Shown here: piece by piece, positions 1-64,000 of the stretch
Position numbering within the stretch: position 1 is the stretch's first letter
Layout of the letters: the number at the start of each line of letters is the position of its first letter
Source: Escherichia coli
GTDB taxonomy: Bacteria > Pseudomonadota > Gammaproteobacteria > Enterobacterales > Enterobacteriaceae
Assembly (NCBI RefSeq): GCF_003790525.1
Contig: NZ_CP033635.1
Strand: one strand, 5' to 3'
Length of the DNA: 64,000 nt
Notes under the pieces: model-generated
What the model was told of the DNA's origin: nothing
Seen by the model: the letters and a program-made list of their open reading frames with translations, nothing else
Databases searched by the model: none
Translations under genes and position numbers: made by a program

Positions 1-99
1 ATGTATATGCAGGAATATCTTTATTCAATCAGAAATCATCGTTATACCGCCACGATGCTTCAGCATATTGCTGAAGATCGTGACGGGACGAGTCATTAA
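1..99 (+). CDS. Possible 3' end of a convergent LysR-type regulator gene (ygfI in K-12 gene order); partial, 5' end outside window
   Basis: Frame 1 is open from base 1 to a TAA at 97-99, overlapping the scpC stop on the other strand; K-12 gene order places ygfI convergent to scpC. Only 32 codons visible, so weak. Confidence 0.35.
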   Translation: MYMQEYLYSIRNHRYTATMLQHIAEDRDGTSH

Positions 100-1574
100 C
101 CCAGCATCGAGCCGGTTGCAATTAAATTACGGTGTAAATCAAAGACGTGGCTAAGATCGTGGTGAATATGTCCGCCGGGCGCATTTTCCAGATAGCGATG
201 CAGATAATCCCGATACATAGGATGTGCACAATTATCAATGATGGTGCGGGCGCGTTGAAGCGGGGAAAGACCACGCAGATCGGCGATCCCTTGTTCGGTG
301 ATGATCACTTTGACGCTGTGTTCGCTGTGATCAACATGGCTGCACATTGGCACGACGGTTGAGATCTTGCCTTCTTTAGCAATCGACGGGGCCATAAAGA
401 TCGACAGATACGCGTTGCGTTCAAAATCACCGCTGCCACCGATGCCGTTCATCAGATCGACCCCGGCTACGTGCGTTGAGTTGGCATGCCCGTAAATATC
501 AAACTCCAGGCCGACGTTCAGAGCGATGACGCCCAGACGACGGATGATTTCCGGGTTATTGGAAATTTCCTGCGGACGCAACACAATGCGGCTGGCAAAG
601 TAATCCATATTGTCGTAAATCTTGCGCAGGGAATCGGCCGAGATAGTCAGGCTGGAGGCGCTGGCCCCGCTGATTTTGCCCGTTTCCAGTAAATGCACCA
701 CCGATTCCTGTAGCACTTCCGAATACATCATGAACGGAGGAATTTCCGGGTTTTCCCCTAGTCGCGCCATGACTGCATTATTGATATTGCCCACGCCACT
801 TTGCAGCGGCAGAAATTCCGGCGGAATACGCCCATGCGCCATTTCCTGCAACAAGAACGTGACCACGTTATCGGCAATCTGCTGGCACATGGGATTTTGC
901 TTATCCAGCATATTACCGGCGTCAGGCAAGTTGGTTTCCACGACGGCGACAATCTTTTTCGGATCGATTTGCACATAGCGGGTACCGACGCGATCCATTG
1001 CATGGAAGATCGACACGCTATTGCGCCGCGGTGGCGCGCCAGGAATCACAATATCTGCCAGTTCTGCAACGCGCGGATCGTGATAGTGATTAAGTTCAAT
1101 GATCACTTTCTTCGCTCGCAGCAGCCAGGTCGGCGCATTACCGTTCCCGCTGGTTAACCAGACTCGACCATCCGGTGCCAGTGCCGATGCTTCAATGACG
1201 GCAACATCAATGTCGCCGAAGAAACCGTAATTGACCATTTGCGCCACTTCGCTCAAATGCAGGTCAACGAAACTCACCGCGCCCTGATTGATCTTTTTAC
1301 GTAAACCGGACGATGTTTGATATGGCGCACGCCAGGAAACAGCATCGGCGTCAGAAAGTACATCGTCAGCGGCGGCGCTGATTGACGCCCCCGTCAGCAG
1401 GCGAATTTGATACGGCTTTTTGGCCTCATGCTGTTCGTTAGCTCTGCGGGCAATCGCGGTGGGTAAGGCTTTCGGCGAACCCGCTGGGGTAAAGCCGCTA
1501 AATGCCACCATGTCGTTATGCTGGATAATTTCTGCCGCTTCATCGGCGGTCATCCTTGTCCACTGAGTTTCCAT
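96..1574 (-). CDS. scpC: Propionyl-CoA:succinate CoA transferase (acetyl-CoA hydrolase/transferase family)
   Basis: 492-aa ORF, METQWTRMTADEAAEII N-terminus; last gene of the sbm-argK-scpB-scpC arrangement. Confidence 0.9.
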   Translation of the reverse strand: METQWTRMTADEAAEIIQHNDMVAFSGFTPAGSPKALPTAIARRANEQHEAKKPYQIRLLTGASISAAADDVLSDADAVSWRAPYQTSSGLRKKINQGAVSFVDLHLSEVAQMVNYGFFGDIDVAVIEASALAPDGRVWLTSGNGNAPTWLLRAKKVIIELNHYHDPRVAELADIVIPGAPPRRNSVSIFHAMDRVGTRYVQIDPKKIVAVVETNLPDAGNMLDKQNPMCQQIADNVVTFLLQEMAHGRIPPEFLPLQSGVGNINNAVMARLGENPEIPPFMMYSEVLQESVVHLLETGKISGASASSLTISADSLRKIYDNMDYFASRIVLRPQEISNNPEIIRRLGVIALNVGLEFDIYGHANSTHVAGVDLMNGIGGSGDFERNAYLSIFMAPSIAKEGKISTVVPMCSHVDHSEHSVKVIITEQGIADLRGLSPLQRARTIIDNCAHPMYRDYLHRYLENAPGGHIHHDLSHVFDLHRNLIATGSMLG

Positions 1575-1597
1575 TTTAACTCCTTCGTTCGCAGGGA

Positions 1598-2383
1598 TTA
1601 ATGACCAACGAAATTAGGTTTACGTTTTTCGAGGAAAGCGTTCATCCCTTCCTGGTAATCTTCACTGTCATAAACCGCGCGGCGCATCCCCTGAATACGT
1701 TCAAATTCATCGGAGTTCATGGTGTGCGCTTCGCCCAGTACACGCAGCTCTTCTTTGATAACGGCAATGGCTAACGGTGCTTTCTCAGAGATGTGGTGCG
1801 CCATTTGTAAGGTGAAATCTTCCAGTTCTTCCACTTCCACAACATGGTTGAGGATGCCGACAGCCAGCGCGCGCTGGGCGGTGATTGGCGAAGCGGTAAA
1901 AATCAGCTCTTTGACAATGTGGAAGCCCGCGTCGCGGGTCAGATTGTGAATGCCGACCAGGTTATACGGGACACCGAGGTTTACAGGTGTCATTGAGAAG
2001 GTTGAGGTACTGGCGGCGATAATCAGATCGGAACTCATGATCATTTCAAATGCGCCACCCCAAACACTACCTTCCACCATCGAAATGATCGGTTTCGGGA
2101 ATTTTTGGATCATGCGGGTGATTTGACGCAACGGATCATCATAGGAGAGCGGATCGCGACCGCCAGACGGCAGTTCGTGAATATCGTGACCTGCGGAGAA
2201 GACTTTGGATCCACTCGGCGCGCGCAAAATGATACAGCGAATTTCCGGCCGGTTGAGATCGCTTAATGCCTGCATAAGATCATCAATAAAGACTTTACTT
2301 AAGGCATTAAGTTTGCGGCCATAGTTAAACTCAATGACCGCCACTTTGTTGATAGTGACAACGTTCACATACTGATAAGACAT
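1598..2383 (-). CDS. scpB: Methylmalonyl-CoA decarboxylase (crotonase/enoyl-CoA hydratase fold)
   Basis: ORF track gives 275 aa from an upstream ATG; trimmed to MSYQYVNVVTINKVAVIEF (261 aa), the start I recall for ScpB. Confidence 0.85.
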   Translation of the reverse strand: MSYQYVNVVTINKVAVIEFNYGRKLNALSKVFIDDLMQALSDLNRPEIRCIILRAPSGSKVFSAGHDIHELPSGGRDPLSYDDPLRQITRMIQKFPKPIISMVEGSVWGGAFEMIMSSDLIIAASTSTFSMTPVNLGVPYNLVGIHNLTRDAGFHIVKELIFTASPITAQRALAVGILNHVVEVEELEDFTLQMAHHISEKAPLAIAVIKEELRVLGEAHTMNSDEFERIQGMRRAVYDSEDYQEGMNAFLEKRKPNFVGH

Positions 2384-2393
2384 AAAAATTCCT

Positions 2394-3389
2394 TTAATCA
2401 AAATATTGCGTCTGGATAAATTCACTGAGCTGTCGCAGGCCGGTGCGCGGTGAGAGCGTATTGTTTTTGACCGCTAAAAGCGTCTGGCGGTAATAGCGAT
2501 CGAAATCTTCATTCGCGAACAGGTGATTCAGTACTTCTTCTTCGGTTTGTTTACGCAGCCATTCCACCGATTGTTGTTGCCGCACTTGTTGTAATCGACC
2601 ACTGGCAGTTAGCGCGGTTTTGAAGTCGATGATGGCGTGCCAGATCTCATCGATTCCACGTTTTTCCAGTGCGCTACAAGTCAGAACCCGTGGCTGCCAT
2701 TCGTCGTATTTACGTCGCAGAATATGCAGGGCACTCTCGTACATATGCTGGGCAATGGCGACATTGGTATGGTTATCGCCATCGTCTTTGTTGATAACGA
2801 TCAGATCTGCCACTTCCATCAGCCCCTTTTTAATGCCCTGCAGATCATCGCCGCCACCGGCAATTTGCAACGAGATAAAACAGTCCACCATGCGGGCGAC
2901 TTCCGTTTCCGACTGTCCGACGCCAACCGTTTCGACAATCACTACGTCATAACCCGCCGCTTCGCATAACAGCATTAATTCCCGCGCTCGCTGACTGGCA
3001 CCGCCCAGATGGCCGGAGGAGGGTACCGGGCGAATAAACGCCGCCTCGGCACGCGCAAGGTCATTCATGCGGGTTTTATCCCCGAGAATGCTACCGCCAG
3101 TGACCGGGCTGCTGGGATCGACCGCAATAACCGCAACCTTTAATCCCTCACGAATCAACAACATGCCAAAGGCTTCAAGAAAGGTACTTTTCCCCGCGCC
3201 GGGTGTGCCGGTAACACCCAGTCGCAGGGCGTTACCACAGAACGGCATAATGGCATCAAGCAGTTGCGTACTTAGCGCCTGATGACGCGGGTGACGGCTT
3301 TCCACCAGCGTCATGGCCTGGGCGAGCGTGGCACGCTCACCCTGACGTAAGCGGCGAATACTTTCTGCCAGCGTGGCTTCATTAATCAT
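2394..3389 (-). CDS. argK: MeaB/ArgK-type GTPase, methylmalonyl-CoA mutase accessory protein
   Basis: 331-aa ORF with P-loop [11 protein letters not shown]; positioned between scpA and scpB. Confidence 0.9.
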
Positions 3390-5526
3390 GATGCTGGCTT
3401 ATCAGATTCAGTACGTCGCGCACGCTGTCGAGCATAGGCGTACCTGGACCATAAATCGCCGCCACGCCGCGCTCCTGCAGGAAGGCGTAATCCTGCGGCG
3501 GAATGACGCCACCCGCGACCACGCAGATATCTTCGCGTCCCCATTTTTTCAGCGCTTCGACCAGTTCCGGGATCAGCGTTTTATGACCGGCAGCCAGTGA
3601 AGATGCGCCCACTACGTGAACGTCGTTTTCTACTGCCAGGCGGGCGATCTCTTCAGGTGTAGAGAACATCGGGCTTAAATCTACGTCGAAACCGAGATCG
3701 GAATAGGCGCTGGCGATCACTTTCGCGCCGCGATCGTGCCCATCCTGGCCCATTTTGGCGATCAGAATGCGCGGACGACGACCATTGTCGGCAAGGAACT
3801 GCTCCGTTTGCGCAACAATGGCATCGAACTCGGTGGCCGATTTCTCAGACTGATGATAGCTTTGCGCAATCACGCCGGTAACACACTGGCTTGGCACCAG
3901 ATAACGGTCGAAAGCGGCTTCCAGCGCATCGGAAATTTCACCCAGGGTGGCGCGAACGCGAGCGGCATTAACAGCGGCAGCCAGCAGGTTTTCGTTATGC
4001 TGTGCGGCGTGAGTCAGGGCGTTCAACGTGGCGGTTACGGCAGCATCATCACGGGTGGCGCGAATGCGTTCCAGTGAAGCAATCTGCTCGTTACGCACCA
4101 TCACGTTGTCGATCTCAAGTACATCGGTTTCGTCTTCGTGATCCAGTTTGTACTTGTTGACACCAACGATGACACGCTTGCCCTGGTCGATCAGCGACTG
4201 TTCGCGCGCGGAGGCCTCTTCGATCATTCGTTTTGGCAGACCTGCTTCGATCGCTTTCGCCATGCCACCGGCTTCGTCGATCTGTTGGATAATGGCTCTG
4301 GCTTGTTTGACGATTTGATCGGTCAGCGATTCAACGTAATAGGATCCGGCCAGTGGATCGACGGTGCGGCAGAGTTCTGATTCTTCCTGAATGATGATCT
4401 GGGTATTGCGGGCAATGCGTGCTGAGAAATCGGTAGGCAAACCAAGCGCTTCATCAAAGGCGTTGGTATGCAGTGACTGAGTACCGCCCAGCGTTGCAGC
4501 CAGTGCTTCAATGGTGGTGCGGATAACGTTGTTATATGGATCCTGTTCAGTCAGGCTCCAGCCTGAGGTCTGGCAGTGGGTACGCAGCGCCAGTGATTTC
4601 GGATCCTGTGCGCCAAATCCACTGACCGCTTCGCTCCATAAATAACGTGCCGCACGCAACATGGCGACGTTCATAAACAGATCCATGCCAATGCCGAAGA
4701 AGAACGACAGGCGAGGAGCGAAGTCATCAATTTTCAGCCCGGCGGAGATTGCTGCTTTGATGTACTCAATCCCATCAGCGAGCGTAAATGCTACCTGTTG
4801 CACGCAGTTGGCACCCGCTTCACCCATATGGTAACCGCTGATACTGATGGTATTAAATCGCGGCATGTTGCCGGAACACCAGGCGATGATGTCTGCGATA
4901 ATACGCATTGACGGTTTTGGCGGGTAAATATAGGTGTTGCGGCAAAGATACTCTTTGAGGATATCGTTTTGAATGGTGCCGGTCAGTTTATCGGGTGTAA
5001 CACCTTGCTCTTCTGCGGCGACAATATAAAACGCCAGTACTGGTAGTACTGCGCCATTCATGGTCATCGAAACCGACATTTTATCCAGCGGGATCTGGTC
5101 GAACAGGACTTTCATATCTTCCACGGTGTCGATAGCAACGCCCGCTTTGCCGACGTCGCCCGCCACGCGCGGGTTATCGGAGTCGTAGCCTCGGTGGGTG
5201 GCAAGGTCAAACGCAACGGAAAGACCTTTTTGCCCGGCGGCCAGGTTACGGCGATAAAAAGCGTTGGACTCTTTTGCTGTTGAAAAACCAGCATACTGAC
5301 GGATGGTCCACGGTTGGGCGGTATACATAGTGGCACGCGGGCCACGAACGTAGGGGGGCAAACCAGGAAGGGTACCTGTCACCTCCAGATTATCGAGATC
5401 GGCTTCGGTATACAGCGGCTTGATGGCGATCCCTTCCGCGGTTTGCTGAACCAGCGAGTCGACAGTTTTCTCCCGACGGCTCAATTCCTTGTTGGCAAGC
5501 TGTTGCCACTCCTGCACGTTAGACAT
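3382..5526 (-). CDS. scpA: Methylmalonyl-CoA mutase (sleeping beauty mutase), B12-dependent
   Basis: ORF track 721 aa; trimmed to [14 protein letters not shown] (714 aa). The 3' end overlaps the argK start by 8 nt. Confidence 0.88.
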
Positions 5527-5689
5527 TATTTGCTCCGTAAAACGCAATCAAAATGAGGGTATTTGCGCTTACGGTGAGCTTTTTACGTGGGTTTGTCGCC
5601 AGCAAAAAAAATGCATTCAGACGTCGTTTTTTGCCGCCTGAGATTTGTCTATTTTGTGATGTGATTCAAGGAATACAAAAAGAAGTGAG

Positions 5690-5716
5690 GATAACGCCTG
5701 ATATGTGCTATCAGGC
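5690..5716 (-). terminator. REP-like hairpin downstream of argP, possible terminator
   Basis: gcctgata-tgtgc-tatcaggc inverted repeat at 5696-5716, just 3' of the argP stop; no clean U-tract. Confidence 0.3.
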
Positions 5717-5729
5717 ATTATTTGATGGA

Positions 5730-6623
5730 TTAATCCTGACGAAGGACTTTGTGACCATAATCGAGCAACGCATCAGTGACTTTACGCATCATGCGGCTTT
5801 CAGGAGCAAAGCGGTGCCAGTAGAGCATCCGGCGTTGAAATAGCCCCGGCGTTAAGTCAATCAGTTCACCGCTGGCCAGTTCTTTCTCGATTTGCAGGTG
5901 CGGGATCATACAGCAGGTGGTGCCCTGGCGAGCAAGTTGTACGAACGCTTCTGAAGAATTAACGATATGGCACGGTACGCTGCCTGGGGGCAGATCGAAG
6001 TTTTGCTGCAAAAAGGCCTGGTGCATATCGTCAAGATGGTCAAAGGCGACCACAGGTGCTTTCAATAATGCCGAACGCGTTACGCCGTTAGGGAAATATT
6101 TTTCGGCAAACGGTTTTGAGCTGACGAACAGATAGTCAAGCGCACCGAGCTTATCGACAAGGCAACTCGGCAGCGCCTGATGTTGAATACTCACCGCGCC
6201 GACCACTTCGCCGCGGCGCAGACGTTCCTGAGTGCGGGTTTCATCTTCTACCTGCAAGTTGAGGCGGATAGGCGAATCAGCCAACACAGGAGCCAGCGCC
6301 GGAAGCAACCACGTCGCCAGACTGTCGGCGTTGACCGCCAGTGAAAGCAGCAGCGGAGTCGAACCGGTTTGTTCATCGCCCAGCCACTCTTCTTCCAGCA
6401 ACTCCACCTGGCGTAGCAGTGCCAGCAGTTTTTGCCCTTGTTCTGTCGGGCGCGGCGGTACGGTACGCACCAACAGCGGCTGCCCGAACATATTTTCCAG
6501 TTGCTTAATGCGCTGTGAGACGGCTGATTGTGTAATGCACAGCTTTTGTGCCGCGCGCTCAAATCCTCGTTCACGTATCACCGCATCCAGTGCCTGTAAT
6601 GTTCTGTAGTCCGGGCGTTTCAT
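5730..6623 (-). CDS. argP: LysR-family transcriptional regulator ArgP (IciA)
   Basis: ORF track 319 aa; trimmed to [28 protein letters not shown] (297 aa). HTH motif [12 protein letters not shown]. Confidence 0.85.
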
Positions 6624-7005
6624 TGCTGTTGTCTGCTCCTGGTAAATGCTTTTTCCTGCACTATGACACAATTTTGTGTCAGGTTGCATATACCGAAGCC
6701 GTCGGCGGGTAACATTTGTATCAATGGTTAAACGCGCAGCTTAAAAGATCAGGGATTTGCGCTATTGCATTTCGCTTAGCGACTTCGCGCCCTGGTTATG
6801 TTGAATGGCGTGGCGTTATTGCCTCTGTTCGCACCGTGGAGCGGCATACCCAGACCGTTGTATGCTTTATTTGCCGGGCGAAAGGGGATGCCCGCCATTG
6901 CGCGATATTTTATGGATGAGTTAACCACGCGGCTTGCCAACGGGGTCTGAATCGCTTTTTTTGTATATAATGCGTGTGAAATTTCATACCACAGGCGAAA
7001 CGATC

Positions 7006-7665
7006 ATGACCCAGGATGAATTGAAAAAAGCAGTAGGATGGGCGGCACTTCAGTATGTTCAGCCCGGCACCATTGTTGGTGTAGGTACAGGTTCCACCGC
7101 CGCACACTTTATTGACGCGCTCGGTACAATGAAAGGCCAGATTGAAGGGGCCGTTTCCAGTTCAGATGCTTCCACTGAAAAACTGAAAAGCCTCGGCATT
7201 CACGTTTTTGATCTCAACGAAGTCGACAGCCTTGGCATCTACGTTGATGGCGCAGATGAAATCAACGGCCACATGCAAATGATCAAAGGCGGCGGTGCGG
7301 CGCTGACCCGTGAAAAAATCATTGCTTCGGTTGCGGAAAAATTTATCTGTATTGCAGACGCTTCTAAGCAGGTTGATATTCTGGGCAAATTCCCGCTGCC
7401 AGTAGAAGTTATCCCGATGGCACGTAGTGCAGTGGCGCGCCAGCTGGTGAAACTGGGCGGTCGTCCGGAATACCGTCAGGGCGTGGTGACCGATAACGGC
7501 AACGTGATCCTCGACGTCCACGGCATGGAAATCCTTGACCCGATAGCGATGGAAAACGCCATAAATGCGATTCCTGGCGTGGTGACTGTTGGCTTGTTTG
7601 CTAACCGTGGCGCGGACGTTGCGCTGATTGGCACACCTGACGGTGTCAAAACCATTGTGAAATGA
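7006..7665 (+). CDS. rpiA: Ribose-5-phosphate isomerase A
   Basis: ORF track 243 aa; trimmed to [18 protein letters not shown] (219 aa). Divergent from argP. Confidence 0.88.
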
Positions 7666-7669
7666 TCTG

Positions 7670-7688
7670 ACGGGGGAACCTCCCCCGT
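7670..7688 (+). terminator. GC-rich hairpin immediately after the rpiA stop
   Basis: acgggggaacctcccccgt perfect palindrome 5 nt after the stop; followed by an A-run rather than a U-tract, so terminator function is uncertain. Confidence 0.3.
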
Positions 7689-7920
7689 TAAAAAAATTCT
7701 CTTCATTAAATTTGGTGACATGTGTCACGTTTTTACCTGGCTATTGTCGATTGCTCTAAATAAACCCTCTAAACCAGCATATTCATCCAAGAAATACCTT
7801 TGCGTGATATTTCCTCAACATCGCGACGCAAACGTTCATATTGCCGCAATATTATTTTTTGATATGTTGAAAGGCGGATGCAAATCCGCACACAACATTT
7901 CAAAAGACAGGATTGGGTAA

Positions 7921-9153
7921 ATGGCAAAGGTATCGCTGGAGAAAGACAAGATTAAGTTTCTGCTGGTAGAAGGCGTGCACCAAAAGGCGCTTGAAAGCCT
8001 TCGTGCAGCGGGTTACACCAACATCGAATTTCACAAAGGCGCGCTGGATGATGAACAATTAAAAGAATCCATCCGCGATGCCCACTTCATCGGCCTGCGA
8101 TCCCGTACCCATCTGACTGAAGACGTGATCAACGCCGCAGAAAAACTGGTCGCTATTGGCTGTTTCTGTATCGGAACAAACCAGGTTGATCTGGATGCGG
8201 CGGCAAAACGCGGTATCCCGGTATTTAACGCACCGTTCTCAAATACGCGCTCTGTTGCGGAGCTGGTGATTGGCGAACTGCTGCTGCTATTGCGCGGCGT
8301 GCCGGAAGCCAATGCTAAAGCGCACCGTGGCGTGTGGAACAAACTGGCGGCGGGTTCTTTTGAAGCGCGCGGCAAAAAGCTGGGTATCATCGGCTATGGT
8401 CATATTGGTACTCAATTGGGCATTCTGGCTGAATCGCTGGGAATGTATGTTTACTTTTATGATATTGAAAACAAACTGCCGCTGGGCAACGCCACTCAGG
8501 TACAGCATCTTTCTGACCTGCTGAATATGAGCGATGTGGTGAGTCTGCATGTACCAGAGAATCCGTCCACCAAAAATATGATGAGTGCGAAAGAGATTTC
8601 ACTGATGAAGCCCGGCTCGCTGCTGATTAATGCTTCGCGCGGTACTGTGGTGGATATTCCGGCGCTGTGTGACGCGCTGGCGAGCAAACATCTGGCGGGG
8701 GCGGCAATCGACGTATTCCCGACGGAACCGGCAACCAATAGCGATCCATTTACCTCTCCGCTGTGTGAATTCGACAACGTCCTTCTGACGCCACACATTG
8801 GCGGTTCGACTCAGGAAGCGCAGGAGAATATCGGCCTGGAAGTTGCGGGTAAATTGATCAAGTATTCTGACAATGGCTCAACGCTCTCTGCGGTGAACTT
8901 CCCGGAAGTCTCGCTGCCACTGCACGGTGGGCGTCGTCTGATGCACATCCACGAAAACCGTCCGGGCGTGCTAACTGCGCTCAACAAAATTTTTGCCGAG
9001 CAGGGCGTCAACATCGCCGCGCAATATCTGCAAACTTCCGCCCAGATGGGTTATGTAGTTATTGATATTGAAGCCGACGAAGACGTTGCCGAAAAAGCTC
9101 TGCAGGCAATGAAAGCTATTCCGGGTACCATTCGCGCCCGTCTGCTGTACTAA
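7921..9153 (+). CDS. serA: D-3-phosphoglycerate dehydrogenase
   Basis: 410-aa ORF, MAKVSLEKDKIKFLLVEGVH N-terminus, NAD-binding GIIGYGHIG motif. Confidence 0.93.
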   Translation: MAKVSLEKDKIKFLLVEGVHQKALESLRAAGYTNIEFHKGALDDEQLKESIRDAHFIGLRSRTHLTEDVINAAEKLVAIGCFCIGTNQVDLDAAAKRGIPVFNAPFSNTRSVAELVIGELLLLLRGVPEANAKAHRGVWNKLAAGSFEARGKKLGIIGYGHIGTQLGILAESLGMYVYFYDIENKLPLGNATQVQHLSDLLNMSDVVSLHVPENPSTKNMMSAKEISLMKPGSLLINASRGTVVDIPALCDALASKHLAGAAIDVFPTEPATNSDPFTSPLCEFDNVLLTPHIGGSTQEAQENIGLEVAGKLIKYSDNGSTLSAVNFPEVSLPLHGGRRLMHIHENRPGVLTALNKIFAEQGVNIAAQYLQTSAQMGYVVIDIEADEDVAEKALQAMKAIPGTIRARLLY

Positions 9154-9172
9154 TTCCCCTTCTCTGAAAATT

Positions 9173-9206
9173 AACGGGCAGGTCACTGACTTGCCCGTTT
9201 TTTTAT
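9173..9206 (+). terminator. Rho-independent terminator of serA
   Basis: acgggcaggtcactgacttgcccgt hairpin followed by tttttttat. Confidence 0.6.
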
Positions 9207-9339
9207 CCCTTCTCCACACCGTTGCCGCATTGCGCATTCTACTTTGCGAGTCTGCTCCAGAAAATAAATCAAAGTCAGATCAATGCGTTGTGTTTATTTA
9301 ATGGGGATTTACGATGGCAGGGCAGCATGGGGCTGTAAC

Positions 9340-9481
9340 GGTAAAGCCCTCACCGAAGCGAGGGCTTGAAGGAGAAGGGTTATGATGCGACTTGTCATCA
9401 TACTGATTGTACTGTTACTCATAAGTTTCCCAGCTTATTAACAGTCAGTCTCAGGGGAGGAGTCATCCTCCCTTACCCTTA
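9340..9481 (-). ncRNA. sibC: SibC-like antisense sRNA (antitoxin of the ibsC type I toxin-antitoxin pair); ends approximate
   Basis: Fully antisense to the ibsC mini-ORF; a sigma-70-like promoter on the minus strand (TTGACA, 17-nt spacer, TAATTT, plus-strand 9488-9516) and a minus-strand hairpin plus U-run near 9346-9365. K-12 places SibC (RygC) between serA and fau. Confidence 0.45.
9382..9441 (+). CDS. ibsC: Ibs-family type I toxin, 19-aa hydrophobic peptide
   Basis: ATG ATG CGA ... TAT TAA encodes MMRLVIILIVLLLISFPAY, preceded by SD gaaggaga; matches the Ibs toxin family pattern. Too short for the ORF track. Confidence 0.6.
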   Translation: MMRLVIILIVLLLISFPAY

Positions 9482-9487
9482 CTCACT

Positions 9488-9516
9488 AAATTAGGTTAAA
9501 GAATCAACGATGTCAA
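9488..9516 (-). promoter_or_regulatory. Candidate sigma-70 promoter for sibC
   Basis: Minus strand reads TTGACA-17 nt-TAATTT; predicted transcription start near plus-strand 9481. Confidence 0.35.
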
Positions 9517-9541
9517 TCAGGGCGATGCAGGTGTGTCGCCC

Positions 9542-10090
9542 TTACCACTCCCAGACTTTCGACGGTGTAACCACCGCAGGAAGTGGGATATCCCACTCTT
9601 CAACGGGAAGTTTTTCCACCAACTGACAATCATGCGCATAACCCACCGGTTGCATTTTATAGTGCTGCCAGTTTTGTAAGGTCCGATCATAAAAACCACC
9701 GCCCATTCCCAGGCGCTGGCCGTACTCATCAAAGGCGACCAGCGGTGTGATCAACACGTCTAATCGGGAAAGGGGTAGCACGTCACGCACATCCAGTTTT
9801 GGCTCATGGATCTTCAACCTGTTCATCACCAGTTCGCTTTGCGGATGGTAATTCAGGAACAGCAAGTTACCGGCACTAAAGGGATGCAAAACTGGAAGAT
9901 ATACGCGCTTACCGGCGCGCCAGAGTTGTTCTATGAGTGGCTGGGTGTCGAGTTCGCCATCAAAAGAGAGGAATACAGCGACCGTATGTGCCATCACCAC
10001 CGGGGGATAAGTCATCATCCGGGTAGCGGCTTGTTGACCCATTTCCTGCTGTTGTTCCGGCGTTAACGCACGACGACGTTGCCGAATCAT
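9542..10090 (-). CDS. fau: 5-formyltetrahydrofolate cyclo-ligase
   Basis: ORF track 248 aa runs into the 6S RNA gene; trimmed to MIRQRRRALTPEQQQEMGQQ (182 aa). Confidence 0.85.
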   Translation of the reverse strand: MIRQRRRALTPEQQQEMGQQAATRMMTYPPVVMAHTVAVFLSFDGELDTQPLIEQLWRAGKRVYLPVLHPFSAGNLLFLNYHPQSELVMNRLKIHEPKLDVRDVLPLSRLDVLITPLVAFDEYGQRLGMGGGFYDRTLQNWQHYKMQPVGYAHDCQLVEKLPVEEWDIPLPAVVTPSKVWEW

Positions 10091-10162
10091 TTTGCGGATT
10101 TCTTGTCGGGATAATGTCAGTGGAAGTTCTGGTAGTTGCGTCATGGCTGGTGCCAGATAAGA

Positions 10163-10348
10163 AGGGAATCTCCGAGATGCCGCCGCAGGCTGTAACCCTT
10201 GAACCCTTGGTTCAAGGTGAATGTGTCGTCGCAGTTTTAAGGCTTCTCGGACGGACCGAGCATGCTCACCAACCGCGGAGCGCCACATTCTTGTGGTATG
10301 AAATATCGGCTCAGGGGACTGGCCCGCTTGCGAACATCTCAGAGAAAT
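10163..10348 (-). ncRNA. ssrS: 6S RNA (RNA polymerase sigma-70 holoenzyme regulator)
   Basis: Reverse complement reads AUUUCUCUGAGAUGUUCGCAAGCGGGCCAGUCCCCUGAGCC...GGCAUCUCGGAGAUUCCCU, which matches E. coli 6S RNA as I recall it; lies between zapA and fau. Ends within a few nt. Confidence 0.9.
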
Positions 10349-10389
10349 TTTGTCTTCACGGTTACTCTACCACAGTAAACCGAAAAGTG

Positions 10390-10785
<396 letters not shown>

Positions 10786-10886
10786 CTATAGCTACCCTGA
10801 TGAGAAGAGACAAGCCCTTTTCTGGTCCACCAGGGCCCAAAGTGGTAGCATATCATGAATATTCCTCCCTTTGACGACGAATGCTT

Positions 10887-11465
10887 ATGTCTATACAGAA
10901 CGAAATGCCTGGTTACAACGAAATGAACCAGTATCTGAACCAACAAGGGACGGGTCTGACCCCTGCTGAGATGCATGGTTTAATCAGTGGGATGATATGT
11001 GGCGGTAACGATGACAGCTCATGGCTGCCGCTACTTCACGACCTGACGAACGAAGGCATGGCTTTCGGTCATGAGCTGGCACAGGCACTGCGTAAAATGC
11101 ACTCTGCCACCAGCGATGCCCTGCAGGATGACGGCTTCCTTTTTCAGCTTTATCTGCCTGATGGCGATGATGTCAGCGTTTTCGATCGGGCTGATGCGCT
11201 GGCAGGTTGGGTCAATCACTTCCTGCTTGGTCTTGGCGTTACGCAACCGAAGCTGGACAAAGTGACCGGAGAAACCGGTGAAGCCATCGACGATCTGCGT
11301 AACATCGCGCAGCTGGGCTACGACGAAGACGAAGATCAGGAAGAGCTTGAAATGTCGCTTGAAGAGATCATCGAATACGTTCGTGTTGCCGCGTTGTTAT
11401 GCCACGACACCTTTACTCATCCGCAACCGACCGCGCCAGAAGTACAAAAACCGACTCTACACTAA
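10887..11465 (+). CDS. ygfB: UPF0149 family protein YgfB
   Basis: ORF track 194 aa; start set at the second ATG ([15 protein letters not shown], 192 aa). First gene of ygfB-pepP-ubiH-ubiI. Confidence 0.8.
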
Positions 11466-11490
11466 AAACAAAAAACGTAAGGAGAGTGTT

Positions 11491-12816
11491 ATGAGTGAGA
11501 TATCCCGGCAAGAGTTTCAGCGTCGCCGTCAGGCCCTGGTGGAGCAAATGCAACCCGGCAGCGCCGCGCTGATTTTTGCTGCACCAGAAGTAACACGTAG
11601 CGCCGACAGCGAATACCCCTATCGTCAGAACAGTGACTTCTGGTACTTCACCGGCTTTAACGAACCGGAAGCGGTGCTGGTGCTGATTAAAAGCGACGAC
11701 ACTCATAACCACAGCGTTTTGTTTAACCGCGTTCGCGACCTGACGGCAGAGATCTGGTTTGGTCGTCGCTTAGGCCAGGATGCCGCGCCAGAGAAACTGG
11801 GCGTTGACCGCGCACTGGCATTCAGTGAAATCAATCAGCAACTTTATCAACTACTTAACGGCCTGGATGTGGTTTACCATGCTCAGGGCGAATATGCATA
11901 TGCTGATGAAATCGTGAACAGCGCGCTGGAAAAGTTGCGTAAAGGCTCGCGACAGAATCTCACTGCCCCGGCTACGATGATCGACTGGCGTCCCATTGTT
12001 CATGAAATGCGCCTGTTCAAATCCCCAGAAGAGATTGCCGTACTTCGCCGCGCGGGGGAAATTACCGCCCTGGCGCATACCCGGGCGATGGAAAAATGCC
12101 GTCCGGGAATGTTCGAGTACCATCTGGAAGGCGAAATTCACCACGAATTTAACCGCCACGGTGCGCGCTATCCGTCCTATAACACCATTGTCGGCAGCGG
12201 TGAAAACGGCTGCATTCTGCACTACACCGAAAACGAGTGTGAAATGCGCGACGGTGACCTGGTGTTGATTGACGCGGGTTGTGAATACAAAGGTTACGCG
12301 GGCGATATTACCCGCACCTTCCCGGTCAACGGCAAATTCACCCAAGCCCAGCGTGAAATCTACGACATTGTGCTGGAGTCTCTTGAAACCAGCCTGCGGC
12401 TGTATCGTCCGGGAACTTCCATTCAGGAAGTCACTGGTGAAGTGGTGCGCATCATGGTTAGCGGCCTGGTAAAACTCGGCATCCTGAAAGGTGATGTTGA
12501 TGAACTGATCGCTCAGAACGCCCATCGTCCTTTCTTTATGCATGGCCTTAGCCACTGGTTAGGACTGGATGTCCATGACGTTGGCGTTTATGGCCAGGAT
12601 CGCTCGCGCATTCTGGAACCGGGCATGGTACTGACCGTAGAGCCGGGGCTGTATATTGCGCCGGATGCAGAAGTGCCAGAACAATATCGCGGTATCGGCA
12701 TTCGTATTGAAGACGACATTGTGATTACCGAAACCGGCAACGAAAACCTCACCGCCAGCGTGGTGAAAAAGCCGGAAGAAATCGAAGCGTTGATGGCTGC
12801 TGCGAGAAAGCAATGA
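11491..12816 (+). CDS. pepP: Xaa-Pro aminopeptidase (aminopeptidase P II)
   Basis: ORF track 512 aa is an in-frame upstream extension; true start MSEISRQEFQRRRQALVEQ (441 aa) preceded by SD aaggagag. Confidence 0.9.
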   Translation: MSEISRQEFQRRRQALVEQMQPGSAALIFAAPEVTRSADSEYPYRQNSDFWYFTGFNEPEAVLVLIKSDDTHNHSVLFNRVRDLTAEIWFGRRLGQDAAPEKLGVDRALAFSEINQQLYQLLNGLDVVYHAQGEYAYADEIVNSALEKLRKGSRQNLTAPATMIDWRPIVHEMRLFKSPEEIAVLRRAGEITALAHTRAMEKCRPGMFEYHLEGEIHHEFNRHGARYPSYNTIVGSGENGCILHYTENECEMRDGDLVLIDAGCEYKGYAGDITRTFPVNGKFTQAQREIYDIVLESLETSLRLYRPGTSIQEVTGEVVRIMVSGLVKLGILKGDVDELIAQNAHRPFFMHGLSHWLGLDVHDVGVYGQDRSRILEPGMVLTVEPGLYIAPDAEVPEQYRGIGIRIEDDIVITETGNENLTASVVKKPEEIEALMAAARKQ

Positions 12817-13991
12817 GCGTAATCATCGTCGGTGGCGGCATGGCGGGCGCGACGCTGGCGCTGGCTATTTCCCGGTTAAGTCACGGGGCGCTGCCGGTAC
12901 ATTTGATTGAAGCGACTGCGCCAGAGTCACATGCTCATCCGGGCTTTGATGGACGGGCTATTGCGCTGGCGGCGGGCACTTGTCAGCAACTGGCGCGCAT
13001 CGGCGTCTGGCAATCTCTGGCTGATTGCGCAACCGCCATCACCAGCGTGCATGTCAGCGATCGTGGTCATGCCGGATTCGTCACCCTCGCCGCAGAAGAT
13101 TACCAACTGGCGGCGCTGGGACAGGTTGTCGAATTACACAATGTCGGGCAACGGCTGTTTGCATTGCTGCGCAAAGCACCTGGTGTAACGCTGCATTGCC
13201 CTGATCGCGTGGCTAACGTTGCCCGTGCTCAGAGTCACGTTGAAGTGACGCTGGAGAGTGGCGAGACGCTGACGGGCTGCGTGCTGGTAGCCGCTGATGG
13301 CACCCATTCAGCGTTAGCCACTGTGTGCGGCGTTGACTGGCAGCAGGAGCCTTACGAACAACTGGCCGTGATTGCCAACGTTGCGACTTCCGTTGCGCAC
13401 GAAGGCCGCGCTTTTGAACGCTTCACGAAACATGGCCCGCTGGCGATGTTGCCGATGTCTGACGGACGCTGTTCGCTGGTCTGGTGTCATCCACTGGAAC
13501 GGCGCGAAGAGGTGCTGTCGTGGAGCGACGAGAAGTTTTGCCGTGAACTCCAGTCTGCCTTTGGCTGGCGACTGGGGCAAATTACCCACGCCGGTAAACG
13601 CAGTGCTTATCCGCTGGCATTAACCCGCGCCGCCAGACCGATTACCCATCGCACTGTGCTGGTGGGCAATGCGGCGCAAACTCTGCACCCCATCGCCGGG
13701 CAAGGGTTCAACCTCGGTATGCGTGATGTGATGAGCCTTGCAGAAACCCTGACTCAGGCGCAGGAGCGCGGAGAAGACATGGGTGATTACGGCGTATTGT
13801 GCCGTTATCAGCAGCGTCGACAGAGCGATCGCGAAGTAACCATCGGCGTCACGGACAGCCTTGTACATCTTTTTGCCAACCGTTGGACCCCGCTGGTTGT
13901 CGGGCGCAACATCGGGCTGATGACGATGGAATTATTTACCCCGGCACGCGATGTGCTGGCGCAGCGCACCCTCGGTTGGGTGGCGCGTTGA
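12813..13991 (+). CDS. ubiH: 2-octaprenyl-6-methoxyphenol hydroxylase (FAD-dependent monooxygenase)
   Basis: 392-aa ORF with FAD fold VIIVGGGMAGATLA; ATGA start/stop overlap with pepP. Confidence 0.9.
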   Translation: MSVIIVGGGMAGATLALAISRLSHGALPVHLIEATAPESHAHPGFDGRAIALAAGTCQQLARIGVWQSLADCATAITSVHVSDRGHAGFVTLAAEDYQLAALGQVVELHNVGQRLFALLRKAPGVTLHCPDRVANVARAQSHVEVTLESGETLTGCVLVAADGTHSALATVCGVDWQQEPYEQLAVIANVATSVAHEGRAFERFTKHGPLAMLPMSDGRCSLVWCHPLERREEVLSWSDEKFCRELQSAFGWRLGQITHAGKRSAYPLALTRAARPITHRTVLVGNAAQTLHPIAGQGFNLGMRDVMSLAETLTQAQERGEDMGDYGVLCRYQQRRQSDREVTIGVTDSLVHLFANRWTPLVVGRNIGLMTMELFTPARDVLAQRTLGWVAR

Positions 13992-14013
13992 AGGCGGTTT
14001 TAAGGAATAAACA

Positions 14014-15216
14014 ATGCAAAGTGTTGATGTAGCCATTGTTGGTGGCGGCATGGTGGGGCTGGCGGTTGCCTGCGGCTTACAGGGGAGCGGCTTACGCGTT
14101 GCTGTACTGGAGCAGCGCGTACCGGAACCTCTGGCGGCGGATGCACCACCACAACTGCGCGTTTCGGCTATCAATGCCGCCAGCGAAAAATTACTCACCC
14201 GTCTTGGCGTCTGGCAGGACATTCTCTCTCGTAGGGCCAGCTGTTATCACGGTATGGAAGTGTGGGACAAAGACAGTTTTGGTCACATCTCGTTTGACGA
14301 TCAAAGCATGGGCTATAGCCATCTTGGGCATATCGTTGAAAACTCAGTGATTCACTACGCGCTGTGGAACAAAGCGCAGCAGTCGTCAGATATCACTCTG
14401 TTGGCCCCCGCAGAATTACAGCAGGTCGCCTGGGGAGAAAATGAAACCTTCCTGACGTTGAAAGATGGCAGTATGTTAACGGCGCGTCTGGTGATTGGCG
14501 CGGACGGCGCTAATTCCTGGTTGCGCAACAAAGCAGATATTCCGCTGACTTTCTGGGATTATCAGCATCACGCGCTGGTAGCGACCATTCGCACGGAAGA
14601 ACCGCATGATGCGGTGGCGCGGCAGGTTTTCCATGGCGAAGGCATTCTGGCCTTTTTACCGCTTAGCGATCCGCATCTTTGCTCGATTGTCTGGTCACTG
14701 TCGTCAGAGGAAGCGCAGCGGATGCAGCAGGCAAGTGAAGACGAATTTAATCGCGCGTTAAATATCGCTTTTGATAATCGCCTGGGCTTATGCAAGGTTG
14801 AGAGCGCGCGTCAGGTGTTCCCACTGACGGGGCGTTATGCGCGCCAGTTTGCCGCGCACCGTCTGGCGCTGGTGGGCGACGCCGCGCATACCATTCACCC
14901 GCTGGCGGGGCAGGGGGTAAATCTTGGCTTTATGGATGCTGCAGAGCTGATTGCTGAACTGAAACGGTTGCATCGTCAGGGTAAAGACATCGGGCAGTAC
15001 ATTTATCTGCGTCGCTATGAGAGTAGCCGCAAGCACAGTTCGGCGCTGATGCTGGCTGGTATGCAGGGATTCCGTGATCTGTTTTCCGGTACCAATCCGG
15101 CGAAAAAACTGCTGCGTGATATTGGTTTGAAACTGGCCGACACGCTTCCTGGCGTTAAACCACAACTCATCCGCCAGGCAATGGGATTAAACGATTTGCC
15201 TGAATGGCTGCGTTAA
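14014..15216 (+). CDS. ubiI: 2-octaprenylphenol hydroxylase (FAD-dependent monooxygenase, VisC)
   Basis: 400-aa paralogue of ubiH, VAIVGGGMVGLAVA. Confidence 0.9.
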   Translation: MQSVDVAIVGGGMVGLAVACGLQGSGLRVAVLEQRVPEPLAADAPPQLRVSAINAASEKLLTRLGVWQDILSRRASCYHGMEVWDKDSFGHISFDDQSMGYSHLGHIVENSVIHYALWNKAQQSSDITLLAPAELQQVAWGENETFLTLKDGSMLTARLVIGADGANSWLRNKADIPLTFWDYQHHALVATIRTEEPHDAVARQVFHGEGILAFLPLSDPHLCSIVWSLSSEEAQRMQQASEDEFNRALNIAFDNRLGLCKVESARQVFPLTGRYARQFAAHRLALVGDAAHTIHPLAGQGVNLGFMDAAELIAELKRLHRQGKDIGQYIYLRRYESSRKHSSALMLAGMQGFRDLFSGTNPAKKLLRDIGLKLADTLPGVKPQLIRQAMGLNDLPEWLR

Positions 15217-15258
15217 AAATTTCTCTTCTGTTGTTTATTTGATACCCATCACACTTTC

Positions 15259-15288
15259 ATCTCCCGGTTTTTTCGCCGGGAGATTTTC
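15259..15288 (+). terminator. Rho-independent terminator after ubiI
   Basis: tctcccgg-ttttttcg-ccgggaga hairpin followed by tttt. Confidence 0.5.
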
Positions 15289-15299
15289 CTCATTTGAAA

Positions 15300-15662
15300 T
15301 AAACTAATTTCACCTCCGTTTTCGCATTATATTTTCTAATGCTATGATTTTTTGATTTAGTGTTTTTTGACATTTTTTTAGTTCTTAATATTGCCTTATT
15401 CAAATTAACTTTCTAATGGCATCATCTTTATATAGAAACTAGAGTGTTTTTTGGTTTTTTATTCTGTCGCGATTTTGGCGTTTTTTAACCATAAGCTAAT
15501 GTGATGATCAATTTTACCTTATGGTTAACAGTCTGTTTCGGTGGTAAGTTCAGGCAAAAGAGAACGATTGCGTTGGGGACCGGGAGTGGCTCCGATGCTG
15601 GGTTTCGTGGTGATAATTTCACCATGAAAAGTTGTCAGCCCCGCTTATTCAATGAGGACAAG
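15300..15662 (+). promoter_or_regulatory. gcvTHP promoter and upstream control region
   Basis: About 360 bp AT-rich non-coding DNA upstream of gcvT; in E. coli this region carries the gcv promoter and GcvA/Lrp/PurR/CRP sites (established knowledge; individual sites not resolved here). Confidence 0.4.
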
Positions 15663-16757
15663 ATGGCACAACAGACTCCTTTGTACGAACAACACACGCT
15701 TTGCGGCGCTCGCATGGTGGATTTCCACGGCTGGATGATGCCGCTGCATTACGGTTCGCAAATCGACGAACATCATGCGGTACGTACCGATGCCGGAATG
15801 TTTGATGTGTCACATATGACCATCGTCGATCTCCGCGGCAGCCGCACCCGGGAGTTTCTGCGTTATCTGCTGGCGAACGATGTGGCGAAGCTCACCAAAA
15901 GCGGCAAAGCCCTTTACTCGGGGATGTTGAATGCCTCTGGCGGTGTGATAGATGACCTCATCGTCTACTACTTTACTGAAGATTTCTTCCGCCTCGTTGT
16001 TAACTCCGCCACCCGCGAAAAAGACCTCTCCTGGATTACCCAACACGCTGAACCTTTCGGCATCGAAATTACCGTTCGTGATGACCTTTCCATGATCGCC
16101 GTACAAGGGCCGAATGCGCAGGCAAAAGCTGCCACACTGTTTAATGATGCTCAGCGTCAGGCGGTGGAAGGGATGAAACCGTTCTTTGGCGTGCAGGCGG
16201 GCGATCTGTTTATTGCCACCACTGGTTATACCGGTGAAGCGGGCTATGAAATTGCGCTGCCCAATGAAAAAGCGGCCGATTTCTGGCGTGCGCTGGTGGA
16301 AGCGGGTGTTAAGCCATGTGGCTTGGGCGCGCGTGACACGCTGCGTCTGGAAGCGGGCATGAATCTTTATGGTCAGGAGATGGACGAAACTATTTCTCCT
16401 TTAGCCGCCAACATGGGCTGGACTATCGCCTGGGAACCGGCAGATCGTGACTTTATCGGTCGTGAAGCCCTGGAAGTGCAGCGTGAGCATGGTACAGAAA
16501 AACTGGTTGGTCTGGTGATGACCGAAAAAGGCGTGCTGCGTAATGAACTGCCGGTACGCTTTACCGATGCGCAGGGCAACCAGCATGAAGGCATTATCAC
16601 CAGCGGTACTTTCTCCCCGACGCTGGGTTACAGCATTGCGCTGGCGCGCGTGCCGGAAGGTATTGGCGAAACGGCGATTGTGCAAATTCGCAACCGTGAA
16701 ATGCCGGTTAAAGTGACAAAACCTGTTTTTGTGCGTAACGGCAAAGCCGTCGCGTGA
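15663..16757 (+). CDS. gcvT: Glycine cleavage system T protein (aminomethyltransferase)
   Basis: ORF track 418 aa is an upstream extension; start set at [24 protein letters not shown] (364 aa). Confidence 0.9.
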
Positions 16758-16780
16758 TTTACTTTTTTGGAGATTGATTG

Positions 16781-17170
16781 ATGAGCAACGTACCAGCAGA
16801 ACTGAAATACAGCAAAGAACACGAATGGCTGCGTAAAGAAGCCGACGGCACTTACACCGTTGGTATTACCGAACATGCTCAGGAGCTGTTAGGCGATATG
16901 GTGTTTGTTGACCTGCCGGAAGTGGGCGCAACGGTTAGCGCGGGCGATGACTGCGCGGTTGCCGAATCAGTAAAAGCGGCGTCAGACATTTATGCGCCAG
17001 TAAGCGGTGAAATCGTGGCGGTAAACGACGCACTGAGCGATTCCCCGGAACTGGTGAACAGCGAACCGTATGCAGGTGGCTGGATCTTTAAAATCAAAGC
17101 CAGCGATGAAAGCGAACTGGAATCACTGCTGGATGCGACCGCATACGAAGCATTGTTAGAAGACGAGTAA
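16781..17170 (+). CDS. gcvH: Glycine cleavage system H protein (lipoyl carrier)
   Basis: [20 protein letters not shown], 129 aa; the ORF track started 3 nt earlier at a TTG. Confidence 0.9.
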
Positions 17171-17287
17171 CGGCTTTATTCCTCTTCTGCGGGAGAGGAT
17201 CAGGGTGAGGAAATTTACACCTCACCCTCACTCTCTTCGCAAGGAGAGAGGTTCACAATTCACTGCACGTTTCAGGAACCATCGCTC

Positions 17288-20161
17288 ATGACACAGACGT
17301 TAAGCCAGCTTGAAAATAGCGGCGCTTTTATTGAACGCCATATCGGACCGGACGCCGCGCAACAGCAAGAAATGCTGAATGCCGTTGGCGCACAATCGTT
17401 AAACGCGCTGACCGGCCAGATTGTACCGAAAGATATTCAGCTTGCGACCCCGCCGCAGGTTGGCGCACCGGCGACCGAATACGCCGCGCTGGCGGAACTC
17501 AAGGCTATTGCCAGTCGCAATAAACGCTTCACGTCTTACATCGGCATGGGTTACACCGCCGTGCAGTTACCGCCGGTTATCCTGCGTAACATGCTGGAAA
17601 ATCCGGGCTGGTATACCGCGTATACTCCGTATCAACCTGAAGTCTCGCAGGGCCGCCTTGAGGCACTGCTCAATTTCCAGCAGGTAACGCTGGATTTAAC
17701 CGGGCTGGATATGGCCTCTGCTTCTCTTCTTGACGAAGCCACCGCTGCCGCCGAAGCAATGGCGATGGCGAAACGCGTCAGCAAACTGAAAAATGCCAAC
17801 CGCTTCTTCGTGGCTTCCGATGTGCATCCGCAAACGCTGGATGTGGTCCGTACTCGTGCCGAAACCTTTGGTTTTGAAGTGATTGTCGATGATGCGCAAA
17901 AAGTGCTCGACCACCAGGACGTCTTCGGCGTGCTGTTACAGCAGGTTGGCACTACCGGTGAAATTCATGACTACACTGCGCTTATCAGCGAACTGAAATC
18001 ACGCAAAATTGTGGTCAGCGTCGCCGCCGATATTATGGCGCTGGTGCTGTTAACTGCGCCGGGTAAACAGGGCGCAGATATTGTCTTTGGTTCGGCGCAA
18101 CGCTTCGGCGTGCCGATGGGCTACGGTGGCCCACACGCGGCATTCTTTGCGGCGAAAGATGAATACAAACGCTCAATGCCGGGCCGTATTATCGGTGTAT
18201 CGAAAGATGCAGCTGGCAATACCGCGCTGCGCATGGCAATGCAGACTCGCGAGCAACATATTCGCCGTGAGAAAGCGAACTCCAACATTTGTACTTCCCA
18301 GGTACTGCTGGCAAACATCGCCAGCCTGTATGCCGTTTATCACGGTCCGGTTGGCCTGAAACGTATCGCTAACCGCATTCACCGTCTGACCGATATCCTG
18401 GCGGCAGGCCTGCAACAAAAAGGTCTGAAGCTGCGCCATGCGCACTATTTCGACACTCTGTGTGTGGAAGTGGCCGACAAGGCGGGCGTACTGGCGCGTG
18501 CCGAAGCGGCTGAAATCAACCTGCGTAGCGATATCCTGAACGCGGTGGGGATCACCCTTGATGAAACCACCACGCATGAAAACGTAATGCAGCTTTTCAG
18601 CGTACTACTGGGGGATAACCACGGGCTGGACATCGACACGCTGGACAAAGACGTGGCTCACGACAGCCGCTCTATCCAGCCTGCGATGCTGCGCGACGAT
18701 GAAATCCTCACCCATCCGGTGTTTAATCGCTACCACAGCGAAACCGAAATGATGCGCTATATGCACTCGCTGGAGCGTAAAGATCTGGCGCTGAATCAGG
18801 CGATGATCCCGCTGGGTTCCTGCACCATGAAACTGAACGCCGCCGCCGAGATGATCCCAATCACCTGGCCGGAATTTGCTGAACTGCACCCGTTTTGCCC
18901 GCCAGAACAGGCCGAAGGTTATCAGCAGATGATCGCGCAGCTGGCTGACTGGCTGGTGAAACTGACCGGTTACGACGCCGTTTGTATGCAGCCGAACTCC
19001 GGCGCACAGGGCGAATACGCGGGCCTGCTGGCGATTCGTCATTATCATGAAAGCCGCAACGAAGGGCATCGCGATATCTGCCTGATCCCGGCTTCTGCGC
19101 ACGGAACTAACCCCGCTTCTGCACATATGGCAGGAATGCAGGTGGTGGTTGTGGCGTGTGATAAAAATGGCAACATCGATCTGGCTGATCTGCGCGCGAA
19201 AGCGGAACAAGCGGGCGATAACCTCTCCTGTATCATGGTGACCTATCCTTCCACCCACGGCGTGTATGAAGAAACGATCCGTGAAGTGTGTGAAGTCGTG
19301 CATCAGTTCGGCGGTCAGGTTTACCTTGATGGCGCGAACATGAACGCCCAGGTCGGCATCACCTCACCGGGCTTTATTGGCGCGGACGTCTCGCACCTTA
19401 ACCTGCATAAAACTTTCTGCATTCCGCACGGTGGCGGCGGCCCTGGTATGGGACCGATCGGCGTGAAAGCGCATCTGGCACCGTTTGTGCCAGGTCATAG
19501 CGTGGTACAAATTGAAGGCATGTTAACCCGTCAGGGCGCGGTTTCTGCGGCACCGTTCGGTAGCGCATCCATTCTGCCAATCAGCTGGATGTACATCCGT
19601 ATGATGGGCGCAGAAGGGCTGAAAAAAGCAAGCCAGGTGGCAATTCTTAACGCCAACTATATTGCCAGCCGCCTGCAGGATGCTTTCCCGGTGCTGTATA
19701 CCGGTCGCGACGGTCGCGTGGCGCACGAATGTATTCTTGATATTCGTCCGCTGAAAGAAGAAACCGGCATCAGCGAACTGGATATTGCCAAGCGTCTGAT
19801 CGACTACGGTTTCCACGCGCCGACCATGTCATTCCCGGTGGCGGGTACGCTGATGGTTGAACCGACTGAATCTGAAAGCAAAGTGGAACTGGATCGCTTT
19901 ATCGACGCGATGCTGGCTATCCGCGCAGAAATTGACCAGGTGAAAGCCGGTGTCTGGCCGCTGGAAGATAACCCGCTGGTGAACGCGCCGCACATTCAGA
20001 GCGAACTGGTCGCCGAGTGGGCGCATCCGTACAGCCGTGAAGTTGCAGTATTCCCGGCAGGCGTGGCAGACAAATACTGGCCGACAGTGAAACGTCTGGA
20101 TGATGTTTACGGCGACCGTAACCTGTTCTGCTCCTGCGTACCGATTAGCGAATACCAGTAA
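17288..20161 (+). CDS. gcvP: Glycine dehydrogenase (decarboxylating), P protein
   Basis: 957-aa [25 protein letters not shown]. Confidence 0.93.
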
Positions 20162-20183
20162 TTTACTGATTCGACTATCTTCT

Positions 20184-20206
20184 AAAGGCGCTTCGGCGCC
20201 TTTTTC
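20184..20206 (+). terminator. Rho-independent terminator of gcvTHP
   Basis: aaaggcgc-ttcg-gcgccttt hairpin followed by a T-run. Confidence 0.6.
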
Positions 20207-20326
20207 GCTTGTTAATAAAGTGCGCTTTGTGTGTTTCGGCTGAGGCGTAATATAAAATATTGCGAGCTCAATATATTAAAAGAGTGCCAGGCCTGATGAG
20301 CGGAGCACATCAGGCACATCGGCTAA

Positions 20327-21787
<1,461 letters not shown>

Positions 21788-21804
21788 TTACAGGAAATAG
21801 TACC

Positions 21805-22116
21805 ATGCAGCCAAACGACATCACTTTTTTTCAACGTTTCCAGGATGACATTCTGGCTGGGCGTAAAACCATCACCATCCGCGACGAGTCTGAATCGCAC
21901 TTCAAAACGGGTGATGTGCTTCGTGTCGGACGGTTTGAAGATGACGGTTATTTTTGCACGATTGAAGTTACCGCAACCTCAACCGTAACGCTGGATACGC
22001 TGACGGAAAAACATGCAGAGCAGGAAAATATGACCCTGACTGAACTGAAAAAGGTCATTGCCGACATCTATCCCGACCAGACACAGTTTTATGTGATTGA
22101 ATTTAAATGCCTTTAA
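21805..22116 (+). CDS. yqfB: ASCH-domain protein YqfB (N4-acetylcytidine amidohydrolase family)
   Basis: 103-aa [31 protein letters not shown]. Confidence 0.85.
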
Positions 22117-22204
22117 ATTGAACTCACGCCTGTTAGTTGAAATTTCGCATTTAATTTCATGATTTTTCAGAGATTAATCTCAAATCTGAATTTATTTTAG
22201 CTAA

Positions 22205-22939
<735 letters not shown>

Positions 22940-22952
22940 TTGGTGTTCCTTT

Positions 22953-23009
22953 GTAGGCATGATAAGACGCGTCAGCGTCGCATCAGGCGATAAATGCCTG
23001 ATGCGATAC
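22953..23009. repeat. REP (repetitive extragenic palindromic) element, about 1.5 copies
   Basis: gtaggcatgataagacgcgtcagcgtcgcatcaggc followed by a partial gcctgatgcg; matches the E. coli REP consensus. Confidence 0.6.
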
Positions 23010-23015
23010 AGAGAT

Positions 23016-23996
23016 TTACTCTTCGAGCGAATACGGCAGTGGCTCGATACGCAATGTATTCGCATCGTCACGCACGCGGAAGATGCTGTCCGGTTCCATA
23101 TCGTTATTCATGACGACCTGTACCACGACCTGACCATCTTCCAGTTTTACCGCAGCCAGCACCGTACCGGTACGACGCCAGTTCTCGCCCATTTTCAGCT
23201 CTAAATCTTCACCAGCTTCCGGCAGTCGGCTGGCACTACCTGCCAGCAACCAGAGCGCGCGTTTGTTGGCACCGCGGAATTTGGCCCGCGCCACCATCTC
23301 TTGTCCGGTATAGCATCCTTTCTTAAAGCTGATGCCGCCCAGCGCCTGGAGGTTGGTCGCCTGTGGGATAAACTGCCCGCTGTTGGCGGCATCAATCACC
23401 GGGAAACCCGCTTCAATGTTTAATGCCAGCCACTGTTGGCTATTGTTCAGTTCCGCTTCACCGCGCAGTTTATCGGTCAGCATATTGGCAGTGGCTTCAT
23501 CGGTTACGATCAGGAAACGTTCTGCCGGGTGTTCAAACCATAGCAAAGTGGTCGCGCCTTCTTTAACTACCTGTTTTTCTTTCGAAGGCAGTTCACTAAA
23601 GATATTTGCCAGCGCGGCGCGCGCCTGAAAACCGGCAACACCAAGCAGCACACGCTCGTCGTCTGGCGCGATGGTCACTTTAGAGAATACCGCATATTTT
23701 TTCAGTTCAGTCAGCTGCGATTCACGCACGCTGCGCCGTTCAATCCATGCAAAGCCATCGCCGTCGCGGAACAGACGTAAATTGCTCCACATTTTACCTT
23801 TGGCGTCGCAATGGGCGGCGAGCAGGTGCTGATCTTCTGTCATCTGGCTGACATCTGCTGTCACCTGACCCTGCATATATTTTTCGCTGTCCGCGCCAGT
23901 AATGGCGGCAAGCGCCCAGTCATCAAGCGTCATCAGCGTCAGTGGCAAACGGGCAGAAGCCGTAGGCTGACGGGGAGGAAAAGGTGTAAAAGCCAT
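23016..23996 (-). CDS. ygfZ: Folate-binding protein YgfZ (Fe-S cluster repair/assembly)
   Basis: 326-aa [33 protein letters not shown]. Confidence 0.9.
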
Positions 23997-24226
23997 AATA
24001 GAGTCCTGAGTTGCTTAACGGCGTATTAATGACTAATGGTAAAAGAGCTATGAGGCAATGCAAGTGCTTTCACTACGCGATCTGTGCCTTCTGCGAGGCG
24101 ACTTCCAAAAAAATGAAGCCCTTGAATTGTTGTGAATTAATTTCGCGATCGCGATTGTGTTTACTGATATTCCCGTAAAAGAAGTCGAAAAACACGTTAC
24201 AATAGCGGGGTACTGGATTTTCGTGA

Positions 24227-24893
<667 letters not shown>

Positions 24894-24932
24894 AGATGAC
24901 GGCAAAGCATATGTGCTAAGCCGTCAGTGACA

Positions 24933-25454
24933 TCAGGCGTAATGCTCTGCCATTTCGTTGAGGATTTGCTCGCACCAGCTCTGAATACGCTCGTCGCTAA
25001 GGTCATACTGGTTAGTTTCATCCAGCGCCAGACCCACGAACAGTTGCCCGTCAGCAATCACCGGTTTCGGACTGGTAAATTCATATCCTTCCGTTGGCCA
25101 GTAGCCGACGAACTTCACGCCTTTGGTCGAGAGTTTGTCATGCAGCATACCGAGCGCATCGAGGAACCACTCGCCGTATCCCAGTTGATCGCCAAGCCCA
25201 TACAGCGCAACAATTTTACCTTCGAGGTTCAGGTCGTCGAGCTGATCCCAGACGGCTTCCCAGTCTTCCTGGATTTCACCAAAATCCCAGGTCGGGATAC
25301 CCAGAATGAGCACATCGTACTGCTCCATTAATTTCGGGGAGTCGTCCTTGAGGTTATGTAAGGTCACCAGTTCTGGGCCGATAATATCGCGGATTTTTTC
25401 TGCCGCCATTTCGGTGTAACAGGTGCTGGAACCGTAAAAAAGACCCATATTCAT
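24933..25454 (-). CDS. fldB: Flavodoxin 2
   Basis: 173-aa [26 protein letters not shown]. Confidence 0.9.
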
Positions 25455-25565
25455 AACGTAAGCTTCTCGATTCTGCTGTGGCTTTTGCGGCTAGTGTATC
25501 AGAATCGCTTTAGTCACGGCACAATAAGGCATAATGGATCAAATGAGTGACCATAAGGGGCGCAA

Positions 25566-26462
25566 GTGAAACAGGATCTGTCACGCATCGAGCAGTTTCT
25601 TGATGCTCTGTGGCTGGAAAAAAATCTGGCTGAAAATACGTTGAACGCTTACCGTCGCGATCTGTCAATGATGGTGGAGTGGTTGCATCACCGCGGGTTG
25701 ACGCTGGCGACGGCGCAAAGTGACGATTTGCAGGCATTACTGGCAGAACGGCTGGAGGGCGGGTATAAAGCCACCAGCTCAGCGCGTTTGCTGAGTGCAG
25801 TGCGCCGATTGTTCCAGTATCTTTATCGCGAAAAGTTTCGTGAAGACGATCCCAGTGCGCATCTCGCTTCACCGAAATTGCCCCAGCGTTTGCCAAAAGA
25901 TTTAAGCGAAGCGCAGGTCGAACGTTTATTACAGGCACCATTAATTGATCAGCCACTGGAGCTACGCGATAAAGCCATGCTTGAAGTGTTGTATGCTACC
26001 GGGCTGCGTGTCTCTGAACTGGTCGGGCTGACAATGAGTGATATCAGCCTGCGTCAGGGCGTAGTGCGGGTCATTGGTAAAGGCAACAAAGAGCGCCTGG
26101 TGCCGTTAGGTGAAGAGGCGGTTTACTGGCTGGAAACGTATCTCGAGCATGGGCGACCGTGGCTGCTGAATGGTGTGTCAATTGACGTGTTGTTCCCCAG
26201 TCAGCGTGCGCAGCAGATGACGCGACAGACCTTCTGGCACCGCATTAAACATTATGCCGTGCTGGCGGGGATCGACAGCGAAAAGCTGTCACCGCATGTG
26301 TTGCGTCACGCTTTTGCCACTCACTTATTAAATCATGGTGCGGATTTACGCGTGGTGCAGATGCTACTGGGCCACAGCGATCTCTCCACCACGCAAATTT
26401 ATACGCATGTCGCTACCGAGCGTCTGCGGCAACTTCATCAACAGCATCACCCGCGGGCGTGA
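25566..26462 (+). CDS. xerD: Site-specific tyrosine recombinase XerD
   Basis: 298-aa ORF with GTG start; C-terminal HVLRHAFATHLLNHGADLRVVQMLLGHSDLSTTQIYTHV catalytic region. Confidence 0.92.
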   Translation: MKQDLSRIEQFLDALWLEKNLAENTLNAYRRDLSMMVEWLHHRGLTLATAQSDDLQALLAERLEGGYKATSSARLLSAVRRLFQYLYREKFREDDPSAHLASPKLPQRLPKDLSEAQVERLLQAPLIDQPLELRDKAMLEVLYATGLRVSELVGLTMSDISLRQGVVRVIGKGNKERLVPLGEEAVYWLETYLEHGRPWLLNGVSIDVLFPSQRAQQMTRQTFWHRIKHYAVLAGIDSEKLSPHVLRHAFATHLLNHGADLRVVQMLLGHSDLSTTQIYTHVATERLRQLHQQHHPRA

Positions 26463-26486
26463 TGTCTGAAAAGAACGGGAAGATTT

Positions 26487-27197
26487 ATGAAGAAAGGTTT
26501 TATGTTGTTTACTTTGTTAGCGGCGTTTTCAGGCTTTGCTCAGGCTGATGACGCGGCAATTCAACAAACGTTAGCCAAAATGGGCATCAAAAGCAGCGAT
26601 ATTCAGCCCGCGCCCGTAGCTGGCATGAAGACAGTTCTGACTAACAGCGGCGTGTTGTACATCACCGATGATGGTAAACATATCATTCAGGGGCCAATGT
26701 ATGACGTTAGCGGCACGGCTCCGGTCAATGTCACCAATAAGATGCTGTTAAAGCAGTTGAATGCGCTTGAAAAAGAGATGATCGTTTATAAAGCGCCGCA
26801 GGAAAAACACGTCATCACCGTGTTTACTGATATTACCTGTGGTTACTGCCACAAACTGCATGAGCAAATGGCAGACTACAACGCGCTGGGGATCACCGTG
26901 CGTTATCTTGCTTTCCCGCGCCAGGGGCTGGAGAGCCAGGCTGAGCAACAAATGAAAGCCATCTGGTGTGCGAAAGATAAAAAGAAAGCGTTTGATGATG
27001 TGATGGCGGGTAAAGCTGCCACTCCGGCAAGTTGCGATATCGATATTGCCGATCATTACGCACTTGGCGTCCAGCTTGGCGTTAGCGGCACTCCGGCAAT
27101 TGTGCTGAGCAATGGCACACTTGTTCCGGGTTACCAGCCACCGAAAGACATGAAAGAATTCCTCGACGAACACCAAAAAATGACCAGCGGTAAATAA
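26487..27197 (+). CDS. dsbC: Thiol:disulfide interchange protein DsbC
   Basis: 236-aa ORF with signal peptide and CGYC active site. Confidence 0.92.
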   Translation: MKKGFMLFTLLAAFSGFAQADDAAIQQTLAKMGIKSSDIQPAPVAGMKTVLTNSGVLYITDDGKHIIQGPMYDVSGTAPVNVTNKMLLKQLNALEKEMIVYKAPQEKHVITVFTDITCGYCHKLHEQMADYNALGITVRYLAFPRQGLESQAEQQMKAIWCAKDKKKAFDDVMAGKAATPASCDIDIADHYALGVQLGVSGTPAIVLSNGTLVPGYQPPKDMKEFLDEHQKMTSGK

Positions 27198-27202
27198 TTC
27201 GC

Positions 27203-28936
27203 GTGAAACAACAGATACAACTTCGTCGCCGTGAAGTCGATGAAACGGCAGACTTGCCCGCTGAATTGCCTCCCTTGCTGCGCCGTTTATACGCCAGCCG
27301 GGGCGTGCGCAGTGCGCAAGAACTGGAACGCAGTGTTAAAGGGTTGCTGCCCTGGCAGCAACTGAGCGGCGTCGAAAAGGCCGTTGAGATCCTTTACAAC
27401 GCTTTTCGCGAAGGAACGCGGATTATTGTGGTCGGTGATTTCGACGCCGACGGGGCCACCAGCACGGCTCTAAGCGTGCTGGCGATGCGCTCGCTTGGTT
27501 GCAGCAATATCGACTACCTGGTTCCAAACCGTTTCGAAGACGGTTACGGCTTAAGCCCGGAAGTAGTCGATCAGGCTCATGCCCGTGGCGCGCAGTTAAT
27601 TGTCACGGTGGATAACGGTATTTCCTCCCATGCGGGGGTTGAACACGCTCGTTCGTTGGGCATTCCGGTTATTGTTACCGATCACCATTTGCCAGGCGAC
27701 ACATTACCCGCAGCGGAAGCGATCATTAACCCTAACTTGCGCGACTGTAATTTCCCGTCGAAATCACTGGCAGGCGTGGGTGTGGCGTTTTATCTGATGC
27801 TGGCTCTGCGCACCTTTTTGCGCGATCAGGGCTGGTTTGATGAGCGCGGCATCGCAATTCCTAATCTGGCAGAACTGCTGGATCTGGTCGCGCTGGGGAC
27901 AGTGGCGGACGTCGTACCGCTGGACGCTAATAATCGCATTCTGACCTGGCAGGGGATGAGTCGCATCCGTGCCGGTAAGTGCCGTCCGGGGATTAAAGCG
28001 CTGCTGGAAGTGGCAAATCGCGATGCGCAAAAACTCGCCGCCAGCGATTTAGGTTTTGCGCTGGGGCCACGTCTCAATGCTGCCGGGCGACTGGACGATA
28101 TGTCCGTTGGCGTGGCGCTGTTGCTGTGCGACAACATCGGCGAAGCGCGCGTGCTGGCAAATGAACTCGATGCGCTAAACCAGACGCGAAAAGAGATCGA
28201 ACAGGGAATGCAAGTTGAGGCCCTGACCTTGTGCGAGAAACTGGAGCGCAGCCGCGACACACTACCCGGCGGGCTGGCAATGTATCACCCCGAATGGCAT
28301 CAGGGCGTTGTCGGTATTCTGGCTTCGCGCATCAAAGAGCGTTTTCACCGTCCGGTTATCGCCTTTGCGCCAGCAGGTGATGGTACGCTGAAAGGTTCCG
28401 GTCGCTCCATTCAGGGGCTACATATGCGTGATGCGCTGGAGCGGTTAGACACACTCTACCCCGGCATGATGCTGAAGTTTGGCGGTCATGCGATGGCGGC
28501 AGGCCTGTCGCTGGAAGAGGATAAATTCGAACTCTTTCAGCAACGGTTTGGCGAACTGGTTACTGAGTGGCTGGACCCTTCGCTATTGCAGGGCGAAGTG
28601 GTGTCAGATGGTCCGCTAAGCCCAGCCGAAATGACCATGGAAGTGGCGCAGCTGTTGCGCGATGCTGGCCCGTGGGGGCAGATGTTCCCGGAGCCGCTGT
28701 TTGATGGTCATTTCCGTCTGCTGCAACAGCGGCTGGTGGGCGAGCGTCATTTGAAAGTCATGGTCGAGCCGGTCGGCGGCGGTCCACTGCTGGACGGGAT
28801 TGCTTTTAATGTCGATACCGCCCTCTGGCCGGATAACGGTGTGCGCGAAGTGCAACTGGCTTACAAGCTCGATATCAACGAGTTTCGCGGCAACCGCAGC
28901 CTGCAAATTATCATCGACAATATCTGGCCAATTTAG
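27203..28936 (+). CDS. recJ: Single-stranded-DNA-specific exonuclease RecJ
   Basis: 577-aa ORF, GTG start, DHH motif VTDHHLPG. Confidence 0.92.
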   Translation: MKQQIQLRRREVDETADLPAELPPLLRRLYASRGVRSAQELERSVKGLLPWQQLSGVEKAVEILYNAFREGTRIIVVGDFDADGATSTALSVLAMRSLGCSNIDYLVPNRFEDGYGLSPEVVDQAHARGAQLIVTVDNGISSHAGVEHARSLGIPVIVTDHHLPGDTLPAAEAIINPNLRDCNFPSKSLAGVGVAFYLMLALRTFLRDQGWFDERGIAIPNLAELLDLVALGTVADVVPLDANNRILTWQGMSRIRAGKCRPGIKALLEVANRDAQKLAASDLGFALGPRLNAAGRLDDMSVGVALLLCDNIGEARVLANELDALNQTRKEIEQGMQVEALTLCEKLERSRDTLPGGLAMYHPEWHQGVVGILASRIKERFHRPVIAFAPAGDGTLKGSGRSIQGLHMRDALERLDTLYPGMMLKFGGHAMAAGLSLEEDKFELFQQRFGELVTEWLDPSLLQGEVVSDGPLSPAEMTMEVAQLLRDAGPWGQMFPEPLFDGHFRLLQQRLVGERHLKVMVEPVGGGPLLDGIAFNVDTALWPDNGVREVQLAYKLDINEFRGNRSLQIIIDNIWPI

Positions 28937-29026
28937 CGTCATCTTCTCTATAAAAAAGAGCGTGGATTGGGTACAATCCCGCTCTTATCACCGCATTTTG
29001 ACTAGCTCAATAAAAGAAATCAGACC

Positions 29027-30125
29027 ATGTTTGAAATTAATCCGGTAAATAATCGCATTCAGGACCTCACGGAACGCTCCGACGTTCTTAGGGGGTATCT
29101 TTGACTATGACGCCAAGAAAGAGCGTCTGGAAGAAGTAAACGCCGAGCTGGAACAGCCGGATGTCTGGAACGAACCCGAACGCGCACAGGCGCTGGGTAA
29201 AGAGCGTTCCTCCCTCGAAGCCGTTGTCGACACCCTCGACCAAATGAAACAGGGGCTGGAAGATGTTTCTGGTCTGCTGGAACTGGCTGTAGAAGCTGAC
29301 GACGAAGAAACCTTTAACGAAGCCGTTGCTGAACTCGACGCCCTGGAAGAAAAACTGGCGCAGCTTGAGTTCCGCCGTATGTTCTCTGGCGAATATGACA
29401 GCGCCGACTGCTACCTCGATATTCAGGCGGGGTCTGGCGGTACGGAAGCACAGGACTGGGCGAGCATGCTTGAGCGTATGTATCTGCGCTGGGCTGAATC
29501 GCGTGGTTTCAAAACTGAAATCATTGAAGAGTCGGAAGGTGAAGTGGCGGGTATTAAATCCGTGACGATCAAAATCTCCGGCGATTACGCTTATGGCTGG
29601 CTGCGTACAGAAACCGGCGTTCACCGCCTGGTGCGTAAGAGCCCGTTTGACTCCGGCGGTCGTCGCCACACGTCGTTCAGCTCCGCGTTTGTTTACCCGG
29701 AAGTTGATGATGATATCGATATCGAAATCAATCCGGCGGATCTGCGCATCGACGTTTATCGCGCATCCGGCGCGGGCGGTCAGCACGTTAACCGTACCGA
29801 ATCTGCGGTGCGTATTACTCACATCCCAACCGGGATCGTGACTCAGTGCCAGAACGACCGTTCCCAGCACAAGAACAAAGACCAGGCCATGAAGCAGATG
29901 AAAGCGAAGCTTTATGAACTGGAGATGCAGAAGAAAAATGCCGAGAAACAGGCGATGGAAGATAACAAATCCGACATCGGCTGGGGCAGCCAGATTCGTT
30001 CTTATGTCCTTGATGACTCCCGCATTAAAGATCTGCGCACCGGGGTAGAAACCCGCAACACGCAGGCCGTGCTGGACGGCAGCCTGGATCAATTTATCGA
30101 AGCAAGTTTGAAAGCAGGGTTATGA
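29027..30125 (+). CDS. prfB: Peptide chain release factor 2, expressed through a programmed +1 ribosomal frameshift
   Basis: Frame 0 ATG at 29027 encodes [25 protein letters not shown] then in-frame TGA at 29102-29104 within CTT TGA C; the +1 frame from 29103 continues [16 protein letters not shown]... to 30125 (the 293-aa ORF in the track is the downstream part). Internal SD AGGGGG sits just upstream of the shift site. Confidence 0.9.
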
Positions 30126-30134
30126 GGAACCAAC

Positions 30135-31652
30135 ATGTCTGAACAAAACGCACAGGGCGCTGACGCGGTAGTCGATCTTAACAATGAACTGAAAACGCGT
30201 CGTGAGAAGCTGGCGAACCTGCGCGAGCAGGGGATTGCCTTCCCGAACGATTTCCGTCGCGATCATACCTCTGACCAATTGCACGCAGAATTCGACGGCA
30301 AAGAGAACGAAGAACTGGAAGCGCTGAACATCGAAGTCGCCGTTGCTGGCCGCATGATGACCCGTCGTATTATGGGTAAAGCGTCTTTCGTTACCCTGCA
30401 GGACGTTGGCGGTCGCATTCAGCTGTACGTTGCCCGTGACGATCTGCCGGAAGGCGTTTATAACGATCAATTCAAAAAATGGGACCTTGGTGACATCCTC
30501 GGCGCGAAAGGTAAACTGTTCAAAACCAAAACCGGCGAACTGTCTATCCACTGTACCGAGCTGCGTCTGCTGACCAAAGCACTGCGTCCGCTGCCGGATA
30601 AATTCCACGGCTTGCAGGATCAGGAAGCGCGCTATCGTCAGCGTTATCTGGATCTCATCTCTAACGATGAATCCCGCAACACCTTTAAAGTGCGCTCGCA
30701 GATCCTCTCTGGTATTCGCCAGTTCATGGTGAACCGCGGCTTTATGGAAGTTGAAACGCCGATGATGCAGGTGATCCCTGGCGGTGCCGCTGCGCGTCCG
30801 TTTATCACTCACCATAACGCGCTGGATCTCGACATGTACCTGCGTATCGCGCCGGAACTGTACCTCAAGCGTCTGGTGGTCGGTGGCTTCGAGCGTGTAT
30901 TCGAAATCAACCGTAACTTCCGTAACGAAGGTATTTCCGTACGTCATAACCCAGAGTTCACCATGATGGAACTCTATATGGCTTACGCAGATTACAAAGA
31001 TCTGATCGAGCTGACCGAATCGCTGTTCCGTACTCTGGCACAGGATATTCTCGGTAAGACGGAAGTGACCTACGGCGACGTAACGCTGGACTTCGGTAAA
31101 CCGTTCGAAAAACTGACCATGCGTGAAGCGATCAAGAAATATCGCCCGGAAACCGACATGGCGGATCTGGACAACTTCGACTCTGCGAAAGCGATTGCTG
31201 AATCTATCGGCATCCACGTTGAGAAGAGCTGGGGTCTGGGCCGTATCGTTACCGAGATCTTCGAAGAAGTGGCAGAAGCACATCTGATTCAGCCGACCTT
31301 CATTACTGAATATCCGGCAGAAGTTTCTCCGCTGGCGCGTCGTAACGACGTTAACCCGGAAATCACAGACCGCTTTGAGTTCTTTATCGGTGGTCGTGAA
31401 ATCGGTAACGGCTTTAGCGAACTGAATGACGCGGAAGATCAGGCGCAGCGCTTCCTGGATCAGGTTGCCGCGAAAGATGCAGGTGACGACGAAGCGATGT
31501 TCTACGATGAAGATTACGTCACCGCACTGGAACATGGCTTACCGCCGACAGCAGGTCTGGGAATTGGTATCGACCGTATGGTAATGCTGTTCACCAACAG
31601 CCATACCATCCGCGACGTTATTCTGTTCCCGGCGATGCGTCCGGTAAAATAA
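30135..31652 (+). CDS. lysS: Lysine--tRNA ligase
   Basis: 505-aa [36 protein letters not shown]; 9 nt downstream of prfB. Confidence 0.93.
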
Positions 31653-31671
31653 GCATTACGTTATGCTCACA

Positions 31672-31697
31672 ACCCCGGCAAATGTCGGGGTTTTTTA
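31672..31697. terminator. Terminator hairpin shared by convergent lysS and idi
   Basis: ccccggca-aatgt-cgggg hairpin followed by tttttt on the plus strand; overlaps the idi 3' end. Confidence 0.55.
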
Positions 31698-32243
31698 ATT
31701 GTGCTGCGCGAAAGCAGACAACAATTTTCTTGCTTCACTATTGGCTGCCTGCATCACCATCCACGGACTGAACGCCCACGGCGTGGCATCAATACCGTGT
31801 AATACATCTGCTAAATCACACCATTGATAATCCATCACTTCATCATCGTTGATCTGTAACGCACTGGTGGTGCGTGCGGCAAATACCGGACACACTTCAT
31901 TTTCCACAATGCCATTCGGATCGGTGGCGCGATAGTAGAAGTCAGGATAGATAGATTCAGGAGGCGTAATTTCCACGCCAAGCTCATAACGGCAACGGCG
32001 GATCACCGCGTCTTCGTTGCTTTCTCCCAGTTGTGGGTGCCCACAAACCGAGTTAGTCCACACGCCAGGCCACGCTTTTTTGCTAAGGGCGCGGCGGGTA
32101 ACTAATAATTGCCCTTTGGCATTAAACAGCCAACTGGAAAACGCGAGATGTAAGAGGGTGTCTGCCGTGTGTGCGGCATACTTTTCCAGCGTACCCGTGG
32201 GAACTCCCTGTGCATTCAATAAAATGACGTGTTCCGTTTGCAT
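31695..32243 (-). CDS. idi: Isopentenyl-diphosphate delta-isomerase (Nudix fold)
   Basis: 182-aa [29 protein letters not shown]. Confidence 0.9.
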
Positions 32244-32364
32244 AATTTCTCACATGTAATTCTAATCACTCATCATTATAGATAATTGAAGAGTGAAATG
32301 ATTAACCAAGTGAGCGTTTATCGACAACCGCCCGTTTTGAGCGGATGTCGACAGGTAAAACCAT

Positions 32365-32490
32365 TTAAAAAAGCAGCATCATATATTTGAAGCGACTTTC
32401 AATGGCCATTGCAACACAGTCAGAAATGACAGGAATAGAGAGAGTAAAAAGCAACAACAGACTGAATATAGCGCGCATTAAAAGATTCAT
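32365..32490 (-). CDS. Small hydrophobic protein, 41 aa (possibly the K-12 small protein YqfG; identity unverified)
   Basis: Minus-strand ATG at 32490 preceded by SD GGAGA, 2 nt after the uacT stop; encodes MNLLMRAIFSLLLLFTLSIPVISDCVAMAIESRFKYMMLLF. Not in the ORF track because it is under 60 aa. Confidence 0.4.
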   Translation of the reverse strand: MNLLMRAIFSLLLLFTLSIPVISDCVAMAIESRFKYMMLLF

Positions 32491-32491
32491 A

Positions 32492-33940
32492 TTATTCTCC
32501 ATGCTCATTTTTCTTCAGCTTGCGCATCAGAAGCCACATACGTACTGTCCTGACTTTTAAATCTTTATCAGAGACGGATTCCTTCACCAGGTCAGCATGA
32601 TGCTGGTAGCCATTAAAGAAGACGTTCAGCACAACGGCGCTAAGGGTTGCGAGCATAATGCCGCTATGCAGCAACGGTTGCAGTACGGCCGGTAACTTAG
32701 AAAAGAAATCGTGAGAGAGCGTCGGAGTCATGCCAACGCCGAGACTGATCGCCACAATATAGAGGTTGTAACGGTTGGTGGTGTAGTTACAGCGCGACAG
32801 AATTCGAATCCCTGTCGCCAGTACCATGCCGAACATCACCAGCCCTGCGCCGCCAAGCACAAATTGCGGAATCGAGGCGACCAGCACCGCCATTTTGGGC
32901 ACCATGCCAAACATGATTAATATAATTCCCGAAGAAATACACACCCAGCGGCTATGAACGCGCGTCACGCTAACCAGGCCAACGTTTTGTGAAAATGACG
33001 TGTGGGGGAAGCTGTTAAACGTTCCGCCTATCATTGTCCCTACGCCATCGACACGCAGCCCGCGAATAATATCGTGTGAAGAGAGTTTACGACCGACTAT
33101 TTCACCCAGTGCCAGGAACATCCCCATCGACTCGATAAACACGATGATTAACACGGCAGTCATGGTCAGAATGGAAACGGGATCGAAAATCGGCATACCA
33201 AATGACATCGGCGTGACAATCGCAAACCACGAGGCATCATGTAGCCCGGATAAATTGACTTCATTCATCATCCACGAAAGTAAAAAGCCAAATACAATCC
33301 CCAGTAATACGGCGACGTTGGACATAAATCCTTTCGCATAGCGAGTAATGAGCAAGATAAAAATTAAGACAGCAAAGGAGATACCTAAATAAACGGGATT
33401 ACCATATTGCGGATTCCCTTTACCTCCTGCGGCCCAGTCAATACCCACCTGAATGATGCTAAGTCCGATAGAAGTAATCACCACACCGGTAACCAGTGGC
33501 GGGAATAAAGGCATCAAGCGACCGATAAGTGGCGCTAATAATGTGGTGATAAAACCCGCGGCGATAGTGGCACCAAATATCCCCAGCAGGCCGATATCCG
33601 GGTTCATCCCAATGGCTATCATTGGTGTTACAGCGGCGAAGGTCACCGACATAATCACCGGCAGGCGGATCCCCATAAAGCGGCCGATACCGATACATTG
33701 CAATAATGTGACGATCCCGCAGCAAAAGAGATCCGAGCTAATGAGCATCGCAATAGCTTCTTTTGAGAGGCCCAGTCGGTCGCCAATCATAAGAGGAACA
33801 GCGACTGCACCTGCGTACATGACAAGGACGTGTTGCAGACCGAGTATGATCAGCTTTCCTGGTGATAATATGCGGTCAACCTCATCAGTTGGGCGGTCTT
33901 GCCCTGAAGATGAGGGAAGTTGGGAATCTATGGCGCTCAT
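32492..33940 (-). CDS. uacT: Uric acid transporter (NCS2/NAT family permease)
   Basis: ORF track 525 aa; trimmed to MSAIDSQLPSSSGQDRPTDEV (482 aa) with SD aaggaga. Confidence 0.85.
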   Translation of the reverse strand: MSAIDSQLPSSSGQDRPTDEVDRILSPGKLIILGLQHVLVMYAGAVAVPLMIGDRLGLSKEAIAMLISSDLFCCGIVTLLQCIGIGRFMGIRLPVIMSVTFAAVTPMIAIGMNPDIGLLGIFGATIAAGFITTLLAPLIGRLMPLFPPLVTGVVITSIGLSIIQVGIDWAAGGKGNPQYGNPVYLGISFAVLIFILLITRYAKGFMSNVAVLLGIVFGFLLSWMMNEVNLSGLHDASWFAIVTPMSFGMPIFDPVSILTMTAVLIIVFIESMGMFLALGEIVGRKLSSHDIIRGLRVDGVGTMIGGTFNSFPHTSFSQNVGLVSVTRVHSRWVCISSGIILIMFGMVPKMAVLVASIPQFVLGGAGLVMFGMVLATGIRILSRCNYTTNRYNLYIVAISLGVGMTPTLSHDFFSKLPAVLQPLLHSGIMLATLSAVVLNVFFNGYQHHADLVKESVSDKDLKVRTVRMWLLMRKLKKNEHGE

Positions 33941-34375
33941 CAGTGTTTCTCCTTTCGCTCGCCAGAGTAAAAAGCAACCGTTTACGTTCATGAAACTGTC
34001 TAAACACATGCTCGTGGAGTGCCAGTTTTTGCGAGGAAGGGGAGTTAGAGACAGGAATTGCGGAGGCAATCACATAATCGTGGTTAAACCACGAAAATGA
34101 GAAGAGAACCTGACAATGGAATTATCTGTAATTTTCTCATATTGATATTTCATTAATCATTCTGGCATGTCGCACTCTCGCATTTAATCGTTTTTATCTG
34201 GATAGCATTCTTTTGATCGGCAATGTTGAAATAATGAAAGCTGCATAGATTGAGGGGCAATAATTTGAACTCAGTCGCAAAATTATAATTAAATCGGCCA
34301 TGCTACCTAATATATGCCCATTTATTGCATCGCGAAATTTGAGAAGACATAACTCATTAAATGAAAGGGATGCAA

Positions 34376-36295
34376 ATGAATAAGTTTATCGCTGCTGAAG
34401 CTGCGGAATGTATAGGCTGTCATGCTTGTGAAATTGCCTGTGCGATGGCACATAATCAAGAAAACTGGCCGCTGAGTCACAGTGACTTTCGACCGCGTAT
34501 CCACGTTGTAGGGAAAGGCCAAGCTGCGAATCCGGTGGCCTGCCATCACTGCAACAATGCCCCTTGCGTTACGGCTTGTCCGGTTAATGCTCTGACTTTC
34601 CAGCCCGATAGCGTACAACTGGACGAGCAAAAATGTATTGGTTGTAAAAGATGCGCAATCGCTTGCCCCTTTGGCGTCGTTGAGATGGTCGATACGATTG
34701 CGCAGAAATGCGACCTTTGTAACCAGCGCAGTTCCGGCACGCAAGCCTGTATTGACGTCTGCCCAACACAGGCGTTACGGCTGATGGACGATAAAGGGTT
34801 GCAGCAGATAAAGGTGGCCCGCCAGCGCAAAACGGCAGCAGGAAAAGCGTCATCAGACGCTCAGCCATCTCGCAGTGCGGCGTTGCTCCCCGTTAACTCG
34901 CGTAAAGGCGCAGATAAAATTTCAGCGAGTGAACGGAAAACCCACTTTGGCGAAATCTATTACGGGCTGGATCCACAACAAGCGACTTATGAGAGTGACC
35001 GCTGTGTTTATTGCGCCGAAAAAGCTAACTGCAACTGGTATTGCCCGCTGCATAACGCTATTCCGGATTACATCCGTCTGGTACAGGAAGGAAAGATTAT
35101 TGAAGCGGCAGAACTTTGCCACCAGACCAGTTCCTTACCCGAAATCTGCGGCAGGGTATGTCCACAGGACCGTCTTTGTGAAGGCGCATGTACTTTGAAA
35201 GATCACTCTGGCGCAGTCTCTATCGGGAATCTGGAACGCTACATCACCGATACTGCGTTGGCGATGGGCTGGCGTCCCAATGTCAGCAAAGTTGTTCCCC
35301 GTAGCGAAAAAGTGGCGGTGATTGGCGCTGGACCTGCAGGATTAGGGTGTGCTGATATTCTGGCGCGCGCGGGAGTTCAGGTTGATGTCTTTGATCGCCA
35401 TCCAGAAATTGGCGGTATGCTGACTTTTGGCATTCCTCCTTTCAAACTCGATAAAACGGTATTAAGCCAGCGGCGAGAGATATTCACCGCAATGGGAATC
35501 GACTTTCATCTTAACTGTGAAATTGGCCGCGATATTACCTTTAGCGATTTAACTTCTGAATATGATGCAGTTTTCATCGGCGTGGGGACTTACGGGATGA
35601 TGCGAGCAGATCTGCCGCATGAAGATGCGCCCGGTGTCATTCAGGCTCTACCGTTCCTGACTGCCCATACCCGCCAGCTCATGGGGTTGCCGGAGTCTGA
35701 AGAGTATCCGCTGACGGATGTGGAAGGTAAGCGAGTCGTGGTATTGGGCGGTGGCGATACGACCATGGATTGTTTGCGGACTTCCATCCGCCTCAATGCC
35801 GCCAGCGTGACCTGCGCGTATCGTCGTGATGAAGTCAGTATGCCGGGCTCGCGCAAAGAGGTGGTCAATGCGCGCGAGGAAGGTGTCGAGTTTCAATTCA
35901 ATGTTCAGCCGCAATATATCGCTTGTGACGAAGATGGGCGTTTAACTGCGGTGGGCCTGATTCGTACCGCCATGGGTGAGCCGGGGCCGGATGGTCGCCG
36001 TCGTCCTCGTCCGGTAGCGGGTTCAGAGTTTGAATTGCCCGCCGATGTTCTCATTATGGCCTTTGGTTTCCAGGCGCATGCCATGCCGTGGTTGCAGGGC
36101 AGCGGAATTAAACTCGATAAATGGGGCCTGATTCAAACCGGTGACGTCGGGTATTTACCTACCCAGACGCATCTGAAAAAAGTCTTTGCTGGTGGTGATG
36201 CTGTTCATGGCGCGGATCTGGTTGTCACTGCAATGGTCGCAGGAAGGCAGGCGGCGCGCGATATGTTAACTCTGTTTGATACGAAGGCATCGTGA
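34376..36295 (+). CDS. ygfT: Fe-S/FAD oxidoreductase YgfT (N-terminal 4Fe-4S ferredoxin domains fused to a glutamate-synthase-small-subunit-like pyridine nucleotide-disulfide oxidoreductase)
   Basis: ORF track 644 aa from 34361; start set at the third ATG ([22 protein letters not shown]), which has SD aaggga. Cys-rich CxxCxxCxxxCP motifs and GAGPAGL dinucleotide fold. Confidence 0.8.
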
Positions 36296-36783
36296 TGAAA
36301 TCGTTAATTATCGTTAATCCGGCTGACTGTATTGGCTGCCGTACTTGTGAAGTAGCCTGTGTGGTCGCTCACCCTTCAGAACAGGAGTTGAATGCCGATG
36401 TCTTTTTACCCCGGCTGAAGGTACAGCGACTGGACAGCATCAGTGCGCCGGTGATGTGCCATCAGTGTGAAAACGCCCCTTGTGTTAGCGCTTGCCCCGT
36501 GGGGGCGCTGACGATGGGCGAGCAGGTGGTGCAGACCAATTCTGCCCGTTGTATTGGCTGTCAGAGTTGCGTCAGTGCGTGCCCGTTTGGAATGATCACC
36601 ATTCAGTCGTTGCCGGGGGATACCCGGCAACAAATCGTGAAATGCGATCTCTGTGAACAGCGGGAAGAGGGGCCAGCCTGCGTTGAATCTTGCCCAACAC
36701 AGGCGCTGCAGTTGCTTACTGAAAGAGAACTCAGGCGAGTCCGCCAGCAGCGTATTGTTGCCAGCGGTGAGAATCCTCTGTGA
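36295..36783 (+). CDS. ygfS: 4Fe-4S ferredoxin-type protein YgfS
   Basis: 162 aa from ATG at 36295 (track starts at GTG 36292); several CxxCxxCxxxCP motifs. Start overlaps the ygfT stop. Confidence 0.8.
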
Positions 36784-36818
36784 AAGAAATCTCCGCGCTG
36801 AAAGGCGCAGAGAATCTA

Positions 36819-38186
36819 TTAGATTGCCCAACCACCCGCGTAAAATGCGACCAGTGCGGCAGTAATGATCACCGTACCAATATTCAGCTTTTGCCATTCG
36901 CGGGCAAAGACGCGGCCTACGACCAGTGTCACAAAGCCCAGCATAATACCGGTAACGATATTACAAGTCAGAACGATGAACACGGCACACACCAGGCCAG
37001 CCATAGCGTCAATAAAATCATTGAAATCCAGCTTCGAGACGTTACTTAACATCAGCAAACCTACGTACATCAGAGCGGGTGCAGTGGCGTAACCAGGGAT
37101 CAAAAATGACAGCGGTGATAAGAACAGAATCAGGAGGAATAACGCCCCCACTACGGTTGCGGTCAACCCTGTTTTACCCCCGGCGGCGGTTCCTGCCGCT
37201 GATTCGATATAAACCGCTGCGGGCGCTGCGCCCACCAGGCCGGAGAATATTGAACTTACTGAGTCACTGGTCAGGGCTTTGCCGCCGTTGATGATCTGGT
37301 TGTCTTTATCCAACAAATTCGCCTGACCGGCGACGGCACGGATGGTACCAGTGGCGTCGAACACTGCGGTCATCACCAATGCCAGTACACTCGGAAGTAC
37401 AGTTGGCTGGAGTGCGCCCATAATATCGAGGCTGAAAATCAGAGACTTACCATCTTCGCCAGTCAGGCTTGGCATCGCCACCAGACCGTGGTATTTCACC
37501 GCTGGATCAAAGATTAAGCCGATGATCGAGATGGCAATAATCACCAACAAGATCCCGCCGGGTACGCGGCACTTTTCCAGACCGAAGATGACCGCCAGCC
37601 CCAGTAAGCTCATCATCACCGGGAAGGAGGTAAACGCACCGAGCGCCACTGGCAAGCCTTCAATCGGGTTTTTGATAACCATTCCCACACCGTTAGCAGC
37701 AATCAGCAGCAGAAACAGGCCGATACCGATACCTGTACCGTGAGCTATCCCCATCGGTAAATTACGTAAGATCCAAGTACGCACACCGGTTACGGAAATG
37801 GCGGTGAAGATGACGCCCATCAGAAAGACCGCGCCCAGTGCGACAGGAACGCTAATTTGTTGCCCGAGTACCAGACTGAATGCGGTAAACGCCGTCAGGG
37901 AAATCGCGCAACCAATCGCCATTGGCAAATTGGCCCATAACCCCATCAGCAACGAGCCGAAGCCCGCGACCAGACAGGTGGCAACAAACACAGCTGCGGG
38001 AGGAAAACCTGCTTTGCCCAGCATTCCCGGAACAACGATAACGGAATAAACCATGGCCAGAAAGGTCGTTAAGCCAGCCAGTACTTCCTGACGAACGGTA
38101 CTGCCACGAGCGGTAATTTTAAAATAATTATCCAGCGCGCCCTGTGGCTTTGGTGCGTCCGGTGTTTGTAGGATGTCTCCAGACAT
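36819..38186 (-). CDS. ghxQ: Guanine/hypoxanthine permease (NCS2/AzgA-like family)
   Basis: 455-aa polytopic membrane [37 protein letters not shown]. Confidence 0.85.
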
Positions 38187-38221
38187 AATGATGTCCTCAC
38201 GAGGATGTTAAAGTTTTATTA

Positions 38222-39541
38222 TTAGTTGCGTTCGTACACCAGACGACCATCAACGTAGGTGCGGTAGATCGAACGGTCATCGCCCAACGTCATCATCACG
38301 AACAATTTGTCGACTAAAGAAACAGAGTTGTCATAGCGCAGCTGCTGTAGCGGAGTGGCGGTGGGTTCCATCACCACGAAATCAGCCTCTTTGCCAGGTA
38401 AAAAGTTGCCAATCAAATCGTCAAGGCCCAGAGATTTCGCTCCGCCGAGCGTGGCCAGGTAAAATGCTTCATATGCCGAGAGGCGATAGCCTTGTAATTG
38501 CAATACCTTGTAGGCTTCGTTTAGCGTTTGCAGCATGTTGAAAGTGGTTCCGGCACCGATATCCGTTCCCATGCCCACTTTAACTTTCTTCTGCCATGCT
38601 TTTTTCAAGTTGAATAAGCCGCTGCCGAGGTAAAGGTTGGAGGTCGGACAGAAAGCAATGCTGGATTTGGTTTCGCTGAGACGATCCCACTCTTTTTCTT
38701 CGAGATGGACGCAGTGAGCAAAGACACAGTTTTTACCGGTCAGACCGTACTGATGGTAAACATCCAGATAACCATCATGGTCAGGATAAAGCGATTTCAC
38801 CCAGGCAATTTCATCTTTGTTTTCACAGAGATGGGTATGTACCCACGTATCCGGATATTCTTCTTTCAGGCGTTGCGCCATCGCCATCTGTTCAGGAGAT
38901 GAGGTAGGGGCGAAGCGTGGCGTAATCGCATACAACAGACGACCATTTTTGTGCCAGCGTTCGATCAGTTCTTTGCTTTGGTGATAGCTGCTTTCGGCAG
39001 TGTCGAGCAGATAATCCGGTGCGTTGCGGTCCATCATCACCTTACCGGCAATCATACGCATATTGATATGACTGGCGGCTTCAAACAGCGCATCAACGGA
39101 TTGCGGATGAACAGTGCCAAACACCAGCGCCGTGGTGGTTCCGTTACGTAAAAGCTGCTTGATGAAGAATGCCGACATTTCGCGGGCGTACTCTAAATCC
39201 TCATAACGACGTTCAGTAGGGAAAGTGTGTTTATTCAACCACTCCAGCAATTGTTCACCATAGGCCCCCACCATTTCACTTTGCGGATAATGGATATGTG
39301 TATCGACAAAGCCCGGTACTATCAGTTTGCCGCGATAGTCGCGCACGCGAATGGTGTCAGGAATTTGATGCTTTCCGTCTTCCCATTCGCCAAACCATTC
39401 CACTTTTCCCTGTTTAATGAGTAATAAACCATCCTCAATAAACCGCAGCGCAGAGGCAATCTCTTCCGGGTTATCGACCGTACGGGTGACATCAATAAAA
39501 CTGCCTCGTACCGCTTTTAACGTGTGTTCTCCTGACATCAT
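38222..39541 (-). CDS. guaD: Guanine deaminase (amidohydrolase superfamily)
   Basis: ORF track 479 aa; trimmed to MMSGEHTLKAVRGSFIDVTRTVDNPEE (439 aa) with SD aaggag. Confidence 0.85.
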   Translation of the reverse strand: MMSGEHTLKAVRGSFIDVTRTVDNPEEIASALRFIEDGLLLIKQGKVEWFGEWEDGKHQIPDTIRVRDYRGKLIVPGFVDTHIHYPQSEMVGAYGEQLLEWLNKHTFPTERRYEDLEYAREMSAFFIKQLLRNGTTTALVFGTVHPQSVDALFEAASHINMRMIAGKVMMDRNAPDYLLDTAESSYHQSKELIERWHKNGRLLYAITPRFAPTSSPEQMAMAQRLKEEYPDTWVHTHLCENKDEIAWVKSLYPDHDGYLDVYHQYGLTGKNCVFAHCVHLEEKEWDRLSETKSSIAFCPTSNLYLGSGLFNLKKAWQKKVKVGMGTDIGAGTTFNMLQTLNEAYKVLQLQGYRLSAYEAFYLATLGGAKSLGLDDLIGNFLPGKEADFVVMEPTATPLQQLRYDNSVSLVDKLFVMMTLGDDRSIYRTYVDGRLVYERN

Positions 39542-39555
39542 TGACTCCTTTACTG

Positions 39556-40956
39556 TTAATCCATCTCTTCCGCTGAGGTAATACCAGGCAGAACGTTTTC
39601 CTGTCGGTAGCCACCAGGGAGGATAATATTTAATAAAATCGCAGTTAACCCGCCAGCACAAATAGGGTTTTCAACTAATACATAAATAGAGGCTGGCAAT
39701 ATTTTAAAAATTTCGGGATCGTAGGAGACGCCAAGTCCTAAACCTAAAGAAGTGGCGACAATAAGTGTTTCTCGGCGCTTTAAACCGTTGGTGATGATGA
39801 TGCGAATCCCAGCGATAGCAATCATGGAAAACATCAACGTCATTGCGCCTCCCAGAACTGCCGAGGGTATGGTTGTGAAGAAGCCGCCAATCATCGGAAA
39901 CAAGCCGAGGATAACCAGCATTACCGCGATGGTTCGCCCGACATAACGTGAAGCGACGCCAGTCATCTGAATAACCCCATTATTTTGCGCAAACGTGGTT
40001 AATGGTAATGAACCGACAGCGGAGGCGATAACAGAAACCAGACCATCTGCCAGCACGCCGCCTTTCAGTCGGGACTGATACTCTTCCCCCTGAATGGGGC
40101 GGCGGGAAACCATTGCCGTGGCGGTGATATCGCCGACTGCTTCCAGCACGCTAAGCAGATAAATCGTGCCAACCACCAGGAACTGATGGAAGCTAAAACT
40201 AAAGCCGTATTTGAACGGATGCGGGATGGTGATTAACGGCAAATTGCGCATACTGCTGAAATCCACCATGCCCAGGCATAACGATGCGATATAGCCGACA
40301 CATAGCCCAATGGCGATCCCTCCCATGCGTAGCAACGGACTGCGACAGCAGTTAAAGCCGATCACCACAATTAAAACCAATAAACCAACGCCGAGATGTT
40401 CGTAATTGCCGAACGTACCGCTGCTTTTGGCTGCAAATCCTCCACCAAAATCGATAATGCCGACTTTAATCAGGCTTAAGCCGATCATCAGTACCACAAT
40501 ACCGCTGACGGTAGGCGTAATAACCCGACGTAAATAGGGCAGGATAAATGAAGATCCGACAACCAGAAATGCGCCAACGAAGGAGACGCCGAGGAGCGAC
40601 GACATGATTAACTCTTCGTGAAAACCGTCGCTTTTCATGCTGCTGCCCAGCGCAATCATGACCGTAACAAATGAAAAATTGACTGACTGAATTGAGAGAA
40701 GACCAGAACCGACGATGCCGTAGCGGTTTACTTGTAACCAGGTACCAATACCAGAGGCGATCATCGCCATAGAAACCAGATAGGCGGTTGTTTCAGCGGA
40801 AAGCTGTAAGGCCGCACCCACGATTAACGCGGGGGTTACCATCGGAACGAAAATTGCCAACAGATGGGTAATGGCACCAACGAGAGCCTGATGAAAGGGA
40901 GGGCGATCCTCCAGTTCAAATATAAGGTCAGAACCTGCATGGTTTATATCAGACAT
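39556..40956 (-). CDS. xanQ: Xanthine permease (NCS2/NAT family)
   Basis: ORF track 485 aa; trimmed to MSDINHAGSDLIFELEDRPPFHQ (466 aa). Confidence 0.85.
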   Translation of the reverse strand: MSDINHAGSDLIFELEDRPPFHQALVGAITHLLAIFVPMVTPALIVGAALQLSAETTAYLVSMAMIASGIGTWLQVNRYGIVGSGLLSIQSVNFSFVTVMIALGSSMKSDGFHEELIMSSLLGVSFVGAFLVVGSSFILPYLRRVITPTVSGIVVLMIGLSLIKVGIIDFGGGFAAKSSGTFGNYEHLGVGLLVLIVVIGFNCCRSPLLRMGGIAIGLCVGYIASLCLGMVDFSSMRNLPLITIPHPFKYGFSFSFHQFLVVGTIYLLSVLEAVGDITATAMVSRRPIQGEEYQSRLKGGVLADGLVSVIASAVGSLPLTTFAQNNGVIQMTGVASRYVGRTIAVMLVILGLFPMIGGFFTTIPSAVLGGAMTLMFSMIAIAGIRIIITNGLKRRETLIVATSLGLGLGVSYDPEIFKILPASIYVLVENPICAGGLTAILLNIILPGGYRQENVLPGITSAEEMD

Positions 40957-41089
40957 CCCTTCACTCCTTTTAAAGTAAATTTGATCATCTGAATCAGTAA
41001 AATAAATTCCCACGAATTTGGGGCGCAGGACGCCTTGAGAACGGCTTATCTCATTTTCGCAGTCACTATTTAGTCATCGTCCAAACAGA

Positions 41090-41111
41090 GAAACAGGCCG
41101 CCGAAGCGGCC
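41090..41111 (-). terminator. Terminator hairpin after xdhD
   Basis: ggccgccgaagcggcc palindrome 10 nt 3' of the xdhD stop, flanked by T-rich sequence on both strands. Confidence 0.4.
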
Positions 41112-41120
41112 ATTTATTAT

Positions 41121-43991
41121 TTATATTTTTTCCAGCGCGGTGAGTATTTTCTCCGGTGTGAAATGCCATTCGCGTAACCAGATGCCGCATGCATCGTGAA
41201 TTGCGATAGCAATCGCCGGAGCTGCGCCATTTACACCGATTTCCGAGATCGATTTCGCCCCGAACGGGCCGACTTTATCGTCGCTCGGCACCAGCACAGC
41301 GCGGAAATCACGCGGAATGTCACCAATTTTCGGTGCGCCGTAACTGCGTAAATCACGCGTTAACGGGTGACCTTCGGCGTCATAAATGATCTCTTCGCTC
41401 ATACTGTGGCCGATAGCTCGCAGAGTGGCACCGTAGATTTGTCCCAACGCTAACTCTGGATTGACCGGTGTACCGCAATCCAGCAAGGCGTAGAATTTAT
41501 CCAGGCGGATTTCACCCGTACGCGTGTTGACGGCAACTTCAGCAAAGTTTGCGCCATACGGGAAGGCGAAATCAGGCGTGATATAACTGCCAGTTCCCAC
41601 CAGTGAACCAAAGCCGGTGCCGGTTTCGCCTTTATGGGCTATCTCTCCGAAACTAACTTCGCCTTTCTTGCCGCGAACGACGCCCGGCGTTGCTAGTTGA
41701 ACATCTGCCACTGGCTCACCCAACATTTGCGCGCCGTGGAACAGGATTTTCTCCCGCAGATTTTCCGCTGCCAAACGCGCAGCGTTACCCGAGAAGCAAG
41801 TACCGGACGAGGCATATGCGCCTTTATCAAACAGTGCATGATCGGTATCACCAGAGATAACATGCACGTCCTGCGGTGGGCAGTGCAGCACTTCTGCTGC
41901 CAGTTTCGTCACCACAGTATCCAAACCAGTACCAATATCCGCACCGCCAGAATGAACGATAAAGGTACCGTCTGATTCCAGTTTGATCATGCAGTTAGCC
42001 TGATCGATATCCGGGATACCCGATTTCTGCATGATAATGGCGACGCCACGACCGATGTGCCAGTCACCGTTTTGTGGTTTTGGTGAAGACCATTGGATCA
42101 TCTCGCGACCCTGACGCAGGATCTCTTCCAGTGCGCAGCTGGCGGCGGAAGGAACGGAGGTCGGCGCTTTACCTTCACCGATTGCACCGAGAATTTTCAG
42201 CTCTTGCCCTTCGTGTACCCGGTTACGTTCGATAATTTCCAGTTGGTCGATCTGTAACTGTTCAGCCAGTTCCGCTAATGCCATGGTGATAGCGAAGTTA
42301 CCTTTCGGTGCGCCATAACCCTGATAAGCACCATTTGGGCAAATGTTGCTGTAGTAGGTGGTGACCTGGAAATCGACGTTATCGCACGGATATAACGGCA
42401 GCGACAGCGCCGGTCCGTTACACGGTACGGTGAGTGAGTGGTTGCCGTAAGGGCCAGTGTTGGCGCGGAAATCCATCTTCACTGCCGTCAGGCGACCATC
42501 TTTTTTCGCTCCCAGTTTGACGGTGACTTTCGCGACGTGACGAGAGGTGTTAGCAATAAACTCTTCTTCACGGGTGTAGCGGAACAGTACCGGACGCCCG
42601 GTCACGCAGGTTGCCCAGGCGCACACTTCTTCCAGCAGGATGTCCTGTTTGGAACCAAAACCGCCGCCAACTCGCTCTTTAATGACATGAACTTTATGTT
42701 GTTTCATGCCCACGAGGCGCGCGACCTGGCGGCGTAAGTGCCATGGTACCTGGGTGGAGGCGTGGATAACCAGACGATCGCCGTCCATACGGGTAAAGCA
42801 GATATGTGTTTCAGTCGGGCACTGCTGCGCCTGCGTTGAGTTATAGGTTCGCTCAATGATCACATCGGCATCGGCAAAGCCTTTGTCCATATCGCCAATA
42901 TGACCATGGATACTGGCAGCGATATTTTTGCGTGGGCGAGAACCGATCGGGAAGTTGATGATCATATGCTCGCCGCGCTGGGCTGCATGGCTGTTATCAT
43001 CTTCCAGAGTATCTGGCGCACCAGCAACATACACCACCGGTTCATCGTGCACCACAGGCGCATCTTCCGCCATTGCCTCGTCAATCGACATTACTGGCTT
43101 AAGCACCTCATATTCAACGTCGATGAGCTTCAATGCTTCGAGCGCAATGTCTTCACTTTCAGCGACGACCGCAGCAACACGATCGCCGACGTGACGCATT
43201 TTCTTGCCGAACATACGGCGGTCAAGCGGTGACGGTTCCGGTGCGCTCTGACCACCCGGGGTATAGTAGATATCTGGGCAATTCAGGTGAGTAATAACGT
43301 GAACGACGCCCGGTAAGGCTTCAGCTTTGCTGACATCCAGATGAGTAATCAGTGCGTGAGCGTGTGGGCTACGTAACATTTTAATGACGCAGGCGTCAGC
43401 CGTTACGCGGTCTTCAACATAGCAGGGTTTCGCCTGCACCATTTTCGCGGCATCAGTTTTAGGATAATGCTTGCCAATGACTTCAAGGTCGTCACGGAAA
43501 GTCGGAGCGATATCAATGGTGGCCTGCGGATTATTTTTACGTGCAACCGCCAGTTCAATGACCTGATAGTATTGCTGCCAGCCAGCATCGCGGCTAAACA
43601 GACCTGAGAGCGCGTCGTCGATCTCTTCGCGGGTAGGTGCGGCGATGCGATCGAGAAGATCGGTGATAATCAGAGCCGCAGCTGGATCGTTATAACCAGA
43701 CTGCACCACGCCAACATCAACCATGGCCTGTTGAACCAGACTTAACTCGTTCCATTTGCCCAGAGATTCTGCGGTACGAATATCTGCCTTCTCTAACTGT
43801 GCGGCAATAAGCAAGGACGCGTTAACGATATTACCGTTAAAGATAATTGCGTCAGAACCGGCAAACCCAAAACCATCATCACTGTTGCGTACAGAGTGCA
43901 TTCCCATGTTAAACAACAGCTTTTGCACGTTTTCGCCTGGATTAACGGTTAGCTCCTGAGGCGCGCCATTTAAAGTAAAGTGGATGATCAT
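41121..43991 (-). CDS. xdhD: Molybdopterin-dependent hydroxylase XdhD (fused 2Fe-2S and Mo-cofactor-binding subunits, xanthine dehydrogenase family)
   Basis: 956-aa ORF MIIHFTLNGAPQELTVNPGENVQKLLF. Confidence 0.88.
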   Translation of the reverse strand: MIIHFTLNGAPQELTVNPGENVQKLLFNMGMHSVRNSDDGFGFAGSDAIIFNGNIVNASLLIAAQLEKADIRTAESLGKWNELSLVQQAMVDVGVVQSGYNDPAAALIITDLLDRIAAPTREEIDDALSGLFSRDAGWQQYYQVIELAVARKNNPQATIDIAPTFRDDLEVIGKHYPKTDAAKMVQAKPCYVEDRVTADACVIKMLRSPHAHALITHLDVSKAEALPGVVHVITHLNCPDIYYTPGGQSAPEPSPLDRRMFGKKMRHVGDRVAAVVAESEDIALEALKLIDVEYEVLKPVMSIDEAMAEDAPVVHDEPVVYVAGAPDTLEDDNSHAAQRGEHMIINFPIGSRPRKNIAASIHGHIGDMDKGFADADVIIERTYNSTQAQQCPTETHICFTRMDGDRLVIHASTQVPWHLRRQVARLVGMKQHKVHVIKERVGGGFGSKQDILLEEVCAWATCVTGRPVLFRYTREEEFIANTSRHVAKVTVKLGAKKDGRLTAVKMDFRANTGPYGNHSLTVPCNGPALSLPLYPCDNVDFQVTTYYSNICPNGAYQGYGAPKGNFAITMALAELAEQLQIDQLEIIERNRVHEGQELKILGAIGEGKAPTSVPSAASCALEEILRQGREMIQWSSPKPQNGDWHIGRGVAIIMQKSGIPDIDQANCMIKLESDGTFIVHSGGADIGTGLDTVVTKLAAEVLHCPPQDVHVISGDTDHALFDKGAYASSGTCFSGNAARLAAENLREKILFHGAQMLGEPVADVQLATPGVVRGKKGEVSFGEIAHKGETGTGFGSLVGTGSYITPDFAFPYGANFAEVAVNTRTGEIRLDKFYALLDCGTPVNPELALGQIYGATLRAIGHSMSEEIIYDAEGHPLTRDLRSYGAPKIGDIPRDFRAVLVPSDDKVGPFGAKSISEIGVNGAAPAIAIAIHDACGIWLREWHFTPEKILTALEKI

Positions 43992-44767
43992 ACGGCTTCC
44001 TCCCCAGCCTGTTGGCAGTCGGCATACAGGTCGGCTACCAGAACTCCCGTGATATAGCGTTTATAGGCCACGCTGCCCCGCAAATCTTCCTGCGGGAAAA
44101 TGGCGTTGGCGACAGCCTGTTCAAGGGCATTGCCTTCCAGATTTTGTTTTTCGACATCGTGCAGACGCAGTGCTTTACTGGCGACGCCATCCAGCGCAAT
44201 TCGCATACCGTCGTGGTCTGTCATTGCAACGGCTGCCGTCACGACGGTTAAACCTGCCTGAGAACGGCTAATTTTGCGGGTCGCACAGGTGCGATACGGA
44301 TCTTTAATGATAATTTCGGTTAACAGGCGATCGCATGGGCAGGCCAGGTAGTCCTCGATTGACAGCGTTTCGCCGTTGCCAAAAACCAGTTCAGCATCCA
44401 GTGCCAGCAGGACGGGAAGCAGCACCGACTCTTCCTGCCGGGCGGCGATTTCACCACCAATGGTCGACTGATTACGAACATGGCGTGAGTAAACAAAACC
44501 GAGAGCTTCACGCAGTGCTGCAGGAATAAATCGTGCATCACGCAGTGACTGCAAGCGAGACATTGCGCCAATTCGTAGTGCACCGTTATCCCAGTCAATC
44601 CAGTCCAGCTCCAGATCCTGCAAGGAAATGGCAATCTTTTTATCGGTACGGGTTGGTGTAGCGTTGAGTTTGCTGCCCCCGGCGAACCAGACGGCTTCAT
44701 CCTGGTAGCGGCGCTTCAGTTCCAGCGCTTGTTCGACAGAGTCGGGTCTGAAAAATTGTTCAATCAT
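43988..44767 (-). CDS. ygfM: FAD-binding subunit of molybdenum hydroxylase (CO dehydrogenase flavoprotein-like)
   Basis: 259-aa ORF; 4-nt stop/start overlap with xdhD. Confidence 0.85.
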   Translation of the reverse strand: MIEQFFRPDSVEQALELKRRYQDEAVWFAGGSKLNATPTRTDKKIAISLQDLELDWIDWDNGALRIGAMSRLQSLRDARFIPAALREALGFVYSRHVRNQSTIGGEIAARQEESVLLPVLLALDAELVFGNGETLSIEDYLACPCDRLLTEIIIKDPYRTCATRKISRSQAGLTVVTAAVAMTDHDGMRIALDGVASKALRLHDVEKQNLEGNALEQAVANAIFPQEDLRGSVAYKRYITGVLVADLYADCQQAGEEAV

Positions 44768-44817
44768 CGTCTTTCCTTAATTTCCCCTCTTCTCTGAAAG
44801 AAGAGGGGAGCTGTTAT

Positions 44818-46146
44818 TTATGCCAGCGCATCCATCCGACGCCACATACTGGCAGCGGCTTTTCTGGCTTGCGCATAAATGGAATCGCAATCGAAGTTAA
44901 ACTGACGGTCTTCATAGACCATCACACCATTGACCATCACGCTGTGAACGCTGCCTGAGCCCATACCGAAAGCGATATGCCCGGCGATATTGTCTGCCAG
45001 CAGCGGCGTTGGCGAGTTGTAATCACAAATGGTTAAATCGGCTTTGTAACCGGCTTCCAGAAGGCCAAATTTCGCGCCAAAGTTGCGGCTCATCAGTTCG
45101 TTGCCGTTAGCCAGTGCTTTGGCAAAACTGTCAGGCCACAGCGGGCCACCCGCATCGCGATGTTTAAAGAAGGCAAATTTCATCTCTTCAAACATGTCCG
45201 AACCAATGCCGTCCGTTCCCAACGCCAGATTGCGGATGTCGCTAAGGTGATGGTTGTAGCCGACATGGTTGTTCATGTTTGAACGGGCGTTATGCACCAG
45301 GAACGCATCGCGCTGATTGAGTAGGGCGATGTCATCTTTCGACAAGTACAGCCCATGAGCGACCAGCGTTTTGCTGTCGATGAGATCGAATTGCGTCAGT
45401 CGTGCCAGTAGGTCTTTGCCGTACCAGTGGTGACTGTAGGAAACGTCGTAAAGGTCTTCCGCAGCGTGAATATGCAAACCACGACCTGTGGTTTTCACGG
45501 CTTCACGCAGCATCTCCAGACCGGCATCCGGCACGGTAAACGGCGCGTGAGCGCCGATATGTGCTTCCACCAGATACGGCTCGGTTGCTGCTTTCTTCGC
45601 CTCATCAATCTGACGGGCGAAGCGGATGTTTTCTTCTACACCTTCCTGCAACTCTTTGATGCCGTTGTTACGGTCAGTAGTTTCAAAACAGGTCATCGCG
45701 CGCAGGCCAACTTTTAAAAATGCGTTGCGCAATGTGGAGAGCGACCCGTCGATATACGCCGGAGAGGCATGGTGATCGATAACCGATGTACATCCGCTCT
45801 TAATCGCTTCCAGGGAACAAATCAGTCCGCTGTAATAGAGCGACTCTTCATCAAGGGCGCGATCGAGCCGCCACCAGAGATTTTTCAGCGTTGAGATGAA
45901 ATCCGGGCAGGGGGCGATATTTGCCATAATTCCGCGGGAAAGCCCCGAGTAAAAATGGTTGTGCGAGCAGACAATCCCAGGCATCACAATCCGGCCATGC
46001 ATCTCTTTGTAGCTGGCATCGGGGTAGCGTTGCGTCAGGGCATCGCCGATAGCGACAATCACATCATTTTCGATGGCGATATCAACGCCTTCCTGCACTT
46101 TCGCCGGGTGTAACTGCACTGCGGTGACATTCTTCAGAATCAACAT
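44818..46146 (-). CDS. ssnA: Amidohydrolase-family protein SsnA (chlorohydrolase/aminohydrolase-like)
   Basis: ORF track 464 aa; trimmed to MLILKNVTAVQLHPAKVQEG (442 aa). Confidence 0.85.
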   Translation of the reverse strand: MLILKNVTAVQLHPAKVQEGVDIAIENDVIVAIGDALTQRYPDASYKEMHGRIVMPGIVCSHNHFYSGLSRGIMANIAPCPDFISTLKNLWWRLDRALDEESLYYSGLICSLEAIKSGCTSVIDHHASPAYIDGSLSTLRNAFLKVGLRAMTCFETTDRNNGIKELQEGVEENIRFARQIDEAKKAATEPYLVEAHIGAHAPFTVPDAGLEMLREAVKTTGRGLHIHAAEDLYDVSYSHHWYGKDLLARLTQFDLIDSKTLVAHGLYLSKDDIALLNQRDAFLVHNARSNMNNHVGYNHHLSDIRNLALGTDGIGSDMFEEMKFAFFKHRDAGGPLWPDSFAKALANGNELMSRNFGAKFGLLEAGYKADLTICDYNSPTPLLADNIAGHIAFGMGSGSVHSVMVNGVMVYEDRQFNFDCDSIYAQARKAAASMWRRMDALA

Positions 46147-46148
46147 GA

Positions 46149-49100
46149 TTACACCTCCACGCGGCCCAGCAGATAATGATGATGCTGGTGGACATGGCTG
46201 ATGATACGGCACATATCGTTCAGCTCCGGTGGTACGTTGTTGAACTGACCTTCGCTGTCGATGTTTAACACCCAGCTTTGGTTATTCAGACGTACGCGTA
46301 CCCGGCAATCTTCCACAAGGAAGCCTGGGTTGCTGCTGTTATCAAAGTCTTGCGACAGGCTGAAGACGGTGATTTTGTCTTTGTACGGTTTACCGTTCCA
46401 CGGGCAGAATTGGGCGCAGTTGCCGCATTCGTTGCAGTAGGCATCGAGATGCAGCGTCTGGAAACGGTTCTGGAAGCCAGGAACCGCAATGGAGACGTTG
46501 GCGCGGTTCGGGCAGACATCCACACACTTGCTGCAAACGTAGTTACATTCAAGGCAGCGTGCGGCTTCCTGGGCGACAAACGCGTCACGATCGTCACTGT
46601 TCACCAGAGTGATAGAGATATCGCCTTTACGTTGATAGATTTCCGCCGGATTGACGTTGTTCCAGTATTTATCGTTCTGGTGGGAACGGATATTTTCCCG
46701 ACTCAGGATTGCATCGGTCGCCCGACGCGCGGTTCCGACAGCAGCGACAATGGAGGATGGTCCGCGCTGTACGTCGCCGATCATAAAGACGTCAGTCAGA
46801 CGCGTTTCGCCATTATGGTCGACGTCTGGCCAGCCGTTTTTGTCCAGCGGCACGCCCATTGCATTCAGGGCTTCAGTATCCTGCTGTTCACCAATGGCGG
46901 TGATCAGGCTGTCTACATGCAGCGTTACTGTTTCGTTGGTTTCAACCGGACGGCGACGACCTTTCTCATCAGGTTCGCCAAGCGACATAACGCGCAAGGT
47001 TAAGGTGCCATCAGCATCGAAACGTTCCGGATTATTCAGAAAACGGAACTCCACGCCGTCGTGCAACGCTTCTTCATACTCTTCGCGCCATGCTGGCATC
47101 TCTTGCAGTGAACGACGGTAAACGACCGTTGCTTTTTCTACGCCTGGAACGCGTAACGCCGCACGAGCGCAGTCCATTGCGGTGTTACCCGCCCCGACAA
47201 CGACCACATGTTTGCCCAGCTTGAGCGCGGTGCCCTTGTTGTATTCACGCAGGAAGGGGAGTGATTTCCAGACATTTTGGTTGTCGCCCGCCAGTTTCAC
47301 ACCGCTATTTTTATCGGTACCGGTGGCAATCAGAACATAGTGGAAGCCCTGATTTTTTAACTGTTCGACGGTCAGATCCGGTGAGCAGCCATACTCAAAT
47401 TTCACGCCGTGAGCGGCAACAAAATCGATATCGTGCTGAATTAACTCTGCAGGAATACGGAACTGAGGAATGATATTTTTCACCACGCCGCCCGCATTGG
47501 CTTCGCGTTCAAACAGCGTAACCGGATGGCCCGCTCTGGCAAGGAAGTAACCTGCTGCCAGACCCGCCGGACCTGCACCAATCACGGCAACCGGATGGCG
47601 TGAACCAGAACCGGCTGGTTTGTGCCAGCGTTGCTTATATTCATCCCAACCTTTTTCCAGCGCGACTTTTTTCAGTTCGCGGATATTCAGCGCACTGTCG
47701 TAATCCAGGCGAGTACAGTTGTATTGGCACTGGTGATCGCAAATATGACCGGTAATGGCGGGCAGGGCGTTTCGTTGATAGATGAGTTCCAGCGCGTCGG
47801 CATAGCGGTGTTCGCCAAGCAGACGGATGTATTCCGGAATATCTTGCTTGATAGCGCAGGCAGTAACACAGGGGGCAACGTAGCAATCGGTCAGCGGCAG
47901 GTCTTCAGCCACTTCAATACGCTCTTCTGGCTTCCAGTGTTTCTGGGTGTATTCCATGGTTAACGCATCTGCTGCCAGTCTGTTCAGTCGTTCGACGTCA
48001 ACATGGTCAAGTCCCCAGGCGTTGGAGCCTTCCAGCTCGCGCATGCAGGCACTTAAGCGCAGATAGCCGCCAGGTTTCAGCAGGTCGGTTGCCATAGTAA
48101 TAGGGCGAATACCAGTATCAAAAATATCGCGGATAGTCAGCTGACTGGCACCACCGGAATAAGAAATGGGCAGTTTGCCGTCAAAGGCGCGAGAGAGAAC
48201 TGCTGCAACGTTGATGGAGAGCGGGAACAGCGCACGGCCTGACATATACATCTCTTCACCAGGCAGTGCGCCTTTATTGTTGATGGTGCCGAGAGTGTTA
48301 GTCAGTTTTACGCCAAAGCCGAGTGATTTTTCTTTTGCCAGTGCCATCAGGCGTTCCAGCATTTCCAGCGCTTGCGTCAGCTTGAGGTCGTGATCAAATG
48401 ACTCTTCTTTTAAGCCTATGTAACCGAAACCGCAGACATCAAGGATCTCACGAACACGCGCGTACCCCAGTAAGGTCGGGTTGAGTTTCACAAAGGTATT
48501 GAGCCCTTTTTCTTCCAGCATGTAGCGGCAAATGGCTTCGATTTCATGCGGAGGACAGCCGTGCATGGTGGAGAGGGTAACACCTTGTACCATGCTGGTG
48601 GGGATGCGAGCGGGTAAGGCTTGCAAGCTTTCGCGTTTTTCCTGTAAGCCGTGGCGGGCTAAAAATGCCTCATCCTGGAGTAGCTTATTAAGTGCATCGC
48701 GGTATTGAGCGAATTTCGGATGGTCAGATGCGTCCATCATATTGTCGATGAACTGCTGCATCGGCGGTTGCTTAATACCTTCGAGGTTGTAACCGACGCT
48801 CATATTAAAGATGAACGATTTACCGGAATCAGAAGGCTGGAACATCGCTTCGAGAAGGTGCAGGGCAAACCAGGCTTTGAGGTATTCATCCCAGGCTTTA
48901 AGCAGGGTAAATTCGGTAGACCATTCGGTGTTAAAGCACTCGTCTTCGGCATCGATACAGGGCTTTTCCAGCTCCAGGCGGTCAAGAATTTGGACGGTTT
49001 TTAGTTCGATGAAGCGTCCGCCAGTCAGCCAGGAAGTGACAATATTTTGCGCGAGCTGCGTGTGCGGGCCAGCGGCAGGGCCGACGGGAGTGGCACAGGT

Positions 49101-49247
49101 TTCACCGAAGACGCTAACAGTTTTACCTTTTACAGGTGAGTAAAACTGTTGCTCGGGAATACCAAAGATTGAGCGTTGTTGTTGGTATTCATCAAATATG
49201 CGCGTCAAAAGTTCCTCAAACGGAATGGGACGCATAATATCCCCCAT
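46149..49247 (-). CDS. ygfK: Large Fe-S/FAD oxidoreductase YgfK (putative selenate reductase component)
   Basis: 1032-aa ORF MGDIMRPIPFEELLTRIFDEYQQ with SD ggagag; Cys clusters and GAGPAGL NAD/FAD fold. Confidence 0.88.
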   Translation of the reverse strand: MGDIMRPIPFEELLTRIFDEYQQQRSIFGIPEQQFYSPVKGKTVSVFGETCATPVGPAAGPHTQLAQNIVTSWLTGGRFIELKTVQILDRLELEKPCIDAEDECFNTEWSTEFTLLKAWDEYLKAWFALHLLEAMFQPSDSGKSFIFNMSVGYNLEGIKQPPMQQFIDNMMDASDHPKFAQYRDALNKLLQDEAFLARHGLQEKRESLQALPARIPTSMVQGVTLSTMHGCPPHEIEAICRYMLEEKGLNTFVKLNPTLLGYARVREILDVCGFGYIGLKEESFDHDLKLTQALEMLERLMALAKEKSLGFGVKLTNTLGTINNKGALPGEEMYMSGRALFPLSINVAAVLSRAFDGKLPISYSGGASQLTIRDIFDTGIRPITMATDLLKPGGYLRLSACMRELEGSNAWGLDHVDVERLNRLAADALTMEYTQKHWKPEERIEVAEDLPLTDCYVAPCVTACAIKQDIPEYIRLLGEHRYADALELIYQRNALPAITGHICDHQCQYNCTRLDYDSALNIRELKKVALEKGWDEYKQRWHKPAGSGSRHPVAVIGAGPAGLAAGYFLARAGHPVTLFEREANAGGVVKNIIPQFRIPAELIQHDIDFVAAHGVKFEYGCSPDLTVEQLKNQGFHYVLIATGTDKNSGVKLAGDNQNVWKSLPFLREYNKGTALKLGKHVVVVGAGNTAMDCARAALRVPGVEKATVVYRRSLQEMPAWREEYEEALHDGVEFRFLNNPERFDADGTLTLRVMSLGEPDEKGRRRPVETNETVTLHVDSLITAIGEQQDTEALNAMGVPLDKNGWPDVDHNGETRLTDVFMIGDVQRGPSSIVAAVGTARRATDAILSRENIRSHQNDKYWNNVNPAEIYQRKGDISITLVNSDDRDAFVAQEAARCLECNYVCSKCVDVCPNRANVSIAVPGFQNRFQTLHLDAYCNECGNCAQFCPWNGKPYKDKITVFSLSQDFDNSSNPGFLVEDCRVRVRLNNQSWVLNIDSEGQFNNVPPELNDMCRIISHVHQHHHYLLGRVEV

Positions 49248-49568
49248 AACCCTCTCCTTAGCTTATACAGATATCATTGAGTGACCGGTGTTGAGAAATC
49301 CGGTGGTTTAGGGGGATAGAGCAACAATCGCACCACTCTTGCCAGGTTTGGCGGGAAATATAAAAAAATGTGAGGCGGCTCGAAACTTAATGGCTTTTTG
49401 TGAATGAACTCACAGGTGCCAAATGAGAATTAAAATCACTCCTGAAAATTATTATTGCCAGCACATTTATCACTTTTTCTCTTTTCTCAAAATCAGTGAT
49501 TCCTTATCATTATGATAAAGAGTGCAGGAGGGATTAAATATTTGAACGCAATCGTTTAACTACGTTTT

Positions 49569-50147
49569 CTAAATTTCAGTATACCTTTTCTTCGCTGTAA
49601 TAAAGTCGTCAGGAGTATCAATATCTAAAATTATTTCTGCATTTTCTATTTCGACGGAATAATGTTCTCCCATAAGGAGTGCCTGACGCATATTGGTGAC
49701 ATTGGGTCGCTGGATTGCCTGCATCAGGCATGGTTTTGACACTAAAATCGGATGGCCGGGGATGCCATTATGGAGTGGCAGTATTGCGCCATCATTTCGT
49801 AACGACCAGATTTTTCTAAAAATATCGATGGTGAGGGTTGGCATATCTCCGTGGGTGAGAAAACAATGTTCTGTTTGCACCGCGGGTACTGCGGCCTTTA
49901 CTGATGTCAGTAAACCCTGCGCATAATCTGGGTTGTGGATAATAGTGATATTGCTCTGGTTCGCATAACGTTCGTGCAGTTCATTACCACGATAGCCGGT
50001 GACTAAAATAATTCGGCTACAAAACTGCAACGCATTTTTGATACTTGTATCAAGAATTGTTCCCTGTTGCCAGGGTAACATCATTTTCCATTGCCCCATT
50101 CTTGATGATAATCCTGCGGCGGTAATTATACAGTCGATGGCTGACAT
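49569..50147 (-). CDS. mocA: Molybdenum cofactor cytidylyltransferase (MobA-like NTP transferase)
   Basis: 192-aa ORF MSAIDCIITAAGLSSRMGQWKMMLPW. Confidence 0.85.
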   Translation of the reverse strand: MSAIDCIITAAGLSSRMGQWKMMLPWQQGTILDTSIKNALQFCSRIILVTGYRGNELHERYANQSNITIIHNPDYAQGLLTSVKAAVPAVQTEHCFLTHGDMPTLTIDIFRKIWSLRNDGAILPLHNGIPGHPILVSKPCLMQAIQRPNVTNMRQALLMGEHYSVEIENAEIILDIDTPDDFITAKKRYTEI

Positions 50148-50250
50148 AGTGATTCCATTATTTACAGGAGCTAATAACGCCTGATAATTGCGTTACTTCC
50201 TGATGGATTAAGTTGAGGGTAATTTATCCCAGAGAGGTCCATAAAGACGC

Positions 50251-51021
50251 GTGAAAAGTATAATTGACCCATCGGCATTATTCATTGATTTAGGCGCGCA
50301 GAAACGTCCCACTGTGATTTCTGTTGTTGGGGCTGGGGGGAAAACCAGCTTGCTTTTTTGGCTGGCAGAACTGCTCCAGGCTAGCGGCAGGCGTGTGTTA
50401 ATCACTACGACGACACATATGTTTATGCCAACGTCTCACTGGCCCGTGGTTTTCTGTCGTGATCCCGCCATGCTTCCTCATGCGTCTTTTATATCCCCCA
50501 TTTTATTTTGTTTTCACAGCTGGAAAGCGAACCAGGGAAAAGTGCAGGGATTTACGCCAGAAGCGATTGATGCACTGGTGCAACGACCAGAGTGTGACGT
50601 AATTCTCATTGAGGCAGATGGCTCGCGTGGAATGCCGTTAAAAGCGCCTGATGAGCACGAACCTTGCATACCTAAAAGCAGTTGCTGCGTGATTGCTGTG
50701 ATGGGAGGACATATTTTGGGTGCGAAAGTGAGCACAGAAAATGTCCATCGCTGGTCGCAGTTTGCTGATATTACTGGGTTAACACCTGATGCACCCTTGC
50801 AACTGAGCGATCTCGTTGCGCTGGTTCGCCACCCTCAGGGGGCGTTTAAAAACGTACCGCAAGGTTGTCGGCGAGTCTGGTTCATTAACCGTTTTTCTCA
50901 ATGTGAGAATGCGATTGCGCAAAGCGAGCTCCTTCAACCGCTGCAACAACACAACGTAGAGGCAATCTGGCTGGGCGATATACAAGAACATCCTGCAATC
51001 GCGCGCAGATTTGTGAATTAG
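50251..51021 (+). CDS. yqeC: Selenium-dependent molybdenum hydroxylase system accessory protein YqeC
   Basis: 256-aa ORF with GTG start and P-loop-like VVGAGGKTS. Confidence 0.8.
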   Translation: MKSIIDPSALFIDLGAQKRPTVISVVGAGGKTSLLFWLAELLQASGRRVLITTTTHMFMPTSHWPVVFCRDPAMLPHASFISPILFCFHSWKANQGKVQGFTPEAIDALVQRPECDVILIEADGSRGMPLKAPDEHEPCIPKSSCCVIAVMGGHILGAKVSTENVHRWSQFADITGLTPDAPLQLSDLVALVRHPQGAFKNVPQGCRRVWFINRFSQCENAIAQSELLQPLQQHNVEAIWLGDIQEHPAIARRFVN

Positions 51022-51068
51022 CGGCCCGGGTATTCCGGGTTACTGAAAGGATATCCATTGAGGTTGGT

Positions 51069-52694
51069 ATGAATATTTTCACAGAGGCTGCAAAACTCGA
51101 AGAACAAAATTGTCCGTTTGCGATGGCGCAAATTGTTGATAGCCGAGGCTCAACCCCCCGCCATTCTGCACAAATGTTAGTGCGCGCCGATGGCTCTATC
51201 GTCGGTACAATTGGTGGCGGAATGGTTGAGCGGAAGGTGATTGAAGAGTCGCTTCAGGCATTGCAGGAACGTAAGCCGCGATTATTCCATGGACGTATGG
51301 CTCGTAACGGTGCGGATGCTGTCGGGTCAGATTGTGGAGGTGCAATGTCAGTATTTATCAGCGTCCATGGTATGCGTCCACGTCTGGTGTTGATTGGCGC
51401 GGGGCATGTCAACCGGGCGATAGCCCAGAGTGCGGCGCTATTAGGATTTGATATCGCCGTTGCCGATATTTATCGCGAAAGCCTCAATCCTGAACTATTC
51501 CCACCATCAACCACGCTTCTCCATGCTGAGTCGTTTGGTGCGGCAGTGGAAGCACTGGATATTCGCCCTGATAATTTTGTCCTGATTGCCACGAATAATC
51601 AGGATCGTGAAGCCCTCGACAAACTCATTGAACAACCCATTGCATGGCTGGGGTTGCTGGCAAGTCGCCGCAAGGTTCAGCTTTTCCTGCGCCAATTGCG
51701 TGAGAAAGGCGTGGCTGAAGAACATATTGCCCGTTTACATGCGCCCGTTGGTTACAACATAGGTGCGGAAACGCCGCAGGAGATCGCCATCAGCGTGCTG
51801 GCAGAAATATTACAGGTGAAAAATAACGCGCCGGGTGGGCTGATGATGAAGCCTTCTCATCCTTCCGGACACCAGCTGGTGGTGATTCGCGGTGCGGGGG
51901 ATATCGCCAGTGGTGTAGCGCTACGTCTGTATCATGCGGGTTTTAAAGTGATCATGCTGGAAGTGGAAAAACCGACAGTGATTCGTTGTACCGTGGCATT
52001 TGCCCAGGCCGTGTTCGATGGCGAAATGACGGTCGAAGGCGTCACCGCCCGCCTGGCAACCAGCTCTGCGGAGGCGATGAAACTTACCGAACGCGGATTC
52101 ATCCCTGTGATAGTAGATCCCGCCTGTTCATTGCTTGATGAACTGAAACCGCTTTGCGTGGTGGACGCTATTCTGGCGAAACAGAATTTGGGAACGCGGG
52201 CAGATATGGCACCAGTAACAATCGCGCTTGGGCCGGGCTTTACTGCAGGGAAGGATTGTCATGCGGTAATTGAAACAAATCGCGGGCACTGGCTCGGTCA
52301 GGTGATTTACTCTGGTTGTGCGCAGGAGAATACCGGTGTTCCTGGCAATATTATGGGGCATACCACCCGACGGGTGATCCGTGCTCCTGCTGCAGGCATT
52401 ATGCGATCCAACGTGAAATTAGGCGATCTGGTGAAAGAGGGCGATGTGATTGCCTGGATTGGTGAGCATGAAATTAAAGCACCGTTGACGGGGATGGTGC
52501 GTGGCTTGTTGAACGACGGACTGGCAGTGGTCGGTGGTTTTAAAATTGGTGATATCGATCCTCGTGGTGAAACGGCTGATTTCACCAGCGTTTCTGATAA
52601 AGCCCGGGCGATTGGCGGCGGCGTACTTGAGGCGTTAATGATGTTGATGCATCAGGGCGTTAAAGCGACAAAAGAAGTGCTGGAAGTGGCTTAA
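51069..52694 (+). CDS. yqeB: XdhC/CoxI-family maturation protein YqeB (selenium-dependent molybdenum hydroxylase system)
   Basis: 541-aa ORF MNIFTEAAKLEEQNCPFAMAQIVDSRGSTPRH. Confidence 0.85.
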   Translation: MNIFTEAAKLEEQNCPFAMAQIVDSRGSTPRHSAQMLVRADGSIVGTIGGGMVERKVIEESLQALQERKPRLFHGRMARNGADAVGSDCGGAMSVFISVHGMRPRLVLIGAGHVNRAIAQSAALLGFDIAVADIYRESLNPELFPPSTTLLHAESFGAAVEALDIRPDNFVLIATNNQDREALDKLIEQPIAWLGLLASRRKVQLFLRQLREKGVAEEHIARLHAPVGYNIGAETPQEIAISVLAEILQVKNNAPGGLMMKPSHPSGHQLVVIRGAGDIASGVALRLYHAGFKVIMLEVEKPTVIRCTVAFAQAVFDGEMTVEGVTARLATSSAEAMKLTERGFIPVIVDPACSLLDELKPLCVVDAILAKQNLGTRADMAPVTIALGPGFTAGKDCHAVIETNRGHWLGQVIYSGCAQENTGVPGNIMGHTTRRVIRAPAAGIMRSNVKLGDLVKEGDVIAWIGEHEIKAPLTGMVRGLLNDGLAVVGGFKIGDIDPRGETADFTSVSDKARAIGGGVLEALMMLMHQGVKATKEVLEVA

Positions 52695-52699
52695 ATGAA

Positions 52700-52733
52700 A
52701 ATGGCCGGATGGTATTACCCATCCGGCCTTTAA
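52700..52733. terminator. Bidirectional terminator hairpin between convergent yqeB and yqeA
   Basis: ggccggatgg-tatta-cccatccggcc hairpin flanked by A/T runs. Confidence 0.5.
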
Positions 52734-52734
52734 A

Positions 52735-53667
52735 TTACTGACAAATCACCGTTCCGGTTTTGCCTTCAATCCCTTCTTTCGCTTTGCTCAATACGGTAAT
52801 CAGTGCTTCACGACCTGCGCGAGAGCGAGCAAACGAGGCGGCAGCTTCCACTTTAGGCAGCATAGAACCTTTCGCAAAATGACCTTCTTCGATAAAGCGT
52901 TCAGCATCACTTAACGACAGGCGATCGAGCCACTGTTCATTCTCTTTTCCGAAGTTAATGGCCACTTTTTCTACCGCAGTCAGAATGATCAGCATATCGG
53001 CATCGATCATTTCTGCTAAACGGGCGCTGGCCCAGTCTTTATCGATAACCGCGCTGGCACCACGCAGATGGTTACCTTCACGAATAACAGGGATACCACC
53101 ACCGCCAACGGTGATCACCACCTGTCCGGCATCTACCAGCGCTTTAACCGTTTCTTTTTCAATGATATCAACCGGTTTTGGCGAAGCAACGACACGACGA
53201 TAGCCGCGACCAGCATCTTCTTTCAGGGTGTAGCCCTGTTTTGTCAGTTGCTCTGCTTCTTGCTCGGTAAAGAATGAACCGATCGGCTTGGTCGGGTTGA
53301 GGAATGCCGGGTCGTTAGCATCGACTTCGACCTGGGTAACCAGCGTTGCTACAGGTTTATTAATGCCCCGAGAAAGCAGTTCTTCTCTTAAAGCGTTTTG
53401 TAGATCGTAACCAATATAACCCTGGCTTAATGCAACACAGACAGACATCGGCAGCATTGGCGAGTGCGCTTCAGTTTTTGCGGCAGCTTCAAAGGCCTGG
53501 TTAATCATGCCCACCTGCGGCCCGTTACCATGAGTGACGATAACTTCATGTCCCTGGGCAATTAAATCAACAATTGCCTGAGAAGTAATTTTTACCGCTT
53601 TCATTTGTCCGGCCAGGTCATCGCCCAGCGCATTCCCGCCCAGGGCGAGAACAATTTTCTTACTCAT
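52735..53667 (-). CDS. yqeA: Carbamate kinase-like protein
   Basis: 310-aa ORF MSKKIVLALGGNALGDDLAGQMKAV, amino-acid kinase fold. Confidence 0.88.
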   Translation of the reverse strand: MSKKIVLALGGNALGDDLAGQMKAVKITSQAIVDLIAQGHEVIVTHGNGPQVGMINQAFEAAAKTEAHSPMLPMSVCVALSQGYIGYDLQNALREELLSRGINKPVATLVTQVEVDANDPAFLNPTKPIGSFFTEQEAEQLTKQGYTLKEDAGRGYRRVVASPKPVDIIEKETVKALVDAGQVVITVGGGGIPVIREGNHLRGASAVIDKDWASARLAEMIDADMLIILTAVEKVAINFGKENEQWLDRLSLSDAERFIEEGHFAKGSMLPKVEAAASFARSRAGREALITVLSKAKEGIEGKTGTVICQ

Positions 53668-53714
53668 TTTTCCTCACTCATCATTCTTGATTGTGTATAG
53701 ATCCCTGGCAGTGG

Positions 53715-55100
53715 TTAGAGCACGGGAGGGACAAACGGTTTGCGTCGCAGGAAACGACCTCGCCCGGCTTTGCCTGTAAAGGTGCCGTCACAGAAAATCG
53801 TTTCACCACGGGATAAGGTTCTGACAATCGCGCCCTGACAGGTAAAACCCTCCCATGGCGAGTAGTCGGCGTTGTCGTGGAGATGGCGATGCTGAATTTG
53901 TTGGCTCTGACGTGGGTCGATAATCACCACGTCGCCATCGGAACCGGGCGCTAATAATCCTTTTTGCGGCCACAGGCCAAACAGCCTGGCGGGCATTGCG
54001 CTGGTTAATTCAACAAAGCGTTCCGGTGTTATACGTCCCGTCATTACGCCACTGGAAAACAGTAACTGCATGCGGTTTTCCACACCGGGTAAGCCATTTG
54101 GGCAGCGACTGAAATCGCCTTTAGAAATTTGCAGGCGTTGAGCCATCGAGAACGTGCAGTGATCGGTCGCTACCACGTCAATCGCACCATCGCTGATGCC
54201 ACACCACAGTTTGTCCTGCTCGCGTACGTTACGCAGCGGTGGGCTAAGAATGAACTTCATGCCATCTTCTGTATCGTAACTGCGTTCGTCCAACAGGAGA
54301 TATTGTGGGCAGGTTTCAACCCAGACTGGCTGGTGATTCGCACGGGCAAGACGCAGATAATCCAGACCTAAGCCGTTAGACAGGTGCACGATATAGAGCG
54401 GGGCGTTACCGGCAATTTGTGCCAGGTTAATCATGCGGGCGATGGCTTCCGCTTCGCATTCCAGAGGGCGACTCAAGGCGTGATAGCGCGGCGCGGTTAA
54501 CCCTGCGGCGATAAACTCCGCCCGCTTGCTGGCGATAGCCGCATCATTTTCCGGGTGCACGGTGGTCAGCGCGCCGGATTCATGCAGACGGCGTAATGCC
54601 TGCAACACTTCATCATCGTTGAGTTTGTATTGATAGGTTAAATAGAGTTTAAAACTGCTCAGCCCTTCCTCGACCATCATCGGGATTTCGTCGAGGATGG
54701 CGTGATTAATGTGCTGGATCACACCGTGAAAGCTGTAGTCGATGACCGCCTTATGGGCGGCATAACCACGATAAACCTCCAGTTGATGGCGTAACCGGCA
54801 GCCATTCGGGCCAAATCCCATATGGTCAATAATGGTTGTTGTACCGCCACACGCAGCTGCGCGGGTACCGGTAAAAAAATCATCACAACTGCGCGCGATG
54901 CCGACATCAATATTGAAATGCGTATGGACATCCACGCCGCCAGGGAAAACGTAACAGCCAGTGGCATCAATTTCTTCATACGGGAGCTGCGGCGAAATAT
55001 TGTTGCCCAACTGGCGAACAATCCCGCTTTCAATCAGCAAATCCTGTTTGGCTTGTCCATCTGCGTTAACGACAGTGCCGTTTTTGATCAATACGCGCAT
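53715..55100 (-). CDS. hyuA: D-phenylhydantoinase (cyclic amidohydrolase/dihydropyrimidinase family)
   Basis: ORF track 465 aa; trimmed to MRVLIKNGTVVNADGQAKQDLLIESG (461 aa) with SD ggag; metal-binding HTH motif. Confidence 0.85.
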   Translation of the reverse strand: MRVLIKNGTVVNADGQAKQDLLIESGIVRQLGNNISPQLPYEEIDATGCYVFPGGVDVHTHFNIDVGIARSCDDFFTGTRAAACGGTTTIIDHMGFGPNGCRLRHQLEVYRGYAAHKAVIDYSFHGVIQHINHAILDEIPMMVEEGLSSFKLYLTYQYKLNDDEVLQALRRLHESGALTTVHPENDAAIASKRAEFIAAGLTAPRYHALSRPLECEAEAIARMINLAQIAGNAPLYIVHLSNGLGLDYLRLARANHQPVWVETCPQYLLLDERSYDTEDGMKFILSPPLRNVREQDKLWCGISDGAIDVVATDHCTFSMAQRLQISKGDFSRCPNGLPGVENRMQLLFSSGVMTGRITPERFVELTSAMPARLFGLWPQKGLLAPGSDGDVVIIDPRQSQQIQHRHLHDNADYSPWEGFTCQGAIVRTLSRGETIFCDGTFTGKAGRGRFLRRKPFVPPVL

Positions 55101-55110
55101 AGCAAACTCC

Positions 55111-55135
55111 AAAAACCCTCCGGCGAACCGGAGGG
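55111..55135 (-). terminator. Intra-operon Rho-independent terminator/attenuator between ygeY and hyuA
   Basis: Minus strand reads ccctccgg-ttcg-ccggaggg followed by ttttt, then the hyuA SD and ATG. Confidence 0.5.
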
Positions 55136-55152
55136 GAATAAGTGAAGAGTAA

Positions 55153-56364
55153 TTATTCGGTTGCCAGCCAGCTTAACGGGATTGCAGCGTACATCGCGGC
55201 ACAGGTCACCAGGTGAGATTTCCAGGTTTTTTCGTTAGGTGCATGCGCTTCAGGTTCTTTACCCGGGCCAAAGCCGATCACCGGAATGCCGTGACGGCCC
55301 ATGATAGATACGCCGTTAGTTGAGAAGGTCCACTTATCAACAACCGGCGCTTTGCCAAACAGCCCTTCGTAGGCATTCACCAGTGCTTTAACGGTGAAGT
55401 GATCTTCTTCCACTTTCCAGGTCGGGAAGTAGCATTCGGTTGGGTAAACCAGGCCAGTCCAGGACGGACGGTCGTAGTTGTACATAGAAACAACCGCGTT
55501 AGCTTTCTGTACTGCAGGCAGGGCGCGGATTTCGTCCAGCGCGCCTTCCCAGGTTTCGCCCCAGGTCAGACGGCGGTCAATAGAGACGGCGCAGCTATCT
55601 GCTACAGCGCAACGGCTTGGGGATGTGAAGAAGATTTCAGAAACGGTGAGGGTGCCTTTGCCGAGGAATTCGTCATAACCCAGACGTTGGGAGAGTTCTT
55701 GTAATTCGCCAAGAATCGGACCCATTTTGAAAATGGCGTTGTCACCGCGTTCTGGTGCAGAACCGTGGCAGCTAACACCCTGAACATCAATACGAATTTC
55801 CATACGACCGCGCTGACCACGGTATACCTGGCAGTCGGTTGGTTCGGTACTGACCACAAATTCCGGGCGAATGCCGGATTGTTCAATAATGTACTGCCAG
55901 CATAGGCCGTCGCAGTCTTCTTCCTGCACAGTACCGGTAACCAGCAGGGTATATTCATCTTCCAGACCGAGGTCTTTAATGATTTTACCGGCATAAACCA
56001 TAGATGCCATGCCGCCTTCCTGGTCGGAAGTACCGCGACCACCGATCAACTCATCAGTTTCCATGCCTTCGTACGGATCGAAGTCCCAGTTTTTGATGTT
56101 GCCAATGCCGACGGTATCGATATGAGCGTCCATTGCCACCAGACGCGGGCCGTGGCCGATATAACCGAGAACGTTGCCCATCGGGTCGATTTCAACTTTA
56201 TCGAAGCCGACTTTTTCCATCTCTTCTTTAATACGATGTACTACGCGTTTTTCGTCGCAGCTTTCACTGGGAATAGCAACCATGTCGCGCAGGAAGCGAG
56301 TCATGTCCGCCTGGTAATCTTTTGCTTTTTCAAGAATCAGTTTGAATGGAATATTCTTAGCCAT
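55153..56364 (-). CDS. ygeY: M20-family peptidase/deacylase (ArgE/DapE-like)
   Basis: 403-aa [38 protein letters not shown]. Confidence 0.88.
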
Positions 56365-56421
56365 TATTTTTCTCCAGATTTTTTACTCCCCGTTTTGCAG
56401 GGAGCAGTTCCAATAGGGTGA

Positions 56422-57618
56422 TTAAGGTGCTACAGCGTGTTTGCCTTCCCAGACAACTTCGCGGTAGTGCTTCACGTCTGTGTCGCCTTCAGTGCTGATA
56501 ACCAGCACTACGGCATCTTTGTTCAGCGCCAGTTTTTCCATCAGGCTTTGACGTTGCGGGTGATAATGAACCGCTGCGAGAACGCCCAAACCGACAGCGC
56601 CGGATTCACCGGAGATGATGCGCGGGTCGTTGCCGTACGGATTACCCAGCACGCGCATACCTAATGCGGCAACGCTGTCCTGGCAGGAGATGAATTGGGT
56701 GGCGCAGTTACGTAGGATTTCCCAGCCCAGCGGGTTAGGTTCGCCACAGGCCAGGCCCGCCATGATGGTGGCCATATCACCGCCAACGTTGACGATGTCG
56801 CCTTTGACGCCGGAGCGATAAATACAGTCAGCTTTGTCAGGTTCAACAATAATGCTGTGCAGATTTTGCGGGCTGTAGACGTCGACCAGATAACCCAGCA
56901 CACCACCGGCCATTGCACCGACACCAGCTTGCAGCAGAACGTGTGTCGGGGTTACGCCCATTTCACGCATTTGCTCGACGGCTTCATCTGCCAGTGTTGC
57001 GTAGCCTTGCATGATCCAGGTTGGGATTTTGGTGTAACCTTCCCATGCTGTATCCTGTACCACTTCCCAGCCGTGCTGCTGCGCGTGTTGCATGGTCAGG
57101 CGAACGGTATCGTCATAGTTCATATCCGTGACGATGCACTCGGCACCGAGGTTCAGAATGGCGTCAACGCGTTCCTGAGCAGAACCTTTCGGCATGTAAA
57201 TCACCGCATTCTGTCCGAGTTGCTGTGCTGCCCATGCCACACCGCGCCCGTGGTTGCCGTCGGTGGTGGTCGCGAAGGTCATTTTTTCGCCGATGGCATT
57301 TTTCAGATGCTCAAATGACAGCGTTTCGATATCAAGATGATATTTTTCACACAATAATTGAGCGATGGCGTACGCACCGCCGAGCATTTTGAAGGCGTTC
57401 AGACCGAATCGTTTTGATTCGTCTTTGACGAGAATTTTCTTCACACCAAAAAGGTTTGCGAGATCGTCCAGCGCACAAAGCGGTGTTGGGCGATAACCAG
57501 CAATTTTCTGGTGGAACTGGCGCGCCAGTTTGGCCTGGCTTTGCGAAAAGAGCGGTGATGTTTCGCCGTTGAAAAATTTGTTATCGGCGATATCAATCTT
57601 CAATGAGAAAACGGACAT
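56422..57618 (-). CDS. ygeX: Diaminopropionate ammonia-lyase (PLP-dependent)
   Basis: 398-aa ORF MSVFSLKIDIADNKFFNGETSPLF. Confidence 0.88.
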   Translation of the reverse strand: MSVFSLKIDIADNKFFNGETSPLFSQSQAKLARQFHQKIAGYRPTPLCALDDLANLFGVKKILVKDESKRFGLNAFKMLGGAYAIAQLLCEKYHLDIETLSFEHLKNAIGEKMTFATTTDGNHGRGVAWAAQQLGQNAVIYMPKGSAQERVDAILNLGAECIVTDMNYDDTVRLTMQHAQQHGWEVVQDTAWEGYTKIPTWIMQGYATLADEAVEQMREMGVTPTHVLLQAGVGAMAGGVLGYLVDVYSPQNLHSIIVEPDKADCIYRSGVKGDIVNVGGDMATIMAGLACGEPNPLGWEILRNCATQFISCQDSVAALGMRVLGNPYGNDPRIISGESGAVGLGVLAAVHYHPQRQSLMEKLALNKDAVVLVISTEGDTDVKHYREVVWEGKHAVAP

Positions 57619-57675
57619 ATCCTATCCTTTTGGCCTCTGGAAATAGAGGGCCGACCAGCTGATCGGCCCGAGGGG

Positions 57676-58866
57676 TTATTTCACGCGTTCTTGCGCTTCT
57701 TTCAGCAGTTGCTCGAGCAGTGCACCTGGTTTGGCGTATTTACGGGACAGGATCATCGCGGCGATGATATAAGGCTTCCAGCTGGCTTCTTTGTAGGTAG
57801 CGATACGGTATTTTTCGAATACGCCTTCAGTCACTTCACCTTCTTTACAGGATACACCGCTGATATCAGCTGGCAGGCAGTGCATGTACAGGGCTTCGCC
57901 ATCACGGGTCAGTTCCATCATCTCTTCAGTACAATGCCAGTCTTTGTGTTGCGCGTTCTGTGCCAGACACTGTTTTTCCAGTGCTTTTAAGCCTTCGTGA
58001 TCGTTCGCACGCAGCAATTCAGTACGCTCTTCCATCACTTTGTAAGGTGCCCATGACTTCGGATAAACGATGTCTGCGTCTTTGAAGGCTTCTTCCATGC
58101 TGGTGACCTGACGGAAGCTACCGCCGGAGGCTTTAGCATTGTTTTTAGCGACTTCAACGACATCCGGGATCAGGTCGTAGCCTTCCGGATGGGCCAGGGT
58201 GACATCCATACCGAAGCGAGTCATCAGACCGATGATGCCTTGTGGTACAGAGAGCGGTTTGCCATAGCTTGGGGAGTAGGCCCAGGTCATGGCGATTTTT
58301 TTACCTTTCAGGTTTTCCAGTGAACCAAAGTGTTCACGTAACCATGCCAGGTCAGCCATTGACTGAGTCGGGTGGTCAATATCGCATTGCAGGTTCACTA
58401 AAGCCGGACGTTGCGGCAGCACACCCTGCTTGTAACCGTCATCAAGTGCAGCGCCAACTTCACGCATATAGGCGTTGCCTGCGCCCAGATACATATCGTC
58501 GCGAATACCAATAGCGTCGGCGCAGAAGGAGATCATATTGGCGGTTTCACGCACGGTTTCGCCGTGAGCGATTTGTGATTTGCCTTCGTCGAGATCTTGC
58601 TGTGCAAGGCCGAGCAGGTTAAGCGCGGAAGCATAAGAGAAGCGGGTACGGGTGGAGTTGTCGCGGAATACGGAAATACCTAATCCACTATTAAAGACTT
58701 TGGTTGAGATGTTTTCAGCACGCAGTGCTTTTAATGCTGCGGCAACGTCCAGTACTTGTTTCAGTTCATCTGGCGTCTGTTCCCACGTTAACAAAAAATC
58801 TTTCTCGTGAAGGTGAGAGGTCAGCGAATTGATATCCTTAATCAGCTCATTAACAGTTTTCATCAT
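57676..58866 (-). CDS. ygeW: Carbamoyltransferase YgeW (aspartate/ornithine carbamoyltransferase fold; reported as oxamate carbamoyltransferase)
   Basis: 396-aa ORF MMKTVNELIKDINSLTSHLHEKDFLLTWEQ. Confidence 0.88.
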   Translation of the reverse strand: MMKTVNELIKDINSLTSHLHEKDFLLTWEQTPDELKQVLDVAAALKALRAENISTKVFNSGLGISVFRDNSTRTRFSYASALNLLGLAQQDLDEGKSQIAHGETVRETANMISFCADAIGIRDDMYLGAGNAYMREVGAALDDGYKQGVLPQRPALVNLQCDIDHPTQSMADLAWLREHFGSLENLKGKKIAMTWAYSPSYGKPLSVPQGIIGLMTRFGMDVTLAHPEGYDLIPDVVEVAKNNAKASGGSFRQVTSMEEAFKDADIVYPKSWAPYKVMEERTELLRANDHEGLKALEKQCLAQNAQHKDWHCTEEMMELTRDGEALYMHCLPADISGVSCKEGEVTEGVFEKYRIATYKEASWKPYIIAAMILSRKYAKPGALLEQLLKEAQERVK

Positions 58867-58957
58867 AAAGTCCCGGTAGTGGAATGACAGGCAAAGTGGT
58901 TTATTTCACTGTGACTTGCCAAAGTGATTGGTGTTTTCACAGCTATACCTAGGACTA

Positions 58958-58972
58958 ACAATAAGTGTGCCA
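58958..58972 (-). promoter_or_regulatory. Candidate sigma-54 (-24/-12) promoter for ygeW
   Basis: Minus strand reads TGGCAC-ACTTA-TTGT about 95 nt upstream of the ygeW ATG; -24 element is perfect, -12 has GT instead of GC. The adjacent divergent gene ygeV encodes a sigma-54 activator. Confidence 0.3.
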
Positions 58973-59341
58973 GAATTATCCACGCGGCTGCGAAAGGCTA
59001 ATTTGACGGATAATGTGTGGGGTTGATCACAAATTGATGCCAGCTTCCGGTTGTTTGTAAAATACGAAAACGTTTGGCTTTTTTTATCGCGTTATTTATT
59101 TGCTGCTAAGTATCAGAAATAAGATAAAGGGACAGGCGATCTCTCTTCAGTTTGATAAACTCACCGCCGTAATTCTCATATTGATATAGAAATGTGATAT
59201 CTCTTCCATAATTTCATTAGAAAGTGATAAAAATCTTATGTTTTTATCAAAGCCAATTTCGCCTGAGTTAATATCATCATGATCTATGAACCATCAACGT
59301 CTTCAATGATCGACTTTTAAGTAAGTCTGGAAGGTAAAGCT

Positions 59342-61120
59342 ATGGAGCTTGCTACTACGCAGTCAGTATTGATGCAAATTCAACCGACAATTCAGCGTTT
59401 TGCCAGAATGCTTGCCAGCGTTTTGCAGCTTGAGGTTGAGATCGTTGATGAAAACTTGTGTCGCGTCGCCGGAACGGGCGCGTATGGGAAGTTTCTTGGT
59501 CGCCAGTTGAGCGGCAACTCACGCCTGCTCCGCCACGTCCTGGAAACGAAAACTGAAAAAGTTGTGACACAGTCTCGCTTCGATCCCCTTTGTGAAGGTT
59601 GCGATAGTAAAGAAAATTGCCGCGAAAAAGCATTTCTGGGTACGCCTGTCATTTTACAGGATCGTTGTGTTGGAGTGATAAGTTTGATTGCCGTTACCCA
59701 CGAGCAACAAGAGCATATTAGTGATAATTTACGCGAATTTTCTGATTACGTTCGCCATATATCCACCATTTTTGTTTCTAAACTTCTGGAGGATCAGGGA
59801 CCAGGAGATAACATCAGTAAAATATTCGCGACCATGATCGATAATATGGATCAGGGCGTGTTAGTGGTTGATGCTGATAATCGTGTTCAATTTGTTAATC
59901 AGACAGCTTTAAAAACACTCGGTGTTGTACAAAATAATATTATTGGAAAACCAGTTCGTTTCAGACCATTAACATTTGAGAGTAATTTTACCCATGGTCA
60001 TATGCAACATATTGTTTCGTGGGATGATAAAAGTGAATTAATCATTGGTCAGTTGCATAACATCCAGGGCCGACAACTATTTTTAATGGCGTTTCACCAA
60101 TCGCATACCAGTTTTTCTGTAGCAAATGCACCTGATGAACCGCATATTGAACAATTGGTTGGCGAGTGCCGTGTTATGCGGCAATTAAAACGACTCATTA
60201 GCCGTATTGCACCCAGCCCATCCAGCGTTATGGTGGTTGGTGAAAGCGGCACAGGTAAAGAAGTCGTCGCCCGTGCAATCCATAAGTTGAGCGGAAGACG
60301 GAATAAACCCTTTATTGCTATCAACTGTGCCGCGATTCCGGAACAGCTTCTGGAGAGCGAACTGTTCGGTTATGTTAAAGGCGCATTTACTGGCGCTTCT
60401 GCCAACGGTAAAACAGGGTTGATTCAGGCGGCGAATACGGGCACGCTGTTTCTCGATGAAATTGGTGATATGCCATTAATGTTGCAGGCTAAATTACTGC
60501 GCGCTATTGAGGCGCGTGAAATTCTGCCGATTGGTGCCAGTAGCCCAATACAAGTCGACATCCGCATCATTTCTGCAACTAATCAGAATTTGGCCCAGTT
60601 CATTGCTGAAGGTAAATTCCGCGAAGATCTCTTCTACCGACTTAATGTTATCCCGATAACTCTGCCACCGCTGCGTGAACGTCAGGAAGATATTGAATTA
60701 CTGGTGCATTACTTTTTACATCTGCATACCCGTCGTCTGGGATCGGTTTATCCTGGCATTGCTCCTGATGTCGTCGAAATATTGCGTAAGCATCGTTGGC
60801 CCGGAAACCTGCGCGAGTTAAGCAATTTGATGGAATATCTGGTTAACGTGGTTCCTTCAGGTGAAGTTATCGACAGCACGCTATTGCCACCAAATCTGCT
60901 GAATAATGGCACAACGGAGCAAAGTGATGTAACAGAGGTCAGTGAGGCGCACCTGTCACTTGATGATGCGGGCGGCACGGCGCTGGAGGAGATGGAAAAG
61001 CAAATGATCCGCGAGGCGCTTTCACGTCATAACAGCAAGAAGGAAGTTGCTGATGAACTGGGCATCGGCATTGCTACGCTCTATCGCAAGATTAAGAAAT
61101 ATGAGTTGTTAAACACATAA
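59342..61120 (+). CDS. ygeV: Sigma-54-dependent transcriptional activator (sensory domain, AAA+ domain, Fis-type HTH)
   Basis: 592-aa ORF with Walker A GESGTGKE, GAFTGA sigma-54 contact motif and C-terminal HTH. Confidence 0.9.
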   Translation: MELATTQSVLMQIQPTIQRFARMLASVLQLEVEIVDENLCRVAGTGAYGKFLGRQLSGNSRLLRHVLETKTEKVVTQSRFDPLCEGCDSKENCREKAFLGTPVILQDRCVGVISLIAVTHEQQEHISDNLREFSDYVRHISTIFVSKLLEDQGPGDNISKIFATMIDNMDQGVLVVDADNRVQFVNQTALKTLGVVQNNIIGKPVRFRPLTFESNFTHGHMQHIVSWDDKSELIIGQLHNIQGRQLFLMAFHQSHTSFSVANAPDEPHIEQLVGECRVMRQLKRLISRIAPSPSSVMVVGESGTGKEVVARAIHKLSGRRNKPFIAINCAAIPEQLLESELFGYVKGAFTGASANGKTGLIQAANTGTLFLDEIGDMPLMLQAKLLRAIEAREILPIGASSPIQVDIRIISATNQNLAQFIAEGKFREDLFYRLNVIPITLPPLRERQEDIELLVHYFLHLHTRRLGSVYPGIAPDVVEILRKHRWPGNLRELSNLMEYLVNVVPSGEVIDSTLLPPNLLNNGTTEQSDVTEVSEAHLSLDDAGGTALEEMEKQMIREALSRHNSKKEVADELGIGIATLYRKIKKYELLNT

Positions 61121-61129
61121 CCTCAGTGA

Positions 61130-61153
61130 ATCCGGCCTGAATTCAGGCCGGAT
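61130..61153. terminator. Bidirectional terminator hairpin between convergent ygeV and xdhC
   Basis: atccggcctga-at-tcaggccggat palindrome followed by cctttt. Confidence 0.55.
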
Positions 61154-61159
61154 ATCCTT

Positions 61160-61639
61160 TTACTTCGTTTTCTCGCAATCCAGAACTGTATTTACAATCA
61201 TCTGATACCCCGTGCAGCGACAAAGATTTCCCGCCAGTCCGCGACGAATTTCCGTAATGGTTAATGGCTTCTCGCGTGGTTTCGCCAGCATTGCCGTGGT
61301 AGCCATAATCAGGCCAGGCGTACAAAACCCGCACTGCACTGCGCCGGATTTCGCATAAGCCTGCTGAACATGAGAAAGTTTTCCGCCTTTCGCTTCACCT
61401 TCCAGCGTGCGGATCTCTTTTCCTTCAGCCCAGGCGGCAAGGTATAAGCAACTGTCTATTGCTGTGCCGTCGACCAGCACCGTACAGGCACCACATTCAC
61501 CCACGCAGCACCCTTGTTTGACACTTAGCAGTCCTTGTTCGCGGAGTAATTCCGAGAGCGGCGTGCCTGGTGCGGCGTGAAGCTGAAAAGGCATCCCGTT
61601 AATGGTGCATTCGATGGTAATTGTTTCGCTGTGATTCAT
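61160..61639 (-). CDS. xdhC: Xanthine dehydrogenase 2Fe-2S iron-sulfur subunit
   Basis: 159-aa ORF with ferredoxin Cys motifs [11 protein letters not shown] and CGFCTPG. Confidence 0.88.
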
Positions 61640-62514
61640 TGCAATTTTCCCCCCGCCGCGGCGACGGCTTCGCTAATCACTTTTTTGGTCATCGTCTGGA
61701 TGAGATACAGACGAAACTCTTTACTGGCCCGCCATGAAGAACGCGGGGCGACATCTTGCAGGACAGATTCGCTGATAGCTTCCAGCGTTTGCAGGTTTAA
61801 TGGCGCATTTTGTGCAGTCTGTTCGGCATGTTGGCAGCGAATCGGCGTTGGCGCGGCAACACCAAATGCCAGGCGTAATTCGCTGAAATTGCCGTTATCC
61901 AGTCGGCAATGTGCGGCACAGCCAATCGTTGAAATATCCATTGCGTCGCGCATGGCATATTTAAAATGCGCGCTGCCCGCGTGTTCTTTCGGCTGGGGCG
62001 GAAAATGAAAGGCGACAAGGATTTCGTCATGCTCAAGAGACACTTTGCCCGGCCCAGTGTGAAAGCCATTAATCGGGACGAAACGAACACCGCGTGGGGA
62101 GTGGATCTCCAGCTTTGCGTCATAAATTAGCGTTGGCGTGGCAGAATCTGCGCTGGTGGCACCGTTGCAAATATTTCCACCGTAGGTAGCGACGTTACGG
62201 ATCTGCGGTCCGGCAATGGATGAGGCCGCAGCACATAACGCCGGGAGATGACGTTGAGTTACAGGATCTTCAATGAGCTGGGTAAATGTCGTTGCAGAGC
62301 CGATACGTAGTGAGCCATCTTCCGCCAGCGTAATTCCCCGCAGCTCCGCCAGATTATGAATATCAACAATATGGCGATAACGGTCATTGTGATGGTGGAG
62401 CTGAATCAGTACGTCAGTGCCACCGGCGAGCAGTTTGGCCTGCGGGTTGTCAGCCAGCAGGTTGATGGCATCGGCAAGGGTTGCTGCGCGATGGTAAGAA
62501 GCAAAATCAAACAT
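61636..62514 (-). CDS. xdhB: Xanthine dehydrogenase FAD-binding subunit
   Basis: 292-aa [37 protein letters not shown]; 4-nt overlap with xdhC. Confidence 0.88.
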
Positions 62515-62524
62515 GATGTTATCC

Positions 62525-64000
62525 TCAAATCAATCCTGCCAGATGGAACTCTTCATATAACCGTTTTGGCGTCAGCGGCAGTGTATTGATTGCAACACCG
62601 GTAGCCATCTTCACCGCGTTACGAATAGCAGCGGCAACAGGAATTATTGGTGGCTCACCCAGTGACTTATGTCCGTATGCGGATTGCGGCTCATTGATTT
62701 CGACGAACGCGCTTTCCAGTTGTGGCAGATCCGGCATGGTCGGCATTTTGTAATCCAGCAGATTGGGGTTACGGACCACGCCGCTTTTCGCATCGATGAT
62801 CATCTCTTCAAATAGCGCCCAGCCAATGCCCATTCCCATTCCGCCGTGTACCTGACCTTCTGCCAGCAGCGGATTTAGAATATGCCCCGAATCATGAACG
62901 TTGAGGATGCGGTTGATGGTGACTTTACACAGCGCAATATCGACCGTCAGATCAACAAAGGTACAGCCAAACGCCGGTGGGTTAGTGGTGGTTTTGATGG
63001 AGCTTTCAGCAGAGAGCTGCCCACCGCGTTCAGGGTGGTAGAAAGCGTCCATCGCCAAATCTTTTAACGACATTAACGGCCCTTCCGGTCGTTCAACCAG
63101 CACGATATGGCCTTTTATCAGGGTCAGATTCATCGCTGACTGATGTAGCATGACTGCGGCGTGAGCGATGATTTTCTCTTTTAATAACAGTGCCGCACTG
63201 CGCAGCGCAGGCGCGGCAACATAGCTCTGGCGTGAGGCAAATGCGCCGGGATCGAACGGCGTAACATCGGTATCTTGTGTTGAAATAACGCGAACGTCGC
63301 TGACCGGAACCCCCACGGTTTCTGCCACCATTTGCGAGAAGACGGTGTCGGCACCCTGACCGATTTCCGTCGCGCCGCTTTGCACGTTGATGGTTCCATC
63401 CTGATTCATCAACAGGCGCGCGCCTGCTATTTCTACGCCGACAGGCCAGGTGTTCGAGGTGTAGCTAAAACAGGCGACGCCAACGCCGCGGCGTAAATTG
63501 CCTTTCTGGTTCTGGCACTCTGCACGGCGTTTTTCCCATTCAAAGATTTTCCGGCCTTTTTCAAGACACTCCGGCAACCCTGCGCTGTAAATACGTTTGC
63601 CCGTGAGCGGATTAGCATCTCCTTCGCGGGCGGCGTTGCGTAAACGAATTTCAACAGGATCAATACCTAACGCTGTCGCGGCGTCATCAAGCATAGACTC
63701 AACGGCAAATACGACTTGTGGCGCGCCATAACCACGCATCGCACCAGCCGAGGGGAGGTTGGTATAGCAGGTCTTTGAACTGTAAGCGTAGGCACAACGA
63801 GGATAAAGGTAAGCGACTTTATTCCCCCCTGCAGAAGCGATGGAGTGCCCGTGAGATGCATAAGCGCCGGTGTTAGACAGAACATCCAGACTATAACCTT
63901 TCAATGTTCCGTCGCGGTTCACGCCCATTTGCCCGTCAATAGTAAAAGCGTGGCGGGTACGGGTTGCGAGGAAACACTCTTCACGGCTAAGGGAAACTTT
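62525..64000 (-). CDS. xdhA: Xanthine dehydrogenase molybdopterin-binding subunit, C-terminal part (5' end outside window)
   Basis: Frame stays open to the window edge; the 467-aa ORF in the track is only the portion after an internal Met. Confidence 0.88.
   Translation of the reverse strand, partial: KVSLSREECFLATRTRHAFTIDGQMGVNRDGTLKGYSLDVLSNTGAYASHGHSIASAGGNKVAYLYPRCAYAYSSKTCYTNLPSAGAMRGYGAPQVVFAVESMLDDAATALGIDPVEIRLRNAAREGDANPLTGKRIYSAGLPECLEKGRKIFEWEKRRAECQNQKGNLRRGVGVACFSYTSNTWPVGVEIAGARLLMNQDGTINVQSGATEIGQGADTVFSQMVAETVGVPVSDVRVISTQDTDVTPFDPGAFASRQSYVAAPALRSAALLLKEKIIAHAAVMLHQSAMNLTLIKGHIVLVERPEGPLMSLKDLAMDAFYHPERGGQLSAESSIKTTTNPPAFGCTFVDLTVDIALCKVTINRILNVHDSGHILNPLLAEGQVHGGMGMGIGWALFEEMIIDAKSGVVRNPNLLDYKMPTMPDLPQLESAFVEINEPQSAYGHKSLGEPPIIPVAAAIRNAVKMATGVAINTLPLTPKRLYEEFHLAGLI

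Follow-up and report, generated by a model that had tools for sequence, protein, structure and literature searches.

The region described here lies in a 64,000-nucleotide stretch of Escherichia coli DNA, referred to below as the window. It is an already described unit, uacT <> ygfT (uacF)-ygfS, in the urate/purine catabolic island of E. coli. Both the locus and its part in formate-dependent uric acid breakdown are already known. The AT-rich spacer of 435 bp that had been read from the sequence between uacT and ygfT-ygfS is present, with a GC content of 38% vs roughly 0.50-0.58 in the adjoining genes, and the two units diverge from it (Table 1). The ygfS start overlaps the ygfT stop codon (ATGA), and ghxQ, which is found from position 36819, is convergent with ygfS. 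Between these convergent genes the terminator scan returned a hairpin with a 9-bp stem that includes six GC pairs and has a T-run on the minus strand. Over positions 33700-36900, several complete E. coli genomes show 100% identity, and matches occur in 5330 of 5426 E. coli genomes, most of them 95-99% identical. K-12 is presumably among these; its ygfT (uacF, b2887), ygfS (b2886) and uacT (ygfU, b2888) share the genes, their order and the 435-bp spacer with the present strain, and the differences are strain-level substitutions only.

Table 1. Genes and observed, published or predicted features of the uacT/ygfT-ygfS region (window coordinates).
Feature	Position	Strand	Basis
uacT (ygfU), urate:H+ symporter, NCS2 family	32492-33940	-	RefSeq annotation; Pfam Xan_ur_permease 8.6e-124
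uacT/ygfT intergenic spacer, 435 bp	33941-34375		RefSeq annotation transferred to window coordinates
PurR-box candidate ACGTAAACGGTTGCTT	33972-33987	-	32-47 nt upstream of uacT ATG; PWM
Candidate sigma-54 -24/-12 element facing uacT, CTGGCACTCCACGAGCA	34009-34025	-	PWM; conservation
Weak CRP-like site TGCGGAGGCAATCACA, low confidence	34059-34074		Consensus scan, conservation
Longest conserved upstream block	34115-34168		50/54 columns invariant, alignment A1
Dyad TCTCATATTGATA (reverse complement TATCAATATGAGA), candidate YgeV enhancer (UAS)	34135-34147		12-mer sharing; PWM; conservation
Sigma-54 -24/-12 element of ygfT-ygfS, TATGCCCATTTATTGCA	34313-34329	+	Published ChIP-seq peak OS32; PWM
ygfT (uacF), Fe-S flavoprotein	34376-36295	+	NCBIfam NF009451; Pfam domains; PDB relatives
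Intragenic PurR motif GGGCAAGCGATTGCGC	34653-34668	-	Assigned by Cho et al. 2011 to ygfT-ygfS ChIP-chip region
ygfS, four-cluster HycB/HydN-type ferredoxin	36295-36783	+	Cys motifs, Pfam Fer4 families, HycB relative
GC-rich hairpin between convergent ygfS/ghxQ, likely terminator	36790-36813		Terminator scan

YgfT is covered along its entire length (residues 1-639 of 639) by the NCBIfam equivalog NF009451, with a score of 1495.4 bits against a cut-off of 1154. The protein begins with a HydN/HycB-like 4Fe-4S dicluster N-terminus (Pfam, residues 11-137), followed by Fer4_20 (188-298) and Pyr_redox_2 (312-622), and its PDB relatives are GltD (6s6s_G, 3.8e-107), NfnI (5jca_L, 9e-85) and HycB (7z0s_B, 3.6e-30). 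The original prediction, which described YgfT as ferredoxin domains fused to a pyridine-nucleotide oxidoreductase, was accurate. The glutamate synthase small chain and NfnI both align over residues 176-631, and both Fer4_20 and Pyr_redox_2 are present, as in the Fe-S flavoproteins of the GltD/NfnB/PreT type. Unlike these proteins, YgfT is fused to a HycB-like N-terminus. YgfS, a protein of 162 aa, was likewise described correctly as a poly-ferredoxin, with 16 Cys residues in four 4Fe-4S-type motifs, and is related to HycB (7z0s_B, 6.6e-32). The HydN model matches it at 2.5e-40 and 137.9 bits, under the equivalog cut-off of 260, and by this score YgfS is a HydN paralogue, not HydN. The HycB/HydN/YsaA ferredoxins, which are partners of formate dehydrogenase H, form a group of four-cluster proteins to which both YgfS and residues 1-157 of YgfT belong.

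AegA (b2468), a paralogue of YgfT, has the same domain architecture, and the AegA model gives YgfT 950.7 bits. Both proteins are implicated in formate-dependent urate degradation. Unlike ygfT, aegA has no ygfS-like partner, and its induction by urate is only modest, whereas that of ygfT is strong. The 205-bp aegA-narQ spacer contains neither the dyad nor the sigma-54 element described below, and aegA is not a member of the YgeV iModulon, which includes both ygfT and uacT.

According to later papers citing Iwadate & Kato 2019, aegA, ygfT and ygeV have a part in the consumption of urate that depends on formate, and YgfT (UacF) is needed for formate-dependent urate degradation; by the same citations, the ygfT deletion experiment that the original prediction suggested was already published in 2019. 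Others have reported that uric acid strongly induces ygfT, that the uacF-ygfS operon is uric acid-inducible, and that ygfT expression is reduced in a ygeV mutant. YgeV has the architecture PAS + sigma-54 AAA+ + HTH_8. The degradation of urate is an anaerobic process. When carried out by gut bacteria it affects host uric acid, and E. coli strains are being engineered to bring uric acid down, while the switching-on of the native urate genes is described in the literature as poorly understood.

Published sigma-54 ChIP-seq includes a weak peak, OS32, whose K-12 sequence TATGCCCGTTTATTGCA lies 36 nt upstream of ygfT (PSSM 4.5), with a signal near threshold (FAT 3). In the present strain an A replaces a G in the spacer of this -24/-12 element. 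The -12 GC is kept and the -24 GG is replaced by TG, with one G only, and the PWM score of 7.0-7.5 falls under all 37 training sites (minimum 8.7). Sixteen of its 17 columns are invariant in the alignment of Escherichia and Citrobacter. A consensus scan of 34150-34310, between the candidate enhancer and the promoter, found no IHF site above chance; the only 1-mismatch IHF match in the spacer overlaps the PurR box. An IHF site is not obligatory for this class of enhancer-dependent sigma-54 promoters. CTGGCAT at 34162 was rejected as a promoter, as it has no GC at the -12 spacing and scores 3.7.

On the other side of the spacer, the element facing uacT has GG and GC at the canonical spacing, with an A in place of the nearly invariant T at -14, before the -12 GC. 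Its PWM score (7.3-7.4) is about the same as that of the ChIP-verified ygfT site, and 15 of 17 columns are invariant in the Escherichia and Citrobacter alignment. No sigma-54 ChIP-seq peak at this element is reported in the main-text tables of the published study.

Between the two elements lies a dyad with the consensus TATCA-N3-TGA(G/T)A, which also occurs upstream of ygeW, ygfK and xdhA. The exact 12-mer CTCATATTGATA has three copies in 70.6 kb, in the uacT-ygfT spacer, in the ygeV-ygeW spacer and upstream of xdhA, and is thus common to three of the four sigma-54 control regions and found nowhere else in that sequence. The ygfK copy of the dyad is the perfect palindrome TTATCATAATGATAA. In Klebsiella aerogenes, K. 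oxytoca and Kosakonia the dyad is conserved ahead of both ygeW and ygfK. A cross-validation PWM built from the Klebsiella and Kosakonia sites only, when run on E. coli, ranked the ygfK, ygeW and uacT-ygfT spacers at the top, with the xdhA spacer sharing fourth place. All 13 dyad columns are invariant in the Escherichia and Citrobacter alignment, although background invariance in the spacer is already 0.71 in the footprinting alignment (A1), a shallow set of six sequences from Escherichia and only one other genus, Citrobacter. The depth of footprinting is limited because a genome search with YgfT found few close orthologues beyond Escherichia and Citrobacter. The dyad is 180 bp upstream of the ygfT sigma-54 element and 124 bp upstream of the one facing uacT, and dyad-to-promoter distances overall (112-215 bp) are typical for enhancer-binding proteins. 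Buttiauxella shares this layout, with a canonical sigma-54 site (18.3 bits), the dyad and then a ygfT-type sigma-54 site. From these comparisons the dyad is probably an enhancer site for YgeV.

PurR appears to overlay this control. A PWM derived from a training set of 26 published PurR sites (median 20.3 bits) gives the box upstream of uacT 19.1 bits, the top PurR score on both strands of the window, and in 15 of the 16 columns of this box Escherichia clades and Citrobacter do not vary. Published ChIP-chip lists a PurR region for ygfT-ygfS with a log ratio of 2.08 in adenine. This region (3,028,215-3,029,251 in K-12 coordinates) takes in 297 bp of the spacer as well as the 5' part of ygfT, stopping 91 bp short of the uacT box, which is absent from the published list. 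The intragenic motif assigned to the region lies near its centre and scores 13.8 bits with the present PWM, weaker than the uacT box. Only the full 16-bp PWM is informative here, as the PUR-box core alone, with two mismatches allowed, gives 4 matches vs 5.5 expected, which is not above chance. We infer that the uacT box is a PurR operator. Like the operators of xanP, yieG/purP and yjcD, it is a 16-bp PUR box that nearly fits the consensus and lies a short way from where a gene for an NCS2-family transporter begins. Unlike those operators it would lie downstream of the transcription start, as a roadblock, rather than between -35 and -10, if the predicted sigma-54 start is right.

Taken as a whole, the spacer resembles a sigma-54 control region that works in both directions, with PurR superimposed on it, and does not resemble an FNR-type anaerobic promoter. 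We place the probability of this reading of the uacT/ygfT-ygfS unit, comprising a bidirectional sigma-54 spacer, a YgeV dyad, a PurR overlay and a YgfT-YgfS path for formate electrons, at about 0.7. YgeV, somehow induced by urate, would bind the dyad and activate both the ygfT-ygfS and the uacT promoters, while PurR binds the 5' part of ygfT, as published, and is also predicted to act at the near-consensus operator in the uacT leader. On this model transcription would begin near 34340 (+) for ygfT and near 33998 (-) for uacT. The original prediction considered the control region long for a simple promoter; its length could be explained by an apparently bidirectional, enhancer-dependent sigma-54 control region. 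The purine-responsive sites that it expected were found, in the listed ChIP-chip region and in the window's best PurR box, but the main regulators to which the literature and the motif analysis point, sigma-54 and YgeV, were missed. A precedent for divergent sigma-54 pairs served by one enhancer-binding protein is established for FhlA at hycA/hypA, with back-to-back -24/-12 elements and activator sites in or near the shared spacer. In the published list, 128 bp separate the divergent sigma-54 sites of hycA and hypA, whereas the uacT and ygfT elements are 304 bp apart and both non-canonical, with one shared dyad detected and activator contact predicted.

Several other accounts of the spacer have to be weighed against this one. 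The anaerobic sites that had been expected could mean that uacT and ygfT-ygfS are served by ordinary sigma-70 promoters under FNR/ArcA control, the spacer being long only from several such sites. We regard this as very unlikely. The paralogue aegA is reported to be anaerobically regulated (Cavicchioli 1996), urate degradation is itself anaerobic, and an ArcA-like match (11 of 15 positions, equalled by 5% of windows) adjoins the dyad at 34143-34157. However, the best match in the spacer to the FNR site (TTGAT-N4-ATCAA) has 3 mismatches in 10 and is equalled by 88% of 435-bp windows, so the FNR expectation fails, and sigma-54 binding in vivo upstream of ygfT and the dependence of ygfT on YgeV are both published. 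The standard scan found no sigma-70-like promoter of at least 9/12 in the spacer, and the relaxed scan found one weak, non-conserved candidate only. It is also quite unlikely that the dyad, though real, is bound by a different protein, whether an ArcA-, Fur- or Nac-like global factor or some regulator of purine catabolism. At ygfK the dyad has some likeness to a portion of a Fur box (ATAATGATAA), and matches to the dyad PWM are also found inside dpaL and yqeC; yet the Fur consensus fits the spacer poorly (8 of 19 mismatches), the dyad precedes each of the four sigma-54 promoters in the YgeV iModulon at a distance like that of an enhancer and is missing from aegA, and in three other genera it co-occurs with ygeV beside ygeW. 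A more serious competitor, at a little below even odds, concerns uacT alone. The gene may not depend on sigma-54, its promoter being a weak sigma-70 one that overlaps the PurR box, in which case the CTGGCA...GAGCA block would be a transcription-factor site or a chance conservation. Such a promoter would accord with the published position of most PurR operators, between -35 and -10, with the lack of the conserved T in the -12 region, and with the lack of a reported ChIP-seq peak on the uacT side, where constitutive sigma-54 occupancy would be expected. Against it, the 130 bp next to the uacT start contain no sigma-70 match of at least 8/12, and uacT varies together with the YgeV iModulon. In Buttiauxella, where the arrangement is shared, the gene read leftward has a canonical sigma-54 promoter, and GG and GC hold their exact spacing across genera in the block.

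A further choice arises for the proteins. The original prediction cast YgfT and YgfS as electron-transfer partners of the neighbouring hydroxylases. The link to purines and urate is published, but NADH reportedly serves XdhD-YgfM in vitro, and the same use of NADH has been proposed for YgfK, so no direct wire from YgfT/YgfS to a hydroxylase is needed in vitro. We infer that YgfT, in which a HycB-like chain of 4Fe-4S clusters is joined to a GltD/NfnB-like FAD/NAD(P) module, acts with YgfS to take formate electrons via FDH-H either into the pool of pyridine nucleotides or straight to the enzymes that reduce urate. Such a path would account for the dependence on formate that has been published for urate degradation. 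We know of no partner catalytic subunit for YgfT. In a two-hybrid assay AegA showed no interaction with FDH-H (FdhF). The narrower idea that YgfT-YgfS is a dedicated Fe-S wire that supplies XdhD or XdhA, a molybdenum hydroxylase, directly with electrons, and does not produce NAD(P)H, is unlikely. In its favour, ygfT-ygfS is located inside the hydroxylase island and, in Buttiauxella, a pair of ygfT/ygfS-like genes diverges from a gene for a MoCoBD+FAD hydroxylase of 1074 aa without any 2Fe-2S domain. The complete GltD/NfnB-type FAD/NAD(P) module of YgfT argues against such a wire, as does the published finding that XdhD, which purifies together with YgfM, can reduce urate with NADH as the only donor.

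The sigma-54, YgeV and PurR reading could be pushed further. In its strongest form, the dyad, bound by YgeV, would be the operator of the whole E. coli urate regulon and would fire both divergent, non-canonical sigma-54 promoters simultaneously, including the unannotated uacT one; PurR would act as a roadblock in the uacT leader; and YgfT-YgfS together with FDH-H would constitute a formate:NAD(P)+ oxidoreductase feeding the reductive urate pathway. This combination is tentative, and we consider it somewhat more likely to fail than to hold. A defined YgeV operator, a mapped uacT promoter and the PurR overlay would help in the design of urate-responsive or deregulated strains, and such a result would be an incremental refinement of a known system and not a new kind of element.

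The spacer contains a few lesser features. Consensus scans for FNR, NarL, NtrC, Nac, Lrp, AllR and Fur gave matches in the spacer no better than those in most 435-bp windows. An Rfam scan of 31500-37500 returned a single match, at chance level (E = 0.44) and outside the spacer, so no riboswitch or sRNA is indicated. A perfect 15-bp palindrome, CGTGGTTAAACCACG (34079-34093), was discarded as an operator, with just 0.47 of its columns invariant, and the mini-ORF ATGAAAGCTGCATAG at about 34233 is not conserved, its TAG becoming CAG in other Escherichia clades. The weak CRP-like site has two mismatches to TGTGA-N6-TCACA, a match equalled by 19% of 435-bp windows, and is found in a conserved block in which 0.88 of the columns are invariant.

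The enhancer-binding protein YgeV most likely activates sigma-54 RNA polymerase at ygfT (uacF) by binding a dyad, TATCA-N3-TGA(G/T)A, in the spacer between that gene and the urate transporter gene uacT. Others have shown that sigma-54 binds at ygfT and that ygfT depends on YgeV; that YgeV binds the dyad is what we infer. In sigma-54 ChIP-seq, a weak intergenic peak (OS32) has the motif TATGCCCGTTTATTGCA 36 nt from ygfT, with further peaks at xdhA, ygeW and ygfK, and expression of ygfT is lowered in a ygeV mutant. The YgeV iModulon, a co-varying gene set, includes ygfT, uacT, xdhABC, ygeWXY-hyuA and ygfK-ssnA-ygfM-xdhD. YgeV itself has PAS, sigma-54 AAA+ and HTH_8 domains, the architecture of an enhancer-binding protein.

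The locus is already known, its function and main regulatory inputs having been published. The original prediction describes it accurately, in agreement with the annotation, the spacer length (identical in K-12) and the GC content (0.38 in the spacer, roughly 0.50-0.58 in the genes on either side), and misses the dominant sigma-54/YgeV logic. Several complete genomes match positions 33700-36900 at 100% identity, and 5330 of 5426 E. coli assemblies contain a match. Newly proposed here are a candidate YgeV operator, uacT sigma-54 promoter and uacT PurR operator, which are testable and incremental.

Features of the uacT-ygfT locus and dyad matches in the island (gene coordinates: RefSeq annotation transferred onto the window; dyad scores: matrix of non-E. 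coli sites; distances: dyad to -24/-12 centre)
Feature	Position	Strand	Score	Invariant fraction	Remark
idi	31695-32243	-			
yqfG					listed between idi and uacT
uacT	32492-33940	-			
uacT-ygfT spacer	33941-34375			0.71	435 bp
PurR-box candidate ACGTAAACGGTTGCTT	33972-33987		19.1 bits	0.94	32-47 nt upstream of uacT ATG
candidate uacT-facing sigma-54 site CTGGCACTCCACGAGCA	34025->34009	-	7.3-7.4	0.88	124 bp from dyad
CRP-like site	34059-34074			0.88	
E. coli palindrome CGTGGTTAAACCACG	34079-34093			0.47	
dyad, uacT-ygfT spacer	34135-34147		16.6 bits	1.00	
ygfT sigma-54 site	34313-34329	+	7.0-7.5	0.94	180 bp from dyad
ygfT	34376-36295	+			
ygfS	36295-36783	+			ATGA stop/start overlap with ygfT
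ghxQ	from 36819				convergent
dyad, ygfK-mocA spacer			18.0 bits		183 bp to ygfK promoter
dyad, ygeW-ygeV spacer			16.6 bits		215 bp to ygeW promoter
dyads, xdhA-actS spacer			15.1 and 13.3 bits		112 and 133 bp to xdhA promoter
dyad match within dpaL	57330-57342		15.1 bits		
dyad match within yqeC	50896-50908		14.8 bits		

The dyad was found by comparing the island's four sigma-54 control regions. In 70.6 kb there are exactly three copies of the 12-mer CTCATATTGATA, one at 34136-34147 between uacT and ygfT, one between ygeV and ygeW, and one upstream of xdhA; the ygfK region contains the perfect palindrome TTATCATAATGATAA, and TATCA-N3-TGA(G/T)A is the form common to all four. In the ygeW loci of Klebsiella aerogenes, K. 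oxytoca and Kosakonia cowanii (3/3), ygeV is divergent from ygeW, and the dyad lies upstream of both ygeW and ygfK. When the 70.6 kb of E. coli DNA was searched with a matrix (PWM) built only from these six non-E. coli sites, the three best matches all fell in the four spacers, which make up 2.3% of the sequence (estimated chance ~1e-5). All of the dyad-promoter distances are within the normal range for enhancer-binding proteins. The copy within yqeC lies ~170 bp upstream of yqeB and has counterparts in the yqeC genes at both Klebsiella loci; Kosakonia has one copy where the dpaL/ygeX orthologue stands. The dpaL and yqeC copies may be extra enhancer sites, or may be kept merely via coding-sequence conservation.

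Conservation was assessed in an alignment of six sequences: two from E. coli strains, three from other lineages of Escherichia and one from Citrobacter sp. MGH106. Of the conserved blocks upstream, the longest, 34115-34168 (50/54 columns invariant), contains the dyad. The 15-bp palindrome at 34079-34093 is perfect in E. coli, is degraded in the other Escherichia clades and Citrobacter, and may be due to chance. As a negative control, the 205-bp spacer between narQ and the ygfT paralogue aegA (K-12, L018 4527-4731) lacks both the dyad and any sigma-54 site, in agreement with aegA lying outside the iModulon and being regulated differently.

YgeV may well activate uacT too, at even odds or slightly below. 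The candidate element, scored with a sigma-54 matrix trained on 37 published sites, stops 69 nt short of the uacT ATG and has canonically spaced GG and GC, with an A replacing a nearly invariant T. An independent case of the bidirectional layout proposed for uacT and ygfT is found in Buttiauxella sp. A111 (L013 419-6414), where a pair of genes resembling ygfT and ygfS diverges from the gene for a 1074-aa fused molybdenum hydroxylase (MoCoBD and FAD domains, no 2Fe-2S domain). In the spacer there, one sigma-54 site is canonical and points towards the hydroxylase (CTGGCACAGCCTTTGCT, 18.3 bits), another is of the ygfT type and points towards ygfT (TGTGCACCTTTTTTGCA), and the dyad TATCAAACTGATA lies between them. 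Promoter scans of the E. coli spacer found no convincing sigma-70 promoter. The second-ranked sigma-54 match of the entire window, ATGGCGCAAACTTTGCT (41541-41557, minus strand, 16.1 bits), sits within the 3' end of xdhD and is directed at xanQ, ~585 bp upstream of its start; neither xdhD nor xanQ is mentioned in the text of the ChIP-seq paper.

Anaerobic or purine-responsive sites had been expected in the spacer. FNR-type control was not borne out, as the consensus scan found no FNR site; scans for NarL, NtrC, Nac, Lrp, AllR and Fur gave nothing beyond chance, CRP only one weak, conserved CRP-like site, and Rfam no family. The purine part of the expectation holds for PurR. PurR control of the ygfT-ygfS locus is published, since a ChIP-chip region, 'ygfT-ygfS', covers it (log ratio 2.08 in adenine); a second region is ygfK-ssnA. 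With a matrix of 26 published PurR sites from which ygfK and ygfT were excluded, ACGTAAACGGTTGCTT is the top match of the entire window, compared with 18.2 for the ygfK site and 13.8 for the motif that Cho et al. selected inside ygfT. The published gcvT operator AAGAGAACGATTGCGT (15558-15573), recovered at 18.4 bits, served as positive control. The uacT box lies 91 bp outside the edge of the ChIP-chip region (K-12 coordinates), which is centred on the intragenic motif, and the uacT-leader operator is a prediction of the present sequence analysis. If the sigma-54 start of uacT is right, the box would cover about +11 to +26 and be placed as a roadblock. PurR with its purine corepressor most likely dampens the uacT/ygfT-ygfS unit. 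Within the ygeV-ygeW spacer, the dyad and the sigma-54 promoter of ygeW flank another strong match, ACGAAAACGTTTGGCT (59064-59079, 17.3 bits), which is absent from the published PurR ChIP-chip table. About 30 bp separate the ygfK dyad from the published ygfK PurR motif (49546-49561, minus strand), which lies ~8 bp beyond the stop codon of mocA; at this distance PurR might hinder the activator from binding.

The domain descriptions in the original prediction, ferredoxin domains fused to a pyridine-nucleotide oxidoreductase in YgfT and a poly-ferredoxin in YgfS, were confirmed. YgfT scores 1495 bits (cut-off 1154) against the NCBIfam equivalog 'formate-dependent uric acid utilization protein YgfT' and contains 4Fe-4S dicluster (residues 11-137), Fer4_20 (188-298) and Pyr_redox_2 (312-622) Pfam domains. 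The nearest solved structures are glutamate synthase small chain (3.8e-107) and NfnI for residues 176-631, and for the N-terminus HycB (3.6e-30), the ferredoxin-like formate hydrogenlyase subunit that accompanies FDH-H there as small subunit. YgfS (162 aa) has 16 cysteines arranged as four 4Fe-4S motifs, is also HycB-like (6.6e-32) and scores under the cut-off of the HydN equivalog.

According to later papers that cite Iwadate & Kato 2019, anaerobic urate consumption by E. coli requires formate and involves aegA, ygfT and ygeV, and AegA and YgfT were proposed as electron carriers from formate dehydrogenase to NADP+ or urate. Given this published urate/formate work on ygfT, the deletion experiment once suggested has already been done. 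Uric acid induces ygfT highly and aegA only modestly, and the operon, named uacF-ygfS, is described as urate-induced. From homology and the published formate dependence, YgfT-YgfS most plausibly couple formate oxidation by FDH-H to NAD(P)+, by way of the 4Fe-4S cluster chain and FAD. The output would be NADH, used by XdhD-YgfM and, as proposed, by YgfK. In the reductive urate pathway reconstituted in vitro (XdhD-YgfM, YgfK, SsnA, HyuA, YgeW, YgeY and YgeX), NADH is the reductant at the XdhD step and YgfT is given no place. Direct donation of electrons from YgfT-YgfS to a hydroxylase is possible, and is hinted at by the gene neighbourhood in Buttiauxella.

Follow-up and report, generated by a model that had tools for sequence, protein, structure and literature searches.

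A probable central module of the reductive urate degradation cluster of Escherichia coli, with its cofactor-maturation genes

Gene content and extent of the module

The window analysed here, a stretch of 64,000 nucleotides of Escherichia coli DNA, holds seven genes between positions 41121 and 52694, and their open reading frame limits agree, exact to the base, with those given when the module was first noticed. The following coordinates are those of the ORF list and the RefSeq annotation:

41121-43991, (-): xdhD, 956 aa
43988-44767, (-): ygfM, 259 aa
44818-46212, (-): ssnA, 442 aa, annotated start at 46146
46149-49247, (-): ygfK, 1032 aa
49569-50147, (-): mocA, 192 aa
50251-51021, (+): yqeC, 256 aa
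51069-52694, (+): yqeB, 541 aa

These ORFs are long conserved genes, and a chance pattern is excluded. The seven identities of the original prediction are confirmed by the coordinates, the RefSeq annotation and the curated NCBIfam profiles, whose cut-offs served as the threshold for family assignment and are passed by all seven proteins. Scores and cut-offs are 2118/1102 for XdhD (TIGR03313), 490/242 for YgfM (TIGR03312), 739/456 for SsnA (TIGR03314), 1781/835 for YgfK (TIGR03315) and 216/186 for MocA (TIGR03310), while the HMM check that had been proposed for the remaining two families gives 238/73 for YqeC (TIGR03172) and 416/220 for YqeB (TIGR03309). The originally listed gene order follows the K-12 orientation and is reversed in the window. 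By megablast, E. coli GN03551 is 100% identical to 41121-52694, and at least 80% of this stretch is carried by 5150 of 5426 complete E. coli genomes.

The module limits cut a single functional cluster. The seven genes represent only the middle part of a cluster for purines and urate that spans roughly 31 kb, extends from uacT (32492) to past xdhA (beyond 64000) and includes, according to the RefSeq annotation:

32492..40956: uacT, ygfT, ygfS, ghxQ, guaD and xanQ, transport and feeder genes
52735..58863, (-): yqeA/arcC (carbamate kinase), hyuA, ygeY, ygeX/dpaL and ygeW, the downstream half of the pathway
59342..61120, (+): ygeV, sigma-54 enhancer-binding activator of the cluster
61160..64000, (-): xdhC, xdhB and xdhA, canonical xanthine dehydrogenase (xdhA cut by the window end)

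The activities of the downstream-half enzymes have been described (PMC12507026; bioRxiv 10.1101/2025.04.24.650524), and a part of ygeV in urate use is cited in the literature.

Promoters and terminators

The regulatory features of the region are the following:

49320..49336, (-): sigma-54 promoter of the ygfK-ssnA-ygfM-xdhD operon, -24/-12 element GTGGTGCGATTGTTGCT
49399..49414: CRP consensus TGTGAATGAACTCACA, 0 mismatches, 63 bp upstream of the -24/-12 element
50161..50188, (+): sigma-70-like promoter candidate for yqeC, TTTACA-16-GATAAT, 10/12 consensus matches
50652..50668, (+): intragenic sigma-54 promoter in yqeC, driving yqeB, TGAGCACGAACCTTGCA
58957..58973, (-): sigma-54 promoter of ygeW, site OS30 of PMC4591121
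59016-59031: CRP-like site near the ygeW promoter, one mismatch
34313-34329: sigma-54 site for ygfT
52703..52728: bidirectional terminator hairpin between the convergent yqeB and yqeA/arcC, 10 pairs, 8 of them G-C
41096..41111, (-): G+C-rich hairpin directly 3' of the xdhD stop codon, with a weak T tract

The promoters of the operon and of yqeB match exactly the ChIP-seq sites OS31 and IS34, respectively, and mutation of IS34 renders the YqeB protein undetectable (PMC4591121). The CRP site at 49399..49414 is the sole perfect one between 32 and 64 kb, and its presumed function fits the reported repression of the urate pathway by glucose (PMC12507026). The sigma-70-like candidate for yqeC is a consensus match only, and the regional count of such candidates is no higher than in shuffled sequences. 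The hairpin following xdhD is a possible operon end ahead of xanQ.

Enzymes of the urate pathway and the iron-sulfur domain of XdhD

With a probability of roughly 0.85, these genes form the central module of the E. coli cluster that degrades urate reductively, via 2,8-dioxopurine, and include those that mature its cofactor. The pathway is the published one and, for K-12, the genes are the same, with the dehydroxylation of urate at C6, the reactions of YgfK and SsnA and control by sigma-54 in common. The system is thus already known: its enzymes were characterised in 2023-2025.

XdhD, the molybdenum subunit of the urate reductase (2,8-dioxopurine dehydrogenase), catalyses the NADH-driven loss of the C6 oxygen of urate to form 2,8-dioxopurine (Li 2025, PMC12507026; Liu 2025, bioRxiv 10.1101/2025.04.24.650524), and its substrate, which the original prediction considered not fully resolved, is therefore established in the literature. 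A protein of ~30 kDa co-purified with XdhD was taken to be YgfM (PMC12507026), the FAD-binding subunit, which retains the FAD motifs FAGGSKLN and STIGGEIA and whose gene overlaps xdhD by 4 nt. While E. coli XdhD uses this separate FAD subunit and NADH in vitro, assays of the clostridial enzyme relied on artificial donors (PMC12507026; PMC12990295). YgfK then reductively dearomatises 2,8-dioxopurine by means of NAD(P)H, flavins and Fe-S clusters, and the amidohydrolase SsnA opens the ring of dihydro-2,8-dioxopurine to yield ureidomethyl-hydantoin (PMC12507026; further commentary in PMC12990295).

YgfK holds Fer4_20 (453-532) and Pyr_redox_2 (552-839) Pfam domains and two C-terminal 4Fe-4S Cys motifs (898-948), whereas a Pfam search gave no match for its ~450 N-terminal residues. 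Dihydropyrimidine dehydrogenase (PydA/DPD) likewise has Fer4_20, the NAD(P)H/FAD module and the C-terminal 4Fe-4S dicluster, and in both cases reduction of a heteroaromatic C=C bond precedes ring opening by an amidohydrolase. However, YgfK acts on a purine and differs in domain order, the presumed FMN domain being the N-terminal region that lacks a Pfam match.

Two older readings of these genes are to be weighed against this enzymology. The RefSeq name of YgfK is still "putative selenate reductase subunit", and Haft & Self list the genes as such subunits while discussing the alternative; YgfK, YgfM and XdhD (YgfN) would then form a selenate reductase that supplies or detoxifies selenium. This is highly improbable and largely refuted by the activities of the purified proteins, which convert urate to 2,8-dioxopurine and on to ureidomethyl-hydantoin, and the deletion mutants are blocked in urate catabolism (PMC12507026). 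Moreover, the module is surrounded by genes for purine transporters, guaD and genes for downstream ureide enzymes, and homologues of selenate reductase subunits track selD poorly (Haft & Self). There is equally little reason to regard XdhD as a purine-salvage enzyme that oxidises hypoxanthine or xanthine, or to assign the operon to the breakdown of guanine derivatives that are damaged or modified (the guanidine hypothesis), even if names like "hypoxanthine oxidase" persist in databases and Danchin and co-workers have speculated on modified-base catabolism. Deletion genetics contradicts this proposal, since the xdhD deletion strain consumes xanthine and accumulates urate, while the xdhA deletion strain leaves xanthine; in addition, the XdhD product was identified against a 2,8-dioxopurine standard (PMC12507026). 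XdhD may still act on other purines as a side reaction.

XdhD has the xanthine-oxidase family fold of nicotinate dehydrogenase (Eubacterium barkeri), clostridial XDH and purine hydroxylase, and chains of PDB 3HRD match it at E values of 1e-44 and 4e-27. Its Pfam domains comprise a hammerhead (187-298), MoCoBD_1 (355-590) and MoCoBD_2 (639-893), preceded by a degenerate, cysteine-less, [2Fe-2S]-like N-terminal domain (residues 1-170). All eight cysteine ligands of the two [2Fe-2S] clusters are gone from proteobacterial XdhD, a new and unexpected observation, whereas they are kept in distant orthologues and all eight are present in XdhC of the canonical xanthine dehydrogenase of the cluster. Comparison with two hydroxylases from urate clusters, those of Cetobacterium and C. 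novyi, indicates that these keep both the eight ligands and the family Arg that is replaced by Gln557 in XdhD. The catalytic Glu917 is conserved, and the Glu606 loop is common to XdhD and these two hydroxylases but absent in XdhA-type enzymes, in support of their orthology with XdhD. As the [2Fe-2S] pair normally links FAD to molybdenum, the loss of all its ligands conflicts with the simple electron route from NADH through FAD and Fe-S to Mo that modelling on R. capsulatus XDH implies.

Selenium and the maturation of the molybdenum cofactor

The tie to selenium-dependent molybdenum hydroxylases drawn originally is correct and agrees with the phylogenetic profiling of Haft & Self (2008), which supports a selenium link of the genes. 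Like XdhD, the known enzymes of this class are tied to an MCD cofactor, selD, yqeB and yqeC. A selenium requirement is shown for the clostridial orthologue and would extend to E. coli XdhD by orthology. Unlike the known enzymes, XdhD works in the reductive direction and has a degenerate Fe-S domain. The tests suggested at the outset have largely been carried out already, in clostridia: the C. sporogenes orthologue is inactive without the selenophosphate synthetase SelD (bioRxiv 10.1101/2025.04.24.650524), and in C. difficile deletion of yqeB abolishes growth on urate, deletion of yqeC has no phenotype, and selD genetics likewise support the selenium link. The XdhD cofactor is probably selenium-bearing.

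Alternatively, E. coli XdhD could be an ordinary sulfur-type (Mo=S) hydroxylase, with YqeB mainly an XdhC-type chaperone for XdhD and XdhABC and the "selenium" label of YqeB and YqeC functionally void in this organism. Along these lines, a review from the Leimkuhler group considers YqeB a possible shared XdhC-like chaperone (PMC2997495), Li et al. obtained active E. coli XdhD without ever mentioning selenium (PMC12507026), and in the words of Johnstone & Self (2024) E. coli "likely does not make SDMHs". Nonetheless, this alternative is unlikely given the strict need of the clostridial orthologue for SelD (bioRxiv 10.1101/2025.04.24.650524). The YqeB-specific domain of E. coli is also 55-60% identical to its Moorella or spirochaete counterparts, a level of identity that implies conservation of function. 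Trace selenium is present in LB medium, and E. coli has selD (b1764, listed by Haft & Self), both of which count against an ordinary Mo=S enzyme.

MocA is the CTP:molybdopterin cytidylyltransferase that makes the cytosine-dinucleotide form (MCD) of the molybdenum cofactor (PMC2997495). The N-terminal half of YqeB is an XdhC-type cofactor chaperone (XdhC_CoxI 12-74, XdhC_C 106-247), as in Rhodobacter capsulatus XdhC and E. coli PaoD, and is expected to bind the cofactor for exchange of its terminal ligand and subsequent insertion (PMC2997495). In contrast to XdhC and PaoD, YqeB has an extra 255-residue domain confined to selD-positive genomes, and selenophosphate, in place of a NifS-type cysteine desulfurase, is the presumed source of its chalcogen. 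This domain (271-526), on grounds that include a pLDDT of 92.9, combines a Rossmann-like fold with a biotinyl-like barrel sandwich that lacks the lysine, an assignment that is new here. It has neither a conserved Lys nor an invariant Cys, and the YqeC family does not conserve Cys139, so persulfide- or perselenide-type carrier chemistry is not supported.

YqeC is a SIMIBI-class P-loop NTPase, also a new assignment, with Walker A GAGGKTS (27-33), TTTT (52-55), EADG (121-124) and KAP..HEP (131-138) motifs. The ten long matches checked among the best 150 YqeC representatives were all fusions, of the types YqeC-MocA (in both orders), YqeC-MocA-YqeB, YqeC-YqeB and ModE-YqeC. In Moorella thermoacetica, a YqeC-MocA fusion adjoins XdhC, YqeB and a TIGR03311 "selenium-dependent XDH", and in a spirochaete MAG XdhC, YqeC and YqeB are clustered with yqeC adjoining yqeB, an arrangement that recurs in a metagenome contig. 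These associations of YqeC, MocA, YqeB and XdhC in other genomes point to a new conclusion, namely that they act on the cofactor before its insertion. MobA and MobB are a cofactor guanylyltransferase and its P-loop GTPase adaptor, and MocA and YqeC likewise pair, and sometimes fuse, a cofactor nucleotidyltransferase with a small dispensable P-loop NTPase, an analogy drawn from the fusions only, as sequence and profile comparison found no similarity between YqeC and MobB.

In the mechanism proposed, the XdhC half of YqeB would hold the MCD made by MocA, and the YqeB-specific half would mediate the exchange of the terminal molybdenum ligand, sulfido or oxo, for selenophosphate-derived selenium ahead of cofactor insertion into XdhD. 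YqeC, often fused to MocA, would serve in this hand-over as a dispensable nucleotide-driven adaptor, following the logic of MobB with MobA, and its role may be marginal or conditional given the clostridial deletion result.

The original interpretation is therefore partly supported and partly out of date. Among the points it listed as not fully resolved, the XdhD substrate is known and the selenium of the enzyme class has been seen crystallographically as a ligand of Mo (nicotinate dehydrogenase, PDB 3HRD). For E. coli, the genes of the module carry out the first steps of an oxygen-free breakdown of uric acid, along with the helpers that build their molybdenum cofactor.

The urate cluster and its regulation

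The open reading frames at 41121-52694 coincide with the limits of the original prediction, bearing out the gene module that it had described. RefSeq names the genes xdhD, ygfM, ssnA, ygfK, mocA, yqeC, and yqeB, and all seven proteins score above the curated NCBIfam cut-offs, the family HMM searches confirming both YqeB and YqeC.

Open reading frames of the stretch: window coordinates, strand, gene name, and NCBIfam model with score
41121-43991 (-): xdhD; TIGR03313, 2118 bits (cut-off 1102)
43988-44767 (-): ygfM; TIGR03312, 490 bits
44818-46212 (-): ssnA; TIGR03314, 738.6 bits (cut-off 455.5)
46149-49247 (-): ygfK; TIGR03315
49569-50147 (-): mocA; TIGR03310, 215.9 bits (cut-off 186.45)
50251-51021 (+): yqeC; TIGR03172 (PF19842), 238 bits (cut-off 73)
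51069-52694 (+): yqeB; TIGR03309, 416 bits (cut-off 220)

The chromosome of E. coli GN03551 carries these 11.6 kb with 100% identity, and 5150 of 5426 complete E. coli genomes contain at least 80% of the stretch. The genes occupy the center of a single functional cluster extending from uacT (32492) to past the window end, with the gene order uacT, ygfT, ygfS, ghxQ, guaD, xanQ; xdhD, ygfM, ssnA, ygfK; mocA; yqeC, yqeB; yqeA, hyuA, ygeY, ygeX, ygeW; ygeV; xdhC, xdhB, xdhA. Elsewhere, the window carries ordinary core genes of E. coli, running from scpABC through gcvTHP and then into the purine cluster up to xdhA. There is a 4-nt overlap between ygfM and xdhD (43988-43991), and a cluster of 43 database sequences (P0242) consists of a 1215-aa YgfM-XdhD read-through, which probably derives from frameshifted assemblies. 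Complete urate-degradation clusters are also carried by plasmids—p1 of Cetobacterium somerae (L009) and pCN1 of Clostridium novyi (L010)—and include a sigma-54 regulator, ssnA, a 4Fe-4S reductase, a FAD/Fe-S/Mo hydroxylase, dpaL, ygeY, hydA, and XdhC; the C. novyi/C. botulinum plasmids with such clusters measure ~94-135 kb.

The locus is the same as the one characterized in K-12, so that the finding is already known and the cluster has been worked out in the literature. E. coli XdhD was purified with a ~30-kDa companion, taken as YgfM, and in the presence of NADH it converts urate into 2,8-dioxopurine ("yanthine") (Li et al. 2025, PMC12507026). Upon deletion of xdhD, urate builds up and yanthine is not made, while YgfK and SsnA with NAD(P)H convert 2,8-dioxopurine into ureidomethyl-hydantoin (PMC12507026). 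The statement that the substrate of XdhD is unresolved is thus outdated. YgfK converts 2,8-dioxopurine into a reduced purine and SsnA opens the ring of the latter, both steps being established for the E. coli proteins, as is the synthesis of the cytosine-dinucleotide form of the molybdenum cofactor (MCD) by MocA (reviewed in PMC2997495). The database labels "selenate reductase" and "hypoxanthine oxidase" persist and are contradicted by biochemistry and genetics. Several RefSeq names likewise predate the enzymology published in 2025: "putative selenate reductase subunit YgfK" (46149-49247, -), "D-phenylhydantoinase" for hyuA (53715-55100, -), and "Mo/Fe-S-binding subunit" for xdhD.

According to its Pfam matches, YgfK holds a Fer4_20 domain, an NAD(P)H/FAD module, and a 4Fe-4S dicluster, with Cys motifs at residues 898-912 and 938-948, in a domain order that is permuted relative to dihydropyrimidine dehydrogenase. 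Its residues 1-450 (47898-49247, -) have no Pfam match, though they are covered by TIGR03315, and a FMN site has been modelled in these N-terminal ~450 residues by Li et al. (PMC12507026).

Regarding regulation, sigma-54 sites have been mapped before ygfK, ygeW, xdhA, and ygfT, as well as inside yqeC, where the site is the yqeB promoter (Bonocora et al. 2015, PMC4591121).

Regulatory elements: window coordinates, strand, and description
34313-34329 (+): sigma-54 -24/-12 element, one mismatch
49320-49336 (-): sigma-54 -24/-12 element, exact match to a mapped site
49399-49414: perfect CRP consensus, TGTGAATGAACTCACA
50652-50668 (+): sigma-54 -24/-12 element, exact match to a mapped site
52703-52728: strong bidirectional hairpin between the convergent yqeB and yqeA
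58957-58973 (-): sigma-54 -24/-12 element, exact match to a mapped site
59016-59031: CRP site with one mismatch, upstream of the ygeW promoter

The perfect CRP site, which precedes the sigma-54 element of ygfK by 63 bp, is the sole zero-mismatch site in the 32-64 kb region, and fits the glucose repression reported in PMC12507026.

The cysteine-less N-terminal domain of XdhD

XdhD belongs to the xanthine-oxidase-family hydroxylases, within the 2,8-dioxopurine dehydrogenase/urate reductase (DOPDH) clade. It holds the hammerhead and two molybdopterin-binding domains (PF01315, PF02738, and PF20256, with E-values from 2e-30 to 4e-72), and the catalytic Glu917 near its C-terminus—taken here to be the counterpart of bovine E1261—is invariant in the alignments. 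XdhD sits in the urate cluster, and the distant orthologues from Cetobacterium and C. novyi, obtained by tblastn against plasmids, also lie in urate clusters. XdhD shares a Glu606-bearing loop, which the XdhA types lack, with the urate-cluster enzymes of Cetobacterium, C. novyi, Paludibacterium, and Photobacterium; all the DOPDH-like enzymes hold both this loop, previously highlighted by Li et al. (PMC12507026), and the catalytic Glu917. Besides the cysteine loss described below, this proteobacterial clade is set apart by Gln557 (42321-42323, -), close to the substrate pocket: the motif reads GAYQGYG in XdhD from E. coli, Paludibacterium, and Photobacterium, and GA(F/Y/M)RG(F/Y)G, with Arg at this position, in the XdhA-type and the clostridial/fusobacterial enzymes. 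XdhD also bears an insertion of ~37 residues (~316-352; 42936-43046, -), DEPVVYVAGAPDTLEDDNSHAAQRGEHMIINFPIGSRPRK, that neither E. coli XdhA nor the Moorella enzyme has.

The eight cysteines that bind two [2Fe-2S] clusters in this family are missing from XdhD. Its N-terminal domain (residues 1-170; 43482-43991, -) shows only a Fer2_2 remnant in Pfam, and residues 1-189 are free of Cys. When XdhD is aligned with the Moorella enzyme and with XdhA and XdhC of E. coli, the eight canonical ligand positions are occupied by D39, A44, D47, S59, S98, N101, S133, and D135. Among 109 XdhD homologues of at least 74% identity, from Enterobacterales, Photobacterium, and Paludibacterium, 103 hold the same DADSSNSD combination and none has a Cys at these positions; this conservation rules out strain decay or an annotation error as the origin of the loss. 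The ygfK-ssnA-ygfM-xdhD operon with a Cys-less XdhD is also kept in a betaproteobacterium. All eight cysteines are kept in E. coli XdhC, in the fused orthologue from the C. somerae urate cluster (44.8% identity over the full length), and in the separate 149-aa Fe-S subunit from the urate cluster of C. novyi pCN1. Judged from these sequences, the Cys-less domain is a derived state. Since these ligands are replaced in XdhD, the RefSeq name "Mo/Fe-S-binding subunit" is misleading. YgfM keeps the AGG and TIGG FAD motifs. A compensating cluster site in this subunit is rejected, as three proteobacterial YgfM proteins share just two cysteines, too few for such a site. In the accessible papers on this pathway, neither a mention of 2Fe-2S clusters or cysteines in XdhD nor a discussion of a lost Fe-S wire was found.

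In solved xanthine dehydrogenase structures, two clusters bridge a flavin-molybdenum gap that is far beyond the range of single-step tunnelling. The scheme in which electrons pass from NADH through FAD to molybdenum, implied by modelling on the R. capsulatus enzyme (PMC12507026), therefore lacks its wire. The reading proposed here, to which a probability of about one in four is given, is tentative: E. coli-type XdhD would have lost the Fe-S wire while keeping YgfM, and electrons would reach molybdenum by a ping-pong reaction or from an external partner, and not by the canonical path from FAD through two Fe-S clusters to Mo, which is impossible if the wire is lost. The ping-pong reaction may take place at the molybdenum center, with one purine being hydroxylated while urate is dehydroxylated, as might occur in a redox-neutral conversion of xanthine into 2,8-dioxopurine via urate. 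Alternatively, the external Fe-S partner may be YgfK or YgfS/YgfT/AegA, and this could account for the formate dependence that has been reported; a formate-dependent route involving YgfS/YgfT/AegA is cited in the urate literature. The reaction with NADH may also be slow and non-physiological. The published XdhD assay relied on LC-MS at the endpoint, with the enzyme at 10 uM, the time not stated and no kinetics (PMC12507026), and a commentary points out that kinetic parameters are still missing (PMC12990295).

YqeB, YqeC, and MocA as a putative maturation module

The use of YqeB, YqeC, and YgfJ as markers of selenium-dependent molybdenum hydroxylases had already been derived by Haft and Self, who noted the XdhC fusion, singled out this E. 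coli region, and listed selD, which lies outside the window, as b1764 (Haft & Self 2008, PMC2276186). The co-occurrence of these markers is observed here, with yqeC and yqeB ~6 kb from xdhD. In clostridia, the orthologous hydroxylase of C. sporogenes shows no activity if it is isolated from a selD mutant (Liu et al., bioRxiv 10.1101/2025.04.24.650524), and growth of C. difficile on urate needs selD and yqeB, and not yqeC (Johnstone & Self 2024, PMC11448449). A requirement for SelD and YqeB, with YqeC dispensable, is established in clostridia only; E. coli data on a selenium requirement of XdhD were not found in the accessible papers on this pathway. The original prediction stands in part: the substrate of XdhD is now settled, and its statement on the roles of YqeB and YqeC still holds.

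YqeB is a protein of 541 residues with an XdhC-type chaperone portion (residues 12-247) and a family-specific domain (271-526). The N-terminal half matches XdhC_CoxI and XdhC_C in Pfam (E 1e-19 and 1e-32), as well as the PDB entries 2we7 (E 3.5e-27) and 3on5 (E 7.8e-21). With 111 bits on TIGR02964 it stays below the cut-off of 161.6, which makes it a relative rather than an equivalog. The specific domain is highly conserved: the E. coli sequence shares 55-60% identity with its Moorella and spirochaete counterparts, and most homologues of the domain are stand-alone proteins of 260-300 residues. A profile search of the PDB with this domain gave nothing significant, and hence no solved relative by sequence. 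Carrier-protein chemistry is unsupported for this domain, since its alignment contains neither an invariant Cys nor a conserved Lys in a hairpin of the biotinyl/lipoyl type.

YqeC is a P-loop NTPase with a SIMIBI-class fold. In 105 diverse members, G27, G29, G30, K31, T55, D123, G124, K131, E137, and P138 are invariant, the Walker A motif being G27-x-G29-G30-K31. A sequence search of the PDB gave no match even at E 10, and a profile search reached FtsY and ArsA in their P-loop regions only. Cys139 (HEPCIP; 50665-50667, +) is invariant in gammaproteobacteria. It is rejected as a Se/S carrier and as a catalytic residue common to the whole family, as the majority residue in the 105-sequence family alignment is Val.

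Domain fusions connect these proteins to one another. Moorella thermoacetica holds a YqeC-MocA fusion (locus L003, 8525-9892) with both halves above the curated cut-offs, neighbored by a split XdhC, YqeB, and a TIGR03311 "selenium-dependent XDH". Ten long YqeC proteins were checked among the best 150 representatives of ~4800 YqeC clusters, and every one is a fusion. The types are YqeC-MocA in either order, YqeC-MocA-YqeB (777 aa), YqeC-YqeB (541 aa), and ModE-like-YqeC (399 aa), with P0418, P0466, P0490, P0376, and P0392 as the fusion proteins. XdhC, YqeC, and YqeB are also encoded close together in a spirochaete MAG, with yqeC adjoining yqeB, and a metagenome contig repeats this arrangement. 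The set of domains accompanies different hydroxylases, as expected of maturation factors; neighborhood look-ups revealed no hydroxylase within 10 kb of two further YqeB homologues.

These fusions suggest that the XdhC, MocA, YqeC, and YqeB domains form one maturation module acting on MCD before its entry into the apoenzyme. The XdhC half of YqeB would hold MCD and its specific half would mediate Mo=Se formation from selenophosphate, with YqeC as a putative NTP-driven adaptor linked to MocA. The MocA/YqeC pair resembles, only by analogy, MobA/MobB, where a nucleotidyltransferase is likewise paired with a dispensable P-loop NTPase; such a pairing would explain why deleting yqeC is silent. However, no similarity of YqeC to MobB was found by sequence or profile when this analogy was pursued.

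Implications for urate disposal and selenium use

Approximately one third of human urate is disposed of by gut bacteria (PMC12507026; bioRxiv 10.1101/2025.04.24.650524), and the route they take is this cluster, which therefore bears on gout and on engineered probiotics. Both probiotic engineering and kinetic models assume a NADH-driven XdhD-YgfM; if the true electron source differs, the flux-limiting step would be wrongly assigned. The loss of the Fe-S ligands in an enzyme of medical topicality may surprise specialists. In addition, the way in which a labile selenium atom comes to sit on a molybdenum cofactor is described as the least understood of the biological uses of this element (Johnstone & Self, PMC11448449). 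The domain fusions narrow the question to a four-protein module—the XdhC domain, MocA, YqeC, and the YqeB domain—acting before insertion, and the whole machinery is present in E. coli, a tractable host, which makes the question of selenium insertion testable.

Follow-up and report, generated by a model that had tools for sequence, protein, structure and literature searches.

A stem-loop between ssnA and ygfM in the Escherichia coli urate operon, selected for base pairing and possibly a 3' protective element

The hairpin described here, which lies between ssnA and ygfM of Escherichia coli, belongs to the well-known class of intercistronic hairpins. A 3' exonuclease barrier has been modelled for malE-malF and for many E. 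coli operons (Dar and Sorek, 2018, PMC5927463), papBA and several other E. coli operons provide documented cases of 5' protection by a stem-loop (PMC5927463), and an intercistronic terminator between mccA and mccB is reported to set the upstream:downstream ratio (PMC4231749). The ssnA-ygfM hairpin was previously unannotated at its site (RefSeq features, Rfam, and the literature were searched), and its structure, strand, and position, as well as the selection acting on it, were established in this analysis. It is a cis-acting stem-loop in the ygfK-ssnA-ygfM-xdhD mRNA that is kept by selection for pairing, and 3' protection of the malE-malF type is its likeliest role, which I put forward tentatively.

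The window, i.e. the whole 64,000-nt stretch of E. coli DNA that was analysed, carries the operon on its minus strand with the following features, given in the direction of transcription and with the evidence in brackets.

46149-49247, minus strand: ygfK.
44818-46146, minus strand: ssnA, amidohydrolase of the urate pathway, with its stop codon TAA at 44820-44818 (ORF list, RefSeq annotation).
44810-44817, minus strand: spacer AUAACAGC, 8 nt, single-stranded, from the ssnA stop to the stem (sequence, fold).
44798-44809, minus strand: 5' arm of the hairpin, UCCCCUCUUCUU, all pyrimidine (fold, perfect repeat, pair counts).
44795-44797, minus strand: hairpin loop UCA, 3 nt (fold, allele comparison).
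44783-44794, minus strand: 3' arm of the hairpin, GAGAAGAGGGGA, all purine, containing an SD-like GAGG (fold, pair counts).
44768-44782, minus strand: ygfM leader AAUUAAGGAAAGACG, unpaired, with the SD AAGGA (sequence, folds).
43988-44767, minus strand: ygfM, FAD subunit of the XdhD-YgfM urate reductase, with its ATG at 44767-44765.
41121-43991, minus strand: xdhD.

Gene names follow the RefSeq annotation of ATCC 25922 and AR_0013, which are 100% identical to the window over the 301 nt tested, and the annotated ssnA length of 1329 nt was taken from K-12. With a ygfK-ssnA gap of 2 nt, a ygfM/xdhD overlap of 4 nt, and an ssnA-ygfM gap of 50 nt, the operon has a single real gap, and the hairpin sits there, separating the YgfK/SsnA module from the YgfM/XdhD module. 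The short gap and the overlap imply translational coupling within each enzyme module, the hairpin marking the one boundary that divides the two. The same YgeV iModulon includes all four genes, and a scan of the window found no promoter-like site in the ssnA-ygfM gap; taken with the 50-nt length of that gap, this suggests that ygfK, ssnA, ygfM, and xdhD are co-transcribed. Downstream of xdhD, at 41096-41111 of the window (minus strand), GGCCGCTTCGGCGGCC is followed by a T-rich tail and constitutes the operon terminator. The published primary 3' end at K-12 position 3024218, just beyond the xdhD stop at 3024186, is consistent with this GGCCGCTTCGGCGGCC terminator.

The four genes encode steps one to three of the anaerobic route by which gut bacteria degrade urate (the 2,8-dioxopurine pathway), recently solved and described in PMC12507026 and bioRxiv 10.1101/2025.04.24.650524: XdhD-YgfM converts urate to 2,8-dioxopurine, and YgfK and SsnA then reduce and open the ring (both sources). 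When the pathway was reconstituted in vitro, YgfK was 200-fold above XdhAC (bioRxiv 10.1101/2025.04.24.650524), which hints, if weakly, at a need for more of the upstream module.

The preliminary description had reported a perfect 9-bp hairpin, cccctcttc-tctgaaa-gaagagggg, between the ssnA stop and the ygfM SD. This sequence is present at 44784-44808 (plus strand), within the 50-nt gap at 44768-44817, and its placement was right, with the SD AAGGA of ygfM at 44778-44774 (minus strand), 6 nt before the start codon. The stem, however, had been understated: the perfect Watson-Crick inverted repeat in the DNA is 11 bp long (44783-44809), and on the mRNA (minus) strand the fold is UCCCCUCUUCUU / UCA / GAGAAGAGGGGA, with a 12-bp stem, a 3-nt loop, and a closing U.G pair. 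The hairpin has a dG of -20.2 kcal/mol and a z-score of -4.14, was matched by equally good folds in 0/200 shuffles, and is unchanged within a 151-nt context. Six of the 12 pairs are G-C, as befits the G+C-rich stem-loop of an intrinsic terminator; the tail 3' of the stem on the sense strand is AAUUAAGG, with only 2 U in 8 nt, and the earlier statement that a U-tract is missing was correct for the mRNA strand. The exact hairpin pattern was expected 0.00 times in shuffles of the window and has a single match there even with two mismatches allowed. Perfect hairpins of at least 9 bp numbered 9 in the window versus 1.9 +/- 1.6 in shuffles, and the ssnA-ygfM hairpin is one of the two longest. Across lineages, the main stem starts ~4-10 nt past the stop codon and ends ~13-22 nt ahead of the ATG, while the true ygfM SD is unpaired in every fold; the hairpin occupies the space that separates a terminating ribosome from an initiating one.

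Two main alleles of the gap are found in E. coli. The B2-type allele, which is that of the window, was present exactly in 1198/5426 complete genomes, and the K-12-type allele in 3056/5426, with 1-3 differences in ~900 more; in total, 5,177 E. coli genomes carry the gap. The two differ at 11 of the 50 gap positions (22%), and both fold to -20.2 kcal/mol. The flanking genes differ between the same types at 34/1329 positions in ssnA and 17/780 in ygfM (2-2.5%). As an observation on the locus, the gap is ~10x more divergent between E. coli phylogroups than its flanking genes.

Changes within the stem conserve its pairing. At the apex, U-A is replaced by C-G and U.G by C-G, one base position carries C-G, G.U, or A-U, and the loop differs among alleles (GCA, GUA, UCC). 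In the alignment of Escherichia sequences, 93.7% of cells pair, versus at most 75% when the partners are slid, and three pairs have double-sided changes. The stem is also kept in 10/10 further E. coli genomes, six with the main alleles and four with minor ones, one of which has a C -> U change that gives a U.G pair.

Several peculiarities were seen at the junction in individual strains or alleles. The gap of K-12-type alleles is exactly covered by an ORF of 17 codons (MTDALFPQGRGLNKERR*; K-12 3020490-3020543, equivalent to 44764-44817 of the window), with an ATG directly adjoining the ssnA stop (TAAATG) and a TGA that shares bases with the ygfM start (ATGA). This ORF is probably incidental, judging from the sequences: the B2 allele of the window has ATA in place of ATG, and the ORF is absent in other genera. 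In the E. coli ST69 contig NZ_CP102488.1 (1-1500 of the locus), the end of a Mu-like prophage with a gene for a Mor family activator is inserted in the 3' part of ssnA; of ssnA, only the final ~50 nt are left at that insertion end, together with the hairpin and ygfM. In some E. coli genomes, a 385-aa gene call has an SsnA-type amidohydrolase domain fused to the C-terminal 54% of YgfM, which implies a deletion or frameshift variant across the junction. Finally, the allele of 'Citrobacter sp. MGH106' is almost that of B2 (4/50 positions of the intergenic region differ) and lies next to a YgfM of 93% identity, which suggests transfer or misclassification.

For a comparison across genera, ygfM upstream regions were gathered from 20 species genomes and 11 further contigs. 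A significantly stable hairpin was found in the ssnA-ygfM gap of 21/23 lineages with ssnA upstream of ygfM, with gap lengths of 42-72 nt and hairpin z-scores of -1.9 to -5.1, mostly below -2.5. A stable hairpin is the rule for all free-living lineages with this gene order. The exceptions were the endosymbiont Arsenophonus, which has no hairpin, Klebsiella indica, where it is weak, and Citrobacter MGH106, where it has one C.A mismatch. The arms at the orthologous position were as follows.

Citrobacter R56 and Pseudocitrobacter: CCCUCUCC / GGAGAGGG.
Atlantibacter: CGCCUCCCG / CGGGAGGCG.
Trabulsiella: CCUCCCCGC / GCGGGGAGG.
Pluralibacter: UUUCUCCCCC / GGGGGAGAAA.
Serratia, Morganella, Edwardsiella, Hafnia, and Buttiauxella: unrelated GC-rich stems.

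Within the clade of Escherichia, Citrobacter, Atlantibacter, Trabulsiella, and Pluralibacter, the 3' arm always contains GGAG/GAGG and the 5' arm CCUC/CUCC. Serratia, Morganella, Buttiauxella, and Hafnia have no SD-like motif in their 3' arm. Most genera have an A-rich or mixed tail after the stem without a U-run, and U-rich tails occur in Edwardsiella (UUUU) and Hafnia (UUUGUCCUUCU).

Plain MAFFT/RNAalifold alignment across genera misregisters the low-complexity CU/GA arms and yields a meaningless consensus, which is why the Escherichia-only alignment, a covariance model, and my own counts were used instead. The covariance model was built from the Escherichia alignment and finds the orthologous site in other genera. 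In the resulting alignment of 17 orthologous rows, 92.6% of 190 cells pair and 12/12 pairs have double-sided changes, with the caveat that these rows were fitted to the model; the controls gave 71% for shuffles (maximum 79%) and at most 68% for slid partners. Counting pairs over 19 hairpins (197 stem cells) gave 187 Watson-Crick pairs, 9 G.U, and 1 C.A. A G.U pair on the sense strand would be an A.C on the antisense strand, and the excess of G.U over C.A (9 versus 1) therefore argues that the structure is selected as sense-strand RNA. Going by these sequence comparisons, selection acts on base pairing rather than on the sequence itself.

Three further observations came from the genomes searched. 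The 7.7-kb contig NZ_JAUFQN010000014.1, labelled Flavobacterium paronense, has an intergenic region identical to K-12, and its ssnA 3' end, intergenic region, and ygfM start (152 nt read) match the K-12 type, with a best-segment tblastn identity of only 56% for YgfM; the match may be contamination of that assembly. In Trabulsiella odontotermitis strain 01 (~2985-3005 of the locus), a deletion fuses the 3' arm of the hairpin to approximately codon 5 of ygfM and so removes the ygfM SD and start codon, while another T. odontotermitis strain is intact. In K. indica (6679-6703 of the locus), a hairpin like that of Citrobacter R56, CCCTCTCC-TCCG-GGAGAGGG, lies just past xdhD and precedes a GCGGGC-TTTTTT stretch.

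Lineages that have lost the upstream genes were particularly informative. In three Kluyvera species and K. aerogenes, xdhABC-like genes are followed by a 360-400-nt gap and then ygfM-xdhD, and a remnant of the ssnA 3' end in the alignment indicates that ygfK-ssnA was deleted there. The ygfM SD is intact in these genomes, and what is left of the hairpin has 5-7 bp, loops of 11-13 nt, and -5 to -12.5 kcal/mol, compared with -15.6 to -19.7 kcal/mol for hairpins at intact junctions. This decay after loss of ygfK-ssnA implies that the hairpin is maintained only while a cistron lies upstream, which argues against a role in ygfM translation alone.

Other gaps between genes of the window contain hairpins as well. 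Within the same urate cluster, the ygeY-hyuA gap (55116-55135, minus strand) has CCCUCCGG-UUCG-CCGGAGGG at -16.6 kcal/mol; UUUUU comes next, with the hyuA SD GGAG immediately behind it, and the arrangement resembles a partial, intra-operonic intrinsic terminator. The ygeX-ygeY gap (56384-56406, minus strand) has a CU/GA-type hairpin, (UG)CUCCCUG-CAAAA-CGGGGAG(UA), at -13.1 kcal/mol, with an A-run between it and the ygeY SD. In the glycine-cleavage operon, the gcvH-gcvP gap (17180-17250, plus strand) holds three tandem hairpins within 70 nt, TCCTCTTC-TGCG-GGAGAGGA, AGGGTGAGG-N9-CCTCACCCT, and CTCTCTTC-GCAA-GGAGAGAG, and this region is present in 5425/5426 E. coli genomes.

The preliminary description had read the ssnA-ygfM hairpin as an mRNA stability or processing element. 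Its assignment to the RNA level is upheld by the compensatory changes, by the restriction of wobbles to the sense strand, and by the conserved position across Enterobacterales; a function in stability or processing is the most plausible one and agrees with the malE-malF and papBA models (PMC5927463), and here I infer an exonuclease barrier with an effect on stoichiometry. Following an endonuclease cut, or a stop of RNA polymerase, downstream of the hairpin, 3'-to-5' exonucleases (PNPase, RNase II) would degrade the message as far as the hairpin and halt there. As a result, ygfK-ssnA mRNA would last longer than ygfM-xdhD mRNA, and a single promoter could yield different amounts of the two enzyme modules. 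In a few lineages the U-tailed version probably doubles as a leaky terminator.

The 3' barrier is favoured on several grounds. The stem begins 8 nt past the ssnA stop and is thus a stable structure directly 3' of a cistron in what is probably a polycistronic transcript, and the structure is conserved in related species, as for elements of the malE-malF type. The U-rich tails in Edwardsiella, Hafnia, and the ygeY-hyuA gap point the same way, since 3'-end definition is the common denominator, and so does the decay of the element once the upstream cistron is gone. The large excess of YgfK over XdhAC in the reconstitution adds a weak hint on stoichiometry. Published transcript maps list no 3' end at the hairpin, either under the operon's gene names in the Term-seq and SMRT-Cappable-seq supplements or among the TRS entries listed; the only 3' ends of the operon among the entries listed are one internal to xdhD (3022649) and that of the xdhD terminator (3024218). 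The operon is also absent from the differential-decay operons of PMC5927463. It was nearly silent under the conditions used in all of these studies, and the published data therefore carry no information for or against a barrier. Counting against the barrier, no RNase E-type motif recurs next to the hairpin among the lineages compared, AA|AUU 3' of the stem being confined to the window allele.

An alternative is that the hairpin acts as a leaky attenuator or pause site, stopping or pausing a fraction of RNA polymerases past ssnA and thereby lowering the transcription of ygfM-xdhD relative to ygfK-ssnA. I consider this unlikely. It would draw on the GC-containing 12-bp stem directly past the stop codon, the U-tails of the Edwardsiella, Hafnia, and neighbouring ygeY-hyuA hairpins, and the mccA-mccB precedent, but the E. 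coli tail is poor in U, the sense strand was not called by the terminator scan, tails in most genera are A-rich or mixed, and Term-seq shows no 3' end at the site, albeit with the operon nearly silent. A canonical intrinsic terminator was rejected, as the site has no U-tract, lies inside a co-regulated operon, and coincides with no 3' end among the published map entries listed (with the operon nearly silent); on these same grounds the early judgement that the hairpin is something other than a terminator stands. The terminator scan flagged the site on the antisense (plus) strand only, owing to CTGTTATTTA. An antisense terminator was rejected too: the T-rich tail is no more than the stop-codon region read on the opposite strand, it does not occur in other genera, and no antisense 3' end at the hairpin is listed in E. 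coli Term-seq data.

A translational role, in which the hairpin insulates the ygfM ribosome-binding site or gates reinitiation, seems comparably unlikely. In the reinitiation variant, the terminating ssnA ribosome would abut or open the CU-rich arm and free the SD-like GA-rich arm as a landing pad. The geometry is suggestive: the start of the stem, ~4-10 nt past the stop, corresponds to the leading edge of a terminating ribosome, and its end, ~13-22 nt before the ATG, to the 5' edge of an initiating 30S subunit, so that the latter would also fit a role in translation. The constancy of GGAG/GAGG and CCUC/CUCC in the Escherichia-Citrobacter-Atlantibacter-Trabulsiella-Pluralibacter clade and the unpaired state of the true SD speak for it as well. 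That SD being free already, however, opening of the stem is unneeded for initiation; the SD-like motif is missing from the 3' arm in the four genera named above, and the hairpin has decayed in Kluyvera and K. aerogenes with the ygfM SD still in place.

Protection of the downstream segment, as at papBA, would require that RNase E cuts the upstream spacer and that the stem then caps and stabilises the ygfM-xdhD mRNA. A stable stem a few nt past an AU-containing single-stranded spacer and just ahead of the ygfM RBS is compatible with this, as is the documented occurrence of the mechanism. It is nonetheless distinctly improbable here, because the spacer AUAACAGC has no RN|WUU site (motif as defined in PMC5927463), the spacers of other genera are C/G-rich (CCCACG, AACCUGC, CCCUGUC), and a 3'-end role accords better with the U-tails of some lineages.

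It is quite doubtful that CU-rich/GA-rich hairpins between a stop codon and the true SD of the next gene represent a distinct class of translational relay, for which ssnA-ygfM, ygeY-hyuA, ygeX-ygeY, and gcvH-gcvP were the candidates in the window. In such a relay, the terminating ribosome would pry open the pyrimidine arm (an anti-SD-like 5' arm), and the exposed SD-like purine arm would capture the ribosome and pass it to the downstream start; if true, downstream translation would depend on upstream translation. Hairpins with a pyrimidine 5' arm and those with a purine 5' arm numbered 1 versus 2 in the window under strict pairing, numbers too small to be informative, and for a perfect palindrome the pyrimidine/purine asymmetry of the arms reads identically on both strands.

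That the hairpin has no current function, being either a neutral palindrome or a remnant of the terminator that ended ygfK-ssnA when this was a unit of its own, is very improbable. The occurrence of ygfM-xdhD without ssnA in Kluyvera, K. aerogenes, Photobacterium, and Propionivibrio and the absence of a transcript end at the site in published maps (with the operon nearly silent) are in keeping with it, but neutral sequence would not be expected to keep ~-20 kcal/mol through 22% divergence or to show double-sided changes at all 12 pairs, and decay where the context is lost and in the endosymbiont Arsenophonus is the behaviour of a selected element. A DNA-level site, i.e. a palindromic operator for a regulator or a cruciform, is scarcely credible in spite of the perfect 11-bp inverted repeat, given that the arms keep their complementarity but differ in sequence from genus to genus, that the tolerance of wobbles (9:1) is limited to the sense strand, that the arms extend right to the 3-nt loop, and that the position is intra-operonic with no promoter-like site nearby.

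Other element classes were also considered. A covariance-model scan against Rfam (E <= 10) gave no match overlapping the hairpin, and the sole Rfam match touching the gap was a sub-threshold snoRNA model at 44714-44774. In K-12 (NC_000913.3), no annotated feature or repeat lies in the gap. Recoding or readthrough and a bacterial SECIS element were rejected, as ssnA ends in TAA here but in any of TAG, TAA, or TGA in other lineages; for recoding or readthrough, moreover, the 42-72-nt gap lengths keep no frame. A sigma-54 promoter was rejected as well: CTGGCAT-N-CAGC at the end of ssnA has GG-N11-GC rather than GG-N10-GC, and it is lost in K-12.

The position of the hairpin gives it some practical relevance. 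The urate pathway is now being engineered into probiotics against hyperuricaemia, and a selected RNA element at the module junction probably sets the relative expression of both enzyme modules; when the cluster is refactored or over-expressed, the hairpin should be kept or deliberately replaced. It is otherwise an ordinary kind of element, but also a clean natural case of compensatory evolution visible inside one species.

Set against known systems, the hairpin shares with REP and BIME elements that it is a short intergenic palindrome in an E. coli operon, yet it is single-copy and does not have the REP consensus. Membership of that family was rejected on these grounds and because the site is not annotated as a repeat in NC_000913.3; the two 'places' found per genome are one palindromic locus read on both strands (5426 genomes). 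As in intrinsic or partial intra-operon terminators such as that reported for mccA-mccB (PMC4231749), a stem-loop stands a few nt past a stop codon, and the orthologous positions in Edwardsiella and Hafnia and the ygeY-hyuA neighbour resemble true weak terminators; the E. coli hairpin differs in its tail, AAUUAAGG, which is not a U-tract, and in the genes of the same regulon downstream. It resembles the 5' stem-loop of papB-papA in being an intercistronic hairpin just upstream of the ribosome-binding site of the downstream gene, whereas the ssnA-ygfM upstream spacer does not contain the RNase E consensus and some orthologous hairpins are U-tailed. From the malE-malF element, which consists of REP repeats, the single-copy ssnA-ygfM hairpin differs in being unrelated in sequence, and its intergenic location sets it apart from most structures of PMC5927463, which are found within the coding region downstream. 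What it has in common with malE-malF and the structures of PMC5927463 is a stable hairpin directly 3' of a cistron in a polycistronic mRNA, free of a terminator U-tract, conserved among enterobacteria, and placed at the boundary of segments that are possibly needed in different amounts.

Follow-up and report, generated by a model that had tools for sequence, protein, structure and literature searches.

Organization of the sigma-54 promoter region upstream of ygfK in Escherichia coli and of a 30-codon open reading frame that overlaps it

The window analyzed here is a 64,000-nucleotide stretch of the Escherichia coli contig NZ_CP033635.1. On its minus strand, mocA (49569-50147, 192 aa) and ygfK (46149-49247, 1032 aa) are separated by a spacer of 321 bp (49248-49568), which extends exactly from the mocA stop codon (49569) to the ygfK ATG (49247) and contains the promoter that serves ygfK, while yqeC and yqeB, beyond mocA, are encoded on the plus strand. 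The spacer corresponds to positions 3015739-3016059 of K-12, relative to which the window is reversed, and its GC content is 38.3%, compared with 51.5% for the whole window. A first-pass annotation of this DNA had described an AT-rich region of 321 bp upstream of ygfK and suspected a regulatory function for it; both the description and the suspicion were borne out. The query region is 100% identical to that of E. coli WB61 and has a counterpart of at least 95% identity in 5171 of 5426 complete genomes. No annotated features, including the 30-codon open reading frame (ORF) discussed below, are found in the spacer in the RefSeq records of K-12 or WB61. In E. coli QL57EC (NZ_CP172108.1), the match is limited to the first 110 nt of the 521-nt query, and the ygfK upstream region of this strain appears to be interrupted or deleted.

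For comparison, 80 ygfK loci were collected from other species, covering Escherichia, Citrobacter, Klebsiella, Kluyvera, Edwardsiella, Morganella, Serratia, Aeromonas, Photobacterium, and betaproteobacteria, and a phylogenetic footprint was derived from an alignment of 31 sequences from more than 20 genera. The footprint consists of discrete blocks with 80-100% identity, which are separated by sequence with 0-30% identity. The regulatory module formed by these blocks accompanies ygfK regardless of whether the gene upstream is mocA, yqeA, yqeC, or xdhD-like.

The sigma-54 promoter of ygfK, GTGGTGCGATTGTTGCT, is located at 49336-49320 on the minus strand, with the -24 GG at 49334-33 and the -12 GC at 49322-21. 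Its core, TGGTGCGATTGTTGCT (49335-49320, minus), lies 88 nt before the ygfK ATG, and the GG and GC are exactly 10 nt apart. A sigma-54 ChIP-seq peak, which shows occupancy in vivo, was assigned to ygfK by Bonocora et al., with the motif GTGGTGCGATTGTTGCT situated 62 nt from the gene (PMC4591121). The transcription start predicted from the motif, at approximately 49309, leaves a leader of 62 nt in agreement with this published distance, and the centers of all elements described below are counted from this predicted +1 in the ygfK sense. The -24/-12 element of ygfK is conserved together with the gene across several bacterial orders: TGG-N8-TTGC (TGGNNNGNNNNTTGCT) is found upstream of ygfK in 79 of the 80 loci, from Escherichia to Aeromonas, Photobacterium, and betaproteobacteria, and the distance from this core to the ygfK ATG is 73-145 nt in nearly all loci and 249 nt in one. 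The statement in the first-pass annotation that the spacer lacks a clean sigma-54 element is refuted by the canonical GG/GC spacing, the ChIP-seq motif, and the retention of the element in these 79 loci. A second sigma-54-like motif, TGGCAAGAGTGGTGCGA (49344-49328, minus), overlaps the conserved motif by 9 nt and is restricted to Escherichia and one close relative; as a candidate for the ygfK sigma-54 site, it was dropped in favor of the conserved and published site 9 nt downstream.

Within the leader, the Shine-Dalgarno (SD) region of ygfK, GCTAAGGAGAGGG (49250-49262, minus), is highly conserved. The leader also contains a weak inverted repeat, ACCGG-N11-CCGGT (49284-49304, minus), near the predicted mRNA 5' end, the pairing of which survives GC-to-AU changes across genera (GGGGCT/AGCCCC in Aeromonas). 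The fold of the 62-nt leader is no better than that of shuffled sequences (z = +1.05), and the fold of the leader alignment consists of a four-pair hairpin of about 0 kcal/mol. A scan of 48800-50000 against Rfam with E values up to 10 returned only one noise match, to a Tetrahymena snoRNA (16 bits, E = 9.8). A four-codon upstream ORF, ATGATATCTGTATAA (49263-49277, minus), directly precedes the ygfK SD in Escherichia and one Citrobacter.

Further upstream, two palindromic elements are positioned as expected for the enhancer of such a promoter. UAS1 (49505-49517, minus; TATCATAATGATA or TTATCATAATGATAA) is a perfect palindrome, TATCA-N3-TGATA, centered at approximately -202, and UAS2 (ACTGATTTTGAGA, 49485-49497, minus) is centered at approximately -182, 20 bp from UAS1, with only TTTTGAGAAA (49492-49483) being conserved. 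Among 69 distinct upstream sequences, UAS1 is near-invariant as T(A/C)TCA-WWN-TGATA and is followed 20-21 bp downstream by a TGA(G/T)A half-site. The same motif occurs at other promoters of the cluster (PMC4591121; YgeV iModulon, PMC10602906): the ygeV-ygeW region upstream of ygeW (58867-59341) contains the copies TCTCATATTGATA and TATCATCATGATC, the uacT-ygfT region upstream of ygfT (33941-34360) contains TCTCATATTGATA, and the region upstream of xdhA in K-12 (3893-4345 of the fetched locus) contains TATCACATTGATT and ACTCATATTGATA, which are 21 bp apart. In the combined 1669 bp upstream of the four sigma-54 promoters (ygfK, ygeW, ygfT, and xdhA), T(A/C)TCA-N3-TGA(T/G)A has six matches compared with 0.29 expected, and none of 2000 shuffles of the same regions reached six. 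The distance from the motif to the -24 element differs among these four YgeV-iModulon promoters, ranging from 111 to 312 nt, and block 3 and block 0, described below, are confined to ygfK.

YgeV (IsrR), encoded at 59342-61120, possesses PAS, Sigma54_activat, and HTH_8 domains. ygfK is a member of the YgeV iModulon, and a ygeV mutant shows reduced expression of ygfT (PMC10602906); in addition, uric acid acts as an inducer of ygfK (bioRxiv 10.1101/2022.07.24.501321). UAS1 and UAS2 are probably YgeV sites because the motif is common to four YgeV-iModulon promoters, ygfT expression depends on YgeV, and YgeV has the domains of a sigma-54 activator. The searchable literature contains neither a published YgeV binding site nor YgeV ChIP-exo data, and a 2026 reporter-library preprint found no consistent footprints for YgeV-iModulon promoters under the conditions tested. 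In none of the 80 loci is a ygeV homolog found in the 2.5 kb preceding ygfK, and gene adjacency is therefore unusable for linking this activator to the site.

The most conserved element of the region is block 3 (GAGTGATTTTAATTCTCATTT, 49421-49441, minus), which is 21 bp long and centered at approximately -122. The 64-kb window contains no second copy of it, no counterpart exists at ygeW, ygfT, or xdhA, and it matches none of the consensus sequences tried. Block 3 contains TGAT and TCTCA half-sites in everted order and could thus serve as an additional contact for YgeV or be bound by a different factor. Between block 3 and UAS2 lies a non-conserved spacer (49442-49482, minus) with a conservation of 0-3 of 10, which is 41 bp long here and 20 bp long in many genera. 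The remaining distances are nearly constant: block 3 is 93 or 94 nt from the sigma-54 TGG, and the two CRP-type sites described below are 79/80 and 49/50 nt from it. For UAS1, two distance classes are seen, 182/183 and 161/162 nt from the TGG, which differ by a 21-bp indel located between UAS2 and block 3; no other change in length is tolerated. The Morganella module is shifted as a unit by approximately 12 nt.

The interval between block 3 and the promoter core contains two CRP-type sites on the minus strand. Site 1 (TGTGAGTTCATTCACA, 49399-49414), centered at -97.5, has a TGTGA-N6-TCACA core with 0 mismatches, and it is the only perfect core of this kind in the 64-kb window; its position is fixed in most Enterobacterales and less so in Aeromonas. 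Site 2 (TTCGAGCCGCCTCACA, 49369-49384), centered at -67.5, has 2 mismatches and lies 30 bp from site 1. The genomic SELEX targets of CRP include ygfK, ygeV<>ygeW, and ygfT<>ygfU, at a resolution that does not reach the base-pair level (PMC3105977), and glucose represses the uric-acid pathway (bioRxiv 10.1101/2025.05.19.654654). The assignment to CRP was made because the core is perfect and unique, its position is fixed and conserved, ygfK is listed by SELEX, and glucose represses the pathway. It is plausible that CRP serves as a bending element and co-activator at ygfK, and the latter role is suggested by the repression that glucose exerts on the pathway. Whether CRP activates or inhibits at ygfK is nevertheless a guess, as the published effects of CRP at sigma-54 promoters, namely glnAp2, dctA, and Pu, are inhibitory (PMC3900584). 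At ygeW, a CRP-like sequence, TGTGATCAACCCCACA (59031-59016, minus-strand sense), is also present between the palindromic motif and the sigma-54 core.

At the far end of the spacer, block 0 (GTAGTTAAACGATTGCGTTCAAA or GTTAAACGATTGCGTTCAA, 49541-49563, minus) resembles a LacI/PurR operator; it is centered at approximately -244, 40-44 nt upstream of UAS1. It matches ACGCAAACGTTTGCGT weakly, at 12 of 16 positions, and is kept in the same orientation in 18 of the 80 ygfK loci, from seven genera. Consensus scans for IHF, FNR, NtrC, ArcA, ModE, and Nac yielded nothing, and the matches to Fur (13 of 19 positions, at UAS1) and PurR (12 of 16) were both weak.

The 30-codon ORF that drew attention to this spacer, with the peptide MRIKITPENYYCQHIYHFFSFLKISDSLSL, is located on the plus strand at 49423-49515 and spans block 3, the variable spacer, UAS2, and UAS1. 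The first-pass annotation gave the correct peptide and strand, with coordinates (49422-49514) that are one base off, and it correctly recorded AGGTG in front of the ORF; this SD-like pentamer is found at 49414-49418, 4 nt before the ATG, and abuts the CRP site. The ORF is antisense to and divergent from ygfK and lies 114-206 nt upstream of the predicted ygfK start. In 5000 dinucleotide-preserving shuffles of the 321-bp spacer, an ORF of at least 30 codons was present in 93% when ATG, GTG, and TTG were accepted as start codons and in 69% with ATG only, whereas an ATG-initiated ORF of at least 30 codons with a five-nucleotide SD occurred in 5.5%. The bare ORF is what chance leads one to expect, and together with the SD it is mildly unusual.

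The conserved parts of the ORF coincide with the DNA blocks. The CAT in block 3 is the ATG of the ORF on the opposite strand, and the plus strand of block 3 reads ATG AGA ATT AAA ATC, so that the first residues, MRIKI, are the reverse complement of this block. The plus strand of UAS2 likewise reads TTT CTC AAA (FLK), the stop codon TGA lies inside UAS1, and the remaining codons, in the middle of the ORF, fall in non-conserved spacer. Across genera, the frame initiated at this ATG has 3, 7, 9, 12, 23, 25, 26, 29, 30, 48, or 59 codons, and the middle residues are unrelated between genera. The versions with 23 and 30 codons are frequent, and the difference between them corresponds to the 21-bp spacer class; since 21 bp amounts to two helical turns as well as seven codons, the preservation of the frame has a structural cause. 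All 10 E. coli strains sampled have the intact 30-codon ORF, as do E. whittamii and two other relatives. In Escherichia sp. E1V33, the YgfK of which is 98% identical, codon 13 is changed from CAG to TAG. AGGTG is not kept outside core Escherichia, being lost in the closest Citrobacter-labelled relative and replaced elsewhere by CAGTAG, CAGATA, CAAACG, and others.

The coding-type conservation that the first-pass annotation had proposed as a check on the ORF was absent with respect to length, SD, stops, and codon positions alike. With block 3 excluded, 36 of 56 distinct sequences lack stops in the ORF frame across the spacer, and the corresponding counts for the two alternative frames are 36 and 22; stop codons are not avoided in the ORF frame. 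An initial form of this test favored the ORF frame (32 of 56 open compared with 5 and 10) and was dropped as an artefact, because the conserved block 3 has fixed TGA and TAA codons in the two alternative frames. Among 14 Escherichia-group sequences, variable sites are distributed flatly over codon positions 1, 2, and 3 (8:7:11), and the changes within E. coli comprise three synonymous and three non-synonymous ones, all in the spacer. The peptides of the window and of K-12 are absent from a collection of 15 billion proteins; a one-residue variant is present there as an "uncharacterised protein" in two automatic annotations of Shigella sonnei only. No Pfam match was obtained for the peptide, and no mention of it was found in the searched literature. 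A promoter scan detected no sigma-70-like promoter upstream of the ORF: the sole sigma-70-like match on the plus strand has its -10 inside the ORF, downstream of the ATG, and the sole terminator-like match lies inside ygfK, with none in the spacer; neither kind of match exceeds what shuffles give. In short, the ORF has no conserved length, frame, or sequence, no synonymous excess, no conserved ribosome-binding site, and no sigma-70-like promoter upstream. It is almost certainly not a gene and most likely represents a chance by-product of conserved protein-binding DNA sites. Of the options left by the first-pass annotation, chance is backed by the shuffles and by the lack of coding-type conservation, a small protein finds no support for want of such conservation, and a leader is excluded: the ORF is encoded on the strand opposite to ygfK, and therefore cannot be a ygfK leader, and it lies upstream of the ygfK promoter.

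Based on these observations, the spacer is very probably the enhancer-dependent sigma-54 promoter region of the uric-acid-degradation genes ygfK-ssnA-ygfM-xdhD, with the plus-strand ORF as a non-functional by-product. Core elements are present in the spacer, and they are accompanied by upstream sites and a cognate bacterial enhancer-binding protein (bEBP), YgeV, the binding of which is predicted. In the proposed mechanism, YgeV (IsrR), the PAS/AAA+/HTH_8 activator of the cluster, would bind to UAS1 (approximately -202) and to UAS2 (approximately -182), 20 bp downstream, and block 3 (approximately -122) might provide a further activator contact. cAMP-CRP may occupy the perfect core at -97.5 and, on the same face of the helix, the weaker one at -67.5, and the resulting bend in the DNA could allow the activator to reach the closed complex, by which expression would be tied to carbon status. 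The ORF would then arise on the opposite strand from the start codon in block 3, the TTT-CTC-AAA of UAS2, and the TGA of UAS1. Since the spacing between the sites is either fixed or altered by 21 bp, the frame tends to stay open without coding selection.

Another assignment of the palindromes has to be weighed against the YgeV-based one. The region could be a sigma-54 promoter in which the palindromes are operators of a different regulator, such as a repressor or a metal- or purine-responsive protein, with YgeV acting elsewhere, for example at block 3, and with CRP perhaps as an inhibitor, as at glnAp2. This is consistent with the searchable literature, which holds no experimental YgeV site, and with the negative sign of the known CRP effects on sigma-54 promoters; likewise, the most conserved element is block 3, which no consensus tried could match, UAS1 is partly Fur-box-like, and the LacI/PurR-like block 0 suggests that other factors probably act at the spacer. 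The assignment is nevertheless unlikely, given that the palindrome is present at all four YgeV-iModulon sigma-54 promoters at 111-312 nt from the -24 element, that the sites are paired at 20-21 bp at both ygfK and xdhA, and that block 3 is without a counterpart at the other three promoters. The glucose repression of the pathway also fits positive control by CRP.

The two remaining readings concern the products of the region rather than its regulators. The ORF could be a genuine young gene for a small protein found only in Escherichia, which would be translated from a plus-strand RNA antisense to the region upstream of ygfK. Its ATG and AGGTG have a usable spacing of 4 nt, in a combination reached by few shuffles, it is intact in the sampled E. 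coli strains, E. whittamii, and two other relatives, and two Shigella sonnei records include the peptide with one residue changed. Against this, the start, FLK, and stop coincide with DNA blocks conserved for other reasons, the frame is interrupted in E1V33, the closest Citrobacter-labelled relative has lost the SD, neither a codon-position bias nor in-frame stop avoidance is seen, the only promoter-like match on this strand has its -10 downstream of the ATG, and the ORF is unannotated in the K-12 and WB61 RefSeq records and its peptide is mentioned in no searched paper, all of which makes a small protein very improbable. Still more remote, to the point of being hardly credible, is the idea that the conserved blocks represent structured RNA (a leader, a riboswitch, or an sRNA on either strand) instead of DNA-binding sites. 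The leader inverted repeat that keeps its pairing through GC-to-AU changes would suit an RNA element, but the conserved blocks precede the promoter and would fall outside the ygfK transcript, no Rfam family was detected at E values up to 10 apart from the single noise match, the leader folds no better than shuffles, and the spacer has no terminator-like site. Moreover, the blocks are palindromes at fixed helical spacing, as expected of protein sites.

The preferred interpretation, an enhancer-dependent sigma-54 promoter region, places the spacer among well-studied systems. The textbook enhancer-dependent sigma-54 promoter is glnAp2 with its activator NtrC. Promoters of this type with tandem bEBP sites (PMC2709558, PMC3900584) share with ygfK the -24 GG/-12 GC core, palindromic activator sites approximately 100-200 bp upstream and about two helical turns apart, and a conserved helical phasing between enhancer and core; the cognate PAS/AAA+/HTH_8 activator of ygfK is encoded in the same cluster. 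In contrast to those promoters, the activator sites at ygfK are predicted ones, an IHF consensus is absent, and two CRP-type sites occupy the interval between enhancer and core. A further likeness is found with glnAp2, dctA, and Pu, at which CRP ties carbon status to an alternative-sigma regulon (PMC3900584). There, CRP inhibits, often without a good DNA site, whereas ygfK has a perfect and deeply conserved CRP core and a phased second site between the enhancer and the core.

Attenuation leaders offer another comparison. trpL and pheL encode leader peptides of E. coli, and the ORF in the ygfK spacer resembles such leaders in being short, preceded by an SD-like sequence, and situated in a long spacer in front of an operon. 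Unlike them, it is encoded on the wrong strand, precedes the promoter, and lacks an attenuator, and its length, sequence, and SD are not conserved. An attenuation leader peptide was rejected on account of the opposite strand, the position upstream of the start, and the lack of a terminator in the spacer.

The core site (by ChIP-seq), CRP binding (by SELEX), and regulon membership are already published, and the promoter is a standard enhancer-dependent sigma-54 promoter. The base-level layout of the enhancer, the candidate YgeV motif, and the 21-bp phasing rule are not found in the searchable literature and are refinements of a known kind. More tentatively, and with the balance somewhat against it, the region could exemplify a new and deeply conserved enhancer design of the gut uric-acid regulon, in which YgeV/IsrR would act at T(A/C)TCA-N3-TGA(T/G)A, the two phased CRP sites (-97.5 and -67.5) would replace IHF as the bending element and also co-activate, and the spacer would change in 21-bp steps only. 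If this were true, CRP would co-activate a sigma-54 promoter, reversing the inhibition for which it is known at promoters of this type.

For annotation, the 30-codon ORF should not be added as a gene. The case also indicates that helically phased, conserved binding sites can imitate a conserved ORF, with start, internal motif, and stop all kept and with an indel whose length is divisible by three. In the anaerobic breakdown of uric acid, a pathway that is of interest for gout, ygfK initiates the ring-reduction step. The conserved sites listed above could explain the glucose repression that strain engineers now bypass by promoter replacement, and they are exact targets for footprinting and reporter mutagenesis. 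A perfect TATCAAGATGATA also occurs at 57330-57342 inside the ygeX coding sequence, where it may be due to chance or represent an internal site.

Follow-up and report, generated by a model that had tools for sequence, protein, structure and literature searches.

The ygeV/ygeW-ygeX-ygeY-hyuA-yqeA locus of Escherichia coli in anaerobic uric-acid degradation, and a candidate operator for its sigma-54 activator

Comparison with described systems

The 2,8-dioxopurine pathway has been described in E. coli K-12, Clostridium sporogenes and C. difficile (Liu et al. 2025; Li et al. 2025), and the same locus is found here. The pathway is already known: it was biochemically worked out by two groups in 2025, including its steps and ATP coupling (Li et al. 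2025 Life Metab, PMC12507026; Liu et al. 2025, bioRxiv 10.1101/2025.04.24.650524), it has been discussed in an independent commentary (PMC12990295), and the problem is no longer open. In gene order, neighbours and sigma-54 sites, the locus agrees with what has been published for K-12, without any functional difference; one base differs in the ygfT sigma-54 site. In C. difficile, the hydrolase UacY is found in place of YgeW/YqeA, so ATP is forgone (PMC12507026).

The YgeW/YqeA step resembles the arginine deiminase pathway, with ureido phosphorolysis to carbamoyl phosphate and ATP formation via carbamate kinase, an analogy drawn by Liu et al. (bioRxiv 10.1101/2025.04.24.650524). YgeW matches OTCase models and YqeA is an arcC equivalog. 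However, the substrate of YgeW is 2,3-diureidopropionate, not citrulline, and the protein belongs to a knotted-transcarbamylase equivalog family of its own, far under the OTCase cut-offs (133 versus 281). The reductive pyrimidine (Pyd) pathway and the industrial hydantoinase-carbamoylase process follow the same logic of reductive dearomatisation, ring opening by a cyclic amidohydrolase and ureido cleavage, and HyuA is a dihydropyrimidinase/D-hydantoinase equivalog. In contrast to these systems, the locus handles a bicyclic purine-derived skeleton with two ureido groups, one of which is removed by phosphorolysis and not by hydrolysis. The locus resembles sigma-54 catabolic operons that employ an enhancer-binding protein and CRP, such as prpBCDE/PrpR, in having a divergently oriented activator gene, a promoter of the -24/-12 type, inverted repeats far upstream and repression by catabolites. 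Its candidate UAS, at about -200 to -235, is more distant than is usual.

Organization of the locus

The analyzed stretch of DNA (hereafter, the window) is 64,000 nucleotides long, and positions 52735-61120 cover a well-known locus of E. coli, ygeV / ygeW-ygeX-ygeY-hyuA-yqeA. In the ORF listing, five ORFs lie on the minus strand and one, divergent from them, on the plus strand (Table 1), in agreement with a sequence-only reading that had described five co-oriented genes and a divergent activator. The enzyme classes named there for all five genes were also confirmed, each protein scoring above a curated NCBIfam cut-off. The RefSeq names of the genes are arcC (yqeA; 310 aa), hyuA (461 aa), ygeY (403 aa), dpaL (ygeX; 398 aa), ygeW (395 aa) and ygeV (592 aa). 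The listed ORFs of hyuA (53715-55112) and ygeW (57676-58866) differ from the RefSeq starts at 55100 and 58863, respectively. The hyuA ATG at 55100 has GGAG 8 nt upstream, and the ygeW start conserved in other genera is the second ATG (58863).

A megablast search showed 100% identity of the 8386-bp stretch to E. coli chromosomes. Of 5426 complete genomes of the species, 5282 contain the stretch, so that almost all others match it with a nucleotide identity of at least 95%. The divergent six-gene arrangement was also found in nine other enterobacterial genera using synteny comparison and is therefore not a product of chance. Among solved structures, YgeX showed a full-length match to E. coli DAPAL 4D9G (E 2e-274) and the nearest ones to HyuA were D-hydantoinases (E about 1e-109). 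YgeY is without a solved structure, the closest being ArgE 7RSF (E 8e-16).

Table 1. Features of the locus and of the related purine genes in the window.
Feature	Position	Strand	Evidence or remark
yqeA (arcC), carbamate kinase	52735..53667	-	TIGR00746 385.6 vs cut-off 358; RefSeq
hyuA, D-hydantoinase	53715..55100	-	TIGR02033 (D-hydantoinase/dihydropyrimidinase) 675 vs 393
ygeY, M20 (ArgE/DapE-like) amidase	55153..56364	-	TIGR03526 (YgeY family hydrolase) 722 vs 321
ygeX (dpaL), PLP-dependent 2,3-diaminopropionate ammonia-lyase	56422..57618	-	TIGR03528 651 vs 532
ygeW, knotted carbamoyltransferase	57676..58863	-	NF005538 825 vs 453; matches solved structure 3Q98
ygeV (isrR), sigma-54 enhancer-binding protein	59342..61120	+	Pfam domains
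Bidirectional intrinsic-terminator hairpin, end of operon and convergent yqeB	52703..52728	.	
Stem-loop ygeY/hyuA	55116..55135	-	10 genera; compensatory changes in 5/9 pairs
Stem-loop ygeX/ygeY	56384..56406	-	GC-rich hairpin at same place in 9/10 genera; absent in Kluyvera
Stem-loop ygeW/ygeX	57648..57669	-	10 genera; compensatory changes in 3/8 pairs
Sigma-54 promoter of ygeW, CTGGCACACTTATTGTT	58957..58973	-	Exact match to ChIP-seq site OS30 (PMC4591121)
CRP-like site, TGTGATCAACCCCACA	59016..59031	.	Centred about -77.5 from inferred ygeW start
Candidate YgeV enhancer (UAS) block, TATCACATTTCTA, TATCAATATGAGA, TATCAAACTGAAG	59145..59199	.	Palindrome-like; centred about -247, -234, -205
Hairpin between convergent ygeV and xdhC ends	61130..61153	.	
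Outside the locus			
Palindrome-like site near ygfT, TCTCATATTGATA	34135-34147		About -199
Sigma-54 site of ygfT, TATGCCCATTTATTGCA	34313..34329	+	1 nt off K-12 site (PMC4591121)
xdhD, upper pathway	41121-43991	-	Annotation; biochemistry PMC12507026
ygfM, upper pathway	43988-44767	-	Annotation; biochemistry PMC12507026
ssnA, upper pathway	44818-46146	-	Annotation; biochemistry PMC12507026
ygfK, upper pathway	46149-49247	-	Annotation; biochemistry PMC12507026
Sigma-54 promoter of ygfK-ssnA-ygfM-xdhD, GTGGTGCGATTGTTGCT	49320..49336	-	Exact match to OS31 (PMC4591121)
Perfect palindrome, candidate YgeV operator, TATCATAATGATA	49505..49517	.	About -202 from inferred ygfK start

Degradation pathway

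It is highly probable that the locus represents the lower module of anaerobic (reductive, 2,8-dioxopurine or "yanthine") uric-acid degradation, together with a dedicated sigma-54 activator. Upstream of it, XdhD-YgfM, YgfK and SsnA, encoded 3-18 kb away, form 2,8-dioxopurine by reduction of urate; dearomatisation and opening of the six-membered ring then yield 5-ureidomethyl-hydantoin, whose hydantoin ring HyuA opens to 2,3-diureidopropionate. YgeW releases carbamoyl phosphate by phosphorolysis of one ureido group, and YqeA uses it with ADP for substrate-level ATP formation. YgeY hydrolyses the second ureido group from mono-ureido-diaminopropionate, and YgeX converts the resulting 2,3-diaminopropionate to pyruvate and 2 NH3. 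The enzyme steps of the lower module were demonstrated for the K-12 proteins, and HyuA was found to open 5-ureido-dihydrouracil to 2,3-diureidopropionate as well (PMC12507026; bioRxiv 10.1101/2025.04.24.650524). YgeW and YqeA of K-12 yield ATP from 2,3-diureidopropionate in vitro (bioRxiv 10.1101/2025.04.24.650524), which supports the earlier claim that a purine-derived ureido intermediate is degraded with ATP formation via carbamoyl phosphate. The five genes do degrade such an intermediate, but they form only the lower module of the pathway; according to the annotation, the upper module (xdhD-ygfM, ygfK, ssnA) and transporters are located at 32492-49247, beyond 52735-61120.

An older reading places the genes in the oxalurate/oxamate branch of allantoin-type purine catabolism. 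YgeW would then act as an oxamate carbamoyltransferase that supplies carbamate kinase, with HyuA and YgeY as a generic hydantoinase-carbamoylase pair. The carbamoyltransferase, carbamate kinase and cyclic amidohydrolase families fit this scheme, a 2013 bioinformatic paper deduced a novel route for purines from this gene neighbourhood (PMC4016543), and oxamate assays had been proposed from the sequence. However, purified E. coli enzymes reconstitute a route from 2,8-dioxopurine via ureidomethyl-hydantoin, 2,3-diureidopropionate and diaminopropionate to pyruvate (PMC12507026; bioRxiv 10.1101/2025.04.24.650524), and this supersedes the oxamate proposal. In addition, the classical intermediates were sought in mutants and not found (bioRxiv 10.1101/2025.04.24.650524), and the diaminopropionate lyase YgeX is left without a role. 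The oxamate branch is already largely refuted and can be considered extremely improbable.

The sole enzymatic dispute about the 2,8-dioxopurine route concerns which of YgeW and YgeY removes the 2- versus the 3-ureido group (PMC12507026; bioRxiv 10.1101/2025.04.24.650524; PMC12990295). The two 2025 papers are contradictory on this point, which was counted against our best explanation. The sequence-only reading had held that the intermediates of HyuA and YgeY were not firmly assigned. This is outdated: both papers agree on HyuA, and for YgeY, mono-ureido diaminopropionate has been assigned and the regiochemistry alone is still disputed.

Genetic data for E. coli largely bear out the expected purine-catabolism phenotype and induction by purine: labelled acetate is no longer formed from urate in deletions of ygeW, ygeX, ygeY and hyuA, and urate induces both ygfK and ygfT. 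The deletion data also argue against the five genes being an independent unit that salvages or detoxifies exogenous 2,3-diaminopropionate, D-hydantoins or N-carbamoyl-D-amino acids and has purine genes as neighbours only incidentally. Such a unit would be in line with the first characterization of HyuA as a D-phenylhydantoinase and of YgeX as a DAP ammonia-lyase (RefSeq annotation; PMC12507026), and a Citrobacter werkmanii YgeV paralogue (38% identical) adjoins only a ygeX-like and an M20 gene. It is nevertheless very unlikely: the cluster is syntenic with ygfK, ssnA, xdh genes and purine/urate permeases both in E. coli and in distant Firmicutes, and sigma-54 promoters and a palindrome are common to the cluster and the purine genes.

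Promoter of ygeW and operon structure

As had been proposed, the divergent gene encodes a sigma-54 enhancer-binding protein; it faces a sigma-54 promoter verified by ChIP-seq (PMC4591121). RpoN binding at this ygeW promoter is thus shown by ChIP-seq, and also by a gSELEX peak in the ygeW-ygeV spacer. The promoter contains GG at -24 and an unusual non-canonical GT at -12 (TTGT), and alignment showed that TGGCAC-N2-TTATTGTTA is invariant across 10 genera. The non-canonical -12 element and the low ChIP-seq signal in Bonocora's table (PMC4591121) were counted against our best explanation. Transcription is inferred to begin near 58946, so that the leader would be about 83 nt long. In the CRP-like site, GTGA-N6-TCnCA is kept in 10 genera; a native Crp site was reported in the ygeW spacer, and glucose repression was bypassed once it was replaced (Li et al., PMC12507026).

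The five genes would be read as one unit with three conserved intergenic stem-loops, ending at the bidirectional terminator. The 10-bp stem of the terminator hairpin includes 8 GC pairs, and each strand has a T-rich tail. Against a single unit, a terminator-like hairpin with a T-run is located ahead of hyuA, and RegulonDB-style sources speak of "ygeWXY". This ygeY/hyuA stem-loop is followed in E. coli by TTTTT and then by the hyuA Shine-Dalgarno sequence, and may act as a weak terminator or stabilise the RNA.

YgeV and its candidate operator

YgeV has a GAF-PAS-AAA+-HTH_8 architecture without a receiver domain (Pfam: Sigma54_activat, AAA_lid_14, HTH_8), with Walker A at residues 300-307, GAFTGA at 347-352 and Walker B at 369. 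A CxxCx5C motif is conserved in the GAF-PAS sensor across genera. In a Foldseek search, the AlphaFold2 model matched DhaR(N) as well as the GAF domain of Nlh1; the sensor region superposes on the DhaR(N) GAF-PAS, and the DhaR model was matched over residues 97-589. With none of the named NCBIfam regulators did YgeV reach the cut-off, the best being PrdR (384 versus 795). Sources citing Iwadate and Kato (2019) report that ygeV is necessary for anaerobic urate consumption and for ygfT expression, in line with the suggested ygeV dependence. Other descriptions of YgeV, as a virulence regulator that responds to indole and as ethanol-responsive, leave its signal unsettled.

All four sigma-54 promoters of the locus are preceded, at a distance of about 150-235 bp, by a palindrome, TATCA-N3-TGATA, which is a candidate operator for YgeV. 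Allowing at most one mismatch, the palindrome was found 4 times in the 1234 bp of three sigma-54 spacers and once in about 59 kb of coding DNA within the window; a 15-mer form with at most two mismatches gave 9 matches versus 2.25 expected. In the UAS block upstream of ygeW, ATCACAttT..aTaTCAatATGAtAAT and TTATCA..TG are nearly invariant in 10 genera, the spacer background being ~62% column identity. Upstream of ygfK, TTATCA-N3-TGATA is invariant in the 5 aligned genera, in which the sigma-54 promoter is conserved too, and the palindrome is present in all nine loci that carry ygfK. Cross-genus comparison showed that the xdhA upstream region likewise contains it.

These palindromes might instead be bound by another factor (Fur-like, FNR-like or a nucleoid protein) or serve the promoter of ygeV itself, with YgeV acting elsewhere or mainly in indole-dependent virulence. 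In favour of this, a 10-nt stretch matching the Fur consensus overlaps the perfect site upstream of ygfK, words of this kind arise more readily in AT-rich spacers, an action of YgeV/IsrR on LEE genes in response to indole has been reported, and no YgeV binding data were found in the searchable literature. However, Fur 7-1-7 and FNR sites have their half-sites in the opposite orientation, and the alignments show no conservation of the central 3 nt. The motif (at most one mismatch) is missing from the 3612 bp of other intergenic DNA of the window and tracks exactly the four activator-requiring sigma-54 promoters, with comparable spacing (-150 to -235). All ten genera have the motif together with ygeV, and YgeV is the sole enhancer-binding protein encoded in the locus according to the annotation. 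This alternative is possible but rather unlikely.

Our additions to the described pathway, namely the conservation of the ygeW promoter, CRP-like site, palindrome, hairpins and YgeV motif, are modest regulatory details suggested by sequence comparison. YgeV would bind TATCA-N3-TGATA about 200-235 bp upstream and remodel the closed sigma-54 complex, while the conserved CRP site at about -77, between operator and promoter, would place the operon under catabolite control and probably bend the DNA. This combination of operator and sigma-54 promoter would recur upstream of ygfK, ygfT/uacT and xdhA, and these genes and the ygeW operon would form one YgeV regulon.

Gene content of the ygeV–yqeA locus

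The window is part of an E. coli chromosome. Its 8386-bp segment at 52735–61120 matched several complete genomes at 100%, and a nucleotide search showed its presence in 5282 of 5426 complete E. coli genomes. Gene coordinates were taken from the ORF list and from the RefSeq annotation of an identical record. The sequence-only reading had described five co-oriented enzyme genes divergent from a sigma-54 activator, and the ORFs, the RefSeq annotation and the NCBIfam and Pfam matches bear this out: the genes encoding the YgeY hydrolase, diaminopropionate ammonia-lyase, D-hydantoinase and carbamate kinase are contiguous and co-oriented with ygeW, and a spacer of 478 bp lies between ygeW and ygeV. 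ArgE was the nearest solved relative of YgeY, none being closer. YgeW scored 825 against NF005538 (cut-off 453) and 675 against TIGR03316 (cut-off 500), whereas it fell below the OTCase/ATCase equivalog cut-offs (TIGR00658, 133 versus 281; TIGR00670, 71 versus 237). It is catabolic-OTCase-like in its action, yet it is no OTCase proper.

The upper-module genes (ssnA, ygfK and xdhD–ygfM) and the transporters, among them a urate permease, are linked to this segment and lie outside it: positions 32492–49247 of the window contain uacT, ygfT, xdhD, ygfM, ssnA and ygfK. The segment itself is the lower module of the already known anaerobic urate (2,8-dioxopurine) pathway of E. coli.

Genes of the locus (window coordinates) and the XdhC/CoxI-family gene in three loci of other genomes (coordinates of the respective locus)
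Gene	Position	Strand	Assignment
yqeA/arcC	52735–53667	-	carbamate kinase, above NCBIfam equivalog cut-off
hyuA	53715–55100	-	D-hydantoinase/dihydropyrimidinase, above NCBIfam equivalog cut-off; resembles solved D-hydantoinases
ygeY	55153–56364	-	YgeY-family M20 hydrolase, above NCBIfam equivalog cut-off
ygeX/dpaL	56422–57618	-	diaminopropionate ammonia-lyase, above NCBIfam equivalog cut-off; matches E. coli structure 4D9G
ygeW	57676–58863	-	knotted carbamoyltransferase YgeW; matches solved E. coli structure PDB 3Q98
ygeV	59342–61120	+	sigma-54 enhancer-binding protein, divergent from the five enzyme genes
XdhC/CoxI-family gene	L003 2477–3322		
XdhC/CoxI-family gene	L082 2455–3297		
XdhC/CoxI-family gene	L084 2466–3299		

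Reactions of the urate pathway

The pathway was reconstituted with purified E. coli proteins in two independent studies of 2025, those of Liu et al. (bioRxiv 10.1101/2025.04.24.650524) and Li et al. (Life Metab, PMC12507026). According to both studies, XdhD–YgfM reduces urate to 2,8-dioxopurine ('yanthine'), YgfK dearomatises this compound, and ring opening by SsnA yields 5-ureidomethyl-hydantoin, which HyuA converts to 2,3-diureidopropionate. YgeW then carries out phosphorolysis of one ureido group to give carbamoyl phosphate, YgeY hydrolyses the other to give 2,3-diaminopropionate, and YgeX forms pyruvate (bioRxiv 10.1101/2025.04.24.650524; PMC12507026). YqeA uses carbamoyl phosphate to form ATP, and ATP appeared only when YgeW and YqeA were both present (bioRxiv 10.1101/2025.04.24.650524). 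For the K-12 proteins, the literature shows that ureidomethyl-hydantoin is turned into pyruvate and that ATP is formed on the way (bioRxiv 10.1101/2025.04.24.650524; PMC12507026). In published work, labelled urate no longer gave rise to acetate in E. coli deleted for ygeW, ygeX, ygeY or hyuA, and ygfK and ygfT were induced by urate. The proposal of an ATP-yielding anaerobic breakdown of a purine-derived ureido or carbamoyl intermediate agrees with the reconstitutions, the deletion phenotypes and the urate induction. The accompanying statement that the intermediates of HyuA and YgeY are not firmly assigned has since been overtaken: the substrate of HyuA has been firmly assigned by both groups, and only the regiochemistry of YgeY and YgeW is disputed.

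This regiochemistry is the one enzymatic disagreement between the two studies. Liu et al. assigned the 3-ureido group to YgeW and the 2-ureido group to YgeY (bioRxiv 10.1101/2025.04.24.650524), whereas Li et al. proposed the reverse assignment with albizziin as the intermediate (PMC12507026); a commentary names it as an open question (PMC12990295). Family analogy would favour the assignment of Liu et al., with carbamoyl transfer at the distal nitrogen as in AOTCase followed by an ArgE-type alpha-N deacylase. The assignment of Li et al. is favoured by C. difficile, where a D-aminoacylase homologue stands in place of YgeW (PMC12507026). Both considerations are arguments and not tests.

Sigma-54 promoters and CRP sites

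In a sigma-54 ChIP-seq study (Bonocora et al. 2015, PMC4591121), sites were mapped upstream of ygeW (CTGGCACACTTATTGTT), ygfK (GTGGTGCGATTGTTGCT), ygfT and xdhA, and genomic SELEX placed the RpoN holoenzyme in the ygeV/ygeW spacer. The ygeW site was found verbatim at window 58957–58973 and the ygfK site verbatim at 49320–49336; the ygfT site was present at 34313–34329 with one substitution, and the xdhA site is located just past the window end. A cognate -24/-12 promoter lies near ygeV at 58957–58973, and it is invariant in ten genera: in the ten-genus alignment of the spacer, the motif TGGCAC-N2-TTATTGTTA belongs to the few blocks that are invariant or nearly so, and its non-canonical -12 GT is conserved with it. 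Scanning the window with a generic sigma-54 consensus gave no enrichment (45 matches versus 44.9 expected), so consensus matching alone is no evidence, and promoters were called from the published ChIP-seq data and conservation. Sigma-70 promoter and terminator scans were likewise at chance level overall. The ygfT site reads TATGCCCATTTATTGCA in this strain versus ...CCCGTTT... in K-12, one base apart.

The same alignment contained a CRP-like GTGA-N6-TCnCA element (E. coli 59016–59031), centred at about -77.5 from the inferred ygeW start. Li et al. described a native Crp site in the ygeV/ygeW spacer, and glucose repression was gone once it was replaced (PMC12507026). Upstream of ygfK (49369–49390, alignment A3), GTTTCGA-N6-CTCACA is kept in five genera at roughly -63 to -70 relative to the inferred start; it resembles another CRP-type site, placed with respect to ygfK much as the first one is to ygeW. 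The sequence TTTTGAGAAA at about -177 upstream of ygfK is also conserved.

The ygeW leader is about 83 nt long (58864–58946), and GTCATTCACnACCAGGA just 5' of the start codon is strongly conserved in the ten genera. A consensus structure of the leader was unsupported (-0.94 kcal/mol), and an Rfam scan of 49000–61500 with E up to 1 returned no match. On the other side of the spacer, about 65 nt 5' of the ygeV start, ATGATA (TATCAT on the ygeV strand) within 59272–59284 is invariant in 10 of 10 genera, and it is plausible that it is the -10 element of a ygeV promoter or an autoregulatory half-site.

A conserved palindrome as the candidate YgeV operator

A YgeV search of genome contigs returned mostly generic sigma-54 activators and only one close orthologue. 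Orthologous loci in nine other enterobacterial genera (Enterobacter, Cedecea, Pluralibacter, Serratia, Kluyvera, Intestinirhabdus, Raoultella, Trabulsiella and Citrobacter) were found by a protein search with the Enterobacter orthologue, an earlier query having matched only E. coli near-duplicates. In all nine, ygeV is divergent from ygeW-ygeX-ygeY-hyuA-yqeA, and the alignment of the ten spacers had a mean column identity of 62%.

A block rich in TATCA/TGATA half-sites (59145–59199) was invariant or nearly so in this alignment. The 13-bp palindrome TATCA-N3-TGATA lies some 150–235 bp ahead of each of the four sigma-54 promoters in the purine locus, namely those of ygeW, ygfK, ygfT/uacT and xdhA. 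Before ygfK it is perfect (49505–49517, about -202) and invariant in the five aligned genera; the ygfT site lies at 34135–34147 (about -199), and before xdhA the motif is found twice, 22 bp apart, in three genera. With at most one mismatch allowed, the 64-kb window contained five matches, four of them within the 1234 bp of the three spacers with sigma-54 promoters that the window covers and one in coding sequence, whereas its remaining 3612 bp of intergenic sequence gave none. In the other genera, the motif was found in every ygeV–ygeW spacer and upstream of ygfK wherever ygfK is present.

Readings of the TATCA blocks as IHF (WATCAA-N4-TTR), Fur or FNR sites were rejected on inspection of the alignments because orientation or spacing did not fit. 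YgeV is the sole enhancer-binding protein encoded in the locus; we therefore infer that TATCA-N3-TGATA is a candidate YgeV operator and that the four promoters would have in common a design of upstream activating sequence, CRP site and sigma-54 element. No report of this motif as a YgeV operator was found in the searchable literature.

The one match in coding sequence, a perfect palindrome within ygeX (TATCAAGATGATA, 57330–57342), was rejected as an operator: it is explained by the codons of KYHLDI, its conservation at the DNA level is limited to E. coli and Citrobacter, and it is probably due to chance. Separately, an operator-like site, TATCACTCTGAGA, is identical in the loci of Kluyvera, Intestinirhabdus and Raoultella (L085 11813–11825, L086 11794–11806 and L087 11837–11849), just 3' of ygeV and 5' of a gene for a 549-aa MFS transporter that E. 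coli does not have at this position. This transporter may be an additional member of the YgeV regulon.

Operon structure

The ygeW–ygeX, ygeX–ygeY and ygeY–hyuA gaps measure 52–57 nt in E. coli and each contains a GC-rich stem-loop. Stem-loops occupy the same positions in 10/10, 9/10 and 10/10 genera, respectively, with differing sequences, and RNAalifold showed compensatory changes in 3 of 8 pairs (ygeW–ygeX) and 5 of 9 pairs (ygeY–hyuA). The run of five T residues after the ygeY–hyuA hairpin was found only in E. coli among the ten genera. Between hyuA and yqeA, the other genera have a gap of 12–18 nt or a 4-nt overlap, and a strong bidirectional terminator is located 3' of yqeA (52703–52728). 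Some databases list ygeWXY only; the five genes are most likely one sigma-54-driven transcription unit, as predicted here. Its internal hairpins would probably grade expression, either by terminating part of the transcripts or by stabilising 3' ends. The three stem-loops may determine how much YgeW, YgeX, YgeY and HyuA/YqeA is made in relation to one another.

The YgeV protein and its putative sensor domain

YgeV contains an AAA+ sigma-54 interaction domain (PF00158, E 2e-70) with an AAA+ lid, intact GAFTGA (347–352), Walker A (GESGTGKE, 300–307) and Walker B (LFLDE at 369) motifs, and a Fis-type helix-turn-helix (HTH_8, residues 548–587). According to later papers citing Iwadate and Kato (2019), ygeV is reportedly required both for the anaerobic consumption of urate and for the expression of ygfT; as published evidence for activator-dependent open-complex formation at the target promoter, this is indirect. 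Under the new name IsrR, the protein has also been described as a regulator of virulence genes that responds to indole.

Modeling of residues 1–270 using AlphaFold2 (17 homologues, mean pLDDT 73) gave a GAF domain and, C-terminal to it, a PAS domain. Among the best Foldseek matches were E. coli DhaR, through its GAF–PAS N-terminus, and a NifA-like activator from Aquifex, through its GAF domain. No Response_reg match to a receiver domain of YgeV was found in Pfam; without a receiver domain and with an N-terminus modelled as GAF and PAS, the label 'orphan response regulator' was rejected.

The GAF domain carries a cysteine triad, C84-x2-C87-x5-C93, with an invariant Glu95 (window 59591–59626), which is kept in 15 of 17 homologues. 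It is retained in distant Firmicute and Citrobacter werkmanii homologues (L004–L008; 19–26% identity in the N-terminal region), of which those of L004–L006 adjoin ygeX, ygeW, ygeY, yqeA, ssnA or XDH genes, and it is absent from two Anaerovorax paralogues without urate-pathway neighbours. This CxxCx5C-x-E pattern may bind a metal or an Fe-S cluster or serve as a redox site, and the GAF domain could sense urate, 2,8-dioxopurine or the redox/anaerobic state.

The palindrome and the CRP site (about -65 to -78) would define a single urate regulon with one promoter design. The joint reading, in which a YgeV operator and a CRP-equipped urate regulon are combined with sensing by the YgeV GAF domain and with level-setting stem-loops, has in our estimate an even chance of being correct.

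Variation of the locus in other genera

In E. coli, mocA-yqeC-yqeB lie between yqeA and ygfK (window 49569–52694); in Enterobacter sp. Bisph1, Cedecea and Serratia they are replaced by one XdhC/CoxI-family gene (about 280 aa). Because of this exchange, the cofactor-maturation content of the locus varies. Citrobacter werkmanii (L005 7207–11740) has a YgeV paralogue that is 38% identical over its full length and keeps the cysteine triad; the only genes divergent from it code for a ygeX-like lyase (51%) and an M20 peptidase (32%). Together they may form an independent module for diaminopropionate or a ureido-amino acid under a related regulator.

Significance

The finding is real, was correctly interpreted and is already known from the 2025 reconstitution and the published sigma-54 promoter mapping. 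About one third of human urate is removed by gut bacteria with the pathway, and an engineered E. coli Nissle, whose ygeV–ygeW spacer had received an additional promoter, lowered serum urate in mice (bioRxiv 10.1101/2025.04.24.650524; PMC12507026); others have already realised the medical importance of the pathway. Liu et al. found that strains differ in how much urate they consume and ascribed this to regulation (bioRxiv 10.1101/2025.04.24.650524). The comparative footprints are refinements of a known system that offer testable candidates for the signal and operator of YgeV and for the transcript architecture, with concrete targets in the candidate operator, the CRP site, the stem-loops and the -12 element, which is invariant although non-canonical. 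The mapped regulatory elements could help to explain why strains differ in urate consumption and could be of use when improved uricolytic probiotics are designed.
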